A DNA stretch of 64,000 bases from an uncultured Gemmatimonadales bacterium (lineage in GTDB: Bacteria > Gemmatimonadota > Gemmatimonadetes > JACCXV01 > JAHWKZ01). The notes below the pieces were generated by a model. The model ran no database searches and had not been told where the DNA came from. It saw only the letters and a program-made list of their open reading frames with translations. The stretch is from contig CAMYLR010000019.1 in the NCBI GenBank assembly GCA_947259315.1, forward strand, positions 1,252 through 65,251, in the 5' to 3' direction. Both the position numbers and the translations under genes were made by a program. Position 1 is the stretch's first letter. The number at the start of each line of letters is the position of its first letter. Shown one piece after another: positions 1 to 64,000 of this stretch.

Positions 1-723
1 ACCAAGCCGTCGCGGCAACCCGGCGACGTTCTCACTCCAGGCGCCTGCCGCGATCACCACCAGGCTCGCCGACTCATGGTCTACGGCGCCGCCGGCTCGC
101 TCCAGCCGTACACCGGTGACCCGCCCGGCTGCCGTTTCGATCCCCACAACTTGGCAGTTCAACTCGAGTCGTATGCGAGGGTCATCGACAACAGCCCGTG
201 CGGCTGCACCGACCAACGCCACCGAGTCGACCTGGTGGTCATCCGGGAGCAACAACCCACCCTCGGTGCGGGACGCCAACGCGGGCTCCAATCGGCGGGC
301 TTGTTCGCCATCGACGAACTCGGCCGACAGATCAGCGGCCGCGTGGGCGGCAGCCGCCGTAGCCAGCGCCTCGGCCCGTATCGAATCCGTCGCGACGACG
401 AGCGTGCCGCGGGTTCGGTACTCGATCTCCAATCCCGTTTCGCGCATCAATGAATCGACCAGTCCCGGGTACCAATCCCGCCCGGCAAGACAGAACGCCA
501 GCATCGCCTCGGCTCGAGTCGAACTCTCGGCGAGCAACCCCTCGGCGGCCTCCATTTGGGGAGAGAGCATCCCCGCCGCTGCGGTCGACGCACGCTGACC
601 CAGCTCGGGATCGCGCTCGATTAGCACAACACCTAACCCGTGAGCCGCCAACGCCCGTGCAACGAGGCACCCGACCAGCCCACCACCGACGACTAAAGCT
701 TCGATATCGCTCCGGTAGACCAT
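1..723 (-). CDS. FAD-dependent oxidoreductase, glycine oxidase ThiO / D-amino-acid oxidase family (N-terminal part; C-terminus outside the window)
   Basis: Minus-strand translation from the ATG at 721-723 reads MVYRSDIEALVVGGGLVGCLVARALAAHGLGVVLIERD (GxGxxG FAD Rossmann) and stays open to position 1. The ORF track omits it because the stop lies beyond the window edge. Confidence 0.6.
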   Translation of the reverse strand, partial: MVYRSDIEALVVGGGLVGCLVARALAAHGLGVVLIERDPELGQRASTAAAGMLSPQMEAAEGLLAESSTRAEAMLAFCLAGRDWYPGLVDSLMRETGLEIEYRTRGTLVVATDSIRAEALATAAAAHAAADLSAEFVDGEQARRLEPALASRTEGGLLLPDDHQVDSVALVGAAARAVVDDPRIRLELNCQVVGIETAAGRVTGVRLERAGGAVDHESASLVVIAAGAWSENVAGLPRRLG

Positions 724-756
724 TGCAGAACCGATCCTTATCTTGATTCGCCTGCC

Positions 757-1644
757 ATGAAGATCATCGCGAACCCGCGCGCCGGGCACGGGAGGGGCGA
801 GAAGAACGTAGCGCAGCTCGCACGCATTATCCGGCGCCGCGGCCTTGATTGCAGACCGGTCCTGACCGAACACCCCGGCCATGCCACCGAGCTGGCCCGG
901 TGCGCGGCCGAAGCGGCCGAAGCGCGCCTGGTAGTGATGGGCGGCGACGGGACGGTCGGCGAGGTTGTGGAAGGGCTAGTCGGCACCAATACCGAGTTAG
1001 CGGTAGTCTCGGTGGGGACCGGCAATGACGTGGCCCGGAGCCTTGGCCTCCCGCTCAACGACATCGAGGCTGGACTCGACCTGGCGATCAGCGGATCGGC
1101 GATCGCGATCGATGTCGGCCGCGAGCGTGATCGTCACTTCATTTCCGTGCTTGGTCTCGGGTTCCCGACGATTGTGGCCGACGCAGCGAACCGTGCGCGT
1201 TGGCTCAGAGGACCACCGGCTTTTTTTGTTTCTGTCTACAAGGGTCTGTACCGCTTGCGTCCCGTGCATCTCGTGATCGAGCTCGATGATCAAACCCTGG
1301 AGCTGGAGTCGGTCGCAGTCATGATTCAGAACACGCCCTACACCGGGGGCGGGCTCCATATGGCCCCGGGGGCGGAGATCGATGATGGCTTGCTGGATAT
1401 CGTCGTGGTTGACGACATCGGCCGACTCGACCTGATGCTCAACTTTCCGAAGGTCTATCGCGGGAAACACCTCGATCACCCTAGCTTTAAGCTCTACCAG
1501 TCCCGAACGGTGCGCATCACGTCACCGGAGCCAATGCCGAAGATGTTCGATGGCGACGTGATAGGCAGCTCACCGCTCGAGGCTTCGGTGGTACCACGAT
1601 CACTCAGGGTCGTCGTGGGCCCATCGTCATCCAACGGAGGCTGA
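757..1644 (+). CDS. Diacylglycerol-kinase catalytic-domain lipid kinase (YegS/BmrU-like)
   Basis: Contains the GGDGTV motif and DAGK_cat-like architecture (NPRAGHGRG...VVMGGDGTVGEVVEGL). It is the first gene of a plus-strand operon; the next gene starts 6 nt downstream. Confidence 0.8.
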   Translation: MKIIANPRAGHGRGEKNVAQLARIIRRRGLDCRPVLTEHPGHATELARCAAEAAEARLVVMGGDGTVGEVVEGLVGTNTELAVVSVGTGNDVARSLGLPLNDIEAGLDLAISGSAIAIDVGRERDRHFISVLGLGFPTIVADAANRARWLRGPPAFFVSVYKGLYRLRPVHLVIELDDQTLELESVAVMIQNTPYTGGGLHMAPGAEIDDGLLDIVVVDDIGRLDLMLNFPKVYRGKHLDHPSFKLYQSRTVRITSPEPMPKMFDGDVIGSSPLEASVVPRSLRVVVGPSSSNGG

Positions 1645-1649
1645 CCCGG

Positions 1650-4600
1650 GTGGACACGATCTCCGAATTCTTGCACGGTAAACAGCTGCTCGTCACAGGC
1701 GCCACCGGGTTCCTGGGTCAACCGTTGGTAGAGAAGATCCTCTGGGCAGCACCCGATGTCGAACGCATCAACGTGTTGATTCGCCCCAAGCGGAAGTTCG
1801 GCGGTCGGATTCAAACGCCCGCTGAGCGGCTGCGCCGTGAGCTGTTTCAGTCCAGCGTCTTTGATCGGCTGCGCTATCGGCACGGCGAACAACTCGAACG
1901 CTTCTTGGCTCAGAAACTCCACGCCGTAGCTGGCGACATATCGGAGGATGGCCTGGGAATCGATTCCACCGTCCGGGCTCAGCTCGAACGCGAACTCGAC
2001 GTGGTAATCAACAGCGCAGCGGTGGTCTCGTTCGACGCGCCGTTGGACGACGCCCTAGATCTGAACACGCTTGGAGCGGGACGGGTGACCGACTTCACCG
2101 CTTCTTGCCAGCGGGCTGTACTGATCCACGTTTCGACAGCCTACGTCTGCGGGGCCACAGACGAACCCGTCCCCGAGACGTTTCATCACGCCGCCGATTC
2201 CGACGAACCGTTCCCGATGCGTCAGTTTACGGATCCAGAACGCGATATAGCGCGGATCCGGGAGATCATCACTGCCGTACGCGAACAAGGCCAGGGTGCC
2301 GACGTGCGCCGTGAGCTTGTCCAAGCGCTCGTCCAACGCCGACGCGGCCGTGGTGCCGGGCGAGCTGAGCCGCGACGCGAGATGATACAGAACCTCCGCA
2401 GTCGATGGATTCAGAACCGGCTGACGGAAGAAGGCATGAAGTGGGCTCGGGAACGAGGCTGGAACGACACCTACACGTACACAAAGGCGCTCGGTGAACA
2501 GGTTGTTCTGAGACAACGCGGTGACTTGCCAGTCGCAGTCGTGCGACCGGCGATCATCGAGAGCAGCCTGGCTGAGCCCAGCCCGGGCTGGCTAGACGGA
2601 TTGCGAATGGCTGACCCGTTGATCGCGGCCATCGGAAAGGGACGGTTACGATCCCTACCGTTGAACCCCAAAGTGACGCTCGACCTCGTTCCCGCCGACA
2701 TGGTCGTCAATACGATCTTGGCGGCAATGCCGAAGTTGGCCCAGGAGCGTGGGATAGCGATTTATCAAGTGGCTACCGGGTCGCGAAACCCGGTCACGAT
2801 GGGTCGCCTTCACGATCTCATCGTGCGGTACTTCACCGCGAATCCGATGCTGGACAAGAACGACCAGCCGATCCGGGTCAAGCCGCTGACGTTCCCCGAA
2901 CCGGAACAGTTTCGGCTGATGTATCGGGCCAGGGCGGAGCCACTCAAACGAGTCGAGCGTATGCTCCGACGTTTGGTCGCCTGGGGCGTGCTCAACAAGC
3001 AAAGTCAAAAATACCGACGCCGCCTCGCTGCCCGCCTCGCAGCGATGGAGACCCTCTACTACTACGGCGAACTGTACGAGCCGTACCTGAACCTCGATTG
3101 CCAGTTCAAGATCGACAACACGATGCAGCTGCTCGAGGAGCTGACCGAGGAAGAGCGGAGTCGTTACAACTTCGATGTCACAAGGATCAACTGGCCCCAC
3201 TACATGCACGTCCACATCGCCGGGGTCAAGAAGCACATCCTGAAAGTAGAACGCGCGGGAACGCTTGAGCTCGATGACGAGGCTGCCGCCCAACGAGCGT
3301 CCATTTCGACCATCAACGACTTGTTGAGACAATCGGCCGAGAAGTTTCCCGATCGAACCGCACTGCAGATGAAGAGGGACGGCCAGTGGGTCCAGATCAC
3401 CTACGCCGACCTGAAGGAGCGATCCGAAGAAATCGGCGAGCGGTTCCGGAGGCTCGGGTTTCACAAAGGTGATCGTGTGGTCCTCTACTCGGAGAACCAA
3501 CCCGAATGGGGCCTCGCCTACATGGGGGCGGCATCGATCGGACTGGTTGTTGTCCCACTCGATGCCCAGACATGGCACCGGGAGGTGTGGTCCACGGCCA
3601 AGTTTGTAGGCGCGCAGGCTATGCTCGCCTCAGAGTCGTGCTTCGATCGCTTGGCACCTGAAGGGTTGGAACAGAACGAACGGTCCGATGCGCCGATGCT
3701 GGTGCTCAACGTTGACCACAGCTGTCGACCTTTTGACCTCGACAGCTACCCCAGAAGCACCCGTCCAGCAGAGAAAGAACCGCCGGCCTTGAACAAGGCC
3801 GATCGGGTGCGACCCGACGATCCGGCGTCGATCATCTTCACCACCGGAACTGCGGTGGATCCGCGGGGCGCAATACACACACATCGCAATTTCTTGAACA
3901 ACCTGTTCGGTGTCAGCCGAACGCTATCGGTTAGCGAGCACGACCGATTGCTTTCGGTGCTCCCCCTCTATCATGCCTTGGAGTTCACATGCGGATTCCT
4001 CACACCTATCTACCACGGTGGGACGGTCAGCTATGCACAATCTCTGAAACCCAAGGTGATTTTGGAGACGATGCGCGAGACTGGCACCACGATCATGCTT
4101 GGGGTGCCAACACTGTACGCGCTCATTCGCGACGATCTCGAGCGGCGCGTTCTGCGGGCCGGGAAATCGCCGCTACGCTCAAACTTGATGGAGACGACCA
4201 AGCAGATAAGCCGTTCATGGGAGCGAACGTTTAACCGCAACATAGGCCGTCAGATCTTCAGTCGAGTTCATCAGGAGCTGGGCGGCAGCGTACGGTTCTT
4301 CGTAAGTGGTGGGTCCGCGCTCGGTGCGGAGCTATACGACGACTATCGCGCGATGGGCCTAACGATCTACGAGGGTTACGGACTCACCGAGACGGCTCCA
4401 GTTCTGACCGTCAACCCGTTGTATCAGAGTCGTCCCGCTTCATGCGGCAAACCACTGCCGGGTATCGAACTGAGACTCTACCACACGGACAACGAAGGTG
4501 TTGGTGAGATCATCGTTCAGAGTCCCAGCTTGATGAACAGTTACTACAACAACGTCGAGGCTAGCGAACGCGTCATGGTGGACGGATGGTTCCACACAGG

Positions 4601-6053
4601 CGATCTAGGCTGGGTCGACGCTGACGGGTACCTCTACATCACGGGTCGTAAAAAAGACGTCATCGTGACGGGGGCGGGCAAGAATGTCTACCCGATGGAT
4701 CTGGAAGCTATCTACCGAGCGCTACCTTCGGTGCGGGAGATTTGTGTCGTAGGAATCCCGAGCGGCCTGACGGAGGAGGTGCACGCAATCGTCGAACCGG
4801 ACCCGGCTCTGCTGCACGATGCATCGGCGGACGAAGTCCAGAAGCTGATTCAGCGCGAGGTCCAGGCCCAGGGACGCGAGCTGCCGAGCTACCATCGGCT
4901 GCAACAGGTTCACCTCTGGGCAGGGTTGTTGCCGCGAACAAGCGACGGGCAGATCGATCGGACGCGATTGCGAGGCTGGATCGAGCGCACTGCGCGCGCG
5001 CGCGCTGATCTCGAAACACCCACGGTCGCCAGCGGACCCGGCCAACTCGAACTCAAGGCCCAACTGTACGACGAGCTCGCGCGCCTCTCGGGTCGACCAC
5101 TCGAAGAGATCACGCCAGCCACTCATCTGTACGAAGATCTGGGGCTCGATTCACTCCGGGCGATCGAGCTCTTCTTGCTCGTCGAGCATGCGATCGGCGA
5201 AACGCTAGACGACGAAGCAGCGGCGGAAGTCGAAACGGTGGAGCAGCTGTTGGCGATCGTGGCCCCGGAGAAAAAGGTGCGGGAGAAGCTGGGCGCAATG
5301 CAGCCTGAACCCGCGCTTCGCTCAACCCTGCCATATCCAGAGCGCAAGGCCGTAGACCGGTGGTTGCTCGGATCCGCCGGCCGCGGACTCGAGGCCCTGT
5401 ACACATCGTACTTCGACCTCGAGCTAGTCCACACTGATCGGTTGCCGCGAAAGCGGCCGTATCTGCTCGCCGCAAACCACTCGAGCCATCTCGATGCGCC
5501 GGCCGTGCTGTCGGCCGTTCGACTCGCGCATGGCCCAGAGGCGGCGCGGTCTATCCACGTGCTCGGTGCTCGTGACTATTTCTTTGATACGACGCTGAAG
5601 GGTTGGTTCTTCAGCACGTTTCTGAACGTCGTGCCGATCGAGCGCGAAGAGACATCGTTGGCTGGGCTCAGAACCGTCAAGTCGATTCTCACGAGTGGTG
5701 AGTCGGCGCTGATCTTTCCCGAGGGGACCCGTTCGCGGAGCGGCGAAATCCAAGCGTTCAAGCCGGGTTTGGGACTGATCGCGTGGGAGCTTAGGACGCC
5801 CATAGTGCCGGTCTACATATCCGGAACGCACGACGCGTTGCCCGTCGGCCGAAACCTACCCCGCAGGCAACGGGTCAGGATCGAGTTTGGCTATCCAATA
5901 ACGATGGACGCGTACGATAAAGTCAGGGATCGGCTTCCGAATAACCGGCTCTACCGCGAGATTGCCGCTGACGTGCGGAATACGATCGTGAGCATGTCGG
6001 ATGGCCAACCAGATCCCGACAGCGGTAATGGCGCTGGTGGTCGAGCCGAATGA
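1650..6053 (+). CDS. ElbD-like multifunctional lipid enzyme: fatty acyl-CoA reductase (NAD_binding_4 + FAR C-terminal domain) - AMP-dependent fatty acyl ligase - ACP (PP-binding) - 1-acyl-glycerol-3-phosphate-type acyltransferase (PlsC)
   Basis: The 1467-aa ORF is uninterrupted. The N-terminus has LVTGATGFLGQPLVEKIL (Rossmann of male-sterility/FAR reductases). The middle has FTTGTAVDPRGAIHTHRNF, YEGYGLTETAPV and GWFHTGDLGWVDADGYLYITGRKKDVIV (AMP-binding core motifs). Next comes LYEDLGLDSLRAIELFLLVE (phosphopantetheine-attachment Ser). The C-terminus has LLAANHSSHLD (HX4D) and FPEGTRSRSGE (PlsC motifs). Confidence 0.85.
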   Translation: MDTISEFLHGKQLLVTGATGFLGQPLVEKILWAAPDVERINVLIRPKRKFGGRIQTPAERLRRELFQSSVFDRLRYRHGEQLERFLAQKLHAVAGDISEDGLGIDSTVRAQLERELDVVINSAAVVSFDAPLDDALDLNTLGAGRVTDFTASCQRAVLIHVSTAYVCGATDEPVPETFHHAADSDEPFPMRQFTDPERDIARIREIITAVREQGQGADVRRELVQALVQRRRGRGAGRAEPRREMIQNLRSRWIQNRLTEEGMKWARERGWNDTYTYTKALGEQVVLRQRGDLPVAVVRPAIIESSLAEPSPGWLDGLRMADPLIAAIGKGRLRSLPLNPKVTLDLVPADMVVNTILAAMPKLAQERGIAIYQVATGSRNPVTMGRLHDLIVRYFTANPMLDKNDQPIRVKPLTFPEPEQFRLMYRARAEPLKRVERMLRRLVAWGVLNKQSQKYRRRLAARLAAMETLYYYGELYEPYLNLDCQFKIDNTMQLLEELTEEERSRYNFDVTRINWPHYMHVHIAGVKKHILKVERAGTLELDDEAAAQRASISTINDLLRQSAEKFPDRTALQMKRDGQWVQITYADLKERSEEIGERFRRLGFHKGDRVVLYSENQPEWGLAYMGAASIGLVVVPLDAQTWHREVWSTAKFVGAQAMLASESCFDRLAPEGLEQNERSDAPMLVLNVDHSCRPFDLDSYPRSTRPAEKEPPALNKADRVRPDDPASIIFTTGTAVDPRGAIHTHRNFLNNLFGVSRTLSVSEHDRLLSVLPLYHALEFTCGFLTPIYHGGTVSYAQSLKPKVILETMRETGTTIMLGVPTLYALIRDDLERRVLRAGKSPLRSNLMETTKQISRSWERTFNRNIGRQIFSRVHQELGGSVRFFVSGGSALGAELYDDYRAMGLTIYEGYGLTETAPVLTVNPLYQSRPASCGKPLPGIELRLYHTDNEGVGEIIVQSPSLMNSYYNNVEASERVMVDGWFHTGDLGWVDADGYLYITGRKKDVIVTGAGKNVYPMDLEAIYRALPSVREICVVGIPSGLTEEVHAIVEPDPALLHDASADEVQKLIQREVQAQGRELPSYHRLQQVHLWAGLLPRTSDGQIDRTRLRGWIERTARARADLETPTVASGPGQLELKAQLYDELARLSGRPLEEITPATHLYEDLGLDSLRAIELFLLVEHAIGETLDDEAAAEVETVEQLLAIVAPEKKVREKLGAMQPEPALRSTLPYPERKAVDRWLLGSAGRGLEALYTSYFDLELVHTDRLPRKRPYLLAANHSSHLDAPAVLSAVRLAHGPEAARSIHVLGARDYFFDTTLKGWFFSTFLNVVPIEREETSLAGLRTVKSILTSGESALIFPEGTRSRSGEIQAFKPGLGLIAWELRTPIVPVYISGTHDALPVGRNLPRRQRVRIEFGYPITMDAYDKVRDRLPNNRLYREIAADVRNTIVSMSDGQPDPDSGNGAGGRAE

Positions 6054-6748
6054 GGCAGAAAGGAGCTTTTTTTGACGTCGATGGTACCCTGGTCGCGAGC
6101 AACATCGTTCGCTATGGCGTCGAGATCCGGACGAGCGGCATGGGGCCCGGTCAGCGAAAGCTCTGGACAGCGGCGTTTCTGCCGCGAATCCCTTACTACC
6201 TAGCACTCGACAGCTTTAGCCGAAAAGCGTTCCAGCGAGCGTTCTATCGCACCTACCGGTCTGTGTCCCCGGAAGAATTGCGGCAGCGCGCTGAGGAGCT
6301 GTTCGAGCATCACATTCGCCCGCGCCTTCTTCCGGCCGCAGTCGCGAGAGTCGCCGAACACCGCGATCGAGGCGATCATGTAGTCTTGGTCTCTGGCTCG
6401 TTGGAGGAGATCGTTCAACCGGTGGCCGCGCACTTGGAAGTCGACAACATCATTGCCGTTCGGCTGCGTATAAGCGATGGTGCTCACACCGGTGAACTCG
6501 AGGGAGAACCCCTCGCCGGCGAGACAAAAGCGGATGCGGTTTCAGAATACGCGGCCGAGAACCGAATCTCGCTCTCGCGATCGTCGGCGTACGCAGACAG
6601 CCTGGATGACGTGCCAATGCTTGAAACGGTCGGCCGGCCCGCAGTGGTCAATCCTGGGCGTCGTCTGCTTCAGACTGCCCGTGCCCGCGGCTGGGGGGTG
6701 TACGTGTGGGATAGCACCATTCCTGGAACCGCACCCCAGGTTCGCTGA
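6050..6748 (+). CDS. HAD-superfamily hydrolase (HAD-IB / phosphoserine-phosphatase-like)
   Basis: N-terminal FFDVDGTLV (DxDGT motif I). It overlaps the upstream megasynthase stop by 4 nt, indicating translational coupling. Confidence 0.7.
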   Translation: MRQKGAFFDVDGTLVASNIVRYGVEIRTSGMGPGQRKLWTAAFLPRIPYYLALDSFSRKAFQRAFYRTYRSVSPEELRQRAEELFEHHIRPRLLPAAVARVAEHRDRGDHVVLVSGSLEEIVQPVAAHLEVDNIIAVRLRISDGAHTGELEGEPLAGETKADAVSEYAAENRISLSRSSAYADSLDDVPMLETVGRPAVVNPGRRLLQTARARGWGVYVWDSTIPGTAPQVR

Positions 6749-6756
6749 TCGAGACC

Positions 6757-7977
6757 GTGCTGGCACTCGAGTACGTCCGCAGTGTGCCCCGGTTTCTGGC
6801 CACCCGGGCTCTCGGTCGACGCCGACCGGGGATCGGAACCTCGAAGCTCGGCGTAGTGCGCCTAACCGAAGTCGAGCCACCTCCGCTGCCAAGCCCCGAG
6901 TGGACGCGAGTAAGACCGATCTTGAGCGGGATCTGTGGGTCTGATCTGGCCACGATCTCGGCCCAGGGCAGCCCGTATTTCTCACCGCTGACCTCGACCC
7001 CGTTTGTTTTTGGACACGAGGTCGTCGGTGTCGTTGATGAAACCGGCGAGAACGTGACCTCCGTGCGAACCGGCGACCGCGTCTGTCTCGCGCCTCCGCT
7101 TCACTGCGCGATTCGTGGCATCGAAGATCTTTGCGCTGCATGTCGCGACGGCGACCTCGGCCACTGTCGCAACGTCACCCGCGGAGTGATTGGGGCCGGT
7201 ATCCAGACCGGGTACTGCCGTGATACAGGCGGCGGCTGGAGCCAGGGGTTCGTGGCCCACCAGTCGCAGCTGCACCGGGTCCCCGAGGGGTTATCCGACG
7301 CTGGGGCGGTGCTGGTCGAGCCGCTCGCCTGCTGTCTGAGCTCGGTTCAACAAGCACCGCTCGACGAAAACGATACCGTCGTCGTATTCGGCTGTGGGAC
7401 GATCGGCGTGCTCACGATTGCGGCGCTGCGATACGTGGGACCCAGTTGTCGTGTGATAGCGGTCGCCAAGTACCCCTACCAAGCGGATGTCGCGCGCCGT
7501 CTCGGGGCCGACCTCGTGGTGTCGACCGGCAGTGGAATGCGCGACCGCTTGGCGCGTGCGATCGGAGCGGAGCTCTTGCAGCCGGAGATAGGCCCACCGG
7601 TGGCGATCGGAGGTGCTGCGGTCGTCTTTGACTGCGTAGGCTCGGGGATCACGATCGACGACGCGATGCGCTTTACCCAAGCCAGAGGCGCCGTTATCGT
7701 GGTCGGCATGCCTGGCGTACCTCGTGGAATCGATTGGACGGCGATGTGGCACAAGGAGCTCGAAGTGCGCGGCAGCTACACGGCTGACGCAAACACCTTT
7801 GATCGGACGCTGTCACTCGCTACCGAACTAGACGACCAGCTCGCACCACTGGTTGGCGCCCGCTTTTCGCTCACCGACTACCGTGAGGCGATTCAGTGTG
7901 CGCTCGAGGCAGGCCGCCGCGGCGTCTCCAAGGTCGCCTTCGAGATCCACGACTCGACCGAGTCACTCGCGGGATGA
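6757..7977 (+). CDS. Zn-dependent alcohol dehydrogenase, MDR family (threonine/sorbitol/polyol dehydrogenase-like)
   Basis: GICGSDL and GHEVVGVVDE zinc-ligand motifs plus a GxGxxG (FGCGTIG) Rossmann. The true start is probably internal, around 6850 (KLGVVRLTEVEPP resembles the usual MKAVVL N-terminus). Confidence 0.75.
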   Translation: MLALEYVRSVPRFLATRALGRRRPGIGTSKLGVVRLTEVEPPPLPSPEWTRVRPILSGICGSDLATISAQGSPYFSPLTSTPFVFGHEVVGVVDETGENVTSVRTGDRVCLAPPLHCAIRGIEDLCAACRDGDLGHCRNVTRGVIGAGIQTGYCRDTGGGWSQGFVAHQSQLHRVPEGLSDAGAVLVEPLACCLSSVQQAPLDENDTVVVFGCGTIGVLTIAALRYVGPSCRVIAVAKYPYQADVARRLGADLVVSTGSGMRDRLARAIGAELLQPEIGPPVAIGGAAVVFDCVGSGITIDDAMRFTQARGAVIVVGMPGVPRGIDWTAMWHKELEVRGSYTADANTFDRTLSLATELDDQLAPLVGARFSLTDYREAIQCALEAGRRGVSKVAFEIHDSTESLAG

Positions 7978-9524
7978 AGTACCTGACCTACTCGGGAAAC
8001 ACGCTGCTGGGAGCTGATCTGCCCGATCGAGCTACCGTTCTCTACCCGCCGCCAAAGATCGCGGGCATTCCCAAGCGCGGCATTCCGCGTGCCCTGAGGG
8101 AAGCACTGGAGGAGCCTGTCGGCATGGAGCCGCTGGCCGAACTCGTTGGGCCAAGCTCACGGGTGTTGATCGCTTTCGACGACAACTGCCAACCGTTCCC
8201 GTTGATGGCGCAGCCGGATATCCGGCAGATCATGATCACACGCCTGCTCGAGCTACTCGAAGATCAAGGCGTGAAGGAAGAGAACGTCCAACTGCGCTGC
8301 GCGGTCGCACTGCACCGCAAGATGCAGCATCACGAGTTGGTACACATGCTGGGCGAAAAGATCATGGCCCGGTTTTGGCCTGATCAACTGATGAACTTCG
8401 ATGCCGAAGATGCGGACGATATCGTCGCGCTAGGTGAGACCGACGAGGGAGAGCCTGTAGAAACGAGCCGGGCGGTAATCGAAAGCGATCTCGTCATTTA
8501 CGTCGACACCGTCCAGATCCCGCTAAACGGGGGTCACAAGTCAGTAGCCGTCGGGTTCGGTACGTACAACTCGATCGCTCCCCATCACGCACCACAAATG
8601 ACCGAGCACACGCCACACGTGATGCAACCCGACGGCTCTTGCATGCACGCGACGATACGCCGCATGAGCGAGGTTATTCAGAAACACTGTCGAATCATGG
8701 TCATCGAAGCTGCGATGAACGGAGCCACCTATCCCCAACATCTCGAGTACCTGAGCAAGTCGCCGGATCGATTGAGTTTCGCCGAACGGCTCCTGCGAAA
8801 GACAGCCCCGATGTCCATGCGGGCATTGCCAGAGCCAGCGCGAGCCAAGGTTTTTCGCGGTATACGATCCAAGTACGCGCCTATGGCGATCACCGCTGGG
8901 GCGATCGACGACGTTCATCAAGTCACGTTGGATGCACTACGACCTCAACTGGAAGTTGCGGTCGATCGGCAGTTCGACACGTTGGTCTTTGGGTTACCCG
9001 ACCTCTCACCGTACGCGATCGATGCCCGCATCAACCCCGTGCTCGTCGTCAGCGATGTCCTCGGCTACGTGTTCAACTGGTTTTGGAATCGGCCATTTAT
9101 CAAACCGGGCGGTGCGGTGATCATCTTGAACCCGGTGTTCGAGGTGTTTCACGATCGATATCACGTTGCGTACCAGCGGTTCTGGGAGGAAGTATTGCCC
9201 GCCACAACCGACCCGTTCACGATGCAAGCCGAGTTTCAAGAGTCGTTTGCGCGCGATCCCGAGTTGATCGATTGCTACCGGCATCGATTTGCTCACCACG
9301 GCTTCCATCCATTCACGGTGTGGTACTGGGCGACCTACCCACTCAAGTACTTATCCGAGACGATACTTGTGGGACCCCCGGATGATCGCGCGGCCCGGCG
9401 ATTGGGCGTATCATGGGCGCCCAACCTGGATCATGCGCTGGCACACGCGAAGGAGGTCACCGGCGGTGACGATGTGGTTGCGCTTACGATCCCGCCATTC
9501 ATGTACTTGAGCGTAACCGGCTGA
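7974..9524 (+). CDS. LarA-family protein (lactate racemase-like, DUF2088; putative nickel-pincer-nucleotide-dependent racemase/epimerase)
   Basis: The N-terminus (LYPPPKIAGIPKRGIPRALREALEEPVGMEPLAELVGPSSRVLIAFDDNCQPFP) follows the LarA N-terminal pattern (LYP...A.REAL..P.G..PL.EL.....V.I..DD.TRP.P). The start ATG at 7974 overlaps the ADH stop (ATGA). LarA is about 100 aa shorter. Confidence 0.5.
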   Translation: MKYLTYSGNTLLGADLPDRATVLYPPPKIAGIPKRGIPRALREALEEPVGMEPLAELVGPSSRVLIAFDDNCQPFPLMAQPDIRQIMITRLLELLEDQGVKEENVQLRCAVALHRKMQHHELVHMLGEKIMARFWPDQLMNFDAEDADDIVALGETDEGEPVETSRAVIESDLVIYVDTVQIPLNGGHKSVAVGFGTYNSIAPHHAPQMTEHTPHVMQPDGSCMHATIRRMSEVIQKHCRIMVIEAAMNGATYPQHLEYLSKSPDRLSFAERLLRKTAPMSMRALPEPARAKVFRGIRSKYAPMAITAGAIDDVHQVTLDALRPQLEVAVDRQFDTLVFGLPDLSPYAIDARINPVLVVSDVLGYVFNWFWNRPFIKPGGAVIILNPVFEVFHDRYHVAYQRFWEEVLPATTDPFTMQAEFQESFARDPELIDCYRHRFAHHGFHPFTVWYWATYPLKYLSETILVGPPDDRAARRLGVSWAPNLDHALAHAKEVTGGDDVVALTIPPFMYLSVTG

Positions 9525-9531
9525 AGAACAC

Positions 9532-10209
9532 GTGACTCAACACGGCGTTCGGCTCTATTTCGATTTCATCTCCCCGTACTCTTACCTAGCGCTATCTCAA
9601 GCCAAAATGTTTGGCGAACGGTACGCAATCGAGTGGGAGATACGGCCGATCCTGTACGCCGCGATACTGGAAGCCACCGGGTTGGTGGGTCCAGCCGAGC
9701 AACCGATCAAACGGCGTTACACGGCGCACGATATCATCCGCGCGGCGGACCGATTGGGTGTCCCCTTGGTCGGTCCTCCGGCCCATCCATTCAACCCCTT
9801 GATGGCCCTCCGAACAACTTGCCTCCACCAAGATCATCCGCGTAGCGTCGAGCTAGCCGTCGAGCTGGCCACCCTCTGTTGGGGTCAGGGACGACCGCTG
9901 ACAGAGTACGAAGTGCTCGAGCAAGCCCTTCAAGCGACCGCGCTCGAGACACCCGATCTAGCTGACCAGATCACCGCGCCGAGCACCAAGGCTTTGCTCA
10001 AGCAGAACACGGCGCAGGCACTCGCCGCGGGTGTGTTCGGTGTGCCGACCTTTCTGTGGCAGGGGGAGGTCTTCTGGGGTCACGACCGCATGGACCATTT
10101 GGCGGACCGACTCGCCGGCAGGCTCGATTCACCCGCAACCCGCGCCCAAGCCTGGGCCGCTAAGCCGCGCGAAGCCGAGCGACCGAGCTCCCCTTGGCCA
10201 AAGTCCTAA
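9532..10209 (+). CDS. DsbA-like thioredoxin-fold protein, 2-hydroxychromene-2-carboxylate isomerase family
   Basis: YFDFISPYSYLA N-terminus and ...GVFGVPTFLW... typical of the HCCA isomerase / DsbA-like family. There is no CxxC motif. Confidence 0.6.
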   Translation: MTQHGVRLYFDFISPYSYLALSQAKMFGERYAIEWEIRPILYAAILEATGLVGPAEQPIKRRYTAHDIIRAADRLGVPLVGPPAHPFNPLMALRTTCLHQDHPRSVELAVELATLCWGQGRPLTEYEVLEQALQATALETPDLADQITAPSTKALLKQNTAQALAAGVFGVPTFLWQGEVFWGHDRMDHLADRLAGRLDSPATRAQAWAAKPREAERPSSPWPKS

Positions 10210-11336
10210 TCGTAGCCGGCGAGCCTTCGGGCGACGCCATTGGCGCCGAACTCGTCGACGCGGCGCGCAAAGTGGCCCCGGCGATTGAGTTCTTCGGCGC
10301 GGTGGGTCCAGGTCTCGAAAGCGCGGGAGCGGAGCGTGTCGTCGAGACTCGCGAGCTCACCGCCCTGGGCCTGACCGAGGTCCTGCCCCGCTTGCCAGCG
10401 ATTCGTCGGGCGATGAAGCGATTAGAGCGAGCGGCCAAGGAAAACCGCGCGATCGGCGCCGTGCTCATCGATTCACCCGATTTCAACTTGCGCCTAGCCC
10501 GGAAGCTCGATCGACGAACGATCCCGGTCGTTCAGTACGTCAGTCCAACCGTTTGGGGCTGGCGTCCGGGACGCGTCTCTGCGATCGAGAGAAGCGTGCG
10601 TCGAGTGTTGCTCACGTTGCCGTTTGAGGCCGAGTTCTATCGTGATTCCCGCGTCGACGCCGTCTACGTGGGTCACCCGGCTTTGGATCGCATCCCAAAG
10701 GATCTCGGTGACCGCGATCTGATCGCCAAACGACTCGGCTTAGACGCGTCGCTTCGCTGGGTGGCCCTCTTGCCGGGCAGCCGAACGGGCGAACTCGACC
10801 GGATGGGTCCGCTGCTGGCACAGAGCGCCGCCTGCATTCGGCAACGAATCCCAGACATCGAGCTCTTGGCGATGGTCGCACCGGGGCTCGACTCTTCGGC
10901 GGTCGCCTCCTCCCTCGCCGGGGTCGCGGGGCTGAAACTCATCGATACGGACCGCCACGTCGCATTAGGTCATTGCGATGCGGCGATCGCTAGTTCGGGA
11001 ACCGTGTCTCTAGAGCTGGCGATGCTCGGCGTCCCACACGTGGTGGCTTACCGGCTCTCTAGTGTCACGTTCGCGATCGCCAGGCGTATGGCCAGGGTGC
11101 GCTGGATCGCGCTGCCCAACCTGATCGCCGGTCGAGCGATCGTTCCCGAGCTGATTCAACGCGACGCCGAGCCGCACCGGCTGGCGCAACCGGTGATCGA
11201 ATGGCTCGAAGATGACCGCGCGCGTGCGGCGATCAGGGCAGAGTTGCGAAACGTATCTCAGGCCCTTGGTCCGCCCGGCGTCGCCGAACGCGCGGCCAGA
11301 GCTGCGCTCTCCGTCTTTGGTGTTCCCGTCGAGTGA
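10194..11336 (+). CDS. lpxB: Lipid-A-disaccharide synthase
   Basis: MAKVLIVAGEPSGDAIGAELV, VLIDSPDFNLRLARKL, VQYVSPTVWGWRPGR, LLPGSRTGE, ALPNLIAGR: collinear with E. coli LpxB motifs. Confidence 0.85.
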   Translation: MAKVLIVAGEPSGDAIGAELVDAARKVAPAIEFFGAVGPGLESAGAERVVETRELTALGLTEVLPRLPAIRRAMKRLERAAKENRAIGAVLIDSPDFNLRLARKLDRRTIPVVQYVSPTVWGWRPGRVSAIERSVRRVLLTLPFEAEFYRDSRVDAVYVGHPALDRIPKDLGDRDLIAKRLGLDASLRWVALLPGSRTGELDRMGPLLAQSAACIRQRIPDIELLAMVAPGLDSSAVASSLAGVAGLKLIDTDRHVALGHCDAAIASSGTVSLELAMLGVPHVVAYRLSSVTFAIARRMARVRWIALPNLIAGRAIVPELIQRDAEPHRLAQPVIEWLEDDRARAAIRAELRNVSQALGPPGVAERAARAALSVFGVPVE

Positions 11337-11441
11337 TTCTCGTCGCCGCTCAGCGCAACCGTTTGACTTGCATTGGAGCGGTAACGATTATTCGTTCACG
11401 GTACGCTCCATCACCGATCCCAAACGTAGCGAGGCGATAGC

Positions 11442-11876
11442 ATGGCTGGCGGAACCTTGGTTTCTACGCTGAGCCGGCTCTTCTGCGGTCTAGCGTTCGT
11501 TTTTCACGGCGCCCCAAAGGTCTTTAACCTCGAGGCCACGTCGGGCTTCTTCGAGAGCGTCGGATTTCCATCCTGGTTGGCGATCCCGGTCGCCGGGCTC
11601 GAGTTCTTCGGCGGGATATTCCTGCTAGTGGGGTTTCTCACCCGTTGGTTATCCGTGCTCTTCATCCTGGAGATGGTTGTAGCGATCGTGGCCGTCCACC
11701 TGCCAAATGGGTGGAACGTTTTTGAGGGCGGCTACGAGTACAGTCTCGCATTGATCGTCATGCTGATCGGTGTCATCGTGCTCGGTCCCGGCTCATTCTC
11801 GATCGACGGACAGCTCCGGAAGAGTCGCGAGGGGGCTACCTCACCTGAACCCGACCCACCCAGCCTGGAGACGTGA
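11442..11876 (+). CDS. DoxX family membrane protein
   Basis: About 140 aa with four predicted TM helices and a DoxX-like pattern (FVFHGAPKVFN...FFGGIFLLVGFLTRW). Confidence 0.7.
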   Translation: MAGGTLVSTLSRLFCGLAFVFHGAPKVFNLEATSGFFESVGFPSWLAIPVAGLEFFGGIFLLVGFLTRWLSVLFILEMVVAIVAVHLPNGWNVFEGGYEYSLALIVMLIGVIVLGPGSFSIDGQLRKSREGATSPEPDPPSLET

Positions 11877-13426
11877 GCCCGGCGGCAACCTTCCTCTCAG
11901 CGGCGCCCGAGGTCCGGCTGGCAAAAGCGTTCGAAGCGCCGTTCGCCAACTTTCTCGCCACGGCGCGAACGTGCTACAGCTCCAAGGGCATCATCCCCGA
12001 CGTCGAAATCAACGATCGGTGGATCGGGCTGGCCAGGAGTCTGTACCAGGCCGGGCACCACACCACCCTGCAGCATGCTCAGTTTCAATTCTCCCTCGCC
12101 AATGTCAGCCGCCATTTTATCTGGAGCTTTCTCCACAGTCATCCGTTCTACAACAGCGAGCAGGTGAGTCAGCGCTACGTCGAGGTGAAGCCGGGAAACG
12201 TCGTGATCCCGCCGTTGCAGAGCGAAGCCCTGGCGAGATATCAATCGACGGTGGGGCGGCAAATGAAGGAGTACCGCGAGCTGATCGAGCTGTTGACGCC
12301 GGTGACCGAGGATGCCTATTACGAGCGCTTCCCAGGCCGAAGATCGAACGCTGAGAAGTACGCCAAAGAGATCCAGAAACGAGCGCAGGAGATCGCTCGA
12401 TACGTGTTGCCGATCGGCACGTTCGCATACCTGTATCACACCGTCAGTGGTATCACACTGTTGCGCTACGCAAGGCTGTGCGAGCAAGTCGACACGACGG
12501 CGGAGACAAGGCTAGTCGTCAAGGCGATGGTGGACGCGTTGTTGGAATACGATCCCGCCTACGAGACGATCCTGGAGGAATCGCTGCCGTTGGATTCCAC
12601 TCCTGAACACAGCTTCCTGAGCGCGCGCAACGGCGATGGCGAGCGACGGCGCACGTTCCGTAGGGAATTCGATCGTCAGCTGGATGGCAGATTGTCGCAG
12701 CTGGTCGACTACGGGGCTCGCAACGAACAGGTGCTGGCTGACGCTGTGCGTGAGGTGCTGGGCGAACCCAAAGCCGCGCTCTCCGATGACGAGGCGATCG
12801 GCCTGGCGCTCGATTCACGGCTCAACCCGTTACTCGGCGAAGCACTCAATCTGACCACACACGCCAAGCTCACACGGGCCCTTTATCACCCCCATTACAC
12901 GTTTCGGAAACGGCTCTCGCACGCCGGTGACTCACAAGACCAACGGCATCGAATGACACCTGGCTCGCGGCCAGCGCTTACCGCGCACATCACCCGTGAA
13001 CCGGACTACCTCGTTCCACGGTTGGTACTTGAGGACGCGCGTGTCGAAACAGCGTACCGACAGAGCATGGAGCGCACTTGGGAAGACATCGACGCCGTGC
13101 GGGCGGCTGGCGCCCCGGCAGAGTTCGCCGAATACCTTCTGCCGAACGCGGTCGCCATCCGGTTCACCGAGTCGGCGGACCTGCTGAACTTGTTCCACAA
13201 GCACACGATGCGTCTGTGTTACAATGCGCAGGAGGAGATTTGGCAGGCATCGCTCGAAGAGGCGCAACAAGTCACCGCAGTCAACCCGCGAATCGGGCGC
13301 CATCTACTACCACCCTGCACGGTCCGCTTTCACGCCGGTCAACGACCGATCTGCCCCGAAGGGACACGCTTCTGCGGCGAGCGGGTCTGGAAGCTCGATG
13401 TGGACGCGTTTACCCGCCGTATCTGA
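11873..13426 (+). CDS. Divergent ThyX-fold (flavin-dependent thymidylate synthase-like) protein with a large internal insertion
   Basis: N-terminal half: AGHHTTLQHAQFQFSLANVSRHFIWSFLHSHPFYNSEQVSQRY aligns with ThyX HGHETPFEH..FTF......ARQWFRHRIASYNELSGRY. C-terminal: LLNLFHKHTMRLCYNAQEEIWQ aligns with ThyX FLNLRADSHAQWEIQ. The protein is 517 aa versus ~220-250 for ThyX. The start overlaps the DoxX stop. Confidence 0.5.
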   Translation: MSPAATFLSAAPEVRLAKAFEAPFANFLATARTCYSSKGIIPDVEINDRWIGLARSLYQAGHHTTLQHAQFQFSLANVSRHFIWSFLHSHPFYNSEQVSQRYVEVKPGNVVIPPLQSEALARYQSTVGRQMKEYRELIELLTPVTEDAYYERFPGRRSNAEKYAKEIQKRAQEIARYVLPIGTFAYLYHTVSGITLLRYARLCEQVDTTAETRLVVKAMVDALLEYDPAYETILEESLPLDSTPEHSFLSARNGDGERRRTFRREFDRQLDGRLSQLVDYGARNEQVLADAVREVLGEPKAALSDDEAIGLALDSRLNPLLGEALNLTTHAKLTRALYHPHYTFRKRLSHAGDSQDQRHRMTPGSRPALTAHITREPDYLVPRLVLEDARVETAYRQSMERTWEDIDAVRAAGAPAEFAEYLLPNAVAIRFTESADLLNLFHKHTMRLCYNAQEEIWQASLEEAQQVTAVNPRIGRHLLPPCTVRFHAGQRPICPEGTRFCGERVWKLDVDAFTRRI

Positions 13427-13494
13427 TCACCGCTAGGAATAGAGCGGTTCGAACCGTTCGTCGAAGCCAGGGGTAATCTGCACGAGGAGGGCGC

Positions 13495-14151
13495 GTGCAA
13501 CCTGACATCAACACATGGTGGGGACGGCCTTTCAGGCTCGCCGTACTGGCGGCGGCCGCGATCCACGTAGTGGCACTGCTGACGCTTTCGATCCCGGGGT
13601 CCAAGACGTACGACGATCGGCTCGCCGATAGCGAATTGCTTCTCGTTCCAATGGTCGTGAGTCAGCCTCGTCAGACAGCCCCGGAACCCCCGGTACAACA
13701 ACTCGACGATGAGGTTCCGCCAGAGACTCCGGCAGTGCAAATCGACATCGAGATCCCCCAACCCGCGATGTCGCCAGCAGCACCGTTGACCAGAACGATT
13801 CCGCCGACAACGCTAAACGCCCTTACTGAGCCGACCCAATCGCTGATCGTCAAGCCAGCCGGAATCGGGCGCCGGACGTCCCCCATCGACGCCAAGATGT
13901 TGGCGATAGCCCGAGCCGAGTCCCTCCTCACCTCACGGTTGGCTTCATTGCCCGGAGCAGGCGCTCCGAAACCGAAGCGGCCGATCGACCTGGCCGAGGA
14001 GGGCGGCGTGACGGTCGTGATCCCATGGTCGGGGTTCCTCCCTGCGGATCGATACGACGAAGTCTGGCGCGCGGACCGCTGCCGCAACACGGACCGCGAC
14101 GATGACACCGACAAACCGGGCGAAGCCGCGGCTCGTCGGGCGCAGTGCTGA
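13495..14151 (+). CDS. Hypothetical membrane-anchored proline-rich protein
   Basis: N-terminal TM helix (LAVLAAAAIHVVALLTLSI) followed by a Pro/Glu-rich linker (PEPPVQQLDDEVPPETPAVQ). No confident family assignment. Confidence 0.3.
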   Translation: MQPDINTWWGRPFRLAVLAAAAIHVVALLTLSIPGSKTYDDRLADSELLLVPMVVSQPRQTAPEPPVQQLDDEVPPETPAVQIDIEIPQPAMSPAAPLTRTIPPTTLNALTEPTQSLIVKPAGIGRRTSPIDAKMLAIARAESLLTSRLASLPGAGAPKPKRPIDLAEEGGVTVVIPWSGFLPADRYDEVWRADRCRNTDRDDDTDKPGEAAARRAQC

Positions 14152-14177
14152 CCTCGGACTATCGGAAAAACAGGTAG

Positions 14178-15491
14178 CTAGACGTAACCTCTCAGGCGGG
14201 TCGCTTCCATGACGCGCGAGATCCCGATCATGTAGGAAGCGTTGCGACACGTTAACCGCTCGGCTTGGCTGGTTGTAAATACGTCCCGCCAGGCCAAATT
14301 GATGAATCGCTTGAGCTCCTCATTCACCTTTCCGAGTGACCAATGGAACTTCTGGATGTTCTGAACCCACTCGAAGTACGACACGATCACCCCACCGGCA
14401 TTGACTAGAAGATCCGGCAAAACCAGGACCCCTCGTTGGTTGAGAACATCATCGCCACCAGGGGTCACGGGATGGTTGGCGGCCTCGACGACAACCTCGG
14501 CCTGTACGCGTGCGGCGACTTCCGGATTGATCACGCCGCCGATCGCGGCGGGCATAAGAATGTCACAATCACACGTCAGTAGCTCTTCCTGAGTCAACGG
14601 ATCGGCGTCCGGGAACCCGACCACGCTACCGGTGTCGTCAACGTGCTTCAGCAACCGCGGGATATCGAGCCCGTCGCCATCGAAGATCCCGCCGTCGACA
14701 TCCGAAACCGCCACGATGGTGAGCCCCATACCGTCCAGAATGCGAGCTCCCCAGCTGCCGACATTGCCAAAACCCTGGATCGCGACTCGGGTGCCATCGA
14801 TTGAAAAGCCACAATCAGCCGCCGCCGATTCGAGCACGTACGCGGCCCCCTGGGCGGTCGCCTGTTCCCGCCCCGGCGAGCCCCCGAGTGGAATGGGCTT
14901 GCCAGTTACGATCCCCGGCGTGTGACCATAACGCTGACCGTACGCGTCCATCATCCAGGCCATGATCTGCGCATTGGTGTTCATGTCAGGTGCGGGTATA
15001 TCCCGATTGATTCCGAGGATGTACGAGATGTGCGAGGTATAGCGGCGCGTCATGTCGCGTAGCTCGCGCGGACTCATTCCCCGTGGGTCGACCTGAATGC
15101 CGCCTTTCGCGCCGCCAAAGGGAACGTCGACGATCGCGGTCTTCCACGTCATCAGCGACGCCAGTGCCCGGATTTCGCTCAGGTCTGCCTCCGGATGATA
15201 CCGGATTCCCCCTTTGTACGGTCCGCGAGCGCCATTGTGTTGCACGCGATAGCCGATAAAAACCTCGAGGGTCCCGTCGTCCATCCTCACCGGCACCTCG
15301 ACCCGCATCTCGCGATACGGTGTCTTGAGCAGCAGCCGAAAGTCCTCTGAAACGCCAGCTGCGGTAGCCCCGATGTCGAAGTAGTGATTGACCGCGGCGA
15401 ACGGATCGGTTTCGAGCTCGGCCGCCGCAGCGTCGACGGTCCCGGTATCGCGCGCTGCGAGCGTCGATTCAGCGTTCGGTGGGTTAGACAT
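14178..15491 (-). CDS. gdhA: NAD(P)-specific glutamate dehydrogenase
   Basis: Glu/Leu/Phe/Val dehydrogenase signatures (VPFGGAKGGI, GFGNVGSW Rossmann). About 437 aa. Confidence 0.9.
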   Translation of the reverse strand: MSNPPNAESTLAARDTGTVDAAAAELETDPFAAVNHYFDIGATAAGVSEDFRLLLKTPYREMRVEVPVRMDDGTLEVFIGYRVQHNGARGPYKGGIRYHPEADLSEIRALASLMTWKTAIVDVPFGGAKGGIQVDPRGMSPRELRDMTRRYTSHISYILGINRDIPAPDMNTNAQIMAWMMDAYGQRYGHTPGIVTGKPIPLGGSPGREQATAQGAAYVLESAAADCGFSIDGTRVAIQGFGNVGSWGARILDGMGLTIVAVSDVDGGIFDGDGLDIPRLLKHVDDTGSVVGFPDADPLTQEELLTCDCDILMPAAIGGVINPEVAARVQAEVVVEAANHPVTPGGDDVLNQRGVLVLPDLLVNAGGVIVSYFEWVQNIQKFHWSLGKVNEELKRFINLAWRDVFTTSQAERLTCRNASYMIGISRVMEATRLRGYV

Positions 15492-15594
15492 GGCGGGCGC
15501 AGTATAATCCCGTGCCGCGTCGATCGGCCATCGCTAGTTGAAGATTCGGGCGGTCCGATCAACAGCCTCTCCCTCTTGGATTTACGGAGTCTCG

Positions 15595-17406
15595 ATGGCA
15601 CTCGATTCCCACGCCGTCTCCTCACCGGTTCAATGGCTCGAGTGGGGGCCCGAAGCGTTCTCGCGCGCACGCCGCGAGGACAAGCCGATACTGCTTCGCA
15701 TCTCGGCGATGTGGTGTCACTGGTGCCACGTGATGGACGACACGACCGACGCCGACCCTGAAGTCGCCCGGCGAGTGAACGAGTGGTTCGTCCCGGTACG
15801 AGTCGACAACGACGAGCGACCCGATGTCAACGACCGCTACAACCTGGGCGGCTGGCCAACAACCGCTTTCCTGACCCCTGACGGCGAGCTGATCACCGGC
15901 GGCACGTACTTCCCAGCGGCTCAGTTCAGCGACATTCTCGAGCGCGTCCACCGTGGTTGGGTCGACGACCGCGAAGCCGTTGACGCGGCCGTCGAGAACG
16001 TCCGCGAACGACGCGCCGCGGCCCTCGTGGAACGTTCCAGCCCAGGCGCTTTCGACGCACAATTTCTCACAACGGTCGTCGAGTCGGTTCTCGATGCCTT
16101 CGATTGGCGACACGGCGGGTTTGGAACCCAACCAAAGTTCCCACACCCCGAAGCAGTGCGACTTCTGCTGCACGCGCATCACGGCAGTGGTGCCGATGCA
16201 CCGTTGGAGGCGGCCGAGAAGACGCTGGTCGCAATGCGTGACGCCGGCGTGTCAGCGAGTCGTGCATACGGACTTTACGATCACGTGGCTGGCGGTTTCT
16301 TCCGATACTCGACGACTCGTGATTGGAGTGAGCCTCACTTCGAGAAGATGGCCGAAGACAACGCGCGGCTGGCGATGGCTTACCTCGACGCCTACCGATT
16401 GACCGGCGAGGAGCGGTTCGCTGAGACCGTTCGTGGGATCCTCTCGTTTGTACTCGAGACACTGAGTCACCGCGAGGGCGGTGCGTTCGGAAGCCAAGAT
16501 GCGGACGGGGAGGCCGAGTACTACGGACTCGAGCTTAGTGAACGCGCCAAGCTCCCAACGCCCATCATCGACCATCGTCTCTACACCAACTGGAACGGGA
16601 TGATGGTAGTCGCCGCATCCGAGGCCGCAGCGGTCCTCGACTGGCCTGAGCTTGCCGCGTGGTGCGAGCTCACAGTCGAACGGTTGACGTCCAGGTTATC
16701 CACACCCGACGGCGCCATGCGGCACGTCTTGCGTCCCCCGTACGGCGACGACGGAATCGATGTGGCTGCGCCATTGCTGCTGACCGATCAGGCGTGGTGG
16801 CTGGCGGCCCAGTTGGCAGCTTACCAGAGGACCGGCGATCGCAGCCATTTCAGGCGTGCGGAGGACTTGGCGAATGTGATCGAACGCAATTTCTTCGACG
16901 CTCAGCGTGGAGCGTGCCGGGACCGATCATTCGACGCTCGCGTCGACGGAATCCTCGACCAACCGCACTATCCGGTGACCGATAACGCCGCGGTCGCGAC
17001 CGGCTTTGCGGCTTTGACTGCGCTGGGCGGTGACGAGCGATGGCGCGAGCGGGCAGAGTCGATCATTCAGGCGCTCGCCGGAGAGGCGGCGGGTTTCGGC
17101 CTGCTCGGCGCCAGCCTCGCGCTGGCGGCGATCGACGTCATGGACATGCCGGTCCAGATCCACCTGGTCGGGTCAACCCAAGACCAGGAGTTGCGGGCAT
17201 TGTCGAGGGTCGCCTGGCGCCACTATATGCCATCACGGGTAACGGAGATCCTCGACCCGAGCCGTCAACAGGCCCGGTTGGAGGCGCTCGGTTATCCGCT
17301 CGAGGGCGAACCGCGAGCCTATGTCTGCGTGGGGGATCGATGTTTGGAACCCGTGACCGAGCCGGACGCCTTAGAACGCCAACTACAGAGTATCGGGCGG
17401 CGGTAA
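15595..17406 (+). CDS. Thioredoxin-domain protein, DUF255/YyaL family (N-acylglucosamine 2-epimerase-like fold)
   Basis: MWCHWCHVMDDTT...VPVRVDNDERPDV is the hallmark of the DUF255 thioredoxin domain; a long alpha/alpha-toroid C-terminus follows. Start placed at the internal ATG 15595 (MALDSH...). Confidence 0.75.
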   Translation: MALDSHAVSSPVQWLEWGPEAFSRARREDKPILLRISAMWCHWCHVMDDTTDADPEVARRVNEWFVPVRVDNDERPDVNDRYNLGGWPTTAFLTPDGELITGGTYFPAAQFSDILERVHRGWVDDREAVDAAVENVRERRAAALVERSSPGAFDAQFLTTVVESVLDAFDWRHGGFGTQPKFPHPEAVRLLLHAHHGSGADAPLEAAEKTLVAMRDAGVSASRAYGLYDHVAGGFFRYSTTRDWSEPHFEKMAEDNARLAMAYLDAYRLTGEERFAETVRGILSFVLETLSHREGGAFGSQDADGEAEYYGLELSERAKLPTPIIDHRLYTNWNGMMVVAASEAAAVLDWPELAAWCELTVERLTSRLSTPDGAMRHVLRPPYGDDGIDVAAPLLLTDQAWWLAAQLAAYQRTGDRSHFRRAEDLANVIERNFFDAQRGACRDRSFDARVDGILDQPHYPVTDNAAVATGFAALTALGGDERWRERAESIIQALAGEAAGFGLLGASLALAAIDVMDMPVQIHLVGSTQDQELRALSRVAWRHYMPSRVTEILDPSRQQARLEALGYPLEGEPRAYVCVGDRCLEPVTEPDALERQLQSIGRR

Positions 17407-17414
17407 GCTAGCTA

Positions 17415-18152
17415 TCAGGGACTCTGGCGCGCGGAATCGAACGTCAGCGTGGCACTCGGGGCATCGTTTCCGAGCCGATCGGTGATCGTCGCTTCGAGTG
17501 TGTGTACGCCCGCTGGCAACGGCACCCCGGGCGGCGGAAGCGGCAATGTCGTCTCACGTTCTCCTGCTCCGACCCAAGAGGCGAGATGGAAAATCGCCCC
17601 TTGGGCAGTGATCAGCCTAAAGCGAAGCGCAGCCAAGTCCAGACCGAACCCCGCGCGGTCAGCGTAGTGTGCTTTGACGCCTCCCGCAGTGCGCTCCAAC
17701 GTTAAGGACGGCGGCGCAAACATCTTCTGCGTGGGACTTGGATCGACACCGAGCCGAGCGACGATGATATGAGCCGCACCGGTCATTCGGTGCGCCGCGG
17801 CACCGTTGAGGCCGAACGTCAAACGACCTTCGCGCGGTGCGGCCCAGACGATCGGCTCGACGGGCCAAGCGAACCGGGCGCCATTCTGGAACCGGGCGAT
17901 CACCTCGCCAGCCTGTGCCTCGGGGACCGGCAGCGACGCGGCTCGGGGCCGGGCGACCCGAACGTGATTCTCAACCCAGACCACCAACCGCTCACCACTT
18001 GAGAGCGCGACCCCTGGTTCCGTTCCGTCGGCTTGAATGCGCAATGTGTCGGTCGGAAGGTCGGGCGGAATCGACTGCGAATGCGCGGGGGACGGCCAGC
18101 TACTGGCGAGCATCACCAACGTCACAAGTAGCAACAGGCGGGTGCGGTTCAC
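17415..18152 (-). CDS. Secreted hypothetical protein
   Basis: N-terminal signal peptide (MNRTRLLLLVTLVMLASSWPSPAHS). No recognisable family. Confidence 0.4.
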   Translation of the reverse strand: MNRTRLLLLVTLVMLASSWPSPAHSQSIPPDLPTDTLRIQADGTEPGVALSSGERLVVWVENHVRVARPRAASLPVPEAQAGEVIARFQNGARFAWPVEPIVWAAPREGRLTFGLNGAAAHRMTGAAHIIVARLGVDPSPTQKMFAPPSLTLERTAGGVKAHYADRAGFGLDLAALRFRLITAQGAIFHLASWVGAGERETTLPLPPPGVPLPAGVHTLEATITDRLGNDAPSATLTFDSARQSP

Positions 18153-19150
18153 CCGGACTTATCGCTCACGACTGGCCAGCGCGCCGACGCGATCGCCAGG
18201 AACGCCCGTGCGGCCACCTGTGCCGTCTCGTCGCCCCAGTCCCATCGTGGCGAGAGCTCCATGATGTCACCACCGGAAAAATTGGGCGACGACGCCCACA
18301 TTTCCAGCGCGTGAAGAACCTCTGCTACAGACAACCCACCCGGCCCGGCCGCGCTCGTCCCCGGCGCTTGAGCCTGGTCGATGACGTCCAGATCAACCGA
18401 AACGTACAGGCAATCGGCACACAGCGAGGCACGCTCGAGCGCCTCCTCAGCGACCTGAGCGATTCCGCGTGCGCGAACCGTCGCGACATCGTAGACGCCC
18501 ACGCCCCGCTCCTCGCACCACGCGCGATGGACGGCCGAGTTGGCAAAGGGTCGGATACCGATTTGTATCAGTTGCCCGGGAGAGAGCGCCTCCAGCTCGA
18601 GAGCCCGCCGCATCGACGTACCGCTGGAGATCGAATCGCGGCTGTACGGCCGTACATCGTGATGAGCGTCCAAGCTGATCATACCCCAGTTCCCCCCCCG
18701 CGCTTCGACCAGCGCTCGGAACACGGGAAACGAGAGACTCTGATCGCCGCCGATCGCGATCAGGCAATCGACACGATCGAGCACGCCGGCCAGGACGTTC
18801 GCGACACGATCGTGGGCGTCTGCGACCGCGAGGGTCCGGAGATCGACATCCCCGAGATCGGTTATCCTCGACCCCACCGGCCATTGGGAACTCCCTTGGT
18901 CGGCTGAGAACCGCGTCAACGCTGTCCGAAACGCATCCGGGCCGCGACGCGCACCCGGTCGGGTCGGAATCGCAGCATCAAAGGGAAGCCCGATGATCGC
19001 CGCCGCACACGGACCACCATCGTCGGGCTGGATGCGCTCCACCAACCTGCCGCCACCATCCGACGTGGGATAAAGCGCCCTCGGAGGCAGCAACAGAGAT
19101 TGAAAACCAGCGCTGGTTCGGTCGCTACTCAAGATCGTGGACCTCGCCAT
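18149..19150 (-). CDS. Arginase-family ureohydrolase (agmatinase / formiminoglutamase-like)
   Basis: ISLDAHHDVR, SVDLDVID and IGGDQSLS motifs (Mn-binding residues of the arginase fold). Confidence 0.7.
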   Translation of the reverse strand: MARSTILSSDRTSAGFQSLLLPPRALYPTSDGGGRLVERIQPDDGGPCAAAIIGLPFDAAIPTRPGARRGPDAFRTALTRFSADQGSSQWPVGSRITDLGDVDLRTLAVADAHDRVANVLAGVLDRVDCLIAIGGDQSLSFPVFRALVEARGGNWGMISLDAHHDVRPYSRDSISSGTSMRRALELEALSPGQLIQIGIRPFANSAVHRAWCEERGVGVYDVATVRARGIAQVAEEALERASLCADCLYVSVDLDVIDQAQAPGTSAAGPGGLSVAEVLHALEMWASSPNFSGGDIMELSPRWDWGDETAQVAARAFLAIASARWPVVSDKSG

Positions 19151-19255
19151 CGACGGGCTGGATTACCAGGCTCGACTCCATGCGTCGTCCAGCGGGAAGC
19201 GGCCCAACGTCTGCCGCGCTTCCGACGCGACGTGGTAAACCGCGGGGTAGCGCGC

Positions 19256-20119
19256 TCAGACGGTAAACGACTCCAGCGTCTCGGATCGCGAACGGTGGCG
19301 CAGCCTGTCGAGCGCTTTTTCCTTGATCTGACGGACCCGCTCACGGGTGATACCAAGCACCGATCCGATCTCCTCCAGGGTCATCGCCTCGTGGTTGTCG
19401 AGCCCGTAGTAGAGTCGGAGGATCTTGGCCTCACGGGGCTTGAGCGAACCGAGTGACCGCTGGATCGCCCTGCGGCGCGCGCTCTCCGCCGCGTTGTCAT
19501 CGGGCAGCGGGCTGTATTCGTCGGGCAGGTAGTCCAACAACTTGTTGTCTTCGCCCGGCGTCAGCGGCGCGTCCAAAGACAGGTGCGCCTGCGAGATCGA
19601 CATCGTCTTGCGAACCTCCTCGATCGAGATGTCCATCCCGCGAGCGATCTCCTCGGCCGACGGCTCTCGGCCGAGCTCCTGAAGCAGCGCGTTCGAACGC
19701 CGACCGATTCGATGCAACGTTCCGGCACGATTCAGCGGCACACGAACGATTCGCGATTGCTCGGCGAGCGCCTGCAGAATCGCCTGCCGGATCCACCACA
19801 CCGCATACGAGATGAACTTGATGCCCTTCGTCTCGTCAAACTTGTGGGCGGCACGGATGAGTCCGACGTTGCCCTCGTTGATCAAGTCGGCCAACGAGAC
19901 GCCTTGGTTCTGGTACTTCTTGGCCACGCTTACGACGAACCTGAGATTGGAGCGACAGAGTGTCTCCATCGCTTCCTGGTCGCCTTCTCGGATGCGGCTC
20001 GCGAGCCGCGCTTCCTCGTCGCGAGTGATCAGCGGATAACGGCTGATCTCTCTCAGGTACAAGTCGAGAGACCCCTCGTCAAAGGCGGTCTGCTTAGATG
20101 CGTTCAGTGCCATAGCCAT
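19256..20119 (-). CDS. RNA polymerase sigma factor, sigma-70 family (compact, regions 2-4 only)
   Basis: Regions 2.2-2.4 (VSLADLINEGNVGLIRAAHKFDETKGIKFISYAVWWIRQAI) and the region 4.2 HTH (TLEEIGSVLGITRERVRQIKEKAL). 287 aa, with no region 1.1 and no RpoH box. Confidence 0.8.
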   Translation of the reverse strand: MAMALNASKQTAFDEGSLDLYLREISRYPLITRDEEARLASRIREGDQEAMETLCRSNLRFVVSVAKKYQNQGVSLADLINEGNVGLIRAAHKFDETKGIKFISYAVWWIRQAILQALAEQSRIVRVPLNRAGTLHRIGRRSNALLQELGREPSAEEIARGMDISIEEVRKTMSISQAHLSLDAPLTPGEDNKLLDYLPDEYSPLPDDNAAESARRRAIQRSLGSLKPREAKILRLYYGLDNHEAMTLEEIGSVLGITRERVRQIKEKALDRLRHRSRSETLESFTV

Positions 20120-20226
20120 ACAGGTCCCGGTCTCCCTGAGTCTATGGATTGTGGAAGGGGCGCGTGGTGCGCCTGTGAGTAGATGTGGAGCGATTATACC
20201 ATAAGAAACCCGAAGATGTCCAGGAA

Positions 20227-20985
20227 CTACCGGATCAGATCACCAATGCGACCAAACCGGATTTCGTCGACCCAGGGGATTGGACCGGCCGATTCTTTGG
20301 AGAAGTACACGATTAGCGGCTGACCTTTGATCGCCTCCTGCGGGACAAAACCCCAATATCGGCTGTCCGCAGAGTTGTCGCGGTTGTCGCCCATGACGAA
20401 GTAACTAGCGGGCGGAACCACGATCGGTCCCCAATTGTCCCGCGACGGCCGGTATGTATCGGAGTCGACCTCGGGCGTGAGGAATCCGCGCTGCCAAGCG
20501 AACTGCGGGCGATACTGGTCATCCAGCCCATCGACGTGTCGTGCGTAGGGCTCGCGAAGGCTTTGGCCGTTGACGGTCAACACCTTGTTCCGCATTGACA
20601 GCGTGTCTCCGGGCATCCCCAACACCCGCTTCACGTAGTCGGGGTCCGGCTCGTACTCGTTGTAAGGATCGGGGTACACGAAGACCACGATATCGCCACG
20701 CCCAATCTCGCTGAACCCGGGTAACCGGTAGCCCGTGCCTGGTATCTGGGCGCCATACACGACCTTGTTGACGAGCAGAAAATCCCCGATCAGCAGGGTG
20801 TCCTCCATCGAGCCGGTGGGGATCTTGAACGCCTGGATCAGGAATGTGCGAATGACGATGAAGAGCACGAACGCCACCGCGATCGACTTCGCCCACTCCC
20901 ACGCTCCCCGTCTCAATGATGACTCCGCCGGGGCCTGCGTGTAGCGCGTCTTCCCTTTTTTCTCTGCTCGTTTTGCCGGGCTCAA
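20227..20985 (-). CDS. lepB: Signal peptidase I
   Basis: N-terminal TM helix plus the GSMEDTLLIGDFLLVNK (S26 catalytic Ser box) and GDNRDNSADSRYWG (box E) motifs. Confidence 0.85.
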   Translation of the reverse strand: MSPAKRAEKKGKTRYTQAPAESSLRRGAWEWAKSIAVAFVLFIVIRTFLIQAFKIPTGSMEDTLLIGDFLLVNKVVYGAQIPGTGYRLPGFSEIGRGDIVVFVYPDPYNEYEPDPDYVKRVLGMPGDTLSMRNKVLTVNGQSLREPYARHVDGLDDQYRPQFAWQRGFLTPEVDSDTYRPSRDNWGPIVVPPASYFVMGDNRDNSADSRYWGFVPQEAIKGQPLIVYFSKESAGPIPWVDEIRFGRIGDLIR

Positions 20986-21001
20986 GGCTGCGGTCCTCTA
21001 C

Positions 21002-22513
21002 TCATGGTTGAAGAGATCGCGAAAATGTGTCATGTGTCGACTGAGCGCGCTGCAATTGCCCGCTATAATCGACGTAGACGGTCTTCAAATCGCAAAAAAA
21101 ATCATACACTGGCCAGCCACCCTCGCGGTGGCCATTGCCGGTGTCCTTTACCCCACCGAACGGATAATGAGCCTCAGCCCCGATCGTGGGGCTATTGACG
21201 TATGTGATCCCGGCGTCGACACGTTCGATCACCTGGAACGCCGCGTTGACGTCCCGGGTGTAGATCGATGACGAGAGCCCATACCGGACGTCGTTCATCA
21301 CCTCGACCCCGTGCTCCAGGTTCTCGACCCTGATAACGGATAGCACAGGCCCAAAGATTTCTTCCTGCGCGATCCGCATATCGGTTTCCACGCCGGTGAA
21401 GATCGTCGGCCGGTAGAACCAGCCCCTGGCGAGCTCCTTGTCCGCCGGGATCTCCCCACCTGTCCGCAAGGTCGCACCGTCCTCGGCGCCAATGCGCACG
21501 TACTTGGCGACTTTGTCCCGAGCTTCTTCGTTGATCAATGGCCCTACGTCTGTGCCCTGCTTGCGACCATCTCCGAGCACCAGCGCCTCGGCCCGCCGCA
21601 CTAACTCGTCGACGAACTCATCGTGAACACCCGCCTGGAGCAACAAACGACTGGTCGCGGTGCAGCGTTGGCCGGTCGTTCCGAACGCGCCCCAAAGGAC
21701 CCCTTCCAGGGCCAGCTCGACATCCGCGTCGTCAAGCACTAGCTGGGCGTTCTTGCCGCCCATCTCGAGCGAGACCGGCTTGGCTTGCTCACCACAAGCG
21801 GCCGCGATTTTGCACCCCACCGCCGTCGAGCCGGTGAACGAGATGCCGGTCACCCACCGATGGGTCGTCAACGGGGCGCCGGCTTCTGGCCCGAAGCCAG
21901 TAACCAGTTGCATGACGTTCTCGGGTAACCCCGCCTCGAGCAGGATCTCGACGAACTTGACCGCCGACCATGGAGTGTCCTCAGCGGGCTTCCAGACGAC
22001 CGAGTCTCCGCACACCAAGGCCGGAAAGATCTTCCAGCTCGGTACGGCGATCGGGAAGTTCCATGGCGTGATAATCCCGAAGACGCCAGCCGGGCGGCGA
22101 ATCGAAAAACCCATCTTCTGTGGTAGCTCCGAAGGAGCGGTGTGGCCGAAGAGCCGCCGCCCCTCGCTGGCCGCATAGTAAGCTGTATCGATCGCTTCCT
22201 GGACATCACCTCGGGTCTCAACCAGCGGTTTGCCCATCTCGCGTGTCATTCCGTCCGCGAGCTCCTCCTTGCGCTCGGTCATCAGGTCCCCGGCCTGCCG
22301 GAGCACATCGCCCCGCACCGGAGCCGGAACGCGCGACCATTCGTCGAACCCCGCCTTAGCAGCGACCACCGCCTCGTCGATATCCGCCGGTCCGCTCGCG
22401 GCAAACGTCCCGATCACGTCGCTGGTGTCTGCCGGATTCGTGTTTGGAAAATCCGTCCGGGTCGTGGCTTCGACCCATTTCCCGGCGATCAGATTGCGAT
22501 ACGTCTCACTCAT
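21002..22513 (-). CDS. NAD(P)-dependent aldehyde dehydrogenase
   Basis: ALDH family: LEMGGKNAQLV (ELGGK-type glutamate box), FTGSTAVG, catalytic Cys context GQRCTA. About 503 aa. Confidence 0.85.
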   Translation of the reverse strand: MSETYRNLIAGKWVEATTRTDFPNTNPADTSDVIGTFAASGPADIDEAVVAAKAGFDEWSRVPAPVRGDVLRQAGDLMTERKEELADGMTREMGKPLVETRGDVQEAIDTAYYAASEGRRLFGHTAPSELPQKMGFSIRRPAGVFGIITPWNFPIAVPSWKIFPALVCGDSVVWKPAEDTPWSAVKFVEILLEAGLPENVMQLVTGFGPEAGAPLTTHRWVTGISFTGSTAVGCKIAAACGEQAKPVSLEMGGKNAQLVLDDADVELALEGVLWGAFGTTGQRCTATSRLLLQAGVHDEFVDELVRRAEALVLGDGRKQGTDVGPLINEEARDKVAKYVRIGAEDGATLRTGGEIPADKELARGWFYRPTIFTGVETDMRIAQEEIFGPVLSVIRVENLEHGVEVMNDVRYGLSSSIYTRDVNAAFQVIERVDAGITYVNSPTIGAEAHYPFGGVKDTGNGHREGGWPVYDFFCDLKTVYVDYSGQLQRAQSTHDTFSRSLQP

Positions 22514-22562
22514 AGGCCCTTATAAGTATCCTGTGATCTGCGACCTCGCCATGCATCGGCTT

Positions 22563-23045
22563 TCAGTTCCGATCTCGCTCCCGGCGAAGTTGCGCGGCCT
22601 CCCACAGCGACTCTTCTTCCGGTGTTTCGCGTTTCAGCCCTGGCACGGCAGCCGGCCGGAAATCTTCGTCAATCGCCACAAATGTCAGCAGGCACGACGT
22701 GGTATGGCGCACCTCTCCCGTCAGCAGATCTTCGGCCTCTACCTGCACTCCGATCACCATCGATGTTCGACCCACCCAATGGACCGAGGCGCACAAGGTC
22801 ACCAGATCACCAATGCGGATAGGTGAGCGAAAGTCGACCCGATCAATAGATGCGGTGACCGCGTGCTTGCCCGCATGCCTAGCCGCCGCAACGTACGCCG
22901 CGTGGTCGACCTGACGGAGGATCCACCCACCGTGAACCGACCCGAAGATGTTCCGCGATTGGGGTTCGGCGAAAACACTCATCTCGACGCGGCTAAAGGA
23001 CACGGGTTTTGATCCGGCGCCGTGGTCAGACTGAACGCTCATCAT
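22563..23045 (-). CDS. Acyl-CoA thioesterase (hotdog fold, YciA/ACOT-like)
   Basis: GSVHGGWILRQVDHAAYVAA...VTASIDRVDF pattern of hotdog acyl-CoA thioester hydrolases. Start trimmed to the internal Met (MMSVQ). Confidence 0.6.
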   Translation of the reverse strand: MMSVQSDHGAGSKPVSFSRVEMSVFAEPQSRNIFGSVHGGWILRQVDHAAYVAAARHAGKHAVTASIDRVDFRSPIRIGDLVTLCASVHWVGRTSMVIGVQVEAEDLLTGEVRHTTSCLLTFVAIDEDFRPAAVPGLKRETPEEESLWEAAQLRRERDRN

Positions 23046-23119
23046 GGCCGCAAATATCGCCGCTCGCCAGGCGATCTCCAACGGGTCGACGATCGACGCC
23101 AGGGCTAGGTTGCGATCGC

Positions 23120-23815
23120 ATGACGAGGTCGCTGGACGATGTGACGCTCGAAGTCACCGGTTGTCGCCGTTGTCCCCGGCTGGTGGCGTGGCGCGAGCGG
23201 GTGGCGCGACAGAAGCGATCAGCATTTGCCGACGAGGAATACTGGGGCCGGCCGGTGCCGGGCTGGGGAGATCCGAATGCGCGTTGTCTGTTGGTCGGCT
23301 TGGCCCCGGCCGCTCACGGCGCGAACCGGACCGGGCGCATGTTCACCGGCGACGAATCCGGTCGCTGGTTATATCGCGCGCTTCACCGCGCCGGTTTCGC
23401 CAGCCAACCGCAGTGCGAACATAAGGATGATGGCCTCACCCTTACCGACTGCTTCATCACAGCCGTCGCCCGTTGTGCCCCACCCGCCAACCGGCTGAAA
23501 CCGACCGAGCGCGACAATTGTCGCCCTTATCTCGAGGCTGAAATGAACGCACTCAACAATGTCCGCGTGGTGGTTACGCTAGGGCAGTACGCGTACGACC
23601 ACGTCTTGCGGATCTACCGCGATCGGGGCGTCTCGGTGCCTGTCCCCAAACCACGGTTCGCACACGGTGCCGAGGTCGAGTTGGGGGTTGACGAGCCAAC
23701 GGTGATCGCCTCGTACCACCCCTCCCAACAGAACACTTTCACCGGCAAGCTCACCGAGCCGATGCTCGACGCGATATTTGAGCGCGTGCAAGGGATAATC
23801 GACGCTGGTCGCTAG
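23120..23815 (+). CDS. udg: Uracil-DNA glycosylase, family 4 (Fe-S type)
   Basis: CRRCPRL Cys cluster near the N-terminus, GEGPG-like GLAPAAHGANRTGRMFTGD, and C-terminal HPS. Start at the internal ATG 23120 (MTRSLDDV...). Confidence 0.8.
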   Translation: MTRSLDDVTLEVTGCRRCPRLVAWRERVARQKRSAFADEEYWGRPVPGWGDPNARCLLVGLAPAAHGANRTGRMFTGDESGRWLYRALHRAGFASQPQCEHKDDGLTLTDCFITAVARCAPPANRLKPTERDNCRPYLEAEMNALNNVRVVVTLGQYAYDHVLRIYRDRGVSVPVPKPRFAHGAEVELGVDEPTVIASYHPSQQNTFTGKLTEPMLDAIFERVQGIIDAGR

Positions 23816-25206
23816 TTTTCGCGGGACAAACCGTACTTCTCGATCTTCTTGTACAAGTGGGAGCGTTGCATGTCGAGCTGACGTGCGGTTTCCGAGACGT
23901 TCCAGTCATTTTCGCTCAACTTCCGACTGAGAAACGCTCGCTCGGCAGCGTCGCGGTAATCGCTGAACGTGGAGTGTTTGGCGATCAGGGACTCGGCCTC
24001 ACCTGCCCGGGGCTTGCTGACCGCAGGCTCAGTCAAGGTCTCCACGTCAACGACGTCAACCGTGTCCCCTGGCGCCAGAATCACCAGCCGCTCGACGGTG
24101 TTCTTCAGTTCTCGAATGTTGCCGGGCCACGATCGCTTGGTGAGTGTCTCTACCGCCTGCTCAGAAAAAGGCTTCTCCACCATGCCGTTGTCGGCGGAGT
24201 ACGTGCGCGCAAAGTGTTGCACGAGCCCCGGGATGTCCTCCACTCTCTCGGAGAGCGGCGGGACGTGGATCGGGACGACGTTTAGTCGATAATACAGATC
24301 CTCTCGAAAGTTGCCCTCTGCAATCTGGGACACGATGTCCTTGTTCGTGGCCGCTAGCACGCGTACATCGACCTCGATCTGCTCGCCGCCACCCACGCGT
24401 TGTATGACGCCGTCCTGCAGCGCTCGCAAGACCTTCGCCTGCGCAGCGAGGCTCATGTCCCCGACTTCATCCAAGAAGAGCGTGCCACCGTCTGCCAGCT
24501 CGAACTTTCCCTTTCGGCGCGCGTGCGCGCCGGTAAAGGCTCCCTTCTCGTGTCCAAACAGCTCCGACTCAATGAGCTCCTGCGGGATCGCCGCACAATT
24601 GACCTCGATGAATGGCTTGTCGCGCCGTTCTGAGCGAGCGTGAATCTCCCGCGCCACCAACTCCTTCCCAGTCCCATTCTCACCGGTGATCAATACGTAC
24701 GCTTTGGTAGGCGCGACCTTCGTCACTTGTTGCAGAACTTCCTCGAGTGCCGGGCTATTCCCCACGATGACATCACGTGTCGCCCGGCCTTCGCCACGAA
24801 GGGCTGCATTCTCCCGCTCCAACTCGCGTTCCGCGAGTGCATTTGCGATCCGGCGCAGAACGATCTCGCGATCAGGAGGCTTCTCGAGGAAGTCGAACGC
24901 CCCGCGTTTGAGGGCTTCTACCGCCGTCTCCACGTTGCCGTGCCCACTGATCATGACCACTGTCGCATCCGGGTCCTCGGAGCGCAGCTGCTCTAAGACC
25001 TCGAGCCCATCCATGGGTGCCATCTTGATGTCCAGCAGTACCAAATCCGCTACCCGGTCGGCGTAAGCGCTTAGTGCCTCAGGTCCGTTTTCGGCGGTGC
25101 GCACTGCGTACCCTTCGTACTCGAGCATCTGTTGCAGCGCCTGACGGATGCCGGGCTCGTCGTCGACCACGAGTAATTCAGCGATCGGTTTCGATTGTCG
25201 GTTCAT
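23812..25206 (-). CDS. Sigma-54-dependent response regulator (NtrC family: REC + AAA+ + HTH)
   Basis: The receiver has a phospho-Asp context (DLVLLDIKMAPMDG). The sigma-54 interaction domain has GENGTGKELVAREIH (Walker A), GAFTGA and the [15 protein letters not shown] box. The C-terminal Fis-type HTH follows. Confidence 0.85.
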   Translation of the reverse strand: MNRQSKPIAELLVVDDEPGIRQALQQMLEYEGYAVRTAENGPEALSAYADRVADLVLLDIKMAPMDGLEVLEQLRSEDPDATVVMISGHGNVETAVEALKRGAFDFLEKPPDREIVLRRIANALAERELERENAALRGEGRATRDVIVGNSPALEEVLQQVTKVAPTKAYVLITGENGTGKELVAREIHARSERRDKPFIEVNCAAIPQELIESELFGHEKGAFTGAHARRKGKFELADGGTLFLDEVGDMSLAAQAKVLRALQDGVIQRVGGGEQIEVDVRVLAATNKDIVSQIAEGNFREDLYYRLNVVPIHVPPLSERVEDIPGLVQHFARTYSADNGMVEKPFSEQAVETLTKRSWPGNIRELKNTVERLVILAPGDTVDVVDVETLTEPAVSKPRAGEAESLIAKHSTFSDYRDAAERAFLSRKLSENDWNVSETARQLDMQRSHLYKKIEKYGLSREN

Positions 25207-25664
25207 GGTCTCCCTATCGGCAGCTCATAGACGATGTAGCTCGATTTCCGCATCCCCATTGTCTGATATGCGTCGCGTGCGTCACGATTCTCCCGGTCGA
25301 CATACAACCTCACCGCGGCCACGTCGCCAGCGACCGTAGCGGCTTCGAGCACGCTTTGCCAGAGCGCTCGGAAAACCCCACTCCGCCGGTGGCGAGAATC
25401 CACGTACACGGACTGGAGCCACCAATAGGAGCCGGCGTTCCAATCGCTCGGCTCCACGGTGACCAGACACTGGCCACACACGGCACCGTCCCGTTCGGCC
25501 AGCCAGTATCGCCCACTGTCAGGGTTTGCGATGATTCCTCTTACCCCGGCCGTCACCGTCTGGTCGTCCAACTCGATACCCTCGCTCTCGATCGCGAGGC
25601 GACAGTTGAAGTCGACAATCTGGCCGACGTCGGTAGGCTCGGCGGGTCGGATCGAGATCCCCAT
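25203..25664 (-). CDS. GNAT family N-acetyltransferase
   Basis: Acetyl-CoA-binding pattern (VDSRHRRSGVFRALWQSVLEAA) in a ~150-aa protein. Start at the internal Met (MGISIRP). The ORF track start at 25814 is an upstream extension. Its stop is coupled to the NtrC-like start (ATGA). Confidence 0.6.
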   Translation of the reverse strand: MGISIRPAEPTDVGQIVDFNCRLAIESEGIELDDQTVTAGVRGIIANPDSGRYWLAERDGAVCGQCLVTVEPSDWNAGSYWWLQSVYVDSRHRRSGVFRALWQSVLEAATVAGDVAAVRLYVDRENRDARDAYQTMGMRKSSYIVYELPIGRP

Positions 25665-25867
25665 GCAGCTACAGAAGATCGCCGTGTTGGCGGTTGCGTC
25701 CAGCCGACGCCACCTCAGAGAGTAACGTTGCCTCACGAACTCTTCACAGTTTGCAGTTGACCCATCGGGACGGTAGAATCGCCCGGCTTTAGCTATCTGC
25801 AACGTTCTCCGCACCGGTCACACTCACCTTTGCCTTTCGGGGTCCGAAAAAGATCGTCAGCACGCTC

Positions 25868-28333
25868 ATGAAAACCAACATCTCCCGTCTCATCTGCATC
25901 TTGCTCTGTGTCAGCTGGGGGGCGTGCTCCCAAACCACCGCCCCAAGAGACGACGAAAAGGCGGAGCCGCGCCACGCGGCCGAGGCGAACCTGGAGGATG
26001 CCTCCAGCGTTCTTGGTTCGGCACTGCCCGGTACGCTGCTACTGACTTCTGAAACTGATTTCGCGTCTGAGATCATCGCTGGCGTCGATCGATTCCTTCT
26101 GCGGCAGATCGAGCAGTCGATTAAGCAACGCCAAAGGCACTGGGCACGCGATGACTCTTCCGAGCGAGCTTACAACGAGTCGGTCAGCCCCAATCGGACC
26201 CGGTTCGCGAGGATTATCGGCGCGCACGAGGAGCGACTCGCATTCGACGGACTCGAACTCATCGCAACAACGAAACAGGGTGCGACCGTTGGCGAGGGCA
26301 GAGGTTTCAAAGCCTACGCGGTACGGTGGCCGGTGATTCGTGATGTGCATGGCGAAGGTCTGCTGTTGCAACCGACTGGCCGTGTGCCGATCGGTCATGT
26401 TGTTGCCGTTCCCGATCCGGACCAGACACCAGAGATGCTCGTCGGGCTCGCTGATGGAGTCGCAATGGAGTCCCAGTTCGCTCGTCGGTTGGCTGAGAAT
26501 GGCTTTCAGGTAATCATACCAACCTTAATCGACCGAGCGAACGTCGATGCTCCGCCGCCCTGGAAGCGCGACGATCTCTACGGTTCAGCCCGTGAGTTCG
26601 CTCGACAAGTCGTGGACGGCGTTCAGGATCGGGACCGAACTGCGCTCTCGAACCGCGAGTATCTCTACCGACCCGCGTTCGAGCTGGGTCGTCATTTGAT
26701 CGGCTACGAAACGCAGAAGGTACTTGCGATTATTGATTGGTTCGCCAAACAAGCGGCGGATGATGCACGAATTGGCGTCTTCGGATACGGTGGGGGTGGG
26801 CTTCTCGCTCTTTATGCAGGCGCTATCGACCCGCGAATCGACGTGACGTTAGTTAGCGGTTATTACGGTCCCCGAGAGAACCTCTGGCAGGAACCCATTG
26901 ACCGCAATGTCTTCGGGTTGCTAGACGAGTTTGGCGATGCAGAGCTAGCAACCCTGATCGCTCCGCGCACACTTATCATCGAGGCGTCGAAGGCGCCTGA
27001 GTTTGTTATTCCGGCAGGTACGCGGGGTGCCCCAGGGCGTGTCGTTACGCCGAGCTTCCAAGATGTCGAAGCAGAAGTGGATCGCGCTGGAAGCCTGCTC
27101 GGCAAACTGCATCCCGACGCCCGCCCTTACTTGATCGGGCATTCGAATGGCCATGGTGCGTTCGGCTCGAAACCCGCTCTCGAGACCTTTGTCGCTACAC
27201 TGGCTCATAACAAGCGGCTGATGGAAGCGGGACCAGAACCAGAGGACCTAAGAAAGACGTTTGATCCTCACGCGCGGTTGAGAAGCCAGCTAGGGGAGAT
27301 AGAGGACGACACACAAGAGTTGCTCAACGAGAGCCGAAAGGTCCGTGAAGAATTCTGGAAAGCTGCGGATCGCAGCTCTGTCGAGCAGTGGAAAGAGACA
27401 ACGGACTCGTACCGACAGTACTTCTATGACGAGATAATTGGGCGCATCGATCAGCCACTACTGCCGCCGAGAGTCCGTACCCGCCAGATCTACGATGAGC
27501 CTGAGCTCCGAGGCTACGAAGTCGTCATGGACATCTATCCTGATGTTATCGCCTACGGTATTCTTCTACTTCCCAAAGACCTCCAGCCCGGCGAGAGGCG
27601 CCCGGTCGTCGTTTGTCAACACGGGTTGGAGGACAGACCCAGCGATCTCGCACAACCCGGTCATCACGATCCCCTGTATAACATGTTCGCGGTCAGATTA
27701 GCTGAGCGCGGATTCATCACCTTCGCCCCCCAAAACCTCTATATCTTTGGGGACCGATTCAGAACACTGCAACGAAAGGCGCAGCCTCTAAAGAAGACCC
27801 TCTTCTCGATCATCGTGCCGCAGCACCAGCAAGCAACGGATTGGCTCGCGTCGCTGCCGTTCGTCGACCCTGACCGCATCGCTTTCTACGGTTTGTCTTA
27901 CGGTGGCAAAACCGCGATGCGCGTTCCACCGTTGGTCGACAACTACAGCCTCGTGATTTCGTCAGGTGACTTCAACGATTGGATTTGGACAACCGCCTCG
28001 ACGCGGAACCGCTACACCTATGTGACCAGAAGACAATACGAGATGTTCGAGTTCGACTTGGGCAACACCTTCAACTACGCCGAGATGGCAGGCCTGATAG
28101 CGCCTCGGCCCTTTATGGTCGAGCGGGGCCACCGGGACGGTGTGGCTCGAGATGAGACAGTGGCTTTTGAGTTCGCGAAGGTGCGCCTCCTGTACGCTGA
28201 TCTGGAGATCTCGGATCGCGCCCGCATCGAGTACTTTGACGGCCCCCACACGATCCACGGTGTCGGCACGTTTGAGTTTCTTCATCAGCATCTCGAATGG
28301 CCCGACCCCAGCTCGGCCTCGGATCGACGCTAA
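25868..28333 (+). CDS. Lipoprotein with two tandem alpha/beta-hydrolase (esterase / dienelactone-hydrolase-like) domains
   Basis: Signal peptide with lipobox (LLCVSWGAC). The domain 1 nucleophile elbow reads FGYGGGGLLALYAG (Ser replaced by Gly). Domain 2 has a canonical GLSYGG (GxSxG), with downstream acidic and His residues. Confidence 0.55.
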   Translation: MKTNISRLICILLCVSWGACSQTTAPRDDEKAEPRHAAEANLEDASSVLGSALPGTLLLTSETDFASEIIAGVDRFLLRQIEQSIKQRQRHWARDDSSERAYNESVSPNRTRFARIIGAHEERLAFDGLELIATTKQGATVGEGRGFKAYAVRWPVIRDVHGEGLLLQPTGRVPIGHVVAVPDPDQTPEMLVGLADGVAMESQFARRLAENGFQVIIPTLIDRANVDAPPPWKRDDLYGSAREFARQVVDGVQDRDRTALSNREYLYRPAFELGRHLIGYETQKVLAIIDWFAKQAADDARIGVFGYGGGGLLALYAGAIDPRIDVTLVSGYYGPRENLWQEPIDRNVFGLLDEFGDAELATLIAPRTLIIEASKAPEFVIPAGTRGAPGRVVTPSFQDVEAEVDRAGSLLGKLHPDARPYLIGHSNGHGAFGSKPALETFVATLAHNKRLMEAGPEPEDLRKTFDPHARLRSQLGEIEDDTQELLNESRKVREEFWKAADRSSVEQWKETTDSYRQYFYDEIIGRIDQPLLPPRVRTRQIYDEPELRGYEVVMDIYPDVIAYGILLLPKDLQPGERRPVVVCQHGLEDRPSDLAQPGHHDPLYNMFAVRLAERGFITFAPQNLYIFGDRFRTLQRKAQPLKKTLFSIIVPQHQQATDWLASLPFVDPDRIAFYGLSYGGKTAMRVPPLVDNYSLVISSGDFNDWIWTTASTRNRYTYVTRRQYEMFEFDLGNTFNYAEMAGLIAPRPFMVERGHRDGVARDETVAFEFAKVRLLYADLEISDRARIEYFDGPHTIHGVGTFEFLHQHLEWPDPSSASDRR

Positions 28334-28363
28334 GGGCTGAGCGTTATCAACCAGGGCTTGCCC

Positions 28364-29494
28364 CTACCGACCCGCTTGCTCCAGCACCTCTCGCACACGA
28401 TCGAGCGGCAGGGCGGCCGCCGTGCCGCGGTGTCCAGTCACGGTGGTCGCCTGGAACAACGAATTCAGGATCGCCTCCTCGGTGGCCTCGATCACCGCCA
28501 GAAAAAGCGGCGACAGCGCCTCGGCCCGCAATGATTCCCGAGTCGTCGTTATTTCATCGACACGGTAGGAAACCCTAAGCTGTGGGTGGGTCGAGAATGC
28601 GATCACGTAGTCACCCGAGCCATGTGAAGAGAAGCCACCGACGCGCCCAATGGCGTATGGCGCACGGCGGGCGATCCGAATCAAGGCGTCCGCCCCGACT
28701 GGCGCATCGGTAGCGATCACGATGACGATCGAGCCGCCGTCAGCATCGGGCTCGTCCGCTAAGCCGTACGAAACAGGATCAGGGCCCGGATTGTGCCCGA
28801 TAGCGTGTGGATCGGTCGGCAACCACCGCTGGATAAAATCAGCCGCGTCAAGCCGTTGACCGACCGGTACACCTTTGATCTCGAGTGCACCCCCGAAGTT
28901 CGACTGCACGAGCGCACCCAACGTGTAGACTACGTCGCCGATCCGAACTTGGCGGCTGGCGGTACCGATACCACCCTTGAATCCCAACGCCCGAGTCCCC
29001 GTGCCGGCCCCGACCGACCCCTCCGCCACCGGGCCAGCCACGGCCGCCGCCAATGCGGATTCGACCTCGGCCGATCCGATCCGGGGAACTCGGATCGCAT
29101 TCAGAAAGCCATCGTTTGTCTCCCCGACGACGGGGTTGACCGAACGCACCGCGGGGTCGTCGGTCGTGTCCAGCGTCCAGCGAACGAGCGCGTCAGCGAC
29201 GCGACCGACCGCCAGCGTGTTGGTCAAGACAACCGGGGTCTCCAGCGTACCCAATTCATCGACTTGAGTGACGCCGGTCAGCTTGCCGAATCCGTTCGCG
29301 ACGTAGATCGCGGCGGGGACCTTTTCCAGGAACACGTCACCCGGGTGCGGTCGAATCGCTGTTACCCCGGTCCGGATCGAGTCGCCCTCAACCACCGTCG
29401 TGTGACCGACGAGCACGCCCTGAACGTCGGTGATGGCGTTGAGCGGGCCGGGTGTTAGAACCCCGACCTCCAAGCCCAGTTGGCGCACGCGCAT
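28364..29494 (-). CDS. DmpA/OAT-family aminopeptidase (peptidase S58, L-aminopeptidase/D-esterase-like)
   Basis: N-terminus MRVRQLGLEVGVLTPGPLNAITDVQGVLVGHTTV is typical of DmpA. The ORF track start at 29737 is a Cys/Arg-rich upstream extension and probably not translated. Confidence 0.7.
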   Translation of the reverse strand: MRVRQLGLEVGVLTPGPLNAITDVQGVLVGHTTVVEGDSIRTGVTAIRPHPGDVFLEKVPAAIYVANGFGKLTGVTQVDELGTLETPVVLTNTLAVGRVADALVRWTLDTTDDPAVRSVNPVVGETNDGFLNAIRVPRIGSAEVESALAAAVAGPVAEGSVGAGTGTRALGFKGGIGTASRQVRIGDVVYTLGALVQSNFGGALEIKGVPVGQRLDAADFIQRWLPTDPHAIGHNPGPDPVSYGLADEPDADGGSIVIVIATDAPVGADALIRIARRAPYAIGRVGGFSSHGSGDYVIAFSTHPQLRVSYRVDEITTTRESLRAEALSPLFLAVIEATEEAILNSLFQATTVTGHRGTAAALPLDRVREVLEQAGR

Positions 29495-29597
29495 TCGGGC
29501 CGCATCCTCTTGGCCCTTCGCTATGCCGAGGTCAGCGCCGAGGATGCTCGCCATCATGGTGAAGATCGAGAGAGCGGTCTTCGCTATCGATGTCACT

Positions 29598-30428
29598 TCA
29601 TCCTCGCTGGCTGAGATTCTGAGCCACGATGTACAGCGCGACCGAACCCGCCACCGCCGCTGACAGAGACTCGACCCGATCCGACATCGGCAGCCCGACC
29701 ACGAGCGCTGCGTGATCCTTGATCTCACCCGACACACCGACCGTCTCGTTGCCGACCGCGAGTGCTACCGGCATCGACGGGAGCACAGCTTGAAACAAGT
29801 CGGGCGCGCCAGGTTCAAGCGCTACAATAGGAAGCTCGCGTGCCGCGCACCACTCGGCCGCGGCGGTGCGCGTCATGCCCGTCGCCATGTCGAGCGCAAA
29901 GACACACCCGGCAGACCCGCGCAGGGTTTTTGGATTGAACGGGTCAACGGTCCCGGCCGGCAACAGGGCGGTTCGGCCCCCGACCGCGGCTAGTGTTCTC
30001 AGCAGTGTGCCCAAGTTACCGGGGTCCCGAATTTCGTCAGCCAACAAGGTCAAACCCGGCGAGTCGGTCGGAAGTGTTGCCAAGTCAAGCGCTGGCAGGT
30101 TCCCCACCGCTATCACCCCTTGAGGCGTCTTGGTCTGCGCAAGCGCGGTAAAACCTGCTGCCGGTTCAGAGTAGACGATCGCGGACCCAAGTTGCTCTCG
30201 CGCAGCACAGGCCTCCAATCGCGGAAGCGCATCATCGCGTACGATCAAGTATGGAAAGTCGACGCCACGCGACACGGCGTCTTCGATCGCGAGCCACCCC
30301 TCGAACAGGAACAGCTTGTGACGGGCTCGTCCCGCTCGCGTTCGCAAGTCGGCGAACACCTTGCGCTTGGCCCGGGACAGGCGGTGTACATCCAGACCGC
30401 TACTCATCGGGGAGAGGAACTTTTGCAA
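29598..30428 (-). CDS. TrmH/SpoU-family RNA 2'-O-methyltransferase (RlmB-like)
   Basis: SPOUT motifs: NLGTLLRTLAAVG, LAVGNETVGVSGE. Confidence 0.75.
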   Translation of the reverse strand: MQKFLSPMSSGLDVHRLSRAKRKVFADLRTRAGRARHKLFLFEGWLAIEDAVSRGVDFPYLIVRDDALPRLEACAAREQLGSAIVYSEPAAGFTALAQTKTPQGVIAVGNLPALDLATLPTDSPGLTLLADEIRDPGNLGTLLRTLAAVGGRTALLPAGTVDPFNPKTLRGSAGCVFALDMATGMTRTAAAEWCAARELPIVALEPGAPDLFQAVLPSMPVALAVGNETVGVSGEIKDHAALVVGLPMSDRVESLSAAVAGSVALYIVAQNLSQRG

Positions 30429-30465
30429 TTGGCATGCGATATTAAGCTCGAGAGTTCAGTAATGA

Positions 30466-31320
30466 TTGCCTCCGAGGAGAGAGGTGAGCCCCATGCCCCG
30501 TGCTTTGTTAGCCAGGACCCGCAACTGCATGCTGATCGTGATCGGCTTGACGGTCACCGGAGCGGGGTGCGCCTCGACCGGCGTCAACAAGGGCGATTTC
30601 AACCTGGTCTCGTACCAGGAGGAATGGCAACTCGGCGCTCAGTTAGAGCAGGACATCGAGCAACAGCTCCCGGTCATCAACGATGGGCCCGCACTTGCGT
30701 ATCTCACTCGGTTAGGAACGCGGATTGTGACCCAGACCGAACTTGCCCAGGCGCCTTGGGAGTTTCATATCGTGGCCGATCCGCGGATCAACGCATTCAA
30801 TATTCCGGGGGGCCATGTGTACGTCAACACGGGTCTGTTTCAAGCCGCAGACAACGTTGCTGAGTTGACTGGCGTGCTCGCGCACGAGATCTCGCACGGA
30901 GTCGCTCGCCACGGCACCGAGCAACTCTCAAAGGCCTACGGGTTCAACATCGTCGCCAGTTTGGCGTTGGGTTCCAACCCGCCACTCTATCAACAGTTAG
31001 TAACGCAAATCGTCGGCGCGGGTACGTTCGCTAAGTTTGGTCGTGACGCTGAACGCGAGGCCGACGAACTCGGGGTCATCTACATGTACGGCGCCGGCTA
31101 CGATCCACACGGCATGGTAACGATGTTCCAGGAACTCATGAGCCAGCGCCAGCGAGAGCCCAACTCGGTCGAACAGTTTTTCGCGTCTCACCCACTAACC
31201 GAAGAACGAATCAGGAACGTGCGCGCACGAATCGAGAGCTTGGAGCCGCGGGCGAACCTGATCATGGAAGATGCGGAGTTCGACGCGATTCGACGCCGGC
31301 TCTCGCGCTACAATCGATAA
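30466..31320 (+). CDS. M48-family zinc metallopeptidase (lipoprotein)
   Basis: HEISHGVARHG (HExxH) zinc site. The N-terminal signal has a lipobox (GAGCAS). The start may be the second Met at 30493. Confidence 0.75.
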   Translation: MPPRREVSPMPRALLARTRNCMLIVIGLTVTGAGCASTGVNKGDFNLVSYQEEWQLGAQLEQDIEQQLPVINDGPALAYLTRLGTRIVTQTELAQAPWEFHIVADPRINAFNIPGGHVYVNTGLFQAADNVAELTGVLAHEISHGVARHGTEQLSKAYGFNIVASLALGSNPPLYQQLVTQIVGAGTFAKFGRDAEREADELGVIYMYGAGYDPHGMVTMFQELMSQRQREPNSVEQFFASHPLTEERIRNVRARIESLEPRANLIMEDAEFDAIRRRLSRYNR

Positions 31321-32131
31321 CTCGACGCCGGTTACGCTGACGATCGCCGGCAGCGATTCGTCAGGCGGGGCCGGAATCCAGGCCGACCTCAAGACATTTC
31401 ACGCCCACGCCGTCTACGGGATGAGCGCCATCACAGCGGTGACCGCCCAGAACACCCAGGGCGTCGTCGATGTGACACCGCTCGCGGCTGATTTCGTGGC
31501 CGCGCAGATCCACGCTGCCGTCTCCGACATCCCACCGGATGCGGTCAAGACGGGCATGCTCGCCAACCGATCGATCGTCGAGGTCGTCGTCGAGGCCGCC
31601 GATCGGTACGATTGGGATGCCCTCGTTATCGATCCTGTTATGGTCGCCACAACCGGCGCACGCTTGATCGACCAGGACGCCGTCGACGTGCTCCGCCGTA
31701 AGCTCTTGCCGCGCGCCACGGTCGTCACTCCGAACGTTCTGGAGGCCGGCGTGTTGCTGAATACGACGATCACCGACGAAACCGCCCTCGAGATGGCAGC
31801 CGACGCGCTCGTCGATCAAGTCGGTGTCAAAGCGGTACTCGTCAAGGGCGGCGATTTAGAGGCAGACGACGTGGTCGATGTATACTGCGACGGTACGAAC
31901 CGCGAGGTCTTTCGAGAGCCCCGCATCGCAACCACCAACACGCATGGGTCGGGGTGTGCGCTGGCATCGGCAATCGCCGCGCGACTGGCCCTCGGGCAAC
32001 CGCTGGAGAACGCCGTGCGGGGGGCACGACAGTGGGTTCGACAGGCGATCGAGCGTGCCCCCGGGTTGGGCTCGGGTCGTGGGCCGTTGGATCTATTGAC
32101 GCCGGGAGTCGACGTTTCGGGAGCACCGTAA
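31271..32131 (+). CDS. thiD: Hydroxymethylpyrimidine/phosphomethylpyrimidine kinase
   Basis: TIAGSDSSGGAGIQADLKTF, GMLAN, VKGGDL: ThiD motifs. The only in-frame ATG overlaps the upstream gene by 50 nt. Confidence 0.85.
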   Translation: MRSSTRFDAGSRATIDNSTPVTLTIAGSDSSGGAGIQADLKTFHAHAVYGMSAITAVTAQNTQGVVDVTPLAADFVAAQIHAAVSDIPPDAVKTGMLANRSIVEVVVEAADRYDWDALVIDPVMVATTGARLIDQDAVDVLRRKLLPRATVVTPNVLEAGVLLNTTITDETALEMAADALVDQVGVKAVLVKGGDLEADDVVDVYCDGTNREVFREPRIATTNTHGSGCALASAIAARLALGQPLENAVRGARQWVRQAIERAPGLGSGRGPLDLLTPGVDVSGAP

Positions 32132-32165
32132 CGGCAAACCGATAGGCGATACCGAAGGAGGATCA

Positions 32166-33263
32166 GTGGAACGGATCCGGCCTACCAAACACGCCGACTT
32201 TATCGTGCGGCACGCCGCACCGTTCAATGGCGGACCACCGTTAGCCGCGCTGGTCGACTCGCCTATCACTCCAGAAGAGCTTTTCTACGTTCGCAACCAC
32301 GCCCCTGTCCCAGAAATCGATGCTACCGCGTTTCGACTGTCGGTCGGCGGCCTAGTCGAGCGATCGCTCGAGTTGTCGCTCGATGATCTGAAGCGCGAGT
32401 TCGAGTTCCGCAGGGTCGAGGCAACGCTGCAGTGCGCGGGCAACCGGCGTGATGAGCTGATCGCGGTGCGCGAGATCCCGGGCGAGGTGCCGTGGGGCGC
32501 GGAGGCGATCGGCAATGCCCGCTGGGGCGGCGTCGCACTGCGCGACGTATTGGCTGCCGCCGGCGTGAGCGATGACGCGAAGCACGCAGCGTTCGTGGGG
32601 CGCGACCGTGCCCAGAAGGGCAGCCAGACGTTTCCGTTTGGGGGGTCGATACCGATCGAAAAGGCCAATGACAGCGACGTTCTGCTAGCCTATGAGATGA
32701 ACGGTAAGCCATTGCCAGCGACCCACGGATACCCGTTGCGGGTCGTAGTCCCCGGTTATATCGGGGCGCGCAGCGTCAAATGGGTCTCTGAGATCCGGGT
32801 CCAAGCGACACCGTCGGACAACTACTACCAGCGAAAGAGCTACAAGCTCTTCCCGCCCACCGTGTCAGCGGAAACGGTAGACTGGGATCACGGACTGATG
32901 CTCGGCGAAGTCGGGCCGACGGCGGTACTGTGCCGAATCGATGGTGGCGTCCCAGCCAAGGCCGGCCCCGTCGGTCTCGCTGGATACGCGATGGGCGCCG
33001 GCGGAACGGAAGTAGACGGTGTCGAAGTCTCGATTGACGGAGGCGCGATATGGCACCCGGCAAAATTGGGCTCCGGGGAGCACGGCACCTGGTACTTGTG
33101 GAGAATCGTCGTCGAGCTGACGGCCGGCGAGCACGAGATCATCGTCCGGGTCCATGGGAGCGGCTCTCATCAACCCGATCATGCAGCCACCGGCTGGAAC
33201 TTCAAGGGTTATATGAACACCGCTTGGCACCGCACACTATTGCAGGTCGATAGTCGCACCTAG
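32166..33263 (+). CDS. Sulfite-oxidase-family molybdopterin oxidoreductase
   Basis: Moco-binding domain with Cys ligand context (ATLQCAGNRR), followed by an Ig-like dimerisation domain. Confidence 0.8.
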   Translation: MERIRPTKHADFIVRHAAPFNGGPPLAALVDSPITPEELFYVRNHAPVPEIDATAFRLSVGGLVERSLELSLDDLKREFEFRRVEATLQCAGNRRDELIAVREIPGEVPWGAEAIGNARWGGVALRDVLAAAGVSDDAKHAAFVGRDRAQKGSQTFPFGGSIPIEKANDSDVLLAYEMNGKPLPATHGYPLRVVVPGYIGARSVKWVSEIRVQATPSDNYYQRKSYKLFPPTVSAETVDWDHGLMLGEVGPTAVLCRIDGGVPAKAGPVGLAGYAMGAGGTEVDGVEVSIDGGAIWHPAKLGSGEHGTWYLWRIVVELTAGEHEIIVRVHGSGSHQPDHAATGWNFKGYMNTAWHRTLLQVDSRT

Positions 33264-33483
33264 CGGGAGAGCGAACTGACAACCCGGACATCCGAAACGA
33301 AACGCCCAGCGTGGATGCCGCCCCTTCTCATCGTCCTGGTTCGGGATGCTCAGCTATCTGTATCTCGCCGAGCTGTCGTCGCTGACTCTCGTCTTCGTGG
33401 GGTTTCCTGATCGCGACGCGGAGTGTTTCGACGCCCAGCCGCTCTTAGCAAGCCCGCTGCAACTGCGAGCACGCGACCTGTAA

Positions 33484-34455
33484 CTACCCCAGCTTGTGAA
33501 TCGTCGCGCGAGGAGCGGGAATCACGGCCGCCCGGACATCGCCGTTACCCGAACCCGACGGCTCCGCCGCCGCACCGTATGGTCGCTCGGGTCCACCGCC
33601 GTTGCCGCGAACGATCTTGACGCCGGCGCTGGCTCCGATCCTGGTCGCACCGGCCTCGATCATCTTGAGTGCGGTTGGCTGGTCGCCCACTCCACCGGCG
33701 GCCTTGACGCCCAACTCCGCACCGACCGCGCGGCGCATGAGTCGGATGTCATCCTCGGTCGCACCACCCGGCCCAAAACCGGTCGACGTCTTTACAAAGT
33801 GAGCCCCAGCGGCCTGCGCCAAGACGCACGCCTTCACCTTTTCCTCATCGGTCAGGTATGCAGCCTCGATGATCACTTTTACCTTGGCTCTCCGCCTCGC
33901 CGCCTCGACCACACCGCGGATGTCTCGCTCGACCTCGCTGTACGCGCCCGACCGAAGCGCCCCCACGTTGATCACCATGTCGAGCTCTGCGGCACCATCT
34001 TCGAGCGCGCGGATCGCCTCGTACGCTTTGGTCTCGGATCGATTGGCGCCCAACGGAAAACCGATCACCGTACAAACCCGAACCGGCGTGGTCGCCAACC
34101 TCTCGACCGCCAATCTCACCCACCACGGGTTGATGCACACGGTGGCGAAACAGAACTCTACCGCCTCATCGCAGAGCGCCTCGATTTCTTGCTGACTGGC
34201 TGTTGGCGCGAGCAACGTATGGTCGATCATGCGAGCCAAAACGTTGTCACACGCATCGACGCCTGGGCCGGCGGTGAACCGGTCCGCACCACACGCCGCC
34301 AAGCGGCGCACCTTGTCAGCGCAGTGGGCTACGCAGTGCGAACCATCACAGCGGTCGCAGGCACCCAGCGCGTAAGACGTCCCGCTCGCGAGCTGCGTCC
34401 TGAGCTCGGCCGCGATCAGGTCGGCCAACAGATCGATGTTCGGACCAGTTGTCAC
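33484..34455 (-). CDS. deoC: Deoxyribose-phosphate aldolase with an N-terminal ~80-aa extension (amphipathic helix + Cys-rich linker)
   Basis: Core MIDHTLLAPTASQQEIEALCDEA...CTVIGFPLGAN...VKVIIEAAYLTDEEKVKAC...FVKTSTGFGPGGAT...GVKAAGGV is collinear with DeoC, including the Schiff-base Lys region. The N-terminal NIDLLADLIAAELRTQLAS helix precedes GACDRCDGSHCVAHCADK. Confidence 0.85.
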   Translation of the reverse strand: MTTGPNIDLLADLIAAELRTQLASGTSYALGACDRCDGSHCVAHCADKVRRLAACGADRFTAGPGVDACDNVLARMIDHTLLAPTASQQEIEALCDEAVEFCFATVCINPWWVRLAVERLATTPVRVCTVIGFPLGANRSETKAYEAIRALEDGAAELDMVINVGALRSGAYSEVERDIRGVVEAARRRAKVKVIIEAAYLTDEEKVKACVLAQAAGAHFVKTSTGFGPGGATEDDIRLMRRAVGAELGVKAAGGVGDQPTALKMIEAGATRIGASAGVKIVRGNGGGPERPYGAAAEPSGSGNGDVRAAVIPAPRATIHKLG

Positions 34456-34742
34456 TCTTGCAAACCGGTTGAGTCCAAGAAGTCGATTCGATCCACCACA
34501 CCAATGACTAGGTTCTGGAGCGGAACCCGCTCACGACCCGTAACAAGCCGAGCCCCAGTCCCCTCGCGAGAGACAAGCACCTTGTCACCGATACCGGCGT
34601 CGACCCGGTCAACGGCGATCATCTCTTCGCCTTCGTCGCGACCATCGATCGCCAACGGTTGAACGACCAGCAGCTTGTACTCCGCCAGCTCGGGGTCCTT
34701 GTCGCTGGACGTGACGGTTCCGGTCACCCGCGCGAGGATCAT
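34452..34742 (-). CDS. Bacterial microcompartment vertex (pentamer) protein, EutN/CcmL/PduN family (BMC-P)
   Basis: [29 protein letters not shown]...AVDRVDAGIGDKVLVSREGTGARLV...LQNLVIGVVDRI matches the PF03319 pattern (ARViGtVvsT.K...G.KLL.vq...AvD.vGAG..E.VLv..Gs.AR......D.aivgiVD). Its start overlaps the upstream BMC-P stop (ATGA). Confidence 0.8.
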   Translation of the reverse strand: MILARVTGTVTSSDKDPELAEYKLLVVQPLAIDGRDEGEEMIAVDRVDAGIGDKVLVSREGTGARLVTGRERVPLQNLVIGVVDRIDFLDSTGLQE

Positions 34743-35005
34743 GTCCGGTCGACCGAGTCGATCTTGCCGACGATCGCCGCATCCACCGCGCAGAAGGGAT
34801 CCCTTAACGGCAACGAAGCTTCGCGGCTGGTGACATAGTAGACCCACTCATCATCACCGTAGGATCCCGTATCCACGGCCACCAGCGGCTTGGCGGAGGG
34901 TTGCCCTTCGGCGTCAGTGGGCTCGATCCATAGCAGCCGATAGCCGACAAGCGGCTCGATCTTGCGGGTGCTCACCACCCGCCCAATCACACGTGCAAAG
35001 TGCAT
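34739..35005 (-). CDS. Bacterial microcompartment vertex (pentamer) protein, EutN/CcmL/PduN family (BMC-P), second paralog
   Basis: [29 protein letters not shown]...[23 protein letters not shown]...[12 protein letters not shown]. Same family pattern; 88 aa. Confidence 0.8.
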
Positions 35006-35173
35006 GGCCCGGAGAGTATCCCTCCCCGGGCAGCGCCGTCAACTGCCAAAATGACGCATTTTCGGCGCGGCACATGGCTTGCACTAGAGGAGGCAGATAT
35101 CTGCAGCCCGGCGGGGCTCCCCGTCAAAAACGCAGTCTGTGCAGGCCATCTTCGATCGAATGAGAGGAAAGCG

Positions 35174-37087
<1,914 letters not shown>

Positions 37088-37102
37088 GCGCGACTGGTGT
37101 TG

Positions 37103-37130
37103 CCGGGGTGGCTTGAACGCGCCACCCCGG
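37103..37130 (+). terminator. GC-rich hairpin downstream of dnaK
   Basis: Perfect 10-bp inverted repeat ccggggtggc / gccaccccgg around an 8-nt loop, 16 nt after the dnaK stop. No strong U-tract. Confidence 0.4.
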
Positions 37131-37257
37131 TCCGGTCGTCCCATTCGATAGCAAGCAACCCCGCGTACCAGCCGGAACCCCGGCCGTTAGTTACAGTATT
37201 AGGGGTCAGGACTGGCTGTTGACCCGCGGCCGGCGTGAGATTCCCGATCTTGGAGGT

Positions 37258-38799
37258 ATGAATCCGATGCACCCGATCAAGAGCAAGCTGACTGCCCTTC
37301 TGGTTGGTGTGGCGTGTCTAGGGCTCGGCGTGCTGTTCGCCTCAACGCTCGACTGGACCCCGACAACCCAAGCCACTCAGACGGATCATTCGCCGACAGC
37401 CGGTCAGGCGTCGCTCCGTTCGCTCAGCAACTCCTTTACCGAGATCGCCGAGGAGGTGACACCGGCCGTTGTCTACGTCACCGGTCAGCGACTTATCCAA
37501 CGCGGTGATCTTCCGTTCGATTTCGGTCCGTTCGAGGAGTTTCTCGAGCGCTCACCGCACCGGGACAATGATCAGCCACTGAGACGCCCTAGTGGCGGTT
37601 CGGGGGTCGTCGTTCGGCCGGACGGCTACATCGTCACCAACAATCACGTCGTCGAGGACATGGAGGGGCTTCAGGTTATCCTGAACGACCGGCGGACGTT
37701 CGACGCCGAGATCGTGGGTCGAGATCCATCCACCGATGTCGCGGTTCTCAAGATCGACGCCTCGGACCTGCCGGTCGCCCAATTGGCTGCCGACGGAGAG
37801 GTTCAGGTGGGCGAATGGGTGCTCGCCCTGGGGAATCCGCTTGGGCTTCAGTTCACCATGACCGCTGGAATCGTGAGCGCGATGGGACGCGCCAACCTGA
37901 ACATCATCAACCGTGGCGAAAACCCCTATGCGATCGAGGACTTCATCCAGACCGACGCGGCCATAAACCCGGGTAACTCGGGTGGGCCGCTGGTCAACAT
38001 CGACGGCCACGTAATCGGTATCAATACCGCTATCGCGTCGCAGACCGGACGCTACATGGGGTACGGTTTCGCGATCCCGATCACGATCGTGCGCAATGTC
38101 ATGGAACAGCTGATCGAGAATGGCTCCGTCGAGCGCGCCGTTCTCGGTGTCTCGATCCAGGCGGTCACCCCGCTCGATCAAGAAGCATTGGGGTTACGGA
38201 CAGCTGAAGGTGTGTTGATCGCGGATTTCGACTCGCGTGTCGCCGACAACCCGGCTCGCAAAGCCGGTGTGCAGCCGCGCGATGTCGTGATGGCAGTCGA
38301 CGGCCACGCGGTGTCGACCCCCAGCCAACTGCAACAGCAAATCGCGTTTCATAAGCCTGGCGACAAGGTCGAGCTGACCGTCTGGCGTGACGGTCGAGAG
38401 CGCAAGATCGAAGTGACACTTGGAAAGCGGCCAGCGCCTCCGGACTCGGTCACCCAGTTTGTAAACAACGACCGGGGTGAGCTCGAATCAGCCCTCGGCA
38501 TGGAGGTCGAGGGTCTGACCAGCGGGCTGCGCGCCAACCTGGCTGAGCGCGCGCAAATCAGTGCGGCCGACATACCGCAAGGCGTGGTTGTCCGGTCGGT
38601 CGAGCCGATCGGTCCTGCCGCGGACGCCCGCATCCCGGCTAATTCGGTGATCACTCAGGTCGGCGATCGTCAGGTTAGAAATGTGGAAGAGTACCGGCAG
38701 GCGGTCGAGAATCTCCAGCCCGGCTCGGTGGTCTATTTCAGGATCTTCCGACTCGGCGGTTCGGGGCAGGAGTTCCGGGCGTTGCGCGTTCCCCGCTAG
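37258..38799 (+). CDS. htrA: Periplasmic serine endoprotease DegP/HtrA family (trypsin domain + PDZ)
   Basis: GNSGGPLVN catalytic Ser and a HVV..DMEG His box. N-terminal signal/TM, with PDZ domains C-terminal. Confidence 0.85.
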   Translation: MNPMHPIKSKLTALLVGVACLGLGVLFASTLDWTPTTQATQTDHSPTAGQASLRSLSNSFTEIAEEVTPAVVYVTGQRLIQRGDLPFDFGPFEEFLERSPHRDNDQPLRRPSGGSGVVVRPDGYIVTNNHVVEDMEGLQVILNDRRTFDAEIVGRDPSTDVAVLKIDASDLPVAQLAADGEVQVGEWVLALGNPLGLQFTMTAGIVSAMGRANLNIINRGENPYAIEDFIQTDAAINPGNSGGPLVNIDGHVIGINTAIASQTGRYMGYGFAIPITIVRNVMEQLIENGSVERAVLGVSIQAVTPLDQEALGLRTAEGVLIADFDSRVADNPARKAGVQPRDVVMAVDGHAVSTPSQLQQQIAFHKPGDKVELTVWRDGRERKIEVTLGKRPAPPDSVTQFVNNDRGELESALGMEVEGLTSGLRANLAERAQISAADIPQGVVVRSVEPIGPAADARIPANSVITQVGDRQVRNVEEYRQAVENLQPGSVVYFRIFRLGGSGQEFRALRVPR

Positions 38800-38813
38800 C
38801 GGCCTCAGGCTGG

Positions 38814-38850
38814 CGCCCCGCCCGCTCATTGTGAGTCGGCGGGTGGGGCG
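38814..38850 (+). terminator. Hairpin downstream of htrA
   Basis: 12-bp GC stem (cgccccgcccgc / gcgggtggggcg, one G.U pair) with a 13-nt loop. Followed by a T-rich stretch (cttctttacttct). Confidence 0.4.
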
Positions 38851-38940
38851 AACGGCCACTTCTTTACTTCTCCCCAATTACGTTACTTTTCCCCGGTGGC
38901 CGGGCTGCCTTTGAGCAGTGCCAGGGCCAACGTAGGCGAC

Positions 38941-39025
38941 GCGAGAGTGGTGGAACTGGTAGACACGCAAGCCTTAGGAGCTTGTGGCTTCGGCCGTGGG
39001 GGTTCGAATCCCTCCTCTCGCACCA
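38941..39025 (+). tRNA. tRNA-Leu (anticodon TAG), type II with long variable arm, CCA encoded
   Basis: Acceptor stem GCGAGAG/CTCTCGC, D-loop AACTGGTAGA, anticodon loop CTTAGGA, long variable arm, T-loop GGTTCGAATCC, 3' ACCA. Aligns with E. coli tRNA-Leu. Confidence 0.8.
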
Positions 39026-39036
39026 TCTGAGAAGCG

Positions 39037-40353
39037 ATGAGCGTATTGATCGATAGCGACACCGAAATCGGTTACCAGGTTGAAGAGCTCGCCCGCTGGA
39101 AGCGGCGGTTGGCGATCCAAGTACCGGTCCACGCGGCCCAACGGGTCCACGAGCAAACCGTGCGCGACTTCGCCAAGCGCGCGCGACTCAAGGGCTTTCG
39201 ACGTGGCAAGGCGCCGACCCAGATAGTTGAACGTCAGTACGGGCCCGAGATCGACCAAGAAGTGCTCAAGCGCCTGGTTCAGGAGGGGTTCGAGCAAGCC
39301 ATCGCTCGTTCCGGCCTCGAGCCAATCGTGGCGCCTCAATTCGAAGGTGTCGAGCGAACTGAGGAAGGTGGGCTCCGCTTTGCGGCTGAGTTTGACGTCC
39401 GGCCCGAGATTGAACTCGGTCGGACCACCGGCTTTAGCATCGAACGCGAAACTCGCGAAGTAACCCGGACGGATGTCGACGACGTGATCGAACGACTGCG
39501 TCGCGAGCGCGCCGACTGGCGGTCGGTCGACCGAGCGGCCCAAGCCGAGGACCGAGTGGTCTTTGATTCCACCCCGATTAGCGACGACGGCATCGTCACA
39601 GTCACCGAACGGCAGGAAGACCAAGTAGCAGAGCTTGGCGCCGACGGGCTGATACCAGAGTTCGAGACCGGTTTGAGTGGACTGGAGCCGGGCGCCGAGG
39701 AAACGATCGATGTGCGGTTTCCCGACGATCACCCGAACGAGATGTTGCGTGGTTCCCACCGCTCGTTCCGGATCGAGGTCAAAGAGGTTCGTGAACGAAT
39801 ACTGCCAGAGCTCGACGACGAATTCGCCCGCTCCTTGGGTCAGTTCGACTCGCTGCGGGAAGCCCGCGACAAGATTCGAGCGAACCTCGAGGTTGAGATG
39901 GCCACGCAGTCTCAACGCGAAGTAAACGAGGCGTTGGTCGACGAGATCATCGACGCGAACCCGATCGATCTGCCCGAGAGCATGGTTGATCAGTACCTGG
40001 CAAACATGATTGGTGACCAGCGACAATTGCTGGCCGACGGAGCTGAGCCTGAGCGGTTGGCCGAGGTGAGAGACGTTCTAAAACCAGGCGCCGAGCGCGC
40101 GCTTCGCCGATACTATATCTTGAACTCTATCGCTGACCGCGAGGGCCTCCGGGCGACCGATGCAGATGTCGACCAGGCGATCGCCGATCGAGTTGACCCA
40201 TCCAAGAGTTCAGTTACGGAGACCCGCCGGCAGCTCGAGCGCTCCGGCGAGCTCGATGATCTTCGATTTCATTTGACGATGGAGCGAGTGTTCGCCTGGT
40301 TGCGCGAACATTCGGACATAACCCCGGAGTTACCTGAGCCGATTTCTGAATAG
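39037..40353 (+). CDS. tig: Trigger factor
   Basis: Ribosome-binding signature GFRRGKAP at the N-terminus, then FKBP-type PPIase and C-terminal domains. The tig-clpP-clpX order is conserved. Confidence 0.9.
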   Translation: MSVLIDSDTEIGYQVEELARWKRRLAIQVPVHAAQRVHEQTVRDFAKRARLKGFRRGKAPTQIVERQYGPEIDQEVLKRLVQEGFEQAIARSGLEPIVAPQFEGVERTEEGGLRFAAEFDVRPEIELGRTTGFSIERETREVTRTDVDDVIERLRRERADWRSVDRAAQAEDRVVFDSTPISDDGIVTVTERQEDQVAELGADGLIPEFETGLSGLEPGAEETIDVRFPDDHPNEMLRGSHRSFRIEVKEVRERILPELDDEFARSLGQFDSLREARDKIRANLEVEMATQSQREVNEALVDEIIDANPIDLPESMVDQYLANMIGDQRQLLADGAEPERLAEVRDVLKPGAERALRRYYILNSIADREGLRATDADVDQAIADRVDPSKSSVTETRRQLERSGELDDLRFHLTMERVFAWLREHSDITPELPEPISE

Positions 40354-40383
40354 TCGACGCGAATCACGATAAGGAGATCCTGA

Positions 40384-41037
40384 ATGCCACTCATCCCCAT
40401 TGTTGTTGAACGGACCGGTCGCGGAGAACGCTCGTACGACATCTACTCACGGCTGCTCAAGGATCGCATCATCTTCTTAGGTACGCCGATCAACGACGAG
40501 ATCGCGAACCTGGTAATCGCGCAGTTGCTGTTCTTACAGGCCGAGGCGCCCGACAAGGACATCAACATGTACATCAATAGCCCAGGCGGCGTGGCATCCG
40601 CAGCGCTCGCCATCTACGACACCATGCAGTATCTGGAGAACGACGTATCAACGATGTGTATGGGAATGTCGGCTTCGGCAGCAGCCCTTTTGCTTGCCGC
40701 GGGTGCGCCGGGCAAACGATTCGCGTTGCCACACTCGCGAGTCATGATCCATCAGCCTTTGGGGGGTGCTCAGGGCCAGGCTACAGATATCGAGATTCAG
40801 GCCCGCGAGATCCTCCACCTGAAGCAGAAAGTAAACGAGATCCTCGCCGTCCACACCGGCCAGGATGTGGAGCGAATCCAGGCCGACACGGACCGGAATT
40901 TCTGGATGGGAGCCGAGGAGGCTCGGGATTATGGCATGGTTGATGCTGTACTGTTGAGCCAAGATCAGCAGCGTGACGGGGACGGAAAACCAGCCAAGTC
41001 AACAAACGACTCCGGCTCCAACGGCGACAGCGAGTAG
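40384..41037 (+). CDS. clpP: ATP-dependent Clp protease proteolytic subunit
   Basis: [24 protein letters not shown], catalytic Ser context [15 protein letters not shown]. Confidence 0.95.
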
Positions 41038-41052
41038 GGGGCGGAAAACCGC

Positions 41053-42351
<1,299 letters not shown>

Positions 42352-42945
42352 CTGATCGACGTTCGCGGCGCGTGGCTGGCGCTGACGGCCGTCGATTCGG
42401 ATACGAGACCCCCAGAGCCACGACCCGAAGTCGCCTTCGTCGGCCGATCGAACGTCGGGAAGTCATCGTTGCTGAACGCGCTCGTCCAGCGGCGCAGCCT
42501 GGCGCGTACCAGCCGGCGGCCAGGTAAAACTCAGACCATCAACTACTACGCAGTCGATCGTTGCTACTTCGTGGATCTGCCTGGTTACGGCTATGCGGCC
42601 GTGCCGACCGCGGTTCGCGAGCAGTGGGGTCCGATGATCGAGGGCTACCTGACCGACAACAGCCGCCTGATGGGGGTCATCTCGCTGGTCGACGGTCGCC
42701 GACCACCGACCCCGCTGGACCGCGAGATGATCGCCTGGCTCGCCGGGCGCGGTGTGCCCACGCTGGTCGTGCTCACAAAAGCCGACAAAGTGGCCCGGGG
42801 GCGGAGACGACCACTGCTAACCGAGGCGTGCAGCCAGCTTGGCCTGGGCGAGGATCAAGTGGTATGGTTTTCAGCCCGCACTGGCGAGGGTCGCGATGCC
42901 CTCCTCGACGCGGTGTCTCGATTGTTAGCCCTGGAGGCCGGATGA
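42352..42945 (+). CDS. engB: Ribosome-biogenesis GTPase EngB/YsxC (YihA)
   Basis: G1 VAFVGRSNVGKSSLLNAL, then RTSRRPGKTQ, DLPGYGYA, TKADK. Reading is continuous and in frame from the codon right after the clpX stop. There is no in-frame ATG/GTG/TTG before the G1 motif, so the start is assigned to CTG 42352 by necessity. Confidence 0.7.
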   Translation: MIDVRGAWLALTAVDSDTRPPEPRPEVAFVGRSNVGKSSLLNALVQRRSLARTSRRPGKTQTINYYAVDRCYFVDLPGYGYAAVPTAVREQWGPMIEGYLTDNSRLMGVISLVDGRRPPTPLDREMIAWLAGRGVPTLVVLTKADKVARGRRRPLLTEACSQLGLGEDQVVWFSARTGEGRDALLDAVSRLLALEAG

Positions 42946-43613
42946 CTCGCGAGCTGATTCTGACTCTGATCGCTGTTGTAGGACTGGCATCATGCGCCAC
43001 GGCGCAGGAAGAAGTCCCGCCTACCGATGACGCTCAGCCCCCGGCCGATTCGGTCTCGGCCGGCGAGGCGACCTCCGAAGACGACCCGCATGTCAGTCGC
43101 ACGCGCAGCGCGAGCACGCTGTCTTGGGAGGAGTTGAGTGTTCGGCTGGTTGGTCGGGAGACAACCCAAGGGTTACAGATCGACGTCACGACGCTGGATG
43201 ACGATGCGATCGCCCTAGCGGCCCCAGACATATACGCCCACCTGACCGATCTGAAGCAGCGAATCCCGGCTGCCCACGACTTTCGCGCTGAAGATGTCGA
43301 AGAGATGACCCCGCTGCTGGTCGCCTTTACCGGTTTCGAAAAAGAGATCAGTTTTGAGCCTACCCGACTAATCATCCGCAGTGAGGGATCGACGTTCTAC
43401 CCACTCCACGTTTTGCCCGTGAGCCCCAAGTTCGATCGCCGGTTGGTCGGATTATACGAGACAGTCTACGGGATCTACCTGTTTGAACCAGGCATCGACT
43501 TCTTCGCAAATCTCGAATTCCAGTACGCTGACCTCTCGTCTGGCGGGTCATGGCTTCGGATCGTGAAGCGAGTGCAAAGGGCGAAGGCGCGTCGGGAAGC
43601 CGGATCGCCGTAA
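42942..43613 (+). CDS. Hypothetical lipoprotein
   Basis: MTRELILTLIAVVGLASCATAQ (lipobox LASC). Its ATG overlaps the engB stop (ATGA). The 350-aa ORF in the track (42561..) is an out-of-frame upstream extension. Confidence 0.45.
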   Translation: MTRELILTLIAVVGLASCATAQEEVPPTDDAQPPADSVSAGEATSEDDPHVSRTRSASTLSWEELSVRLVGRETTQGLQIDVTTLDDDAIALAAPDIYAHLTDLKQRIPAAHDFRAEDVEEMTPLLVAFTGFEKEISFEPTRLIIRSEGSTFYPLHVLPVSPKFDRRLVGLYETVYGIYLFEPGIDFFANLEFQYADLSSGGSWLRIVKRVQRAKARREAGSP

Positions 43614-44326
43614 TGGGTCGATCAGCCCGGGTTGTCGTTACTGGGGCTGGGCAGGGCCTGGGACTTGAGTTCGCCCGTCAATGGGTCGACGCCGGCGATC
43701 AAGTTATCGCCCTGGCCCGCGACACCCGTGCCTCAACGGGTCTCGTAGATCTAGCCCAACGAACCGGTCGGCAGTTGATTATGATCGATTGCGACATCGG
43801 TGACGACGCCTCCGTGGAAGCCGCCGCACGAACGATTGGCAGTACCGTCGACGGCCTCGAGATTGTCGTGAACAACGCTGGCGAGCGGGGCCAAACGGAA
43901 GACTTGGACTCGCTTGACCCGAATGTCGTCCTACGCGTCTTCAACACAAACACGCTTGGGTCGCTGCGAATGAGTCGCGCGTTGCTTCCACTACTTCGCT
44001 CCGGCCACGGCAAGCCACCGCGGATTGTCCATCTGAGCTCGCTCATGGGGTCGATTGCCGACAACCAGAGCGGTGGATCGTATGCCTACCGGATCTCAAA
44101 GGCCGGGCTCAACATGGCCTGTCGCACGTTGGCTTACGACTTGGCGCGTTACGGTGTCACGACGGCCGCGATACACCCGGGATGGGTGCAGACCCGAATG
44201 GGCGGATCCGCTGCGCCGCTCACAACCGAGGCCGCCGTGAGTGACATGGTCGGTACGATACAGCAGCTCTCCATCGATCAGAGCGGTCAATTCCTCGATC
44301 GTCACGGCGAACCCCTGCCCTACTGA
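43613..44326 (+). CDS. Short-chain dehydrogenase/reductase (SDR)
   Basis: TGAGQGLGLEFA (TGxxxGxG), NNAG, and a YxxxK (YAYRISKAG) catalytic motif. Start at the internal ATG overlapping the upstream stop (TAATG). Confidence 0.8.
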   Translation: MGRSARVVVTGAGQGLGLEFARQWVDAGDQVIALARDTRASTGLVDLAQRTGRQLIMIDCDIGDDASVEAAARTIGSTVDGLEIVVNNAGERGQTEDLDSLDPNVVLRVFNTNTLGSLRMSRALLPLLRSGHGKPPRIVHLSSLMGSIADNQSGGSYAYRISKAGLNMACRTLAYDLARYGVTTAAIHPGWVQTRMGGSAAPLTTEAAVSDMVGTIQQLSIDQSGQFLDRHGEPLPY

Positions 44327-44335
44327 CTGCCGAGG

Positions 44336-45946
44336 CTATGAGAGTCCGTATTTCTTGAGTTTTCGGTACAGAGTCCGTTCGCCGATGCCGAGAATCTCGG
44401 CCGCCCGGCGGCGGTTACCGTCAACGACCGCCAGCGTGCGTTCGATCGCCAAGCGCTCGATTTCATCCAGACTGACCCCCACCGTCAGCAGCTCGCCATC
44501 AGCCACTGAGGGCACCTCGCGGGCGTCACTGGGTTCGCCGATCGGAACTGTTCGGACTTCGTTGTCGATATCGCCGCCTTCCGTTTCGACCTCTACTGCT
44601 CGGACCCATGGCACCCCCCGGTCGCTTCCCTCGAGCAACTCGCGGATCTCCCGATAGTCGTTCCGCAACGCGTCCAGCTCACCCTTCAGATCGCGATACA
44701 AGTACCCCAAGAGCGCCTCGATCCGAGCCCCGGAGACACCCCCGTCGACAACATCCTCACCTAGCGGCATCGGCAGCAGCCGCTCGGGATTCGCCCGAGC
44801 GTATATCTCTTCTGGAATGTCACGCGCGCGAATTTTCGACCCAGGAGTCAACACCAACATGCTTTCGACCAGGTTTCTCAGCTCACGGACATTGCCAGGC
44901 CAGTCATAGTTCTTGAGGACGGACATCGCTTCGTCGGTGATGCCTACAAACTGGCGATCGTTCTGGGTGCAGAACTCTTGTACGAAATGGTGGATGAGAA
45001 GCGGAATGTCGTCACGCCGCTCACGGAGCGGGGGCATGCGCACGTTCAGGACATTTAACCGATAGTACAGATCGCGTCGGAATTCGCCCGCTTCTACCGC
45101 CGACTCGAGATCGCGGTTGGTTGAGGCGAGAACCCGCACGTCGACCCGGATAGGTTTCGAGCCGCCGACCCGCATGAACTCGCGTTCCTCGAGCACGCGA
45201 AGCAGCTTGACCTGAGTCGAGAGCGGCATCTCTCCAACCTCGTCCAATAACAGCGTGCCCCGATCGGCGATCTCGAAATGACCCTTCCGAAGGCTAGTGG
45301 CGCCGGTAAAAGACCCTTTCTCGTGACCGAACAGCTCCGATTCGAGAAGGCTTTCGGTCAAAGCGGCGCAATTGACGGCGATGAATGGCTTGCTGGCGCG
45401 TGTCGACAGATCGTGAATCGCTCTCGCGATCAGCTCCTTCCCGGTGCCACTCTCGCCTTCGATCAGGACGGTTGAATGAACCGGGGCATATTGGGAAACT
45501 CGCTCAAGAACGAGTTTGATCGCTTCCGATCGGCCGATGATGTGCGTCCTTCCAACCAACTCCTCGCGCGCGATCAGACGGCGTGCGACGAGCGTCAGCT
45601 CGTTCGCATCAAACGGCTTCTTGAGAACCTCGTCGATCCCCTGCTTACGGCGCCGCTCTATGCGCTCGAACTCAGTATCATTGACCAGCGCAAGCACGCC
45701 AACCGGCCGGGCGGCATCGTCGATTTGTCGCAGGAACTCTCGCGTCGCACGCTCGGAGATTCCGCCGGTCAGTACGATGAGTGTCACCCGACTGTCGCTC
45801 AAAACTCGCTCCCGGATCTCCTTGATCGAATCCACGACCTCCACGTCGAGCCCAGCCATGCCGAGTACGTGTTCGGCGCGAATCGCGTACTCAGGGTCGT
45901 AGCGGCTGACCAAGACAGCGGCCGGAATCGTCGCGCCCGCACTCAT
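44336..45946 (-). CDS. Sigma-54-dependent transcriptional activator with atypical (non-phosphorylatable) receiver-like N-domain
   Basis: AAA+ core [15 protein letters not shown] and [13 protein letters not shown] (GAFTGA variant). C-terminal HTH ([22 protein letters not shown]). The N-terminal REC-like fold ends in LKKPF, but the phospho-Asp position reads VTLIVLTGG (no Asp). Confidence 0.8.
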
Positions 45947-46461
45947 GGCCGATCAGCCGCCCTGTGTTCGACCTGACCGATGGGTAGCTCCGCTAGTAGG
46001 GCGACCGCGTGATCGAGAACCGGCGCCAAGGTCTCAAACGTGGCGCAAGCACCGCGTGGGCTTCCCGGAAGGTTGACTATCAGGGTTTGGCCGCGAATGG
46101 CGCTCGTGGCCCGGGATAGCATCGCGTGAGGCGTCTGCTCGAGCGATCCTGCGCGCAGCGCCTCTGCTATACCGGGCACCTCGCGGTCGGCGATCTGGCG
46201 GGTTGCGTCGGGGGTCACATCACGCGGTGCCAACCCCGTTCCGCCCGACGTCAGGATCAACTGGACTCGGTCGTTGTCGGCCAGCCGAGCCAAGGTCTCG
46301 GCGATCGCGTCAACTTCGTCGGCGCTGACCTCGCATGCCCTGACCTCCCAACCGGCCTCCTCGAGGCGTCCGACGAGCGCTGGACCGCTGGCGTCGGCCT
46401 GGACCCCAGCTGCCACCCGATCGCTGACCACCAGCACCGCGGCCCCCCTGTGATGTGCCAT
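45943..46461 (-). CDS. mogA: Molybdopterin adenylyltransferase / MoaB-MogA family
   Basis: LILTSGGTGLAPRDVTPDAT and VVSDRV... are MogA/MoaB motifs. Start trimmed to the internal Met. Its stop overlaps the start of the sigma-54 activator. Confidence 0.75.
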   Translation of the reverse strand: MAHHRGAAVLVVSDRVAAGVQADASGPALVGRLEEAGWEVRACEVSADEVDAIAETLARLADNDRVQLILTSGGTGLAPRDVTPDATRQIADREVPGIAEALRAGSLEQTPHAMLSRATSAIRGQTLIVNLPGSPRGACATFETLAPVLDHAVALLAELPIGQVEHRAADRP

Positions 46462-46542
46462 TTCGGCAGACATTTGTGGCAAGATACGTCGGCTTGCGAG
46501 GGGCGCCAAACATCGGTGTTGGCACCGGTGACGCGCGGAGTG

Positions 46543-47007
46543 CTAGCGGGTCCAGACCCCCAGGCGCTGCTGGCGGGCAGTCGATTCGGCGGCTCGCAAT
46601 CGATCGCTGTGGCGCCGGTTCACGACGCTCGGCTTGAGAAAGGCATAGCCCTGTCGAATGAGCATCTCATTGACCATTCGACCGTCGGCGAGGAAGACAT
46701 ACGCCAGCAGCCGGCCCCGCTTATCTCGCGACTCCTCATCCAACTCCAACCGGATCTCCGAACCGCTCGGCAACAAGGCCGCCAGGGCGTTCCTCGCCAG
46801 CGTGCCAAACGGGCCCCGCTCGGGCGAGTCCACGAGCAACAAGCGAATGCGCTCCCCATTCCGACAGTTCAGCGTGTCACCGTCGAGTACAAAAGCCACG
46901 GTGCACGTTTCCGTTTGGGCCTCGACGGGATCGGCCCACCCCGCGACCAGCATCAAAGGCACGATTAGAACATGCCCACAGGCGTGACGAAACATCGACA
47001 GAGTCAT
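46543..47007 (-). CDS. Thermonuclease (staphylococcal-nuclease-like, SNase fold), secreted
   Basis: Signal peptide, then VLDGDTLNCRNGERIRLLLVDSPE and GRLLAYVFLADGRMVNEMLIRQGYA (SNase active-site region). Confidence 0.7.
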   Translation of the reverse strand: MTLSMFRHACGHVLIVPLMLVAGWADPVEAQTETCTVAFVLDGDTLNCRNGERIRLLLVDSPERGPFGTLARNALAALLPSGSEIRLELDEESRDKRGRLLAYVFLADGRMVNEMLIRQGYAFLKPSVVNRRHSDRLRAAESTARQQRLGVWTR

Positions 47008-48020
47008 CTCGTTTCAGCTGGTGAGCGGCGGACCCGCCCACGCGACAGTATGTATCCCCACGCCCCATACGCGAAGGCCAAGCAGGCATACAAGTAATAG
47101 AACCAGTGTAACGGTATCGCCTTCATAGCGAATACGACCCCACGCTGGCGAGCGAAGTACTTGTACAGGTCCCGATTCAGGACCAGCAACCCGAGTGCCG
47201 ATATGCCTGCCAGCCAAATCGCGACCGGTCTCACCGAGGCGATCAGCACACTACCCACGGTGAGCCACGCCAGAACGGCGCTCACCCGCTGCGACCACCG
47301 GAGGTTCAGCGCCGTGTCTACCCGGCCACGGTCAAGCATCAGCCGCGTCCAGGGCGCACCACGATCAAAGATGTCTGAACGCATGAGTTGCTCAAAAGTC
47401 CAGGCTTTCAGGTGCTTGACCCTGACTTCCTTGCACAACCTTATCGTAAAGCCGGCATCTCGCAGCCTGTAACCCAGCTCGATATCTTCTATGCTCGGCC
47501 GCGGGAATTGTTCCTCATCGAAGCCACCGATCGTAGCGAACACGGCTCGCCGAACGACCCCGCAACCGGCCCAGAAAGTCGTAGCGTCCTCACCCCCCTG
47601 CTGATGGGTGTACGAGTGAAACAAGTTCTTGAACTGGGCGACAAAGTTCTGCGCGGCTGGCGCGTCATCGTAACACCCGAACAACGCGTCGACGGCGGGT
47701 TCCGCCTGGAGCACGGCGGCAGCCCGATCGAGGGTATCGGGATGCACTTGGCAGTCAGCGTCGACGAAGAACAGGTATTCTCCAGACGCCCTTTCGGCTC
47801 CCAGATTCCTCGCCGCTCCCGGGCCTCGTGCACGATCAACGGAGATCACCGCCGCTCCGCGTTGCCGCGCCAGCTCTGCCGAACCGTCGGCCGACCCATC
47901 GTCGACGACGATCAACTCGAGGTTCGACCATCGCGATCGATGGAGTGCATCGAGGCAGCGCTCGAAATCCGAGCCCCCGTTGTGAACTGGCACGATCACG
48001 GAGAAGTATGGCGGGTTCAT
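47004..48020 (-). CDS. Family 2 glycosyltransferase
   Basis: FSVIVPVHNGGSDFERCLDAL...LELIVVDDGSADGS (GT-A DxD region). Start at the internal Met (MNPPYFSV). Its stop overlaps the nuclease start. Confidence 0.8.
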   Translation of the reverse strand: MNPPYFSVIVPVHNGGSDFERCLDALHRSRWSNLELIVVDDGSADGSAELARQRGAAVISVDRARGPGAARNLGAERASGEYLFFVDADCQVHPDTLDRAAAVLQAEPAVDALFGCYDDAPAAQNFVAQFKNLFHSYTHQQGGEDATTFWAGCGVVRRAVFATIGGFDEEQFPRPSIEDIELGYRLRDAGFTIRLCKEVRVKHLKAWTFEQLMRSDIFDRGAPWTRLMLDRGRVDTALNLRWSQRVSAVLAWLTVGSVLIASVRPVAIWLAGISALGLLVLNRDLYKYFARQRGVVFAMKAIPLHWFYYLYACLAFAYGAWGYILSRGRVRRSPAETR

Positions 48021-48072
48021 TCGAATGCGCAAGAAACTACTGAGCCCGTCTTTCGGGCGCAGGCAGGGACGT

Positions 48073-49578
48073 ATGACGAGACCTAGGTCGGCGGAAGCGG
48101 TTCCCGGTCGTTCGAGCGTGGGGCAACAGACGGTGTCCGGCGCAGTCAAGATATTTCTCGCCCAGGGCCTGATGGTCCCGACCGGACTGGCCACGGTTGC
48201 ATTTCTAACCCGAGCGCTGGGCCCGGAAGGCTACGGGGTATACGCGCTCGCCGTGACGCTTGTCATGACGATCGAGTGGACGATCGCTCATGCGCTATCC
48301 CGGGCCACCATCCGCCTTGTCGGCAGCAGCGAGGACTGGAAACCGATTGCGACCCGAGTGTTGCAGATCTACTTCGCCGTCAGCCTAGCGGTGGCGATCG
48401 GGCTCTGGATCTTGGCGCCGGCCGTGGCCGGTTTTCTAGGCGAACCGCGGTTGATCTCCCCTCTGCGGTTGCTCACGATTGATGTCCCTCTTTTAGTGAT
48501 GGGGTTCGGCCACCAAATCATCCTGACTGGACGCGGACGATTCGGACAACGCGCGCTGGCGATCGCCGCCCGTTGGATCGCCCGGCTGGCGCTGATCGTT
48601 CTATTGGTCAGCCTGGGCCTTTCGATCAACGGCGCTATCCTCGGCACCATCGGTGCGTCGCTTGTCGAGCTCATCATCGCAATGCGCTACGACCGACCGG
48701 CATTATTCCGCCGCGTCCATGCGCCGGTACGCATGCTCTACGTTTACGCGCTTCCACTGTTTCTGTTGAGTCTCAGCTTGCGCTTCATTCAGCAGGTCGA
48801 CCTGATCGCGTTCAAAGCGCTGGGTGGAGCCACAGCGATGGCCGGTATCTTCGCGGGTGCACGCAACTTGGCGCTCATGGCGGCCCTCTTCTCGATGGCC
48901 TTCTCGCCACTGCTGTTGTCCACGCTGAGTCGGCTCGTCGGCATTGGCGATCTCGAGCACGCGCGCGACATGGGTCGTGACGCGCTTCGTTTCCCGTTTC
49001 TCCTGCTACCGCTGATCGGAATCGCTGTCGGCGCATCGCTCGAGATCACTGTGTTCGCTTTGGGGATGGAATTCGAGGCCGCTGCACCACTGCTCGAGCA
49101 GCTCGTCGTCGCCGGAATCGCAATGACGTTGTTCGGGGTCTGCTCTTCGATTCTGACGGCCGCCGGCAAGCCCAACTGGACGTTCGCGTTGGTCGGTCCG
49201 TTGGTGCCGATCACTGTCGTCGGCCACTTGATCGCGGTGCCCCGGTGGGGCGCGCTCGGTGCGGCTACAATTACCGCCGTGGTGTCGGTCACGGCAGCGG
49301 TGCTGGGCGTTCTTGCGGTCGGCAGATTGTGGCGTATCTGGCCGCCCATTACGTCGATTCTTCGCGGTGTGGCGGTCGCCCTGGCGGCCTACGCGGCAGC
49401 CCGCTGGTGGGTCGCCTCGGGCTGGCTAATCGTCATCAAGCTCAGCCTGATCTCGATCGCGGTTCCGGCCCTTTTGTGGCTCATTGGCGAGTTCAACGCG
49501 AGAGAGAGACAGCTCTTGCGCTCGGTGCTGTTGCGACCTTGGGAGGACGGTCCGGGCTCGACTTTCGAAGCCCCTTAA
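48073..49578 (+). CDS. Polysaccharide biosynthesis protein, MOP-superfamily (Wzx-like) flippase
   Basis: About 12 predicted TM helices in a Wzx/MurJ-like layout. Divergently transcribed from the GT2 gene. Start uncertain (48025 or 48073). Confidence 0.55.
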   Translation: MTRPRSAEAVPGRSSVGQQTVSGAVKIFLAQGLMVPTGLATVAFLTRALGPEGYGVYALAVTLVMTIEWTIAHALSRATIRLVGSSEDWKPIATRVLQIYFAVSLAVAIGLWILAPAVAGFLGEPRLISPLRLLTIDVPLLVMGFGHQIILTGRGRFGQRALAIAARWIARLALIVLLVSLGLSINGAILGTIGASLVELIIAMRYDRPALFRRVHAPVRMLYVYALPLFLLSLSLRFIQQVDLIAFKALGGATAMAGIFAGARNLALMAALFSMAFSPLLLSTLSRLVGIGDLEHARDMGRDALRFPFLLLPLIGIAVGASLEITVFALGMEFEAAAPLLEQLVVAGIAMTLFGVCSSILTAAGKPNWTFALVGPLVPITVVGHLIAVPRWGALGAATITAVVSVTAAVLGVLAVGRLWRIWPPITSILRGVAVALAAYAAARWWVASGWLIVIKLSLISIAVPALLWLIGEFNARERQLLRSVLLRPWEDGPGSTFEAP

Positions 49579-49591
49579 CGGCTCGCGATCG

Positions 49592-49900
49592 CTACCCGCG
49601 ATCGGCGAAGCGATTGTACAGTCGGGCCAGCGACCACCCGACCGCCGACCCCACCAGAGCGCCGTAGCCAAAACCGATCACCGAGCCGGGCCAGGTCACC
49701 GAGTAGCCGGGGAAGTAGTTGCCCAGGAGGCCCAGCGTCGGTCCGATCTCGGGCCCACCACGAATGAGCAGCCAGACAGTGGCCAGAAAGAGCCCCAGGC
49801 CACCCAACACGCCAAATACGATCGCCATGGCACCGGCGCGCATGCGAGCCACCGCGGCTTGGACCAGTGCTCGCTCTTCGTTGGTAACACCTCGGGTCAT
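49592..49900 (-). CDS. Small two-TM membrane protein, paralogous to the C-terminal module of the upstream oxidoreductase
   Basis: AIVFGVLGGLGLFLATVWLLIRGG...LGLLGNYFPGYSVTWPGSVIGFGYGALVGSAVGW is closely similar to residues ~500-590 of the 606-aa protein (AIVSGVGLFLTTAWVLLRAE...LVGQYLLGYEVSWGGAVLGLIGAGVFGFVVGFGVAW). Confidence 0.45.
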   Translation of the reverse strand: MTRGVTNEERALVQAAVARMRAGAMAIVFGVLGGLGLFLATVWLLIRGGPEIGPTLGLLGNYFPGYSVTWPGSVIGFGYGALVGSAVGWSLARLYNRFADRG

Positions 49901-49905
49901 TCGCG

Positions 49906-51726
49906 TTACTCCAGATTCAGCGGGTCGATTGTGCCAGCGACTTCGAGCTCACGTTCGAGAATCGTTTCTTCCCACCCAATGATCAAGTTGACCAGCCAGG
50001 CGACCCCAAAACCGACCACAAAACCGAAAACCCCGGCGCCGATCAGCCCCAGCACGGCCCCACCCCAACTGACCTCGTAACCCAGCAGATATTGGCCAAC
50101 GAGCGCGAGCATCTCTGTCGAATCGTGTTCAGCACGCAGAAGCACCCAAGCCGTAGTTAGGAACAACCCGACCCCGCTCACGATGGCGACCGCCATACCG
50201 AGGGCTAGCGAGTCGTAGCGAGCGAAGGCTGCCGCCAAGACGTCCTCGAGAGTCTCCTCGTCGGCGATCGACGGCGTCAACCGACCCGCGACCGGCGCTC
50301 TCTTCTCGACCCCTACGCGCTTCTCCTCGTGATACTCATCCTCGACGTTCACTGACCACACGTCATAGTCTGCGCCGTCAATATTCCGCGCCGCATAGAT
50401 CCCGGTCACCATAGAGTGATCCTGGTTGTTGTAACGATGTTGGCCGTTGCGGCCGATGAGGTGGAGGTTGGTCAACCCGTCGGTGTAGCGACGCACCGTC
50501 GCCAGCGCCTCCCCGTACTCTGAGTCGTACACCGGATACGCTTTTGGCATGCGGACCACTGTCCCGTCGATCAGAGTGTCTGGGCGGATCAACCCTAGCC
50601 GGACCATCTCGGCCTCACCCAGCTCGACGAGCTCCTCGTCGGCAGCGGACCAAAGTTCGTCCCCCTCGTTGACGAAGTACTCCAGTCCCAGCGAAGTCGT
50701 GCTCGCGTCTGGAACCATTTCTGAGCTCCAGTTCTTGAAGTTCTGGACTCGCCCGACCTTGACGTCTGGCGAGTGGATATAGATCCAGTTGTCGGGGAAG
50801 ACCTCGGCATCGCGGACGATCAGAACGACGGTTAGGAAATCACGATAGCGCAGCTTTTCAGCCGCCTCGGCAACTGGTTCTGGCGCTGGGGGATCGAGTG
50901 AGCGGATGAGTCGACGAGCTGGCATGGTGGATACGAAATGATCAGCCGATACACGCTCGATCTCGCCATTTCCAAATCGAACCGTCGCTGCTTCGACTCG
51001 ACCATCTTTATGGTGTAGGTCGGACACCTCGGCATCGAGATGTGTCTTCACCCCACGAGTCTCGAGCCGTTCGCTCCATCGCTCCCACATCATGCCTGGG
51101 CCGAGGCGCGGGTATTGGAACTCGTCGATCAACGTGGTGATTAACGAGCCGCCTTTCTTTCCGCCCAGGAGCGCGTGCCTGATAGCCTGAGTCAAGTTCA
51201 GGTTCTTGATACGCTGGGCGGCCCAGTCAGCGCCGATTTCGCTGCACGGAATACCCCACACCTTCTCGGTATAGGTTTCGAAGAAGATCTCGTACAGCCG
51301 GCGACCGAATCGATTCACGACCCAGTCTTCGAACGTTCGCTCGTCGCTGTTAGGAATCCCTCGTGCCCTCAAATAGCTGGCGACGATGCGGATCGATTCG
51401 ATCAGCCCCAAGCCGCGCAGGGCGTTCCCGGGTCTAAGTGGATAGTCAAAGAACCGATCGCGGTAATAGATCCGAGAGAGGCGAGGTCGGACGAGGAAAT
51501 CGTCCCCCATCACATCCTCCCACATTGTCTGTACTGTGTCGACCTTGGTGAAAAACCGGTGGCCGCCGATGTCGAACCGATAGCCGCGATAACTCACCGT
51601 GCGGGCGATGCCGCCGACTTGATCGTCCTTTTCGAAGATGACGGCTTCGTGTCCGAGCTCGGTAAGTTCGTGTGCGGCCGTCAGTCCACCAGGACCCGCG
51701 CCTATGACAACGACCCGCTCGCTCAA
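49906..51726 (-). CDS. FAD-dependent oxidoreductase (amine-oxidase / UDP-galactopyranose-mutase-like fold) with C-terminal membrane anchor
   Basis: N-terminal VVVIGAGPGGLTAAHEL...IFEKDDQVGG...FDIGGHRFF (FAD Rossmann with a GxHxF-like motif). The last ~100 aa are hydrophobic. Confidence 0.6.
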   Translation of the reverse strand: MSERVVVIGAGPGGLTAAHELTELGHEAVIFEKDDQVGGIARTVSYRGYRFDIGGHRFFTKVDTVQTMWEDVMGDDFLVRPRLSRIYYRDRFFDYPLRPGNALRGLGLIESIRIVASYLRARGIPNSDERTFEDWVVNRFGRRLYEIFFETYTEKVWGIPCSEIGADWAAQRIKNLNLTQAIRHALLGGKKGGSLITTLIDEFQYPRLGPGMMWERWSERLETRGVKTHLDAEVSDLHHKDGRVEAATVRFGNGEIERVSADHFVSTMPARRLIRSLDPPAPEPVAEAAEKLRYRDFLTVVLIVRDAEVFPDNWIYIHSPDVKVGRVQNFKNWSSEMVPDASTTSLGLEYFVNEGDELWSAADEELVELGEAEMVRLGLIRPDTLIDGTVVRMPKAYPVYDSEYGEALATVRRYTDGLTNLHLIGRNGQHRYNNQDHSMVTGIYAARNIDGADYDVWSVNVEDEYHEEKRVGVEKRAPVAGRLTPSIADEETLEDVLAAAFARYDSLALGMAVAIVSGVGLFLTTAWVLLRAEHDSTEMLALVGQYLLGYEVSWGGAVLGLIGAGVFGFVVGFGVAWLVNLIIGWEETILERELEVAGTIDPLNLE

Positions 51727-51748
51727 CGGGAGATGAACCGGCTACCGT

Positions 51749-52855
51749 TCACCGGTTGAGCGAACCGCCACCGTAGAAAGGCGGTTTAACGACTTCGCCC
51801 GCGACCTCTTTCCCGCGAATCACAACGGCCAATGTTGTGCCTGCCTTGGCGTGTTCGGTTGGCAGGTAACAGGTTCCAATGCCATAACCGAGTGACGTGC
51901 TCATCGCTCCGCTGCGAACCTCAGAGATCTCGGTTCCATCCACCGCGACAGGATAACCCGTGCGCGGTATGCCGCGTTCGACGAGCCGAAAACCGACCAA
52001 TCGACGTTTCGGTCCCGAGTCGGCGACCTCCTTCAGCCGATCGCGACCTATGAAATCACCCTTGTCGAGCTTGACGATCCACCCAAGTGCCGCTTCGTAG
52101 GGGTTTACCGTCTCGTCGATGTCGCTACCGTAGAGGGCGTAGCGCATCTCCAACCGCAGCGTATCGCGGGCCGCCAACCCACAGGGAAGCAAACCAACGC
52201 CTCCGCCCGCCTTCATCAACGCCTGCCACACCACCGCCGATCCCTCACGATCGAAATAGAGCTCGTAGCCTAGCTCTCCCGTATATCCCGTCCGACTCAC
52301 GATCGCCGGCACGGAAGCCACCGATCCGTCGCGCTTCCAGTAGAACTCGAGCTCCTCGAGTGGGACATCGGTTACCGCGGCCATGACGCGACTTGCCTCC
52401 GGACCCTGTACGGCAAGCAGCGAGGTGTTTTCTGACTCGTCGGCGAGCGTCACGTCAGACGGAAGGTCACGGCTTATATGGGCCCAATCTTTGGCGATGT
52501 TCGAAGCGTTGACAACCATCATGTACCGGCTGTCATCGAGTCGATAGACGACGCAGTCGTCGATGATTCCACCGTCCTCATTGACCATGGCGGAGTACTG
52601 TGCCTGGTCGACGGACAACGCTGACACGTCATTGACGGTTACCCGCTGCACCGCTTCCAGCGCATCCGCGCCGCCGAAGATGAACTCCCCCATATGACTC
52701 ACGTCAAAAACCCCGGCGCGCTCCCTCACCGCCCGATGCTCCTCGGTGATCGACGTGTACTGGATCGGCATCAGAAATCCCGCAAACGGCACCATCCGCG
52801 CGCCTAACTGCTCGTGGATGTCGGTGAGCCCGGTTCGTTTCAGATCTGCTTGCAT
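51749..52855 (-). CDS. gcvT: Glycine cleavage system T protein (aminomethyltransferase)
   Basis: LKRTGLTDIHEQLGARMVPFAGFLMPIQY N-terminus and GcvT-length folate-binding domain. Confidence 0.9.
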   Translation of the reverse strand: MQADLKRTGLTDIHEQLGARMVPFAGFLMPIQYTSITEEHRAVRERAGVFDVSHMGEFIFGGADALEAVQRVTVNDVSALSVDQAQYSAMVNEDGGIIDDCVVYRLDDSRYMMVVNASNIAKDWAHISRDLPSDVTLADESENTSLLAVQGPEASRVMAAVTDVPLEELEFYWKRDGSVASVPAIVSRTGYTGELGYELYFDREGSAVVWQALMKAGGGVGLLPCGLAARDTLRLEMRYALYGSDIDETVNPYEAALGWIVKLDKGDFIGRDRLKEVADSGPKRRLVGFRLVERGIPRTGYPVAVDGTEISEVRSGAMSTSLGYGIGTCYLPTEHAKAGTTLAVVIRGKEVAGEVVKPPFYGGGSLNR

Positions 52856-54337
52856 TTAGAGGATGTACTTGCGAAGGTCTTTGTCTTCCACGATCTCCCC
52901 CAACCTCTTCTGTACCGCTTCCGCATCTATCGCGACCTGTTCTGCCCCGGTGTCGGGAACATCAAACAAGATGTCGTCGAGGAGACTGGTCATCACGGTG
53001 TGGAGGCGACGGGCACCGATGTTCTCCATCTGATCGTTGACCTCGGCCGCGATGCGAGCGACCTCCCGGATAGCGCCTCTGCTGAAAGACAACTGAACAC
53101 CCTCCGTTTTTAGCAATGCCTCATACTGGAGTGTCAACGCGTTCTTGGGCTCGGTCAGGATGCGTTCGAAATCCCCCGCCGTCAGGCTACTCAGCTCGAC
53201 CCGTATCGGGAAACGCCCCTGCATCTCGGGGATCAGGTCGCTGGGCTTCGAAACGTGAAACGCACCTGCCGCGACAAACAGGATGTGGTCGGTTCGTATG
53301 AGCCCGTACTTGGTCTGCACGTTGGATCCCTCTACGATCGGCAGCAGATCTCGCTGTACCCCTTCACGCGAGACATCGGGTGCACCGGTAATCTTTTCAC
53401 CCGCGATCTTGTCGATTTCATCGAGAAAGACGATCCCCGAGTTTTCGGTCCGATAGATCGCCTCGTTCACGACTTCATCCATGTCGATCAGTTTATTGAG
53501 CTCCTCCTGGAGCAGAATCCGTCGCGCTTCGGCAACCGTCACCTTCCGGCGCTTTGTTCGCTTGGGCAGCATCTCTTCGAGCATTTCACTCACGTTGACG
53601 TCCATCTCCTCAAAACCCATCGGAGAGAGGACCTCGACGAACGGTAGCCGACTCGATGTGGTCTCGACTTCTACTTGTCGCTCTTCGAGCTTTCCGTCAG
53701 CCAGCAATCCGCGCAGCTTATCGCGAGACCGCTCCCGCTGAACACGGGGATCATCGGGGTGTGCGCCTTCCGACTCGCGCGCGATCCCGGCCGGGTCCAC
53801 CAAGTAGCGGTGGCCACCGTCGGCTTCATCAACACTCCTCAAGGGGGGGAGCAGCAAGTCTAGCAGGCGCTCCTCGACACTCGATTCAGCCTGCTCGTAG
53901 ACCTCGTCCTGCCAATCCTGACGAACCATGTTCACCGAGATCTCTACCAGGTCACGGATCATCGACTCGACGTCTCGGCCCACATACCCGACCTCGGTGA
54001 ACTTCGACGCCTCGACCTTGATGAAAGGCGCATCAGCAAGGCGCGCCAACCGACGCGAGATCTCTGTCTTCCCGACACCAGTGGGGCCGATCATGATGAT
54101 ATTGTTGGGCAAGATCTCGTCGCGTAGCTCGTCCTCAACGCGTAAGCGCCGCCAGCGATTGCGAAGCGCGATCGCGACCGCACGCTTGGCATCGTCCTGG
54201 CCGACGATGTACTTGTCGAGTTCGGCGACGATCTCCCGAGGCGTCAGCGTGGAATAGGGATCTGCGTCGTCGTTGACCGCCGGTTGCGGGGGTCTGACTG
54301 TTGCGGTTCCGGTCTCGTTGCGGCCGTCATCACTCAT
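52856..54337 (-). CDS. hslU: ATP-dependent protease ATPase subunit HslU
   Basis: [33 protein letters not shown], Walker [20 protein letters not shown]. Confidence 0.95.
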
Positions 54338-54881
54338 TGTTTTCTAGCTCCAGAATCGTCAGTTCCGTATTTGTGTAGATGCAAATCTCGGCGGCGATCT
54401 GAAGCCCCCGCTCGACGATCTGCCGAGCGTTTAGCTCAGAGTCATTCGCGAGTGCACGCGCAGCAGCCAACGCGTAGGGGCCCCCCGCGCCGATAGCCAG
54501 GATGCCGTCGTCAGGTTCGATGACATCTCCGTTACCCGATACTAGCAGACTGTGCTCTTTATCACAGACCGCCAGCATCGCCTCCAGTCGCCTCAAGATC
54601 TTGTCTGAACGCCATTCCTTGGCCAGCTCGACTGTGGCTCGTGGTAGGTTGGTCGGGTAACGCTCGATCTTTTCCTCAAACTTCTCAAACAGAGTGAGTG
54701 CGTCCGCGGCGGCACCGGCAAACCCAGCCACGATCGACCCACTCTTGAGATGCCGGACCTTTGACGATCGGCTCTTCACCACCGTGTCGCCAAAAGTGAT
54801 CTGGCCGTCGCCCCCAAGTGCAACGGCTCCATCCTTGCGAACGCCGAGAATCGTGGTTGCTTCCATGCGCGAGCCTCTCAT
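54330..54881 (-). CDS. hslV: ATP-dependent protease subunit HslV
   Basis: N-terminal [10 protein letters not shown] (catalytic Thr after Met removal), GGDGQ. Confidence 0.95.
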
Positions 54882-55786
54882 GCGCGAGGGTGAGCCAAGT
54901 CGTAGGCCGTTTTTATCCGTTCGCGCGACAAATGTGTGTACAGCTGAGTAGTCGAAAGAGAAGCGTGGCCCAGGAGCTCCTTGACCGCCATGATATCGGC
55001 TCCACGATCGAGGAGATGAGTAGCGAATGAATGCCGGAGCGTATGGGTCGACACTCCCTCTCGCTCGGCAATCGTTTCCAAGGCTCTTTTTACCACGCGT
55101 TGAATCTGGCGCACCGATAGCGGGCGACCAGCCTGACCTACAAATACCGAGTCCTTCGTTTCCGCGAGTGCGTCTTCATCTAACTCACGTCGGTACTGCA
55201 CAAGCGCCTCCAGAGCCCGACCAGTGATCGGCACCCGACGCTCCTTGTCACCCTTACCGATGACGCGGACCATCTTGGACCCCGTATCGATGTCCGCCCA
55301 GGTCAACCCGGCCAACTCGCTAACTCTAAGACCGGCTCCGTAGGCGACTTCCAAAAGCGCCGCCAGGCGGCGCCCAAAGAACCCCTCCACATCGGCGTAC
55401 CTCTCCAGCGCCCGGTCCAAAGTGGCGGCACTCAACACCTCTGGAAGGTTACGATGCTGCCGCGGAACTCCGACTTGTTGAGCAGGGTTCATTTCCGCCC
55501 AACCTTCACGACAAGCGTGACGGAAGAAACTCCGTACAGCTGCCAGTCGCCTTGCGATCGTAGGTCGCACCAGACCGCGGTCTGCGCAGTATCCCAGGAA
55601 CGCCCGCACATCCTCTGGTCTGACCGTGTTCAAATCGATGTCCGACGTGCCTAAGTGAGCAACTGAAAAAGCGGACCAATCAGCGAGATCCCGCCGGTAC
55701 GCAGCGATCGTGTTCGGGCTGTACCGCCGAACGGTGCCGAGATAGTCGAGGTGGTCGGCGATGCGGGCTTCGAGCGATCCGCCCAC
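54878..55786 (-). CDS. xerC: Tyrosine recombinase XerC/XerD family
   Basis: N-terminal [13 protein letters not shown]...[13 protein letters not shown]. The catalytic region has [12 protein letters not shown] and the [14 protein letters not shown] tyrosine box. Start assigned to GTG 55786; the track's upstream extension would overlap the trmFO 3' end. Confidence 0.8.
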
Positions 55787-55791
55787 GGTCT

Positions 55792-57130
55792 TCAAGCCGC
55801 CTCGACCAAGCTCGGAGCCGCGGCAACGCTCCACTGCCCCATCCGATCGATCGCCCGCGCAGCTTGCGCTCGGCGCCGCGCGCGTTTGTCCCGCACCCGA
55901 TGCTCGAGTGGGGGCAGCAGTCCGAAGTTGGCGTTCATGGGCTGGAAGTTGGTTGGATCGGCGGTTTGAAGGTAGTGGGCAAGCGAACCGGCCATCGTTT
56001 CCCGGGGGGGCAACTCTGGTGAAGCCCCGCCCGCGACCCGGACCGCGTTCCAACCCGCCAGGAGCCCACTCAAGATCGACTCGACATATCCCTCAACCCC
56101 AGTCAACTGTCCAGCGAAAAAGAGCCGCGGCCACGTTTCGTTAGCGGGCCTTCCGTACGGATCCAGTGCGACCGGGTGCTGTAGGAACGTGTTGCGATGA
56201 ACTTGGCCGTGGCGCAGAAACTCCGCTTGAGAGAGCGCCGGCACGACTCCAAACACCCGCTTTTGTTCGCCGTATTTCATCCGCGTCTGGCAACCAACCA
56301 GATTGTACATCGTTCCTTGGCGATTCTCGCGTCTGAGCTGCAAGACCGCGTGTGGTCGGCGAGCGGTCACGGGATCGGTCAAGCCAACCGGTTTGAACGG
56401 TCCAAAGCGGAGTGTATCGGGCCCCCGCCGAGCCATTTCTTCGATCGGCAAGCAACCCTCAAAAAACATGACATCATGTTCGAACTCTTTGAGCGGATAG
56501 AGCTCGGCGTTCAAGAGTGCGTCGATGAAAGCCGCGTACTCGGCCTCCGTCAATGGACAGTTGAGGTAGTCGTCATCGCCTTTGCCATAACGCGATGCAG
56601 CCCAATAACGGCCCGGCACGAGTGAACCCCGGGATACGATCGGACTAATGGCATCAAAGAACGCCAGATTGCCGGCACCAAGTGTGCGCTCGATCTCGCA
56701 CGCCAGATTGTCTGATGTCAGCGGGCCAGTGGCAACGATCGTCAGTTGATCAAGGTCGAGGGTGGTTCTTTCCTCCCGCTCCACGCTGACCAGCGGCTCG
56801 GCTTCGATCAGCCGTGTAACCCGATCAGCGAAGCGCACGCGATCGACCCCGAGGGCCGTGCCAGCGGGCACCTTGGTCTGGAGAGCTGCGGCTAACAGTC
56901 GGCTTCCGAGCTGCTCTAACTCGGCTTTGAGAACACCATGGGCGGTCTCGACATCCAGCGATTTAAAGGAGTTCGAGCAGACGAGCTCGGCCAAGAGATC
57001 TGTCTGGTGCGCGGGGGTCGCCACCACCGGACGCATCTCGTACAGGGTAGAGGAAACACCAAACCGAGCGCACTGCAGAGCGGCTTCGGTGCCCGCTAGA
57101 CCACCACCGATAATGATGACCCGCTTCAAC
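55792..57130 (-). CDS. trmFO: Methylenetetrahydrofolate--tRNA-(uracil54-C5)-methyltransferase TrmFO (Gid)
   Basis: KRVIIIGGGLAGTEAA FAD Rossmann; TrmFO-specific central and C-terminal regions. Start assigned to TTG 57130-57128, which overlaps the topA stop (tTGA). The track's ATG 57198 would overlap topA by 73 nt. Confidence 0.85.
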
Positions 57131-59666
57131 CGCGGGTCGACCCGACCGGCTCCGTGCCTGGCGCCGGTTCCGGCACCTCGGACTTGCACTTTGGACATCT
57201 AAGCCCGGTGACGCCATCGCTATCGCGCCACGCCTCAGCCACCCCATGACCGCATTCCGGACACTTGACCGTCCGGGGTGCACCGTTCTGCGTGTAGTCG
57301 CACTCGGGGTATCGATTGCAGCCATAGAACCGTCGCGCGCCACGACCTCGACCACTACGACGTTCCGCCAGCTCGCCTTCACCGCACTGCGGGCATTTCA
57401 CACCCGTCGGCAGAGACTCCGTATGTCGACACTTCGGGTACTTCGAGCACCCGATGAAGGCGCCAAAGCGCCCGGTCTTGATCGCCAACTCGCCTTCGCC
57501 GCATTTGGGACACTGACGATCGAGCTTCTCGCCAGCGGCCTGCGCCCGCTGTCGAGTGGCCAACGCCGCCTCAGGATCGTCCCCGATGTTCATCGTGAAA
57601 TCGCAGTTCGGATAGTTCGCGCACCCAACAAACGGGCCCCGCCGACCCCGCTTGATGACCAACTCACCGCCATCGACCGGACACGGATCGTCCGGAGGTT
57701 CGGGACCGAGCTCGGGGATCGGTTGCGTACCGCGGCAGTCCGGATACTCGCGACACCCCCAGAACGGCCCAAAGCGGTTCCACTTGAGCCCCATCGCGCC
57801 GTGTGCCTCGTCTTTCGGACAATTAGGCGGCTCCAAGTCGTTCCAGCTGTCATCCCCGTTCCCGGCCTTCTCGGCGATCGTGGCTACGCGATCGATGTCC
57901 TCTCTGAGCGGACGCCACAGATCCTCGACCACGTCCCGCCAGGCAAGCGCGCCCTCTTCGATCTTATCGAGCTCTTCTTCCATCCCGCGCGTAAACCCGA
58001 CCTCGAAAATGTCGTCGAAATGGTGCACCAGATACCTGAGCACGAAGCGCCCGAGCACAGTCGGGCGAATCCGTCGATCGTGCCGCTCTGCGTAATTGCG
58101 TTCGAACAAACGTGAAATGATGGTCGCGTATGTGCTTGGTCGTCCGATACCCTGCGCCTCGAGCTCCTTGACGAGGGTCGCCTCGCTGTAACGCGCCGGT
58201 GGCTGGGTCTCCTTCCCGTCGCTGACGACCTCGAGCGCGGTCAGGACCTCGCCTTCCTCGATCGACGGGAGCAGGACGTCGTCCCCGGCCTCGCCATGCT
58301 TGCCGGCTTGCCGGTAGGCTTCGATAAAGCCCGGAAACGTGAGCACCGAGCCTGACGCACGGAACTCCAGATCTCCATCTACGACGAAGTCAACCGTCGT
58401 CCTGTCATACCGGGCGACCTCCATCTGCGATGCCACGAAGCGCAACCATATCAATTCATAAAGTCGAGATAAGTCACGACCATCCTTCATCTTTCCGAGA
58501 GTTGCCTGTATCGCTTCCGGCGCGTGCATCGATGTCGGGCGGATCGCCTCGTGCGCGCCCTGCGCACTCGATGTGCTCTTATAATGCTTCGGTTTGTCGG
58601 GACAGAACTGAGCGCCGTAGCGCTGACCAATGAACTCTCGCACTTCGCTGAGCGCCCCCTTGGACACCCGAGTGGAGTCAGTCCGCATATACGTGATGAG
58701 CCCCGCGGTTTGACCCTCGACCTCGATGCCTTCGTATAGTCGCTGGGCCAATGACATCGTGCGACGAGCACTGAGCCCCAACCGACGCGAGGCCTCCTGC
58801 TGAAGCGTCGACGTCGTGAACGGCGGCGGCGCCGAACGCCGACGTTCTTTGCGCTCGACGCTCCCGACCTTCCACTCGTTCTGGGTCGCGCGGTCGACGA
58901 CGCTGGAAGCCGCTTCTTCGGTATCGAGCGCCGGTGCGCGAAAATCCTCGTCAGCCGGCTGTCCACGCGGGATCACCGCCACGCCGGCGACCCGTTGGAG
59001 GTCAGCCTGGAAGTTGTCCGGTTCCTGATCGCCGGGGGACTGGAGCGTCGCTTTGACCCGCCAGTACGCCACCTTCTGGAAGCTCTCGATCGCCGCCTCG
59101 CGTTCGCACACCAAGCGGAGGGCGACGGTTTGGACCCGGCCGGCCGATAGCCCCGGGTAGAAGGGTGCGGTCAACAACGGACTGATCTTGTAGCCGACCA
59201 ACCGATCTAGGATGCGTCGCGCCTGTTGCGCGTCGACCTTACGGCCATCGATACGCTCCGGATTCTCGATCGCGCGTTTCACCGCCGCAGGTGTGACCTC
59301 ATAAAACAGGGCCCGCCGAATGTTCTCGGGAGGAATGCCGAGCTCGTCGACGATGTGCCAGGCGATCGCCTCGCCCTCACGATCGGGATCGGTCGCGACG
59401 TACACCGTCGCGGCGCCCTTGGCCGCCTTGCCGATCTGATTCAATACTTTGCGTTTGCCGCGAATCACTTTGTAGGTCGGCGCGAACCCGTTCGCCGGGT
59501 CAACACCTAGCTCCTTGGGCGGTAGGTCACGGACGTGGCCCACGGAGGCTTCCACCCGGTACTCCTTCCCCAAGTACCCACCGATCGCCCGCGCCTTGGC
59601 TGGCGACTCGACGATGACCACGTTTGGGGTGGCTGGCGGCTTCTTTTTCTTCTTCTCGGTACTCAT
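57126..59666 (-). CDS. topA: DNA topoisomerase I with C-terminal zinc-ribbon repeats
   Basis: Toprim N-terminus (VVIVESPAKARAIGGYLGKEY), catalytic Tyr region, and multiple C-terminal CxxC...CxxC zinc ribbons (CPKCGEGEL, CPQCGEGEL, CPECGHG, CPKC). Confidence 0.9.
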   Translation of the reverse strand: MSTEKKKKKPPATPNVVIVESPAKARAIGGYLGKEYRVEASVGHVRDLPPKELGVDPANGFAPTYKVIRGKRKVLNQIGKAAKGAATVYVATDPDREGEAIAWHIVDELGIPPENIRRALFYEVTPAAVKRAIENPERIDGRKVDAQQARRILDRLVGYKISPLLTAPFYPGLSAGRVQTVALRLVCEREAAIESFQKVAYWRVKATLQSPGDQEPDNFQADLQRVAGVAVIPRGQPADEDFRAPALDTEEAASSVVDRATQNEWKVGSVERKERRRSAPPPFTTSTLQQEASRRLGLSARRTMSLAQRLYEGIEVEGQTAGLITYMRTDSTRVSKGALSEVREFIGQRYGAQFCPDKPKHYKSTSSAQGAHEAIRPTSMHAPEAIQATLGKMKDGRDLSRLYELIWLRFVASQMEVARYDRTTVDFVVDGDLEFRASGSVLTFPGFIEAYRQAGKHGEAGDDVLLPSIEEGEVLTALEVVSDGKETQPPARYSEATLVKELEAQGIGRPSTYATIISRLFERNYAERHDRRIRPTVLGRFVLRYLVHHFDDIFEVGFTRGMEEELDKIEEGALAWRDVVEDLWRPLREDIDRVATIAEKAGNGDDSWNDLEPPNCPKDEAHGAMGLKWNRFGPFWGCREYPDCRGTQPIPELGPEPPDDPCPVDGGELVIKRGRRGPFVGCANYPNCDFTMNIGDDPEAALATRQRAQAAGEKLDRQCPKCGEGELAIKTGRFGAFIGCSKYPKCRHTESLPTGVKCPQCGEGELAERRSGRGRGARRFYGCNRYPECDYTQNGAPRTVKCPECGHGVAEAWRDSDGVTGLRCPKCKSEVPEPAPGTEPVGSTRG

Positions 59667-59804
59667 GGCGCGCGTAATATGGCATGCGGTTCCAACCGGC
59701 GCCCACCGGGATCAAGGGGCTAAATGCCTTCGGGGCACCCGCTTCGGATGCCCCGACTGGTTCAGATCCGGTTTGGCCCCTCGGTAGCCGCGGCTCGGCA
59801 CCGA

Positions 59805-60965
59805 TTAACCGCCGCCGTCGCCGCCCCCCTCCTCAGTTGGTGGTGCCAACACCTGGCCAGTAACAACGAACTCGACACCGTTCGTTCCGGTGGCGATCGC
59901 CACCGCCGCGTTACGGCCCTCGGTTACCGCCAGCAGTCGACTCTGGGCCAGCCCATTACCATCGGTAAAGCTCGTCGACGCAGTGAGGAAGCCACCACCA
60001 TCGGATATCAACCACGTGACGGCGACGCCTGAGACGGGGTTGCCAAACTCATCCATGGCTTGAACCACGAACGGGTTTGGATCACGACCCTGAAAATCGG
60101 GGCTCCCCGGCTGGTGGAGGGTATCGATGATCGCCGTCTGGTTGTTCCCGGCCACGATGATGAGCTGCGCCGGACCGAGCGCCGTGGCGGTCGCGTTGAA
60201 CGTCTGGCTCGCGGTCGTCTGCGCACCAACAGGTCCAATCAGCGTTCGAGCTGTTACCGAGTGCGGGCCCGGCGCGGTCCCCAACCTCAAGTAGGCGCGA
60301 GCCATGCCACCACCGTCGGTGTTGACCGTCACCTCGCCAGCCGACGGCCCGTCGGGCGCGACCATGACCGCGGCCGACGCTCCCTGCGACTGCTCCAGCG
60401 TGAACGTCACCGTATGACCACCGACGGGGAATCCATCCGGGCTATCGACCCGCACCACAAGCGGTAACGGGAGCTCACTCCCGGCTGCGCCGGATTGGTT
60501 GTCGCCGCTCACGCGCGTCATCGCAGCGGCTTCCGCTGGGTCACTGAGCACCTGGATCGTGAACTGAACTCGGCCGACCCCACCTGGCCGCTCCGACCGC
60601 GCCTCGATGATCGCCATCCCAGCCAGCGCCGGACGGAAAGTCACCTCCGTGAACCCCTGGTCATCGGTCAACGTGCTATCCGAAGAGAACGCCCCACTGC
60701 CGGCGAGCAGCGTGTATCGAACCACAGCTGACCTGATCGGGCGGCCCTCCGCGTCGAGCACGCGAACGCGAAGCGACGTGTCGAACAACGAGCCGAGCTG
60801 AGCGAGAAGTTGCTCACCACCGACTGCGACCACTCTCGGTTCACCGCTCGCTGCCGGCGGCCCACCGTCCAGCAATGCCTCGTCGCAGGCTACGAACATG
60901 GCGAACGCGACCGCCAGAGCAAGCCAAAGGGGAAACCATCGCGTCGATCGCTCCCCGCTAACCAT
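59805..60965 (-). CDS. Lipoprotein with three bacterial Ig-like (Big_1/invasin-type) repeats
   Basis: Signal peptide plus lipobox (FVAC). Three repeats of the pattern ...GDNQ.G..G..LP.PLVVRV.D..G.PV.G..VTF... Confidence 0.5.
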   Translation of the reverse strand: MVSGERSTRWFPLWLALAVAFAMFVACDEALLDGGPPAASGEPRVVAVGGEQLLAQLGSLFDTSLRVRVLDAEGRPIRSAVVRYTLLAGSGAFSSDSTLTDDQGFTEVTFRPALAGMAIIEARSERPGGVGRVQFTIQVLSDPAEAAAMTRVSGDNQSGAAGSELPLPLVVRVDSPDGFPVGGHTVTFTLEQSQGASAAVMVAPDGPSAGEVTVNTDGGGMARAYLRLGTAPGPHSVTARTLIGPVGAQTTASQTFNATATALGPAQLIIVAGNNQTAIIDTLHQPGSPDFQGRDPNPFVVQAMDEFGNPVSGVAVTWLISDGGGFLTASTSFTDGNGLAQSRLLAVTEGRNAAVAIATGTNGVEFVVTGQVLAPPTEEGGGDGGG

Positions 60966-62931
60966 TTGTTCCCCGAAGGTCAGACGAGAGACGGTATGGC
61001 TGGTACATGCCGCTGGCGCAAAGCGGCATGTAGACCTGAACTGCAGCGCTTTCCACAGTGGTAAAGACCGGGACCCCTCGGTAGTTGCCGACCTTTACGA
61101 GACTGAGTGGATCGACCCGGTGAGGGGCGCCAAACTCGGTCCACCGATCGCCGTTGTGGATGATTACCCGGTCGCTCCGATACCACGACTGATCTTCCAA
61201 ACACACCTGGCTGATCACATCCGGGTCGGGACGCTCCACTGGGACGACGTACGGAGTCACAAAGATCAGCAAGTCACGCTTCTCGTCGCGCCTGCGCTCC
61301 GTACGGAACAGGGCACCAAGCAGCGGTATGTCCTTGAGCACCGGCACACCGCTGCGCACACTCGAGTAATCCTGCACCGTAAGACCACCGATGACAGCCG
61401 TCTCGCCGTCGTCCACCAAGATCTGCGAGGTCGCTCGCTGGGTGTTGAACGTCACGCCGATCTCCGGGTCGGCGACCGCAACACCCGAACGCTCGGCCAT
61501 AAGCTGCATCAGCACCTTGCCGTTGGAGGTGATATGCGGTGTGACCCGAAGGATGATACCGGTCTCGATGAGCTCGACGCTGGCCGTGGCCTCTGGTGTA
61601 TCTGCGCCTACGTCGAGGACGCGGATGGGTGTACGCTCCCCCACGAAGACTTCGGCCGGCAGGTTGTTGAGCACGGTCGTCTGCGGCTCAGCCTGAATAT
61701 CCGCCATCTCCCGTTGCTCAAGCGCCTGCAGCAAGCCGCCGATATTGAGCCCAGAGGCCAGCGTTCCGATCGACAGATCGAGGAACGGATCGGCCAGCGT
61801 CCCCTCTGTATTTGCAAGCACGTGTGTGTCGACTGTCGGGTCGCGCAGGTTTTCGACGCGCCACTTCACACCCATCTCGCGCAGGTCGACTTTGTTGACG
61901 AACACGATCTTGGCCTTGATCGTGACCTGCGGGGTCTGGACATCGAGCTGTCCAACGATGTCCACGATCTTTTCGACACGATCAGGAACATCGGTAATCA
62001 CCAACGAGTTCGTCTTGGCGTCGGCCTGGATGCTCCCGCGCTCCGATTTGAGCGGATCGACGACCAGAGCAACGTCACTCGCGGTGATGAAGTTGAGGCG
62101 CGAGATCACCGTCTTGAGGTCGACCAAGGCCTCGGTCGTGCGCAGATTCTCCACCGTATCAACGCGGATAATGTCGTTCTCGAGCCGGACCTCGAGGCCG
62201 TTTGCGTGCATGAGTGTGACTAGTGCCTCATCCCACGGCTGATCGCGAATGTCGGCCGTTACCAAGACGTTCCTCACGCCCGATCCGGCGACGATCGACC
62301 GTCCGCCTATCTCTCCAAACGCCCGGATCACCGTGCTGATCTCGGTGTTCTGGAAGGCGAGCGTAACGCGCTCGCCGTTGATCCCTGACAGACCGAGTTC
62401 ACCCCTTGGCTGGAACGGGTCGCCGATGGGTGTCGCGTTCTGAGCGATCACCGCCCCCGATCGCGGTTGGGTCTGATCGTCGACCCTATCCGTGACGTAG
62501 GCCGAGAACGGCGCGCCGGGGTTTTCAAACGTCACGATCACGTCCGCTCCCTGCTGATAGATCGCGTACGACGTTACGCCATCCAGCGCGATATCGAACC
62601 GCACGCGATCTGGCGCCGGCGCACTGGTCACCACGTAGCGAATGCCCCCGCGGTAGATATCGTCATACTCCTTCAACGGGATCATCGCACGGGCACCCAC
62701 GAGCTCGACCGTCAGCTTCGGTGGTAGCGGCTCGAATTCGTCTCGGTACTGAACCGGTCCTGCCGAGTGAATCACGATGCGCGTGGCGCTACCGTCATAA
62801 ATCACTCGGAATCCGACCACGTCGGTAGCCTGATTGCGTTCGACGGCGGTCCCAGCGGTCCGAGGACCGATGAGCCCTGCCGCAATCAGCGCGATAAAGA
62901 CGACAGCACGGTACGTCATACGCACGATCAC
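60958..62931 (-). CDS. pilQ: Type IV pilus secretin PilQ (secretin family) with extra C-terminal ~100 aa
   Basis: Secretin domain: LLQALEQREMADIQAEPQTTVLNNLPAEVFVGERTPI..., GVPVLKDIPLLGALFR, LLIFVTPYVV. N-terminal signal peptide. About 105 residues follow the usual C-terminal motif. Confidence 0.8.
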   Translation of the reverse strand: MIVRMTYRAVVFIALIAAGLIGPRTAGTAVERNQATDVVGFRVIYDGSATRIVIHSAGPVQYRDEFEPLPPKLTVELVGARAMIPLKEYDDIYRGGIRYVVTSAPAPDRVRFDIALDGVTSYAIYQQGADVIVTFENPGAPFSAYVTDRVDDQTQPRSGAVIAQNATPIGDPFQPRGELGLSGINGERVTLAFQNTEISTVIRAFGEIGGRSIVAGSGVRNVLVTADIRDQPWDEALVTLMHANGLEVRLENDIIRVDTVENLRTTEALVDLKTVISRLNFITASDVALVVDPLKSERGSIQADAKTNSLVITDVPDRVEKIVDIVGQLDVQTPQVTIKAKIVFVNKVDLREMGVKWRVENLRDPTVDTHVLANTEGTLADPFLDLSIGTLASGLNIGGLLQALEQREMADIQAEPQTTVLNNLPAEVFVGERTPIRVLDVGADTPEATASVELIETGIILRVTPHITSNGKVLMQLMAERSGVAVADPEIGVTFNTQRATSQILVDDGETAVIGGLTVQDYSSVRSGVPVLKDIPLLGALFRTERRRDEKRDLLIFVTPYVVPVERPDPDVISQVCLEDQSWYRSDRVIIHNGDRWTEFGAPHRVDPLSLVKVGNYRGVPVFTTVESAAVQVYMPLCASGMYQPYRLSSDLRGTNG

Positions 62932-63374
62932 TGCGCCCCTCCCGGTCGCACCGCATTCAACGCTCGATCGCTATCCGTTCGGTCGAGTCGCAGTGACTCC
63001 AGCCGCACTGACCCGTAATCGTCGACTTCGAAGTCGGCCGACTCGGAGTGGATCGCCAGTAGCCGAGCATTACCGATCTTCTCGCCCACCCGCGCGAAGT
63101 GCCCGCGCCGCATCGGGTCCTCAAGAACGACCAGGCTGTTGCCCGGTGCGCCGAGGAAGATGCCGGTCAATCTGAGCGTCTCGAATCGCGGACCCTCGCC
63201 CGGATCGGCACCCGACGTAAGCGGAACGAACGGGTCGCGGCGACCGTCGTCGTGATAGCTCGCCGGTTCGACGCGCACCACGTCAAGCCCTTCCGGCGCG
63301 GTCGCTTCCTGACTGATCACCGCTCGCGGCGCGATCACCAGCAGAGCCCACACGAGGAGACTCGCCCGGATCAC
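62928..63374 (-). CDS. pilP: Type IV pilus assembly lipoprotein PilP-like
   Basis: Signal peptide, RDPFVP motif, small beta-domain. Located directly upstream of and overlapping pilQ. Confidence 0.55.
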   Translation of the reverse strand: MIRASLLVWALLVIAPRAVISQEATAPEGLDVVRVEPASYHDDGRRDPFVPLTSGADPGEGPRFETLRLTGIFLGAPGNSLVVLEDPMRRGHFARVGEKIGNARLLAIHSESADFEVDDYGSVRLESLRLDRTDSDRALNAVRPGGAQ

Positions 63375-63964
63375 GTTTGATCCTCTCTGTCTATCGGCCG
63401 TGCGAACGCCGACAAAACGATCGTTGCCACGACCTCGTGCTTTGGCTCCTCAAACGCTCTAGCTGGGGGAACGAGAACCCCCTCCAGTGAGACGATCATC
63501 GGCCGCACCATGCGGGGAAGATTGACGATTGCGGCCATGAATCGGCCGACCTCGTGGTACCGACCTTGGACCTGTAGATCGTACGGGAACTCGATCAGAT
63601 CCTCTCCGGCCCGCGCATCGAGCGGTGTGAATTGAACGATCTCGACGTGCTCGGTGAGCGCCGCCGAAGACACCTGGGCGAGCAACAAAGGAACCTCGGC
63701 CGCGCTGGGCAAGAGCTCGTCGTACGCCGCCATCGCGATTCGGTAGTCGGACTCACGCCGTTTCAAATCGGCTACGCGTTGCGGCTGCGTCACCGCGCGG
63801 GCTTGGCGATTGGTTTGCTCGATCAGGCTCAGGTGCTGTTCGGCTGCCATCCGGTCCGACCGCAGCGGAGACCATTCGTACTGGTAGAACAGCACTGCAG
63901 CGCCGATGATCAACAGCACCGTTACGGCCGTTTTTTGCTGCCCGGGGTCGTCGAGTCCGAACAT
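63371..63964 (-). CDS. pilO: Type IV pilus assembly protein PilO-like
   Basis: Short cytoplasmic N-terminus, single TM (VTVLLIIGAAVLFY), coiled-coil, then periplasmic domain. Consistent with pilN-pilO-pilP-pilQ order. Confidence 0.55.
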   Translation of the reverse strand: MFGLDDPGQQKTAVTVLLIIGAAVLFYQYEWSPLRSDRMAAEQHLSLIEQTNRQARAVTQPQRVADLKRRESDYRIAMAAYDELLPSAAEVPLLLAQVSSAALTEHVEIVQFTPLDARAGEDLIEFPYDLQVQGRYHEVGRFMAAIVNLPRMVRPMIVSLEGVLVPPARAFEEPKHEVVATIVLSAFARPIDREDQT

Positions 63965-64000
63965 CAGTTGACCGTGAACCCGAGTTCGTCCAGAAAGATG
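63964..64000 (-). CDS. 3' end of an upstream pilus-assembly gene (probably pilN), truncated by the window edge
   Basis: The open frame ...IFLDELGFTVN* ends in a TGA that overlaps the pilO ATG (ATGA). Confidence 0.3.
   Translation of the reverse strand, partial: IFLDELGFTVN

Follow-up and report, generated by a model that had tools for sequence, protein, structure and literature searches.

An elb-related operon in an uncultured Gemmatimonadales bacterium and its putative LarA-type ElbC protein

Deletion of elbD in Myxococcus xanthus blocks alkyl and vinyl ether lipids, and inactivation of elbE reduces ether lipids (PMC9131029). Both genes belong to the elbABCDE cluster (MXAN_1531–1527; MIBiG BGC0000871; Lorenzen et al. 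2014, as reported in PMC9131029 and PMC13012113). The window analysed here, a 64,000-nucleotide stretch of DNA from an uncultured Gemmatimonadales bacterium, carries an ElbD-like gene among a partly different set of neighbours. Is this locus a new kind of system or a relative of elb, and what would it make?

Operon structure and flanking genes

Five closely packed, uninterrupted genes on the + strand occupy positions 757–9524. They encode a YegS/BmrU/DgkB-family lipid kinase (757–1644; 295 aa), an ElbD-type multidomain enzyme (1650–6053; 1467 aa, GTG start), an ElbB-type HAD-IB phosphatase (6050–6748; 232 aa), a Zn-dependent medium-chain dehydrogenase (6757–7977; 406 aa) and an ElbC-type protein of the LarA superfamily (7974–9524; 516 aa). 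The intergenic spacings are 5, −4, 8 and −4 nt in this order, which confirms the tight coupling described in an earlier note on this DNA. The elbD stop and the HAD start overlap as ATGA. For the LarA-like gene, listed as an ORF from 7896, we chose the ATG at 7974, which agrees with the homologous proteins and overlaps the dehydrogenase stop, again as ATGA. On inspection, the active-site and binding motifs of the kinase, reductase (FAR), carrier (ACP), acyltransferase (PlsC), phosphatase and dehydrogenase are all intact. The region is a real, intact operon.

A divergent DAO-family gene (723 to 1, − strand) is cut by the window edge. Its best match is ThiO, and its full-length counterpart at locus L081 passes the ThiO equivalog cut-off, in line with the ThiO-like oxidase noted earlier. 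On the other side, a 7-nt gap separates the ElbC gene from a DsbA-like gene (9532–10209, + strand; Pfam DSBA), which overlaps lpxB (10194–11336, + strand; Pfam LpxB; TIGR00215, 298 bits versus a cut-off of 190) by 16 nt. We found no + strand terminator-like site between genes from 757 to 11336, and both genes may be co-transcribed with the operon here. The genes 3′ of the ElbC gene vary at the five other loci of identical gene order (see below), and the DsbA-like and LpxB genes are, by this comparison, no conserved part of the operon.

ElbD and its accessory proteins

The FAR region of ElbD (1692–3245, + strand throughout) comprises NAD_binding_4 (residues 15–356, 1692–2717; E 3e-64) and Sterile/FAR_C (residues 470–532, 3057–3245), with the Rossmann motif GATGFLG at 1698–1718 and YTYTK at 2472–2486. 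It is followed by an adenylate-forming (ANL) region (3327–4949; AMP-binding, residues 560–966, E 8e-74; AMP-binding_C, residues 1018–1100), a carrier domain (5061–5255; PP-binding, residues 1138–1202, E 4e-10) with the attachment Ser in GLDSL (5142–5156), and a PlsC-type acyltransferase domain (5430–5822; Acyltransferase, residues 1261–1391, E 9.9e-24) with the HX4D motif HSSHLD (5478–5495) and FPEGTR (5715–5732). Five of these Pfam families (all but AMP-binding_C) are those that the earlier note had expected of a FAR-ligase-ACP-acyltransferase fusion. The best PDB matches are fatty acyl-CoA reductase 7eoz (E 1e-87) and FadD13. Among 802 homologues at E ≤ 1e-10, the best 120, from independent assemblies, are 1438–1522 aa long, align with 98–100% coverage and have the identical five core Pfam domains. 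Full-length homology to Myxococcota ElbD (about 30–32% identity), with four activities in common, supports the assignment as ElbD-type. The N-terminal reductase had been thought to depart from the known domain order, but the published order of M. xanthus ElbD is likewise FAR1-like, ACS, ACP and AGPAT-like from the N-terminus (PMC9131029, PMC9426513), and the FAR-first order is found in the Myxococcota-locus ElbD as well.

GATGFLG and YTYTK are kept in window-type and Myxococcota-type ElbD. HX4D is present in all 12 compared proteins, FPEGTR in 11 (FPEGGR in L163) and [LMF]DSL in 11, with a gap there in L153. The ANL core motifs are atypical. In the window, A3 reads TTGTAVDPRG (3840–3869), and A10 (PRTSDGQIDR, 4932–4961) has Gln at the position of the usual catalytic Lys. 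A3 is T-T-G-T-A-V-D-P-[KR]-G in the best 120 of the 802 homologues, and only 11 of these 120 have Lys at the A10 position. Seven of eight aligned Myxococcota-type proteins, in contrast, have A3 T[SA]GT[ST]GxPK[GA] and the A10 Lys; in the eighth, L153, A3 is atypical too. Judged by these motifs, the adenylation P-loop of the window ElbD clade is degenerate and the A10 catalytic lysine is missing, and we found no mention of either feature in the literature searched. The acyl-activating activity of M. xanthus ElbD may thus not apply here.

The identities of the neighbours given in the earlier note (DAGK kinase, HAD-IB phosphatase, Zn dehydrogenase, LarA-family protein) are borne out by Pfam and NCBIfam. 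The kinase matches DAGK_cat (4.9e-31), YegS_C (2.8e-39) and TIGR00147 (169.9 bits versus a cut-off of 118.65), has a GGDGT motif at 940–954 and occupies the equivalent position at L081, L083, L168, L169, L170 and L172. The phosphatase (Pfam HAD, 1.3e-39; TIGR01490, 151.7 bits versus a cut-off of 98.3) contains DVDGT (6074–6088) and DSLDD (6596–6610) and is 39% identical to the HAD protein at the elbB position of Myxococcota locus L001, which also matches TIGR01490. ElbB is a HAD phosphohydrolase (PMC9131029), and we assign the window protein as its homologue. The dehydrogenase (Pfam ADH_N and ADH_zinc_N) is of the polyol/threonine/sorbitol-dehydrogenase type, with GICGSD, GHE, a Cys-rich structural-Zn segment and GCGTIG; among PDB entries it comes closest to RspB, ketose reductase, threonine dehydrogenase and sorbitol dehydrogenase, and it reaches no NCBIfam equivalog cut-off.

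In published accounts, ElbC is labelled as of "unknown function". The window protein matches Lar_N (1.8e-34) and, in the PDB, 9q2u (4e-39), and its AlphaFold model (pLDDT 86) superimposes on 9q3k with TM-scores of 0.78/0.83. It scores 515 bits against NF052592 (LarAH14/15/16), below the cut-off of 740, whereas Myxococcota ElbC passes. The equivalents of LarA His108, Lys184 and His200 lie in LHRK (8310–8321), GGHK (8529–8540) and PHH (8580–8588), all on the + strand, and there is no His at the position of His174. Three residues are invariant in 24 sequences: the lysine that tethers the nickel-pincer nucleotide (NPN), the His that binds Ni and a single catalytic His. In the literature searched, we found no mention of ElbC-type proteins that keep these residues without the second catalytic His. 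The protein is also the most conserved of the operon (79/69/66% identity versus 69/59/57% for ElbD). At L001, the elbC position is occupied by a gene for a Lar_N protein of 541 aa, with 36% identity to the window protein along the full length, and we assign the window protein as the ElbC counterpart, the equivalence with M. xanthus ElbC being based on synteny in Myxococcota metagenome-assembled genomes (MAGs).

The modelled fold is that of single-His NPN enzymes, and ElbC is predicted to hold this nucleotide. The single-catalytic-histidine branch of LarA (LarAH groups 14/15/17; cryo-EM structures 9q2u, 9q3k and 9q3j; bioRxiv 10.1101/2025.08.19.671153) likewise has Lar_N, a two-domain fold, a long form of ~500–520 aa and the same three residues without the second catalytic His. 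Identity to the solved proteins is only 20–23%, however, the His174 position is a variable T/S/A/G/I in ElbC-type proteins and not an invariant Asn, and ElbC lies among lipid genes whereas this branch lies among glycolytic/carbohydrate genes.

Gene neighbourhoods and known systems

Six of nine related Gemmatimonadota and Acidobacteriota loci sampled from the ElbD side, counting the window, have the identical five-gene order; the other five are L081 and L172 (Gemmatimonadota-type, L081 also by name), L168 and L169 (from proteins named as Acidobacteriota) and L170, with unrelated flanks. The order at L001 is HAD, Lar_N, ElbD and Epimerase/SDR, which agrees with the published elbB-C-D-E, and ElbD of the window and of L001 are 32% identical over the full length. 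From the ElbC side, all 19 ElbC-family loci in other clades whose flanks extend to 4 kb or more in both directions adjoin elb genes (FAR 17, HAD 17, PlsC acyltransferase 15). Six of them contain a Zn-dependent dehydrogenase and seven an SDR, but none has both, which supports non-orthologous replacement of ElbE. In window-type and split-type clusters, an orthologue of the Zn dehydrogenase is encoded directly 5′ of ElbC, never together with an SDR, and it appears to replace the SDR ElbE. Within the window-type ElbC clade, seven of ten long-flank loci have no adjoining elb genes, which may point to a broader or another role for ElbC.

Gene content and order identify the operon as a rearranged elb relative conserved in Gemmatimonadota and Acidobacteriota, and not as a new kind of system. 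The earlier view that its accessory genes match no ether-lipid locus does not hold for the phosphatase (ElbB), the LarA-like protein (ElbC counterpart) or the kinase, since diacylglycerol (DAG) kinases near elbD have been reported; it survives for the Zn dehydrogenase alone, to which no gene of the M. xanthus cluster corresponds. That the architecture might be common with these same neighbours is partly true, as operons of the same make-up and order are found in two phyla. Window and M. xanthus cluster have in common the ElbD order FAR-ACS-ACP-AGPAT, the HAD phosphohydrolase, operon organisation, an NAD(P)-type dehydrogenase and, judging from Myxococcota MAG loci, a Lar_N protein of ~520–540 aa at the ElbC position. 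They differ in gene order (kinase-D-B-ADH-C versus (A)-B-C-D-E), in the extra kinase gene and in the lack of the SDR ElbE (and of ElbA) in the window, which has a Zn-dependent MDR dehydrogenase instead; protein identities are about 30–39%.

Further comparators are elb-like families of sponge-symbiont Acidobacteriota/Poribacteria (PMC9426513; bioRxiv 10.64898/2026.06.23.733905) and the elb clusters of Acidobacteria subdivision 4, reported as antiSMASH/BiG-SCAPE catalogues. The sponge-symbiont families share with the window an NRPS-like elbD core (reductase, A, T, AGPAT) and an elbB homologue, and DAG kinases adjoining elbD, split elbD variants and Acidobacteriota hosts have been reported for them. 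The terms racemase, DUF2088, PF09861 and Lar_N are absent from the text and text supplements of these sponge-symbiont reports, alcohol dehydrogenase is unmentioned in the main text of bioRxiv 10.64898/2026.06.23.733905, and no host in the elb-like cluster reports is named as Gemmatimonadota.

A possible route to ether lipids

We estimate at about 60% the probability that the operon represents a form of the elb cluster that spans phyla and makes an alkyl-glycerol ether lipid, its most likely product. The ether-lipid role suggested earlier stands as the best available reading, with the product itself inferred. In a first step, the FAR domain would convert an acyl thioester (on the ElbD carrier domain, acyl-ACP or acyl-CoA) to a fatty aldehyde or alcohol, and in a second the PlsC domain would acylate a glycerol-phosphate or DHAP-type backbone. 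ElbC and the dehydrogenase would then perform the redox chemistry at glycerol C2 needed to install and finish the sn-1 alkyl ether, with the NPN of ElbC taking and returning a hydride on a single face and the dehydrogenase in the role of alkyl/acyl-DHAP reductase. Fourth, phosphatase and kinase would interconvert free and phosphorylated alkyl(acyl)glycerols, to give 1-O-alkyl(-2-acyl)glycerol(phosphate) as a membrane or signalling lipid without AGPS. We infer the third and fourth steps, since no ether-forming step has been assigned even in M. xanthus (PMC9131029).

The aerobic route of eukaryotes and myxobacteria (FAR1, GNPAT, AGPS and acyl/alkyl-DHAP reductase) has FAR1-like and GNPAT/AGPAT-like activities in common with the window, where they are fused in one polypeptide. 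The window dehydrogenase could serve as alkyl-DHAP reductase, and the window also has a phosphatase and a kinase for the glycerol backbone. AGPS, the FAD-dependent alkyl-DHAP synthase, is absent from operon and window, and the LarA-type protein is the sole conserved candidate for the unexplained step. The anaerobic PlsAR/Ger systems share the proposed product class (bacterial alkyl/alkenyl glycerol ethers), but these oxygen-sensitive reductases turn the ester bonds of intact lipids into ethers and are unrelated to the window proteins; no homologue is found here.

Some observations count against an ether-lipid role. No ElbD homologue outside Myxococcota is experimentally tied to ether lipids in the literature, and Pontiella carries one with ether lipids undetected (PMC11868695). 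Myxobacterial ElbD and the window protein are no more than about 30% identical, and the NPN-biosynthesis genes larB, larC and larE, as well as AGPS and CarF, are missing from the window ORFs. The atypical adenylation motifs of the window-type ElbD clade and the seven ElbC loci away from elb genes, both described above, weigh on the same side.

The dehydrogenase and the LarA-like protein might instead modify the backbone or head group of a specialised lipid and not the ether bond, with ElbD supplying and attaching the acyl or alkyl chain. Possible results are an oxidised or isomerised backbone of the polyol-phosphate or hydroxy-acid type, or glycerol-phosphate of unusual stereochemistry. We consider this unlikely, although single-His LarA homologues have been proposed to catalyse a non-racemase hydride shift, possibly on phosphorylated sugars, and phosphoserine and histidinol phosphatases are among the HAD-IB enzymes. 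ElbC-type genes also adjoin genes for a PlsC acyltransferase and a GT4 glycosyltransferase (L086) or an NRPS-like C-A-PCP-luciferase protein and a CDP-alcohol phosphatidyltransferase (L085). The five-gene operon, however, has no conserved head-group transferase, ElbC lacks the second catalytic His required for stereo-inversion, and the sole genetic data on the homologous cluster indicate ether-lipid formation (PMC9131029).

Somewhat less probable still is a fatty-alcohol, wax-ester or neutral-lipid pathway, in which FAR would yield a fatty alcohol, PlsC, kinase and phosphatase would remodel acylglycerols, and the dehydrogenase and LarA-like protein would act on an unrelated polyol or hydroxy acid. 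The operon contains no wax synthase (WS/DGAT), ether lipids in M. xanthus depend genetically on the homologous cluster (PMC9131029), and FAR, HAD, dehydrogenase, ElbC and PlsC stay associated in three different arrangements across phyla, which two unrelated pathways would hardly explain. Such a pathway would nevertheless fit the match of FAR to alcohol-forming reductases (7eoz, as above), the polyol, threonine and sorbitol dehydrogenases nearest to the Zn enzyme, the soluble 2-hydroxy acids used by characterised LarA homologues, and the occurrence of at least one ElbD-homologue carrier without detectable ether lipids (PMC11868695).

Chance adjacency or an assembly/frameshift artefact, to which split versions elsewhere (FAR apart from the acyltransferase or from the A domain) might point, has a negligible probability and is refuted by the conservation data: the full-length proteins among the best 120 of 802 homologues exclude separate genes, and the identical order at five further loci with different flanks and the 4-nt start/stop codon overlaps argue against chance.

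For the elb family, our analysis means that elbC, previously without an assignment, would encode a homologue of the nickel-pincer (LarA-type) enzymes.

Layout of the operon and its relation to elb

Five genes lie on the + strand of the window between positions 757 and 9524, with intergenic distances of 5, −4, 8 and −4 nt. The first (757–1644) encodes a YegS-type lipid kinase of 295 aa that has DAGK_cat and YegS_C domains and a GGDGT motif and passes TIGR00147. It is followed by an ElbD-type protein of 1467 aa (1650–6053, GTG start), an HAD-IB phosphatase (6050–6748, 232 aa) with HAD motifs DVDGT and DSLDD that passes TIGR01490, and a Zn-dependent MDR dehydrogenase (6757–7977, 406 aa, GTG start; ADH_N and ADH_zinc_N, motifs GICGSD and GHE), which scores below every NCBIfam equivalog cut-off. 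The last gene (7974–9524) encodes an ElbC-type protein of 516 aa with a Lar_N domain (1.8e-34). The ORF listing places its start at 7896; the ATG at 7974 agrees with all homologs and forms an ATGA overlap with the preceding stop codon.

Read directly from the sequence, the catalytic motifs of the kinase, the large ORF, the HAD phosphatase and the dehydrogenase are intact, and ElbD contains GATGFLG, YTYTK, GLDSL, HSSHLD and FPEGTR. The first two represent the Rossmann GxxGxxG and catalytic YxxxK signatures of alcohol-forming fatty acyl reductases in the FAR region, which matches NAD_binding_4 (3e-64) and Sterile (5e-13) in Pfam and has 7eoz as its best PDB match (1e-87). The remainder of ElbD comprises AMP-binding (with AMP-binding_C), PP-binding and Acyltransferase domains. 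The 120 best relatives of this ORF are 1438–1522 aa long, align at 98–100% coverage and share the same five core Pfam domains, ruling out that it arose by a frameshift fusion. The best named matches come from Gemmatimonadota, with 63–74% identity; the taxonomic placement is based on these and on a ThiO–kinase synteny that L081 and L172 also show.

A ThiO-like gene (723 to 1, − strand) diverges from the operon, and its full-length counterpart in L081, a Gemmatimonadota locus, passes the ThiO equivalog. Only 33 bp (724–756) separate the divergent starts of this gene and the kinase gene. This spacer leaves no room for two conventional promoters, so at least one start site or promoter must fall within coding sequence. 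An earlier note, made from the sequence alone, had described a five-gene operon with a fused four-activity ORF, divergent from a ThiO-like oxidase. ORFs, Pfam and NCBIfam matches, motifs and spacing bear out every particular, including the five domains expected of the 1467-aa protein (NAD_binding_4, Sterile, AMP-binding, PP-binding and Acyltransferase), and its concern about a frameshift or stop is removed by the full-length homologs.

Elsewhere, the window carries ordinary chromosomal housekeeping genes (dnaK, tig, clpP, clpX, hslUV, topA, gcvT and pilQ/pilO) and a single RNA gene by Rfam and ARAGORN, a tRNA-Leu with anticodon TAG (38941–39025, +). A ThyX ORF of 517 aa (11873–13426, +) has two separate Thy1 matches and, compared with the 211 positions of the ThyX model, is roughly double in length, so that it may encode a tandem-fused flavin-dependent thymidylate synthase. 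At 33484–34847 (−), a DeoC/LacD-family aldolase gene overlaps the gene for an EutN/CcmL microcompartment vertex protein by 4 nt, and no microcompartment shell-protein genes were seen among the scanned ORFs nearby.

In Myxococcus xanthus, the elb operon consists of elbA (an NAD epimerase, dispensable), elbB (an HAD phosphohydrolase), elbC ("unknown function"), elbD and elbE (NAD epimerase/dehydratase family), of which elbD and probably elbE are genetically required for alkyl ether lipids (PMC9131029). A scan of contigs with the window ElbD mostly retrieved unrelated acyl-CoA ligases through generic AMP-binding motifs such as DGWFHTGD; the useful loci were only those of Myxococcales (L001 and L013) and some split loci of Acidobacteriota. 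The Myxococcales loci are laid out exactly as the published operon: in L001, an HAD gene in the elbB position (7712–8374) is followed by a 541-aa Lar_N protein in the elbC position (8371–9996), a 1456-aa ElbD with the domain order of the window protein (9986–14356) and an Epimerase-family SDR in the elbE position (14353–15351).

Over essentially their full length, the window proteins are 39% (HAD), 36% (LarA-like) and 32% (ElbD) identical to those of L001, and full-length alignment of the window ElbD with Myxococcota-type ElbD sequences gives 30–32%. The HAD protein of L001 matches TIGR01490, the same model as that of the window, which is by homology the counterpart of ElbB. The gene between HAD and ElbD in both L001 and L013 encodes a Lar_N protein with 35–36% full-length identity to the product of 7974–9524. 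Through this synteny in Myxococcota MAGs and the published gene order, we infer that the LarA-like protein of the window is the counterpart of M. xanthus ElbC.

In M. xanthus ElbD, the N-terminal domain resembles FAR1, and the ACS, ACP and AGPAT-like acyltransferase domains come after it (PMC9131029); ElbD homologs of sponge symbionts have the same order (PMC9426513). The window ElbD likewise holds FAR, ANL, ACP and AGPAT/PlsC in this order in one polypeptide. Its N-terminal reductase, which the earlier note took for a departure from the published arrangement, is thus canonical, as it is in L001. The same note held that the accessory genes match no ether-lipid locus; with the HAD and LarA-like proteins corresponding to ElbB and ElbC, two of its three arguments for novelty fail. 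What does differ is the dehydrogenase: M. xanthus has the SDR ElbE downstream of elbD, whereas the window operon has no SDR and encodes a Zn-dependent MDR dehydrogenase instead.

Catalogues of elb-like clusters and ElbD homologs already cover Acidobacteriota, Poribacteria and numerous further phyla (PMC9426513, PMC11868695), and DAG kinases adjoining elbD have been reported in elb clusters of sponge symbionts, so the operon is not a new kind of system. Rather, it is a distinct and widespread elb variant, in which a Zn-ADH stands in for the SDR, a lipid kinase is added, the ANL domain is atypical and ElbC is of a sister clade. In the elb literature searched, we did not find Gemmatimonadota named as a host of the cluster.

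Conservation of the variant and the adenylation domain of ElbD

We sampled the window-type ElbD clade through the contigs of its relatives, giving nine loci including the window. Six of these contain the full operon in the same order: the window, L081 (GCA_035524965.1; 59–79% identity), L172 (GCA_975305605.1), L168 and L169, whose ElbD proteins are named Acidobacteriota, and L170. The ThiO-like gene is also found upstream of the operon in L081 and L172. L083/L084 has the first four genes only, with the ElbC-type gene of that genome elsewhere (L085), and L082 and L171 have ElbD without the rest. The genes 3' of the ElbC gene vary among loci, indicating that the conserved unit ends at five genes. 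Of the five proteins, ElbC is the best conserved, with identities of 79%, 69% and 66% between the window and L081, L168 and L169, respectively, versus 69%, 59% and 57% for ElbD.

In the window, the ElbC gene is followed, after a gap of 7 nt, by a gene for a DsbA-like thioredoxin-fold protein and then by lpxB, which encodes lipid-A disaccharide synthase and overlaps the DsbA-like gene by 16 nt (9532–11336, +). No terminator-like sites were found between the genes through this pair, in a promoter and terminator scan that itself performs at chance level, and the operon may be co-transcribed with the DsbA-like gene and this outer-membrane lipid gene in this genome. The pair was not found after the operon in the other loci and lies outside the conserved set. 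In four independent ElbD loci (L082, L083/L084, L169 and L171), the ElbD gene or operon adjoins, on its 5' flank, genes for coenzyme F420 biosynthesis (CofC, CofD and F420 ligase), accompanied in three of the four by a CofG/H-type radical SAM protein and F420_oxidored; Acidobacteriota is named only for L169. This adjacency may be no more than synteny, or it may tie the operon functionally to a redox cofactor.

A census from the ElbC side, using a profile of 16 ElbC-type proteins, yielded 80 metagenome loci, which were screened by tblastn with the proteins of the window and L001. Three architectures recur. The Myxococcota type is HAD–ElbC–full ElbD–SDR and the window type is kinase–ElbD–HAD–Zn-ADH–ElbC, with a related form in L093 and L095 that has separate ANL and FAR genes. 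The split type consists of a stand-alone FAR, HAD, Zn-ADH, ElbC and a stand-alone PlsC acyltransferase. ANL and ACP domains are both absent from it, which indicates that the module can do without them. Between the stand-alone FAR and HAD genes of L093 (5296–7311) and L095 (5931–8084) lie ORFs of 671–717 aa with coding-like GC3; neither has a Pfam match, nor the L093 ORF an NCBIfam match, and they may represent an unrecognised component of the cluster.

Outside the window-type ElbC clade, all 19 loci whose two flanks each extend 4 kb or more have elb neighbors (FAR in 17, HAD in 17, acyltransferase in 15). Zn-ADH occurs in six of them and SDR in seven, never together, and the two are mutually exclusive over 86 ElbC-containing loci. 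This pattern suggests that Zn-ADH is a non-orthologous replacement of ElbE. Linkage is looser in the window-type ElbC clade, where seven of ten long-flank loci show no elb neighbor. Among these seven, whose ElbC-type genes are not linked to ElbD, that of L086 (Phycisphaerales; 9310–11548) lies directly 3' of a stand-alone PlsC acyltransferase and a GT4 glycosyltransferase, and that of L085 (5742–11557) lies directly 3' of a 1370-aa Condensation–AMP-binding–PCP–luciferase protein, with a CDP-alcohol phosphatidyltransferase nearby. These neighbors suggest further lipid contexts for the window-type LarA clade.

The window ElbD was aligned with the 120 best-scoring of its relatives and with eight sequences of the Myxococcota type. 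The FAR, ACP and PlsC motifs are kept in nearly all of them, the exceptions being L153, where the ACP serine falls in a gap, and L163, which reads FPEGGR; among 12 compared sequences, the PlsC HX4D motif is found in 12 and FPEGTR in 11. The ANL domain is different. Its A3 core motif in the window (residues 731–740, 3840–3869) reads TTGTAVDPRG, and the clade form is T-T-G-T-A-V-D-P-[KR]-G versus the TSGTTGxPKG consensus. In motif A10 (residues 1095–1104, 4932–4961), Gln1101 occupies the lysine position, which is lysine in only 11 of the 120 relatives and otherwise Glu, Ala, Ser or Gln. Motifs A5 (YGLTE), A7 (GWFHTGD) and A8 (GRKKD) are retained. Seven of the eight Myxococcota-type sequences have a canonical A3 motif and all eight have the A10 lysine. 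The A10 lysine of ANL enzymes is required for the adenylation half-reaction, and its loss suggests that acyl activation may be impaired or work differently in the window-type clade. For M. xanthus ElbD, acyl-activating activity has been demonstrated in vitro.

ElbC as a member of the LarA superfamily

ElbC has a Lar_N domain, and its AlphaFold2 model (pLDDT 86.1, pTM 0.89) shows the two-domain fold of LarA. In Foldseek the model matches 9q3k, 9q3j, 9eid and 5huq at a probability of 1.00, and it superimposes with TM scores of 0.78/0.83 on 9q3k, a single-histidine member of the superfamily, versus about 0.6/0.72 on canonical LarA. The best NCBIfam model is NF052592 (LarAH14/15/16), which the window protein does not pass (515 bits, cut-off 740) and the elbC-position protein of L001 does (834 bits). 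The window ElbC belongs to a sister clade of the Myxococcota proteins that pass this model.

Alignment with the single-histidine structure 9q2u places His114 (LHRK) at the equivalent of the first catalytic histidine His108, Lys189 (GGHK) at that of Lys184, which tethers the nickel-pincer nucleotide (NPN), and His205, sixteen residues after Lys189, at that of the nickel ligand His200. All three are invariant in an alignment of 16 ElbC-type sequences, and His114-Arg115, Gly186-Gly187-His188-Lys189, His204-His205 and Asp69-Asp70 are invariant in 24 such sequences from both clades. The second catalytic histidine (His174), which racemisation or epimerisation requires, is absent: the position, ten residues before the lysine, is Thr179 in the window protein and Thr, Ser, Ala, Gly or Ile across the family.

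According to the LarA literature, groups 14 and 15 of the LarA homologs lack the second catalytic histidine and have no known substrate, and a group-14 representative showed no activity in any assayed reaction. The same literature finds a LarA homolog in 80–100% of Myxococcota species, a frequency that is consistent with ElbC being that homolog. No larB, larC or larE gene was found among the approximately 55 ORFs of the window or in the flanks of L081–L087 and L168–L172. None of the papers searched links lactate racemase with ElbC or ether lipids, and the supplementary files of two sponge-symbiont papers (PMC9426513; bioRxiv 10.64898/2026.06.23.733905) contain none of the terms "racemase", "DUF2088" and "PF09861".

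A possible role in AGPS-independent ether-lipid synthesis

The AGPS-dependent pathway to ether lipids uses alkylglycerone-phosphate synthase, whereas no AGPS-type domain (FAD_binding_4 or FAD-oxidase_C) was found in any scanned ORF of the window. In the pathway that we propose, the FAR domain would reduce an acyl thioester and the PlsC domain would acylate a glycerol-phosphate or DHAP backbone. ElbC and the dehydrogenase would carry out the C2 redox chemistry that accompanies formation and completion of the ether, and the HAD phosphatase and the YegS-type kinase would cycle the phosphate.

Within this scheme, ElbC, as a single-histidine protein predicted to carry NPN, might be the missing catalyst of AGPS-independent ether-lipid synthesis in bacteria, a reading to which we assign a probability of roughly 0.2. 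From a glycerol phosphate with an acyl or hemiacetal linkage, it could transiently take up the hydride at C2; alternatively, C4 of its cofactor could form a covalent adduct, comparable to the flavin in AGPS. By either route, the sn-1 oxygen substituent could be exchanged or dehydrated and the hydride then returned to the same face. Completing the redox state of C2 would fall to the adjacent dehydrogenase, which is the Zn-ADH here and ElbE, an SDR, in myxobacteria.

Two other readings place the operon outside ether-lipid synthesis, and both draw on the fact that ElbD homologs do not always predict these lipids: Pontiella carries one, and no ether lipids were detected in it (PMC11868695). That the operon alters a specialised lipid in its backbone or its head group is possible, if unlikely; that it serves fatty-alcohol or neutral-lipid metabolism we consider improbable. 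A role of ElbC as a glycerol-phosphate racemase supplying archaeal-type G1P is unlikely, since stereo-inversion depends on the second catalytic histidine, which the protein lacks.

ElbD homologs serve as markers of bacterial producers of ether lipids and brGDGTs in soils, sediments and sponges, and an atypical ANL domain and a different dehydrogenase in a large clade of Gemmatimonadota and Acidobacteriota therefore matter: the same chemistry may not follow from an elbD match by itself. Gemmatimonadota emerge as candidate producers of ether lipids.

How the ether bond is formed without AGPS in the elb pathway has been a question since 2014. A review of 2022 (PMC9131029) still marks ElbC with "?", and the figure legend of a 2026 paper gives it no function. 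Our findings on ElbC provide concrete hypotheses, as this conserved homolog of nickel-pincer-type enzymes travels with FAR, PlsC, HAD and a dehydrogenase in three gene arrangements. If ElbC is indeed the missing catalyst, this would be the first lipid-metabolic and the first non-isomerase role of the nickel-pincer cofactor, and bacterial ether-lipid formation would be nickel-dependent.

Follow-up and report, generated by a model that had tools for sequence, protein, structure and literature searches.

A gene for a relative of lactate racemase (LarA), an enzyme family built around the nickel-pincer nucleotide (NPN), lies among genes for glycerolipid synthesis in a 64,000-nt stretch of DNA from an uncultured Gemmatimonadales bacterium (contig 19 of its assembly; the window hereafter), and the question is what such a protein would do in a lipid pathway. 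The genes concerned are on the same strand and overlap or are closely spaced, as follows:

757..1644, + strand: YegS/DAGK-type lipid kinase (Pfam DAGK_cat, YegS_C; TIGR00147)
1650..6053, + strand: ElbD-like megasynthase, 1467 aa (Pfam NAD_binding_4, Sterile, AMP-binding, PP-binding, Acyltransferase)
6050..6748, + strand: HAD-IB phosphatase, ElbB counterpart (Pfam HAD, 1.3e-39; TIGR01490), its start overlapping the ElbD stop
6757..7977, + strand: Zn-dependent medium-chain dehydrogenase (Zn-ADH), 406 aa (Pfam ADH_N, ADH_zinc_N), translationally coupled to the LarA homolog
7974..9524, + strand: LarA homolog, 516 aa, ElbC-type, long-form, single-histidine
9532..10209, + strand: DsbA-like thioredoxin-fold ORF (Pfam DSBA, 1e-29), after a 7-nt spacer

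The megasynthase combines fatty-acyl reductase, acyl-AMP ligase, carrier and PlsC-type acyltransferase domains, and the Zn-ADH carries the GICGSD and GHE zinc motifs, with polyol or secondary-alcohol dehydrogenases as its nearest solved structures. An earlier note on this DNA had placed the LarA homolog at 7974–9524 and its start on the dehydrogenase stop codon, and both statements were confirmed: the ATG at 7974–7976 overlaps the TGA at 7975–7977 as ATGA. This start is favored because homologs across six phyla begin with the same MKYLTYSGN; a start at the GTG at 7896, giving a longer ORF, was discarded, since homologs begin at the ATG. With 516 aa the protein exceeds the 425–433-residue LarA chains in the PDB by 83–91 aa, in agreement with the approximately 100 aa given before. 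The gene had also been taken as the last of the operon, which is probably incorrect, as the DsbA-like ORF follows after 7 nt and itself shares 16 nt with lpxB, and the stretch from the LarA homolog through the DsbA-like ORF to lpxB has no terminator-like site; the DsbA-like ORF is probably co-transcribed with the LarA homolog. The promoter/terminator scan gave counts no higher than in shuffled sequence. A DsbA-like ORF is found downstream of the LarA homolog in 15 Gemmatimonadota loci, directly so in the nearest relatives, and the DsbA-like/lpxB tail is kept in the closest of them (L009–L012, L019). Complex prediction for the ADH and the LarA homolog returned 0.00 in both runs and counts neither way.

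The window protein is a genuine member of the LarA superfamily. Pfam PF09861 (Lar_N) matched residues 38–211 with 119.3 bits against a cut-off of 23.3 (1.6e-34), which supports the original family assignment. The NCBIfam model NF052592 (LarAH_14_15_16) aligned end to end, residues 4–514 against model positions 13–519 of 520, yet the score of 514.7 bits is below the curated cut-off of 740 bits for this equivalog, which is named 'NPN-dependent hydroxyacid isomerase, LarAH14/15/16 family'. The same is true of the whole clade around the window protein, with 506–526 bits (P0008, P0076 and P0121 tested), whereas P0127 (832 bits) and P0128 (821 bits) exceed the cut-off; being below this cut-off, the clade is annotated in genomes only as 'lactate racemase domain-containing'. 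Its members cluster tightly on a branch of their own, marked by the invariant motifs FDDNCQPFP, VQIPLNGGHKS and HHGFHPFT. The AlphaFold2 model (pLDDT 81, pTM 0.86) has the two-domain LarA fold, and Foldseek retrieved 9q3k and 9q3j as top hits (TM 0.76 and 0.81), the top 17 being all LarA-family chains. The nearest solved structures are the NPN-bound single-histidine LarA homologs 9q2u, 9q3k and 9q3j.

Comparison across genomes revealed that the LarA homolog belongs to a conserved module with an ElbD-like megasynthase, HAD phosphatase, Zn-ADH and usually a DAGK-like lipid kinase; the tie to an ElbD-type lipid operon, as first suggested for the window, thus recurs across phyla. The arrangement DAGK-ElbD-HAD-ADH-LarAH, or a split form of it, is present in Gemmatimonadota, Acidobacteriota, Latescibacterota and Eisenbacteria, and the ADH lies directly upstream of the LarA homolog in these four, in Poribacteria and on a metagenome contig (L106) that reads ADH-LarAH-DAGK-FAR/acyltransferase-HAD and whose LarA homolog passes the NF052592 cut-off. 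Within the same distant genomes the LarA homolog is the best-conserved protein of the module, with 64–69% identity compared to 35–57% for ElbD, 40–51% for HAD and 52–57% for ADH. That this association was new, as had been presented, is not correct, because a lipid-gene context for LarAH groups 14–16 had been tabulated before by Desguin et al. 2020 (Table S1): 88% AGPAT, 88% HAD and 88% COG1063 for group 14, and HAD, acyl-CoA synthetase and two SDRs for group 15, which includes MXAN_1529. The latter is ElbC of Myxococcus xanthus, where elbA–E correspond to MXAN_1531–1527. Our literature search found no paper connecting the LarA family with ether lipids or plasmalogens, and a 2022 review was the only one found to name ElbC together with ElbD.

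The gene is also found, in many genomes, next to genes that are unrelated or of sugar-acid type. At ~17 loci (Latescibacterota, Gemmatimonadota or unclassified) it is placed between genes for an RraA-like aldolase, a GFO/IDH/MocA oxidoreductase, a Zn-ADH and an enolase-superfamily protein, and its neighbors in P0356 are unrelated; the contigs of P0127 and P0125 are too short to inform on gene context. Such loci would suit an isomerase of phospho-sugars or polyols with a general role in central metabolism, linked to ElbD only through a shared precursor such as triose phosphate. LarASp and LarABw, found among glycolytic genes and co-purified with a phospho-sugar-like ligand, point in the same direction, and a common metabolite as substrate would be in keeping with the unusually high identity between phyla (62–69%). 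Nevertheless, we consider this reading unlikely given the distribution of the genes: ElbD was found in five of the 251 Gemmatimonadota genomes, and exactly the same five carry this type of LarA; where the LarA homolog is unlinked, a full-length ElbD is encoded elsewhere in four of five genomes (three with adjoining HAD and ADH, one with HAD only), the fifth having weak, split matches; and the ADH/HAD/ElbD adjacency recurs in at least five phyla.

The active site was mapped by a profile alignment to 5huq (L. plantarum LarA) together with alignments to 9q2u and 6d6z, and invariance was assessed over 15 clade sequences from several phyla. The segments concerned are:

8175..8201, + strand: FDDNCQPFP motif; D70 corresponds to LarA Asp72 and Q73 stands at the Arg75 position (profile alignment to 5huq)
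8307..8321, + strand: ALHRK; H114 corresponds to the catalytic His108 of LarA and His115 of LarASp, invariant in the clade
8499..8543, + strand: YVDTVQIPLNGGHKS; shortened His174 loop without His, with K189 corresponding to Lys184, the covalent cofactor tether
8580..8591, + strand: PHHA; H205 corresponds to the Ni-coordinating His200 of LarA and His211 of LarASp
9000..9038, + strand: DLSPYAIDARINP; Y347 corresponds to Tyr307 of the LarASp ligand site and N354 to the Lys298 position of LarA (hand mapping)
9276..9317, + strand: YRHRFAHHGFHPFT; H445 corresponds to His401 of the LarASp ligand site, in an invariant His-rich C-terminal pocket

Based on this alignment, the protein keeps the residues that hold the cofactor and appears to have lost those for hydroxy-acid racemization. 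D70, H114, K189 and H205 match D72, H108, K184 and H200 of LarA and are invariant in the 15 sequences. K189, in GGHK, aligns with K184 of 5huq and K195 of 9q2u, and the counterpart of H205 in LarASp, His211, has been named as a Ni ligand (PMC12611868). All nine residues of FDDNCQPFP are likewise invariant; the motif had been given as 'DD.TRP', but here the Asp is retained while Cys-Gln takes the place of Thr-Arg in LarA. In LarA, Asp72 binds the cofactor ribose, and Arg75 contacts both the cofactor phosphate and the substrate carboxylate. Since the clade-invariant Q73 replaces R75 of 5huq, an Arg that also touches the cofactor phosphate, the protein might bind the cofactor differently. A counterpart of the second catalytic His (His174 in L. 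plantarum LarA) is absent: no His occurs in residues 176–187 (YVDTVQIPLNGG), where the loop is 3–4 residues shorter than in 6d6z and 9q2u, a deletion common to the whole long-form group of representatives. The Asn that is invariant in group 17 at this position is also absent, as N185 of 9q2u falls at I182, beside an alignment gap. The earlier note had proposed a check for the tethering Lys and two catalytic His, of which the Lys (K189) and one His (H114) are present and the other was deleted with its loop. The placement of N354 at the Lys298 position was reached through group-14-like representatives and the group-14 signature of Desguin et al. 2020, as the C-terminal domain, which in LarA provides Tyr294, Gln295 and Lys298 of the substrate site, cannot be aligned with canonical LarA by sequence.

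These losses of the second His, Arg75 and Lys298 make a 2-hydroxy-acid racemase or epimerase, the function originally put forward, unlikely. In its wider form the proposal is that the protein inverts a stereocenter, either epimerizing glycerol phosphate or a hydroxylated lipid at C2 (for instance, converting sn-glycerol-3-phosphate to sn-glycerol-1-phosphate) or racemizing a 2-hydroxy acid of the pathway. In its favor, all characterized LarA-family enzymes are racemases or epimerases (PMC7583248, PMC11770544), NCBIfam calls the nearest family 'hydroxyacid isomerase', and H114 and the cofactor residues are intact. However, the second base for protonation from the opposite face is missing, Gln replaces the carboxylate-binding Arg75 and Asn apparently stands at the Lys298 position, LarAH14 from Frankia, the only tested long-form relative, was inactive on every 2-hydroxy acid tried (PMC7583248), and LarASp, the nearest solved relative, is without lactate racemase activity. 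We therefore regard stereo-inversion as quite improbable.

As had been noted, larB, larC and larE, the genes of NPN biosynthesis, are not in the window; a search of the whole genome, which the earlier note had advised, recovered all three intact, with open frames and scores above the curated cut-offs (larC 431 bits, larE 327 bits, larB 280 bits). Their absence from the window, on contig 19, is explained by their location, with larB and larC on contig 4 and larE on contig 6. The LarA homolog is the sole Lar_N protein of its genome. LarC was also found in each of the 10 genomes checked from other phyla with the window clade, and in all four genomes of the window's own family. Among the 251 Gemmatimonadota genomes, 155 encode LarC and 29 a Lar_N protein; larC is therefore common in the phylum with or without a LarA homolog, and the occurrence of larBCE in the genome is permissive rather than diagnostic. 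When LarB, LarC and LarE of this genome were used as tblastn queries against ~90 loci of the clade and its relatives, no larB, larC or larE was found less than 10 kb away from the LarA homolog. The genome additionally has three aldo-keto reductases, none of them on the lar contigs. The aldo-keto reductase superfamily includes newly described NPN-dependent enzymes.

Several sister branches of the long-form group are without the Lys or the His and look like pseudoenzymes, which indicates that the LarA fold can persist without catalysis. That the window protein is itself a non-catalytic or NPN-independent scaffold or substrate-binding subunit of the ElbD machinery is very unlikely: many long-form branches have lost the Lys/His signature, Desguin et al. 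left out group 16 because it probably does not depend on NPN, a cofactor-phosphate contact is replaced by Q73 and no lar biosynthesis gene is linked, but D70, H114, K189, H205 and the His-rich C-terminal pocket are invariant over several phyla, and LarC accompanies the clade in every genome checked.

Taken together, we propose that the window protein is probably an NPN-dependent, long-form, single-histidine enzyme of the LarA superfamily and a functional counterpart of ElbC, acting in the synthesis of 1-O-alkyl glycerolipids. We infer its cofactor loading, substrate and reaction from the family, residue pattern, gene module and cofactor-synthesis genes described above. The enzyme would work with four partners, namely the ElbD-like megasynthase, responsible for activation and reduction of the fatty acid and acyl transfer, the HAD phosphatase, the Zn-dependent secondary-alcohol dehydrogenase and the lipid kinase. 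Its role is most likely a redox-neutral hydride-transfer step on a glycerol-backbone intermediate. The NPN would be tethered to K189 and ligated by H205, while H114 would take the proton from a secondary hydroxyl group on a substrate without a carboxylate, most plausibly the C2-OH of an intermediate derived from glycerol phosphate, as hydride passes to the cofactor. The hydride would then return to the same or a neighboring carbon, and the outcome would be a redox-neutral isomerization or activation, not an inversion.

It is possible, although we hold this only tentatively and consider it somewhat doubtful, that this step is the missing ether-bond formation of the ElbD pathway, independent of AGPS. 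In animals, and in the minor route of M. xanthus, the ether bond is made by the flavoenzyme AGPS (alkylglycerone-phosphate synthase). No AGPS ortholog was found in the genome; its best FAD-oxidase_C protein was rejected, with 357 bits to glycolate oxidase against 91 to AGPS. As all other steps of the eukaryotic route (FAR, acyltransferase, ketone reductase and phosphatase) have candidates in the module, the LarA homolog may be left opposite AGPS. In such a reaction, the fatty aldehyde from the ElbD reductase would react with glycerol-3-phosphate at its sn-1 hydroxyl to give a hemiacetal, the nickel-pincer cofactor would take the C2-H hydride while H114 deprotonates the C2-OH, water would be lost, and the cofactor hydride would then be delivered to C1' of the chain. 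The product, 1-O-alkyl-dihydroxyacetone phosphate, would be reduced by the coupled Zn-ADH. Alternatively, a transient oxidation of 1-acyl-G3P could permit an AGPS-like exchange of acyl for alkyl.

Myxobacteria make their alkyl and vinyl ether lipids aerobically mainly through the ElbD pathway, and Acidobacteriota, Poribacteria and further ether-lipid producers of interest for work on sediments and sponges are suspected of having related routes. In the lipid papers ElbC is labeled 'unknown', while papers on nickel enzymes list the group as of 'unknown function', with the lipid context in a supplement. With the window clade, the range of the module comes to include Gemmatimonadota and no fewer than five further phyla. 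If NPN acts on a lipid precursor, the known chemistry of this cofactor would widen, and ether-lipid production is predicted to be nickel-dependent, which is directly testable. If ether-bond formation or the exchange route were true, this would be the first non-isomerase, C–O bond-forming use of the nickel-pincer cofactor, and bacterial ether lipids would require nickel.

Among known systems, the protein shares the Lar_N domain, the cofactor-binding residues and the two-domain fold with L. plantarum LarA (5huq) and the characterized LarAH enzymes; compared to 5huq, it is without His174, Arg75 and Lys298, is 83 aa longer, and has a C-terminal domain that cannot be aligned by sequence. The likeness to AGPS concerns the position in the pathway logic only, fold and cofactor being unrelated. 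The best sequence and structure matches are LarASp and LarABw (9q2u/9q3k and 9q3j; group 17, Gatreddi et al. 2025), the only proteins with which the C-terminal domain aligns. The Lys tether, the Ni-binding His, one catalytic His, Tyr307 (Y347) and His401 (H445) are shared with them, although identity is ~20–22%, they keep, with Asn replacing His174, the loop that is deleted in the window protein, they have Lys where the window protein has Gln at the Arg75 position, their His306 is P346, and their gene context is glycolytic rather than lipid. LarAH group 14 (Frankia, Rubrobacter) has the same AGPAT, HAD, COG1063 Zn-ADH and thioester reductase module and the same residue signature, D-x-H-(deletion)-K-H...N; the window protein and its clade differ in scoring below the NF052592 cut-off and branching separately. 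Like ElbC and LarAH group 15, the window protein is long-form, is without the His174 loop and keeps Asp72, His108, Lys184 and His200, and like elbC its gene adjoins those for a HAD phosphatase and an ElbD megasynthase. It is 33–37% identical to representatives passing NF052592, and at the Arg75 position has Gln instead of the Val or Leu of group 15; it is paired with a Zn-dependent medium-chain dehydrogenase, whereas ElbC is paired with the SDR-type ElbA and ElbE. By this analogy, we regard the window protein as the probable counterpart of ElbC (MXAN_1529), the one gene without an assigned role in the elb ether-lipid cluster, which makes it a testable candidate for an unsolved step of the elb pathway.

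The LarA homologue in the window probably catalyses a redox-neutral step of the ElbD pathway that depends on the nickel-pincer nucleotide (NPN) and acts on an intermediate with a glycerol backbone. Its ORF encodes 516 residues and belongs to the following module:

757-1644, + strand, YegS/DAGK lipid kinase
1650-6053, + strand, ElbD-like megasynthase with fatty-acyl reductase, acyl-AMP ligase, carrier and PlsC-type acyltransferase domains
6050-6748, + strand, HAD-IB phosphatase
6757-7977, + strand, Zn-dependent dehydrogenase (ADH) of the polyol/secondary-alcohol type, GICGSD and GHE motifs intact
7974-9524, + strand, LarA homologue

The ATG of the LarA homologue sits on the TGA of the dehydrogenase (ATGA overlap), and because fifteen homologues from several phyla begin with MKYLTYSGN, this start was preferred over a GTG at 7896. 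The earlier note took the gene to be the last of its operon, which is probably not the case: a DsbA-like ORF starts 7 nt past its stop and overlaps lpxB by 16 nt (the two spanning window 9532-11336), no terminator-like site was found between the three genes, and the same tail is kept in the nearest relatives of the window. In 15 Gemmatimonadota loci this thioredoxin-fold gene recurs downstream of the LarA homologue, and in the nearest relatives it is the very next gene, so it may be part of the module there. Further along the window (11873-13426), a ThyX-family protein of 517 aa aligns to the Thy1 model over two segments and exceeds twice the ThyX model length (Thy1, 191 positions; TIGR02170, 211 positions).

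Pfam Lar_N covers residues 38-211 of the LarA homologue (119 bits, cut-off 23.3). The N-terminal LarA pattern first read from the sequence holds up to its end, where FDDNCQPFP stands instead of DD.TRP. The best curated family, NF052592 ('NPN-dependent hydroxyacid isomerase, LarAH14/15/16 family'), is matched end to end, with 514.7 bits where the cut-off is 740; three further members of the window's clade also fall below it (506-526 bits), and two representative proteins, P0127 and P0128, exceed it (832 and 821 bits). The closest solved relatives are the single-His LarA homologues of Gatreddi et al. 2025, LarASp (9q2u/9q3k) and LarABw (9q3j), to which the AlphaFold2 model (pLDDT 81, pTM 0.86) aligns with TM 0.76/0.81, compared with query-normalised values of 0.56-0.63 for canonical LarA, Mar2 and LarAIp. 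A tree built from representatives at 50% identity places the window's clade, tight and short-branched, within a long-form superclade whose members have no His174 loop. The signature D-x-H-[H/W]-K-H-Y-N-H (positions 70, 73, 114, 188, 189, 205, 347, 354 and 445, window numbering) recurs through most of this superclade and is complete in the window's clade, with Gln at position 73. In many other branches, among them representatives P0122, P0144, P0150, P0153 and P0181, length and fold motifs persist but the tethering Lys, the Ni-binding His or the catalytic His has been lost; such proteins are likely to be pseudoenzymes, and group 16 of Desguin et al. resembles them in this respect. The window protein and its clade form a distinct subfamily of a known, biochemically uncharacterised kind.

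Scanning one genome per species, we found close relatives (62-96% identity) in 278 genomes from Gemmatimonadota, Acidobacteriota, Latescibacterota, Eisenbacteria, Phycisphaerae and Poribacteria. Members of the window's Gemmatimonadota clade have the complete module, as do an Acidobacteria MAG (L059) and locus L084. The module is split at L054, L058, L076 and partly L062, all from Latescibacterota or Eisenbacteria; at L054 (2434-12602), separate genes for an acyl-AMP ligase (588 aa), a reductase (546 aa) and a 664-aa protein are followed by HAD, ADH, LarA homologue and DAGK. The last ~150 residues of the 664-aa protein weakly match an acyltransferase (E 0.0011), and its first ~450 gave no family match. 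A Poribacteria locus (L079) keeps only the ADH-LarA pair of the module. The metagenome contig encoding P0128 (L106, 8868-16439) has the order ADH, LarAH (4-nt overlap), DAGK, a FAR-acyltransferase fusion of 791 aa that has neither a ligase nor a carrier domain, HAD and PlsY.

Other copies are unlinked. Sugar-acid-like neighbours surround them in ~17 recurring MAG loci, labelled Latescibacterota, Gemmatimonadota or unclassified, from MAGs of roughly 3-4 Mb. At loci of this type (L036, L044, L045; around 9000-13700) the LarA homologue, 68-69% identical, stands alone between an RraA-like gene with a TAT signal and, on the other flank, a convergent GFO/IDH/MocA oxidoreductase with a second, distant Zn-ADH; an enolase-superfamily gene and Ldh_2 lie nearby, and in one checked genome ElbD-HAD-ADH lies ~2 Mb away. 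The neighbours are housekeeping genes in Acidobacteriota, and MarR and an AAA ATPase in Poribacteria. Full-length ElbD was nevertheless present elsewhere in four of five checked genomes with an unlinked copy, as DAGK-ElbD-HAD-ADH (one), ElbD-HAD-ADH (two) or ElbD-HAD (one); the fifth, a Bryobacteraceae genome, gave weak, split ElbD matches only. Across 251 Gemmatimonadota genomes, the ElbD reductase region occurs in five, the same five with a long-form LarA homologue above 400 bits, which represent two lineages and not five independent events; in one of these genomes (G098) a divergent homologue (34% identity) immediately precedes ElbD. No other module protein is as well conserved as the LarA homologue, with 64-69% identity against 35-57% for ElbD, 40-51% for HAD and 52-57% for ADH in the same genomes. 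A general phospho-sugar isomerase would suit the kinship with LarASp and some of these gene contexts, but it fits poorly with the co-occurrence with ElbD, and we regard it as unlikely.

Active-site residues were mapped by pairwise alignment and by profile alignment to L. plantarum LarA.

Active-site residues of LarA and their equivalents in the window protein
Asp72: D70, binds the cofactor ribose
His108: H114, catalytic His
Lys184: K189, covalent cofactor tether
His200: H205, Ni ligand
Arg75: Q73, binds cofactor phosphate and substrate carboxylate in LarA
His174: none, second catalytic His

D70, H114, K189 and H205 are invariant across the window's clade. Further invariant His and Arg residues, candidates for lining the pocket above the cofactor, are H215, H225, R352, H393, H397, R436, H441, H442 and H445. 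The tether and one of the two catalytic His that the earlier note proposed to check are in place as K189 and H114; the second, His174, is absent, its loop shortened, and residues 176-187 (YVDTVQIPLNGG) contain no His. The position of Lys298, traced via representatives resembling group 14 together with the signature table in the literature, appears to be N354. Judged by alignment, the cofactor-holding half is intact and the racemase base and acid-binding residues are gone. The earlier note's observation is confirmed, and its interpretation stands as to LarA family, cofactor residues, larBCE in the genome and the lipid-module link, but not as to stereo-inversion: an inverting enzyme would lack its second base, and we consider it improbable. 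A non-catalytic protein, as in the pseudoenzyme branches, appears no more probable, given that the catalytic set is invariant in this clade.

The assembly (2.4 Mb, 33 contigs, 95.8% complete) holds exactly one Lar_N gene, that of the window. All three cofactor-biosynthesis genes that mattered to the earlier reading were recovered elsewhere in the genome, intact and each past its curated cut-off:

contig 4, 172665-173777, larC, profile match
contig 4, 184338-184958, larB, profile match
contig 6, 302221-302994, larE, profile match

Their presence lends modest weight to cofactor use by the LarA homologue, since LarC occurs in 155/251 Gemmatimonadota genomes (151/247 without four flagged unpublished, G057, G097, G157 and G182) and Lar_N in only 29/251. 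At least 126 genomes of this sample have LarC without any Lar_N protein, and these profile counts point to other NPN client enzymes in the phylum. One candidate group is the NPN enzymes of the aldo-keto-reductase type, described in 2026; the window's genome has three aldo-keto reductases. Outside Gemmatimonadota, LarC was found in 10/10 genomes carrying the window's clade. In the ~90 loci examined, the 10 kb around the LarA homologue contained no lar biosynthesis gene.

The proposed redox-neutral step draws on two sets of observations: the predicted active site, with cofactor-binding residues retained, one catalytic base kept, and the second base and carboxylate contacts lost, and a strict association of ElbD, the HAD phosphatase and a secondary-alcohol dehydrogenase with this gene. 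The substrate would be a secondary alcohol belonging to the glycerol backbone and carrying no carboxylate; H114 may act as the base, with hydride taken and then given back without stereo-inversion. Set against the eukaryotic pathway, the module offers the following candidates:

Fatty-acyl reductase: ElbD reductase domain
GNPAT/AGPAT: ElbD acyltransferase domain
Alkyl-DHAP reductase: Zn-ADH (in myxobacteria the SDR ElbE)
Phosphatase: HAD
AGPS: unmatched, with the LarA homologue left over

In this scheme the lipid kinase would re-phosphorylate the product. No AGPS orthologue was found in the window's genome; its best FAD-oxidase_C protein is glycolate-oxidase-like and was rejected. Purified ElbD gave no detectable fatty alcohol, with which an aldehyde product would fit. 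Because of these three points (the unmatched step, the missing orthologue and the undetectable alcohol), the LarA homologue might itself form the ether bond, a reading we rate as less likely than not; the more general redox-neutral step remains the preferred explanation.

Our searches found no paper joining the ether-lipid and nickel-enzyme literatures. In Desguin et al. 2020 (Table S1; PMC7583248), LarAH group 14 is accompanied by AGPAT (88%), HAD-type phosphatase (88%), COG1063 (88%) and thioester reductase (50%), group 15 by HAD (100%), long-chain acyl-CoA synthetase (75%) and two COG0451 genes per locus, and group 16 by AGPAT and HAD; the Frankia LarAH14 was inactive on every acid tested (PMC7583248). 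Their dataset places MXAN_1529 in group 15, and since the genes elbA-E are MXAN_1531 to MXAN_1527, this protein is ElbC, described in the lipid literature as a protein of unknown function. The C-terminal domain of the window protein aligns in sequence with the LarASp type only. In LarASp, an unidentified ligand is surrounded by His115, His306, Tyr307 and His401 (PMC12611868); by hand mapping from the alignment, three of these have equivalents in the window protein (H114, Y347 and H445), whose residue at the remaining position is P346.

Follow-up and report, generated by a model that had tools for sequence, protein, structure and literature searches.

The question raised by this locus is what two genes of the bacterial microcompartment (BMC) vertex family and a deoxyribose-phosphate aldolase (DeoC, or DERA) are doing side by side in a stretch of DNA that carries no other recognisable part of a shell. 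The window, meaning the whole 64-kb stretch analysed here, belongs to a Gemmatimonadota bacterium. An earlier note, made from the sequence alone, had read the operon as a detached BMC locus, made up of a pair of vertex genes and of a DERA gene whose product bears an N-terminal extension of the encapsulation-peptide type. This core reading is upheld by the family matches, by the conservation of the extension, and by the signs that the extension is translated.

An overlapping operon and its vertex pair

The three genes form an operon on the minus strand, running from 35005 to 33484 in the order BMC-P1, BMC-P2, DeoC, and all three open reading frames are present at the positions reported before. 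BMC-P1 (34739-35005, minus strand) encodes the 88 aa previously given, BMC-P2 (34452-34742, minus strand) encodes 96 aa instead of 97 (97 being its number of codons with the stop), and DeoC (33484-34455, minus strand) encodes 323 aa from a GTG start, with its core at residues ~73-287. Both junctions are 4-nt overlaps that can be read directly in the sequence, namely ATGA at P1/P2, where the ATG of P2 overlaps the TGA of P1 as had been pointed out, and GTGA at P2/DeoC. In the relatives L001, L002, and L004, both junctions were likewise called with 4-nt overlaps, as was the second one in L003; these overlaps suggest that P1, P2, and DeoC are translationally coupled.

The sole consensus match to a sigma-70-type promoter in 33200-35300 (shuffled sequences gave a mean of 0.3) lies on the minus strand at 35015..35042, where TTGACG and GATACT are separated by a 16-nt spacer. 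This promoter, a candidate by consensus match only, has its 3' end ~10 nt before the ATG of P1, within the 168-bp region between P1 and the divergent dnaK. A sigma-54 promoter upstream of P1 was also considered by eye and was rejected, its spacing being off consensus. In every one of the 24 clade loci for which upstream sequence is available, the P-P-DeoC unit adjoins dnaK. Its neighbourhood consists of housekeeping genes, and it is common to ~20 GTDB species and ~55 protein clusters; the best 20 genome-contig matches to the DeoC extension are almost all labelled Gemmatimonadota. The balance of synonymous and non-synonymous changes indicates purifying selection on all three genes, DERA codons 1-76 included.

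The assignment of both small open reading frames to the BMC-P family holds. P1 and P2 score 74.5 and 88.2 bits, respectively, against PF03319 (cutoff 25 bits), both span positions 1-83 of the 83 in the profile, and both match solved CcmL, EutN, and HO BMC-P chains in a PDB search. From this family membership, the two proteins are predicted to form shell-vertex pentamers. Compared with close relatives, P1 has 22-29 synonymous and 1-4 non-synonymous codon changes, and P2 has 19-30 and 5-11.

P1 carries the motif SREA...PVDAAIVG of triplet type B and P2 the motif REGxGAR of triplet type C, the two types that stand in tandem within the BMC-P triplets of loci in other phyla. Against the paralogues of those phyla, the mean score of P1 is 158 for type B, 99 for A, and 92 for C, and that of P2 is 174 for type C, 147 for A, and 126 for B, whereas P1 and P2 score 87 against each other. 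Since each scores higher to its counterpart elsewhere than to its neighbour, the two are old paralogues and no recent duplication. Their motifs and co-occurrence, rather than placement on the published tree, suggest that they correspond to the grey/orange pair of the BMC catalogue. Wherever grey BMC-P occurs, so does orange, the two belonging to one triplet, and the pair is standard in SPU, HO, ACI, and FRAG types (PMC8217296). Read as old paralogues and as a pair that is standard in several BMC types, the tandem is not the uncommon duplication for which it had been taken. A third BMC-P paralogue, which would belong to the green, blue, or purple clade, was not found in the 64-kb window by a six-frame HMM scan.

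The aldolase core and its appendages

DeoC lies downstream on the same strand and has the canonical core ascribed to it. Residues 73-282 match TIGR00126 at equivalog level (267.7 bits; cutoff 117.3 bits), and D159, K193, and K222, which are taken from sequence motifs as the probable counterparts of the E. coli residues D102, K167, and K201 named in PMC11585597, are invariant in 68 homologues. By these sequence marks, the protein is a class I DERA (EC 4.1.2.4) with an intact catalytic Asp/Lys/Lys set and predicted activity. Solved DERAs (220-230 aa) align to it, with high similarity, at residues ~72-287 only; therefore, ~72 N-terminal residues, in keeping with the extension described earlier, and ~36 C-terminal residues, absent from that description, are extra.

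The earlier note had itself allowed that the N-terminal extension might not be translated, with the true start close to the MIDHTLL motif. The 76 codons before that point would then be an untranslated spacer. Two gene calls of 247 aa, P0054 and P0055, do start at MIDHT, and no obvious Shine-Dalgarno sequence precedes the DeoC GTG. Against such an annotation artefact, codons 1-76 have changed mostly synonymously (24 synonymous and 2 non-synonymous changes relative to L005, 22 and 5 relative to L001, both close relatives), much like the core, and the extension peptide recurs in conserved form in Gemmatimonadota, Chloroflexota, Planctomycetota, Acidobacteriota, and Ignavibacteriota, with C41, G56, A57, and R59 invariant. 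The same mis-annotation of the DERA start was met in PMC11585597 and corrected there by hand. The synonymous excess and the cross-phylum conservation refute the artefact at sequence level and leave it scarcely credible.

AlphaFold2 places a helix, similar to an encapsulation peptide, at residues 7-23 of the extension (IDLLADLIAAELRTQLA; 34387..34437, minus strand), with a pLDDT of ~85 for residues 11-20; within the clade, there is no variation at A11, L13, I14, A15, or E17. The hydrophobic moment of this helix (0.45) is not significantly above that of shuffles for this sequence (p=0.12), and the helix family leans amphipathic, with a mean z of 1.45 and p<0.05 in 9 of 29 sequences. The Cys-rich stretch said to follow the helix was found at residues 31-45 (GACDRCDGSHCVAHC) and contains a four-cysteine cluster, C33-x2-C36-x4-C41-x3-C45 (34321..34359, minus strand), a putative metal site in which C33, C36, and C41 are invariant or nearly so across phyla. 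Of 174 unique BMC-type DERA extensions, 165 (95%) have at least four Cys in the 32 aa preceding the GAxR motif, the Cys frequency being 14.3% in these 32 aa versus 2.6% in the DERA core. The cluster appears to be undescribed in the BMC-catalogue and SPU-DERA papers. Residues 48-76 (34228..34314, minus strand), with which the extension ends, form a conserved segment, KVRRLxxxGAxRxxAGPGVxACDNVLARM, which weakly resembles the C-terminal strand/helix of DERA itself (GATRIGAS; PDB profile E 0.07-1). Pfam returned no significant known domain in the extension, the PDB profile matches, to ferredoxin-type proteins and to the DERA C-terminus, all fell below threshold, and AlphaFold2 is unsure at residues 25-68, with a pLDDT of 50-66 in the Cys region.

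Solved DERAs lack the extension, and BMC-linked ones conserve it. In the work in which it was experimentally characterised in 2024, all SPU DERAs are stated to have an N-terminal extension of ~70 aa, which is reported to be absent from non-BMC DERAs (PMC11585597). That of the SPU6 DERA was described there as a putative encapsulation peptide, and the enzyme without it is soluble, active, and dimeric; as regards a loading role in SPU6, this solubility effect of the deletion is the sole effect reported. Encapsulation peptides are amphipathic terminal helices of ~15-25 aa, linked to the enzyme through a less conserved stretch; with its modestly amphipathic helix, the present extension is a putative peptide of this type.

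In an alternative view, the enzyme would stay in the cytosol and serve ordinary nucleoside catabolism, its N-terminal domain would be regulatory or metal-binding and no targeting signal, and the adjacency of its gene to BMC-P genes would be without functional meaning. The weak amphipathicity of the helix in this sequence is in line with such a view, as are the conserved 4-Cys cluster, which would be superfluous in a simple encapsulation peptide, and the lack of other deo genes or BMC enzymes near the operon. It is made very improbable by the company that extension-bearing DERAs keep in several phyla. In Gemmatimonadota, Planctomycetota, and Chloroflexota, BMC-P genes are immediate neighbours of the DERA gene, and in phyla other than Gemmatimonadota a DERA with the same extension is found in loci with BMC-H, BMC-T, an acylating aldehyde dehydrogenase (AldDh), and the full P triplet, as in L045, where the gene order is DeoC, H, P, AldDh, T, P, P. 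Close relatives retain the 4-nt overlap of DeoC with P2; this and the confinement of the extension outlined above, which leaves out both non-BMC and solved DERAs, likewise argue against a cytosolic enzyme.

At the other end of the protein, the ~36 extra residues comprise a variable Gly/Ala/Pro/Ser-rich linker followed by a clade-specific motif at V311-L322 (VIPAPRATIHKL; 33490..33525, minus strand). Every one of 53 clade sequences has the P, H, and L of this motif, VIPAPRATIHRL, and in the homologue set compared, the motif closes all complete Gemmatimonadota open reading frames and no other. AlphaFold2 gives the tail a pLDDT of <50. Like the 4-Cys cluster, the motif appears to be undescribed in the BMC-catalogue and SPU-DERA papers.

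Partner genes and catalogued systems

The statement that the 64 kb contain no hexamer or trimer shell genes proved correct, since tblastn and a six-frame HMM scan, the latter detecting a BMC-T control, both came back empty for BMC-H and BMC-T. Genes for an RpiB-like protein or an acylating AldDh are likewise lacking in the 64-kb window. Its sole aldehyde dehydrogenase gene, at 21002-22513, was considered as a BMC AldDh and rejected, the product being a canonical NAD(P) enzyme (PF00171, 557.7 bits) closest to alpha-ketoglutaric semialdehyde dehydrogenase models; the BMC-type AldDh of L045 reaches only 116.3 bits against PF00171. Nor did any of 24 related loci have a BMC-H, BMC-T, third BMC-P, RpiB-like, or acylating AldDh gene closer than 10 kb to the operon. 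Among the best 120 matches of a protein search with an SPU3-like BMC-H query from L068, none carried a Gemmatimonadota label; the search is poorly aimed at one phylum because it covers these best matches only and BMC-H is highly conserved. With no further shell genes in the window or within 10 kb in the 24 loci, the shell is inferred from the catalogue and not seen.

These results would also suit a module without a shell, the clade having lost or never had BMC-H, in which the grey/orange pair and DERA would form, for example, a small pentamer-enzyme complex or scaffold. The P-P-DeoC unit is kept self-contained amid housekeeping genes, and the authors of the catalogue see multiple BMC-P paralogues as hinting at an additional role (PMC8217296). 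Such a module is nonetheless improbable, given that the catalogued FRAG8 genomes, mostly of Gemmatimonadetes, have BMC-H together with the full triplet, and that reports of grey/orange BMC-P are confined to triplets, of which they supply two members (PMC8217296). Moreover, the FRAG types are defined by fragmentation into up to six sites, so the absence of BMC-H from 64 kb is to be expected.

Among catalogued systems, FRAG8 is a fragmented type, mostly from Gemmatimonadetes, with pfam01791 in almost all loci, a P triplet (green/grey/orange), standard BMC-H, and pfam02502 usually absent (PMC8217296 Supplementary Data 2). The operon shares with it the phylum, the scattering of shell and enzyme genes, an SPU-type pfam01791 aldolase, and triplet-type BMC-P, so that the marks of FRAG8 (Gemmatimonadetes, dispersed genes, pfam01791) are all found here. 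It differs in that one fragment is seen, and in occurring in ~20 GTDB species, whereas FRAG8 comprised 7 loci only in the 2021 catalogue (Sutter et al. 2021, PMC8217296). SPU7 also has grey/orange BMC-P and pfam01791 in satellite sites, away from a main locus with BMC-H and the green-clade BMC-P, as well as AldDh, PTAC, and pfam02502 (PMC8217296); unlike the present operon, SPU7 comes from candidate phyla (Cloacimonetes, Riflebacteria, Wallbacteria). FRAG5 of the Planctomycetes resembles the operon in having the B-C BMC-P tandem directly upstream of DERA (P, P, P, DeoC in L056 and L076), and its AldDh is related to that of FRAG8 (PMC8217296 Supplementary Data 2). In L056 and L076, however, there is a third BMC-P, of type A, ~1.5 kb upstream, as well as an RpiB-like gene in the vicinity.

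The SPU6 DERA of Chloroflexi (PMC11585597) resembles the present enzyme, being of class I with conserved catalytic residues and a ~70-aa N-terminal extension that consists of a helix and a less ordered part and includes, as here, a 4-Cys cluster and a GAxR segment; it is ~55-58% identical to the Gemmatimonadota DERA. The spacing of the cysteines is CxxCxxCxxC in SPU6 and CxxCx4Cx3C here, and the Gemmatimonadota enzyme adds its C-terminal tail. Furthermore, the SPU6 DERA is encoded in the main locus and is complexed with the adjacent RpiB-like protein (PMC11585597), whereas an RpiB-like gene lies near DeoC in none of the 24 related loci.

A likeness to Haliangium had also been pointed out, and it stands in part. 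In Haliangium ochraceum and its relatives, the HO type I satellite is detached and holds two triplet BMC-P genes and an aldolase, with BMC-H and the third BMC-P in a main locus apart from it. The aldolase of this satellite, from another phylum, is not DeoC but a class II enzyme (pfam00596) with at most a C-terminal extension, and the combination of two BMC-P with pfam00596 that marks the type is not found here, where the aldolase is a class I PF01791/TIGR00126 enzyme with an N-terminal extension. The assignment to the sugar-phosphate-utilising (SPU) class calls for a similar correction. Of the components of an SPU locus (PMC11585597), DERA is present, while the BMC-type AldDh, RpiB-like protein, BMC-H, and BMC-T are absent from the window; the operon alone is therefore a satellite and no SPU main locus. 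A detached BMC locus with DERA is supported, a canonical SPU locus is not, and a FRAG8 or SPU7-like satellite fits best.

A probable satellite of a fragmented compartment

The operon is thus probably a satellite of a fragmented, sugar-phosphate-type BMC in Gemmatimonadota, of the architecture known from FRAG8 and from SPU7 satellites. In such a compartment, DERA would be recruited to the lumen through its N-terminal extension, made up of the helix at residues 7-23, the 4-Cys cluster, and the GAxR segment, and acetaldehyde would be consumed by a CoA-acylating aldehyde dehydrogenase encoded elsewhere. The P1 and P2 pentamers would close the vertices of the shell jointly with a third, green-clade BMC-P, which, like the BMC-H hexamers, would be encoded at other chromosomal sites.

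Earlier work has already covered the architecture of the locus, the enzyme, and its N-terminal extension, and the picture of BMC organelles is unchanged. The operon offers a well-conserved example of the sparsely sampled catalogue type FRAG8, in a lineage where the grey/orange pair and the signature aldolase make up one overlapping three-gene unit. The 4-Cys cluster and the C-terminal motif add two testable features to this signature enzyme. It is conceivable, if rather unlikely, that DERA is tethered to the grey/orange pentamers through appendages that go beyond a generic encapsulation peptide, a view that would fit the conserved 4-Cys module (zinc or iron-sulfur), the docking-like VIPAPRATIHRL in an enzyme that lacks an adjacent RpiB-like partner, and the adjacency to the BMC-P genes. 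The unit bears on the acknowledged question of why many BMCs have three BMC-P paralogues when 12 pentamers suffice; were the tethering true, the extra vertex paralogues would gain a role in organising cargo.

An operon of two vertex genes and an aldolase gene

P1 (34739-35005, 88 aa), P2 (34452-34742, 96 aa) and DeoC (33484-34455, 323 aa, GTG start), the deoxyribose-phosphate aldolase (DERA), are three consecutive minus-strand ORFs, the stop codon of P1 being overlapped by the ATG of P2 (ATGA) and that of P2 by the GTG of DeoC (GTGA). P1 and P2 match the vertex pentamer family PF03319 (BMC-P) end to end, with 74.5 and 88.2 bits respectively against a cutoff of 25, and both match solved CcmL, EutN and Haliangium BMC-P chains. 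DeoC is assigned to the equivalog TIGR00126 over residues 73-282 (267.7 bits, cutoff 117.3). The two BMC-P genes and the N-terminally extended DeoC described in an earlier note are thus present. Relative to close relatives, P1 has accumulated 22-29 synonymous and 1-4 non-synonymous codon changes and P2 19-30 and 5-11, and both genes are, judging by these counts, under purifying selection. Since solved bacterial DERAs (220-230 aa) align, with high similarity, only over DeoC residues 73-287, DeoC has ~72 additional residues at its N terminus and ~36 at its C terminus. D159, K193 and K222 do not vary among 68 homologues, and from sequence motifs we take them to be the counterparts of D102, K167 and K201 of E. 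coli DERA, the residues named in PMC11585597.

A single consensus match to a sigma-70-like promoter (TTGACG, 16 nt, GATACT; 35042-35015, minus strand) lies just upstream of P1, inside the 168-bp divergent P1/dnaK region (35006-35173), and is a candidate promoter; if used, it would give the P1 ATG a leader of ~10 nt or less. Inspection by eye disclosed no good sigma-54 promoter upstream of P1, and two sigma-54 activator genes are located in the window (23812-25206 and 44336-45946). No terminator-like site was found downstream of DeoC.

The description of P1 and P2 as an uncommon tandem duplication has to be abandoned. Three BMC-P types are distinguishable by motif in the loci retrieved from other phyla, namely A (...GSSARQ...), B (...SREA...PVDAxIVG) and C (...EGxGAR...). 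The mean scores of P1 are 158 to type B, 99 to A and 92 to C, those of P2 are 174 to type C, 147 to A and 126 to B, and P1 and P2 score only 87 against each other. By these scores they are old paralogues rather than a duplication, and the rarity of the arrangement had been overstated. The types fit the published "BMC-P triplet", of which we infer P1 and P2 to be the grey/orange pair, an assignment based on motifs and co-occurrence; an HMM scan of all six frames detected no third triplet member in the window.

The additions to the DERA core

The earlier note had allowed for a DeoC start near the MIDHTLL motif, which would leave the extension untranslated. The gene calls of two homologues (P0054 and P0055) truncate DERA there, and the same mis-annotation problem is reported in PMC11585597. 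Such a start is dismissed because codons 1-76 change almost only synonymously (24 synonymous versus 2 non-synonymous codons against the related locus L005, 22 versus 5 against L001; core, 61 versus 6 and 64 versus 18) and because the extension recurs across phyla, so that an untranslated extension retains a negligible probability. The extension is, on this evidence, real protein. Its architecture recurs in ~55 clusters at 65-94% identity, with more divergent extended DERAs in Chloroflexota, Acidobacteriota (Bryobacterales), Planctomycetota, Ignavibacteriota/Bacteroidota, Sericytochromatia and Kryptonia.

All SPU DERAs were reported to carry a ~70-aa N-terminal extension consisting of a ~25-30-aa helix and two low-confidence strands (PMC11585597). 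AlphaFold2, supplied with a 68-sequence alignment of DeoC, returned a confident TIM barrel, a predicted helix at residues 7-23 (pLDDT ~85 at 11-20), low confidence for residues 25-68 and a disordered C-terminal tail. The extension helix has an amphipathic tendency across the family (mean z 1.45), that of the window DeoC being only modestly amphipathic (maximum moment 0.45, p=0.12 versus shuffles). In its second half (VRRLxxxGAxRxxAGPGV; 34228-34314, minus strand) the extension bears a weak likeness to DERA's own C-terminal GATRIGASAG strand/helix, the profile of this half reaching the GATRIGAS strand of several solved DERAs at sub-threshold E-values of 0.07-1. This half may have arisen by partial internal duplication.

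A four-Cys cluster, C33-x2-C36-x4-C41-x3-C45 (34321-34359, minus strand), is conserved in BMC-type DERA extensions: of 174 unique BMC-type DERA sequences, 165 have at least four Cys within the 32 residues that precede the invariant GAxR motif, and Cys accounts for 14.3% of this stretch versus 2.6% of the DERA core. The spacing is lineage-specific (CxxCx3Cx3C, CxxCx5Cx3C, CCx4Cx4C or CxxCxxCxxC). The cluster looks like a putative Zn or Fe-S site; the extension profile gave only sub-threshold matches to ferredoxin-type 4Fe-4S proteins (E 0.04-3).

E. coli DERA terminates in a catalytically relevant Tyr. In the Gemmatimonadota clade a Tyr (Y293), 11 residues past ...KIV, is conserved in 37/50 sequences and followed by a tail of ~30 extra residues (33490-33576, minus strand) that the DERAs of the other phyla compared lack. 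A variable Gly/Ala/Pro/Ser-rich linker leads into V-I-P-A-P-R-A-T-I-H-R/K-L, of which P, H and L are invariant in 53/53 clade sequences.

Genomic setting and missing shell genes

The window is ordinary chromosome, with dnaK, htrA, tig, clpP, clpX, hslVU, xerC, trmFO, topA, lpxB, gdh, a sigma-70 factor, a signal peptidase and one tRNA-Leu. It also encodes a 1467-aa protein (1650-6053, plus strand) with fatty-acyl reductase (NAD_binding_4/Sterile), AMP-binding, phosphopantetheine-binding and acyltransferase domains, which we take to resemble the myxobacterial ether-lipid enzyme ElbD, and a 517-aa protein (11873-13426, plus strand) with two tandem Thy1 (ThyX, flavin-dependent thymidylate synthase) domains.

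When one genome per GTDB species was scanned for the DeoC extension, nearly all of the 20 best matches came from Gemmatimonadota MAGs (59-96% identity over the query). The order P-P-DeoC was found in all 24 clade loci with upstream sequence, and synteny with dnaK/htrA/tig/clpPX is retained on relatives' contigs of 97 and 151 kb. One contig, L023 (CAYWRD010000165.1, 3177 bp), binned as "uncultured Nitrosopumilaceae archaeon", has a Gemmatimonadota-type P-P-DeoC and the clade-specific C-terminal tail, and is probably a mis-binned bacterial contig.

The absence of BMC-H and BMC-T genes from the 64 kb was borne out, no PF00936 domain being found in the window by an HMM that detected a BMC-T control at 56.8 bits. 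RpiB-like and BMC-type acylating aldehyde dehydrogenase (AldDh) genes are likewise absent from the window; the ALDH at 21002-22513 (minus strand), 11 kb from the operon, was considered as the CoA-acylating enzyme and rejected, being a canonical NAD(P) enzyme whose nearest models are those of 2,5-dioxovalerate/alpha-ketoglutaric semialdehyde dehydrogenase, at scores below their cutoffs. No BMC-H gene lies within 10 kb of the operon in any of the 24 clade loci, nor do these loci have RpiB, BMC-T or BMC-type AldDh. A role of P-P-DERA without any shell would agree with these absences and is given a slim chance. The extended DERA type is linked to shell genes across phyla. In the Chloroflexota locus L045 the order is DeoC, BMC-H, BMC-P type A, AldDh (116.3 bits to PF00171), BMC-T, BMC-P type B and BMC-P type C, and in the Planctomycetota loci L056 and L076 it is P, P, P, then DeoC. 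In 15 loci from other phyla, DERA or BMC-H is adjoined by a 214-aa protein without Pfam match (L045 10831-11475), which the Gemmatimonadota clade lacks.

Relation to described microcompartment types

Satellite and consolidated loci were defined by Sutter et al. 2021 (PMC8217296), in whose FRAG types shell genes are spread over up to six places. FRAG8, mostly of Gemmatimonadetes, combines a green/grey/orange triplet with standard BMC-H, and has pfam01791 in almost all loci and pfam02502 in only two; in SPU7, grey/orange BMC-P and pfam01791 are found at satellite locations. The window locus, without AldDh, RPI and BMC-H, falls outside the SPU main locus definition. The Haliangium-type detached BMC-P pair invoked earlier does exist as the HO type I satellite, with two BMC-P and an aldolase, but the HO aldolase is pfam00596 and the window locus is not an HO satellite. 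Of the detached locus as originally proposed, the observation and core interpretation stand, while its rarity was overstated and its type imprecise. These comparisons with PMC8217296 and PMC11585597 make the locus one more example of an architecture already described.

SPU6 DERA complexes with the adjacent RpiB-like protein, and with its extension deleted is soluble and active (PMC11585597). A purely cytosolic DERA is rated slightly less probable still than a shell-less role. The order and overlaps of the three genes, the families of their products, the conservation of the catalytic residues and the selection acting on the extension are established directly. The reading we consider quite probable as a whole, drawing on family knowledge, is that P1 and P2 would assemble as vertex pentamers, that DERA would be loaded via its N-terminal extension and acetaldehyde oxidised to acetyl-CoA by an encapsulated AldDh, with BMC-H, green-clade BMC-P and AldDh encoded elsewhere. 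RpiB-like genes occur close to DERA in 23 loci from other phyla versus 0/24 clade loci, and because the clade is without this adjacent partner, the C-terminal tail might, speculatively, provide a packaging contact in its place. Zinc, iron-sulfur and extension cysteines go unmentioned in PMC11585597 and in the portion consulted of the catalogue's SPU descriptions (PMC8217296); measured against this literature, the extension Cys cluster and the clade C-terminal tail would take this family slightly beyond its published descriptions.
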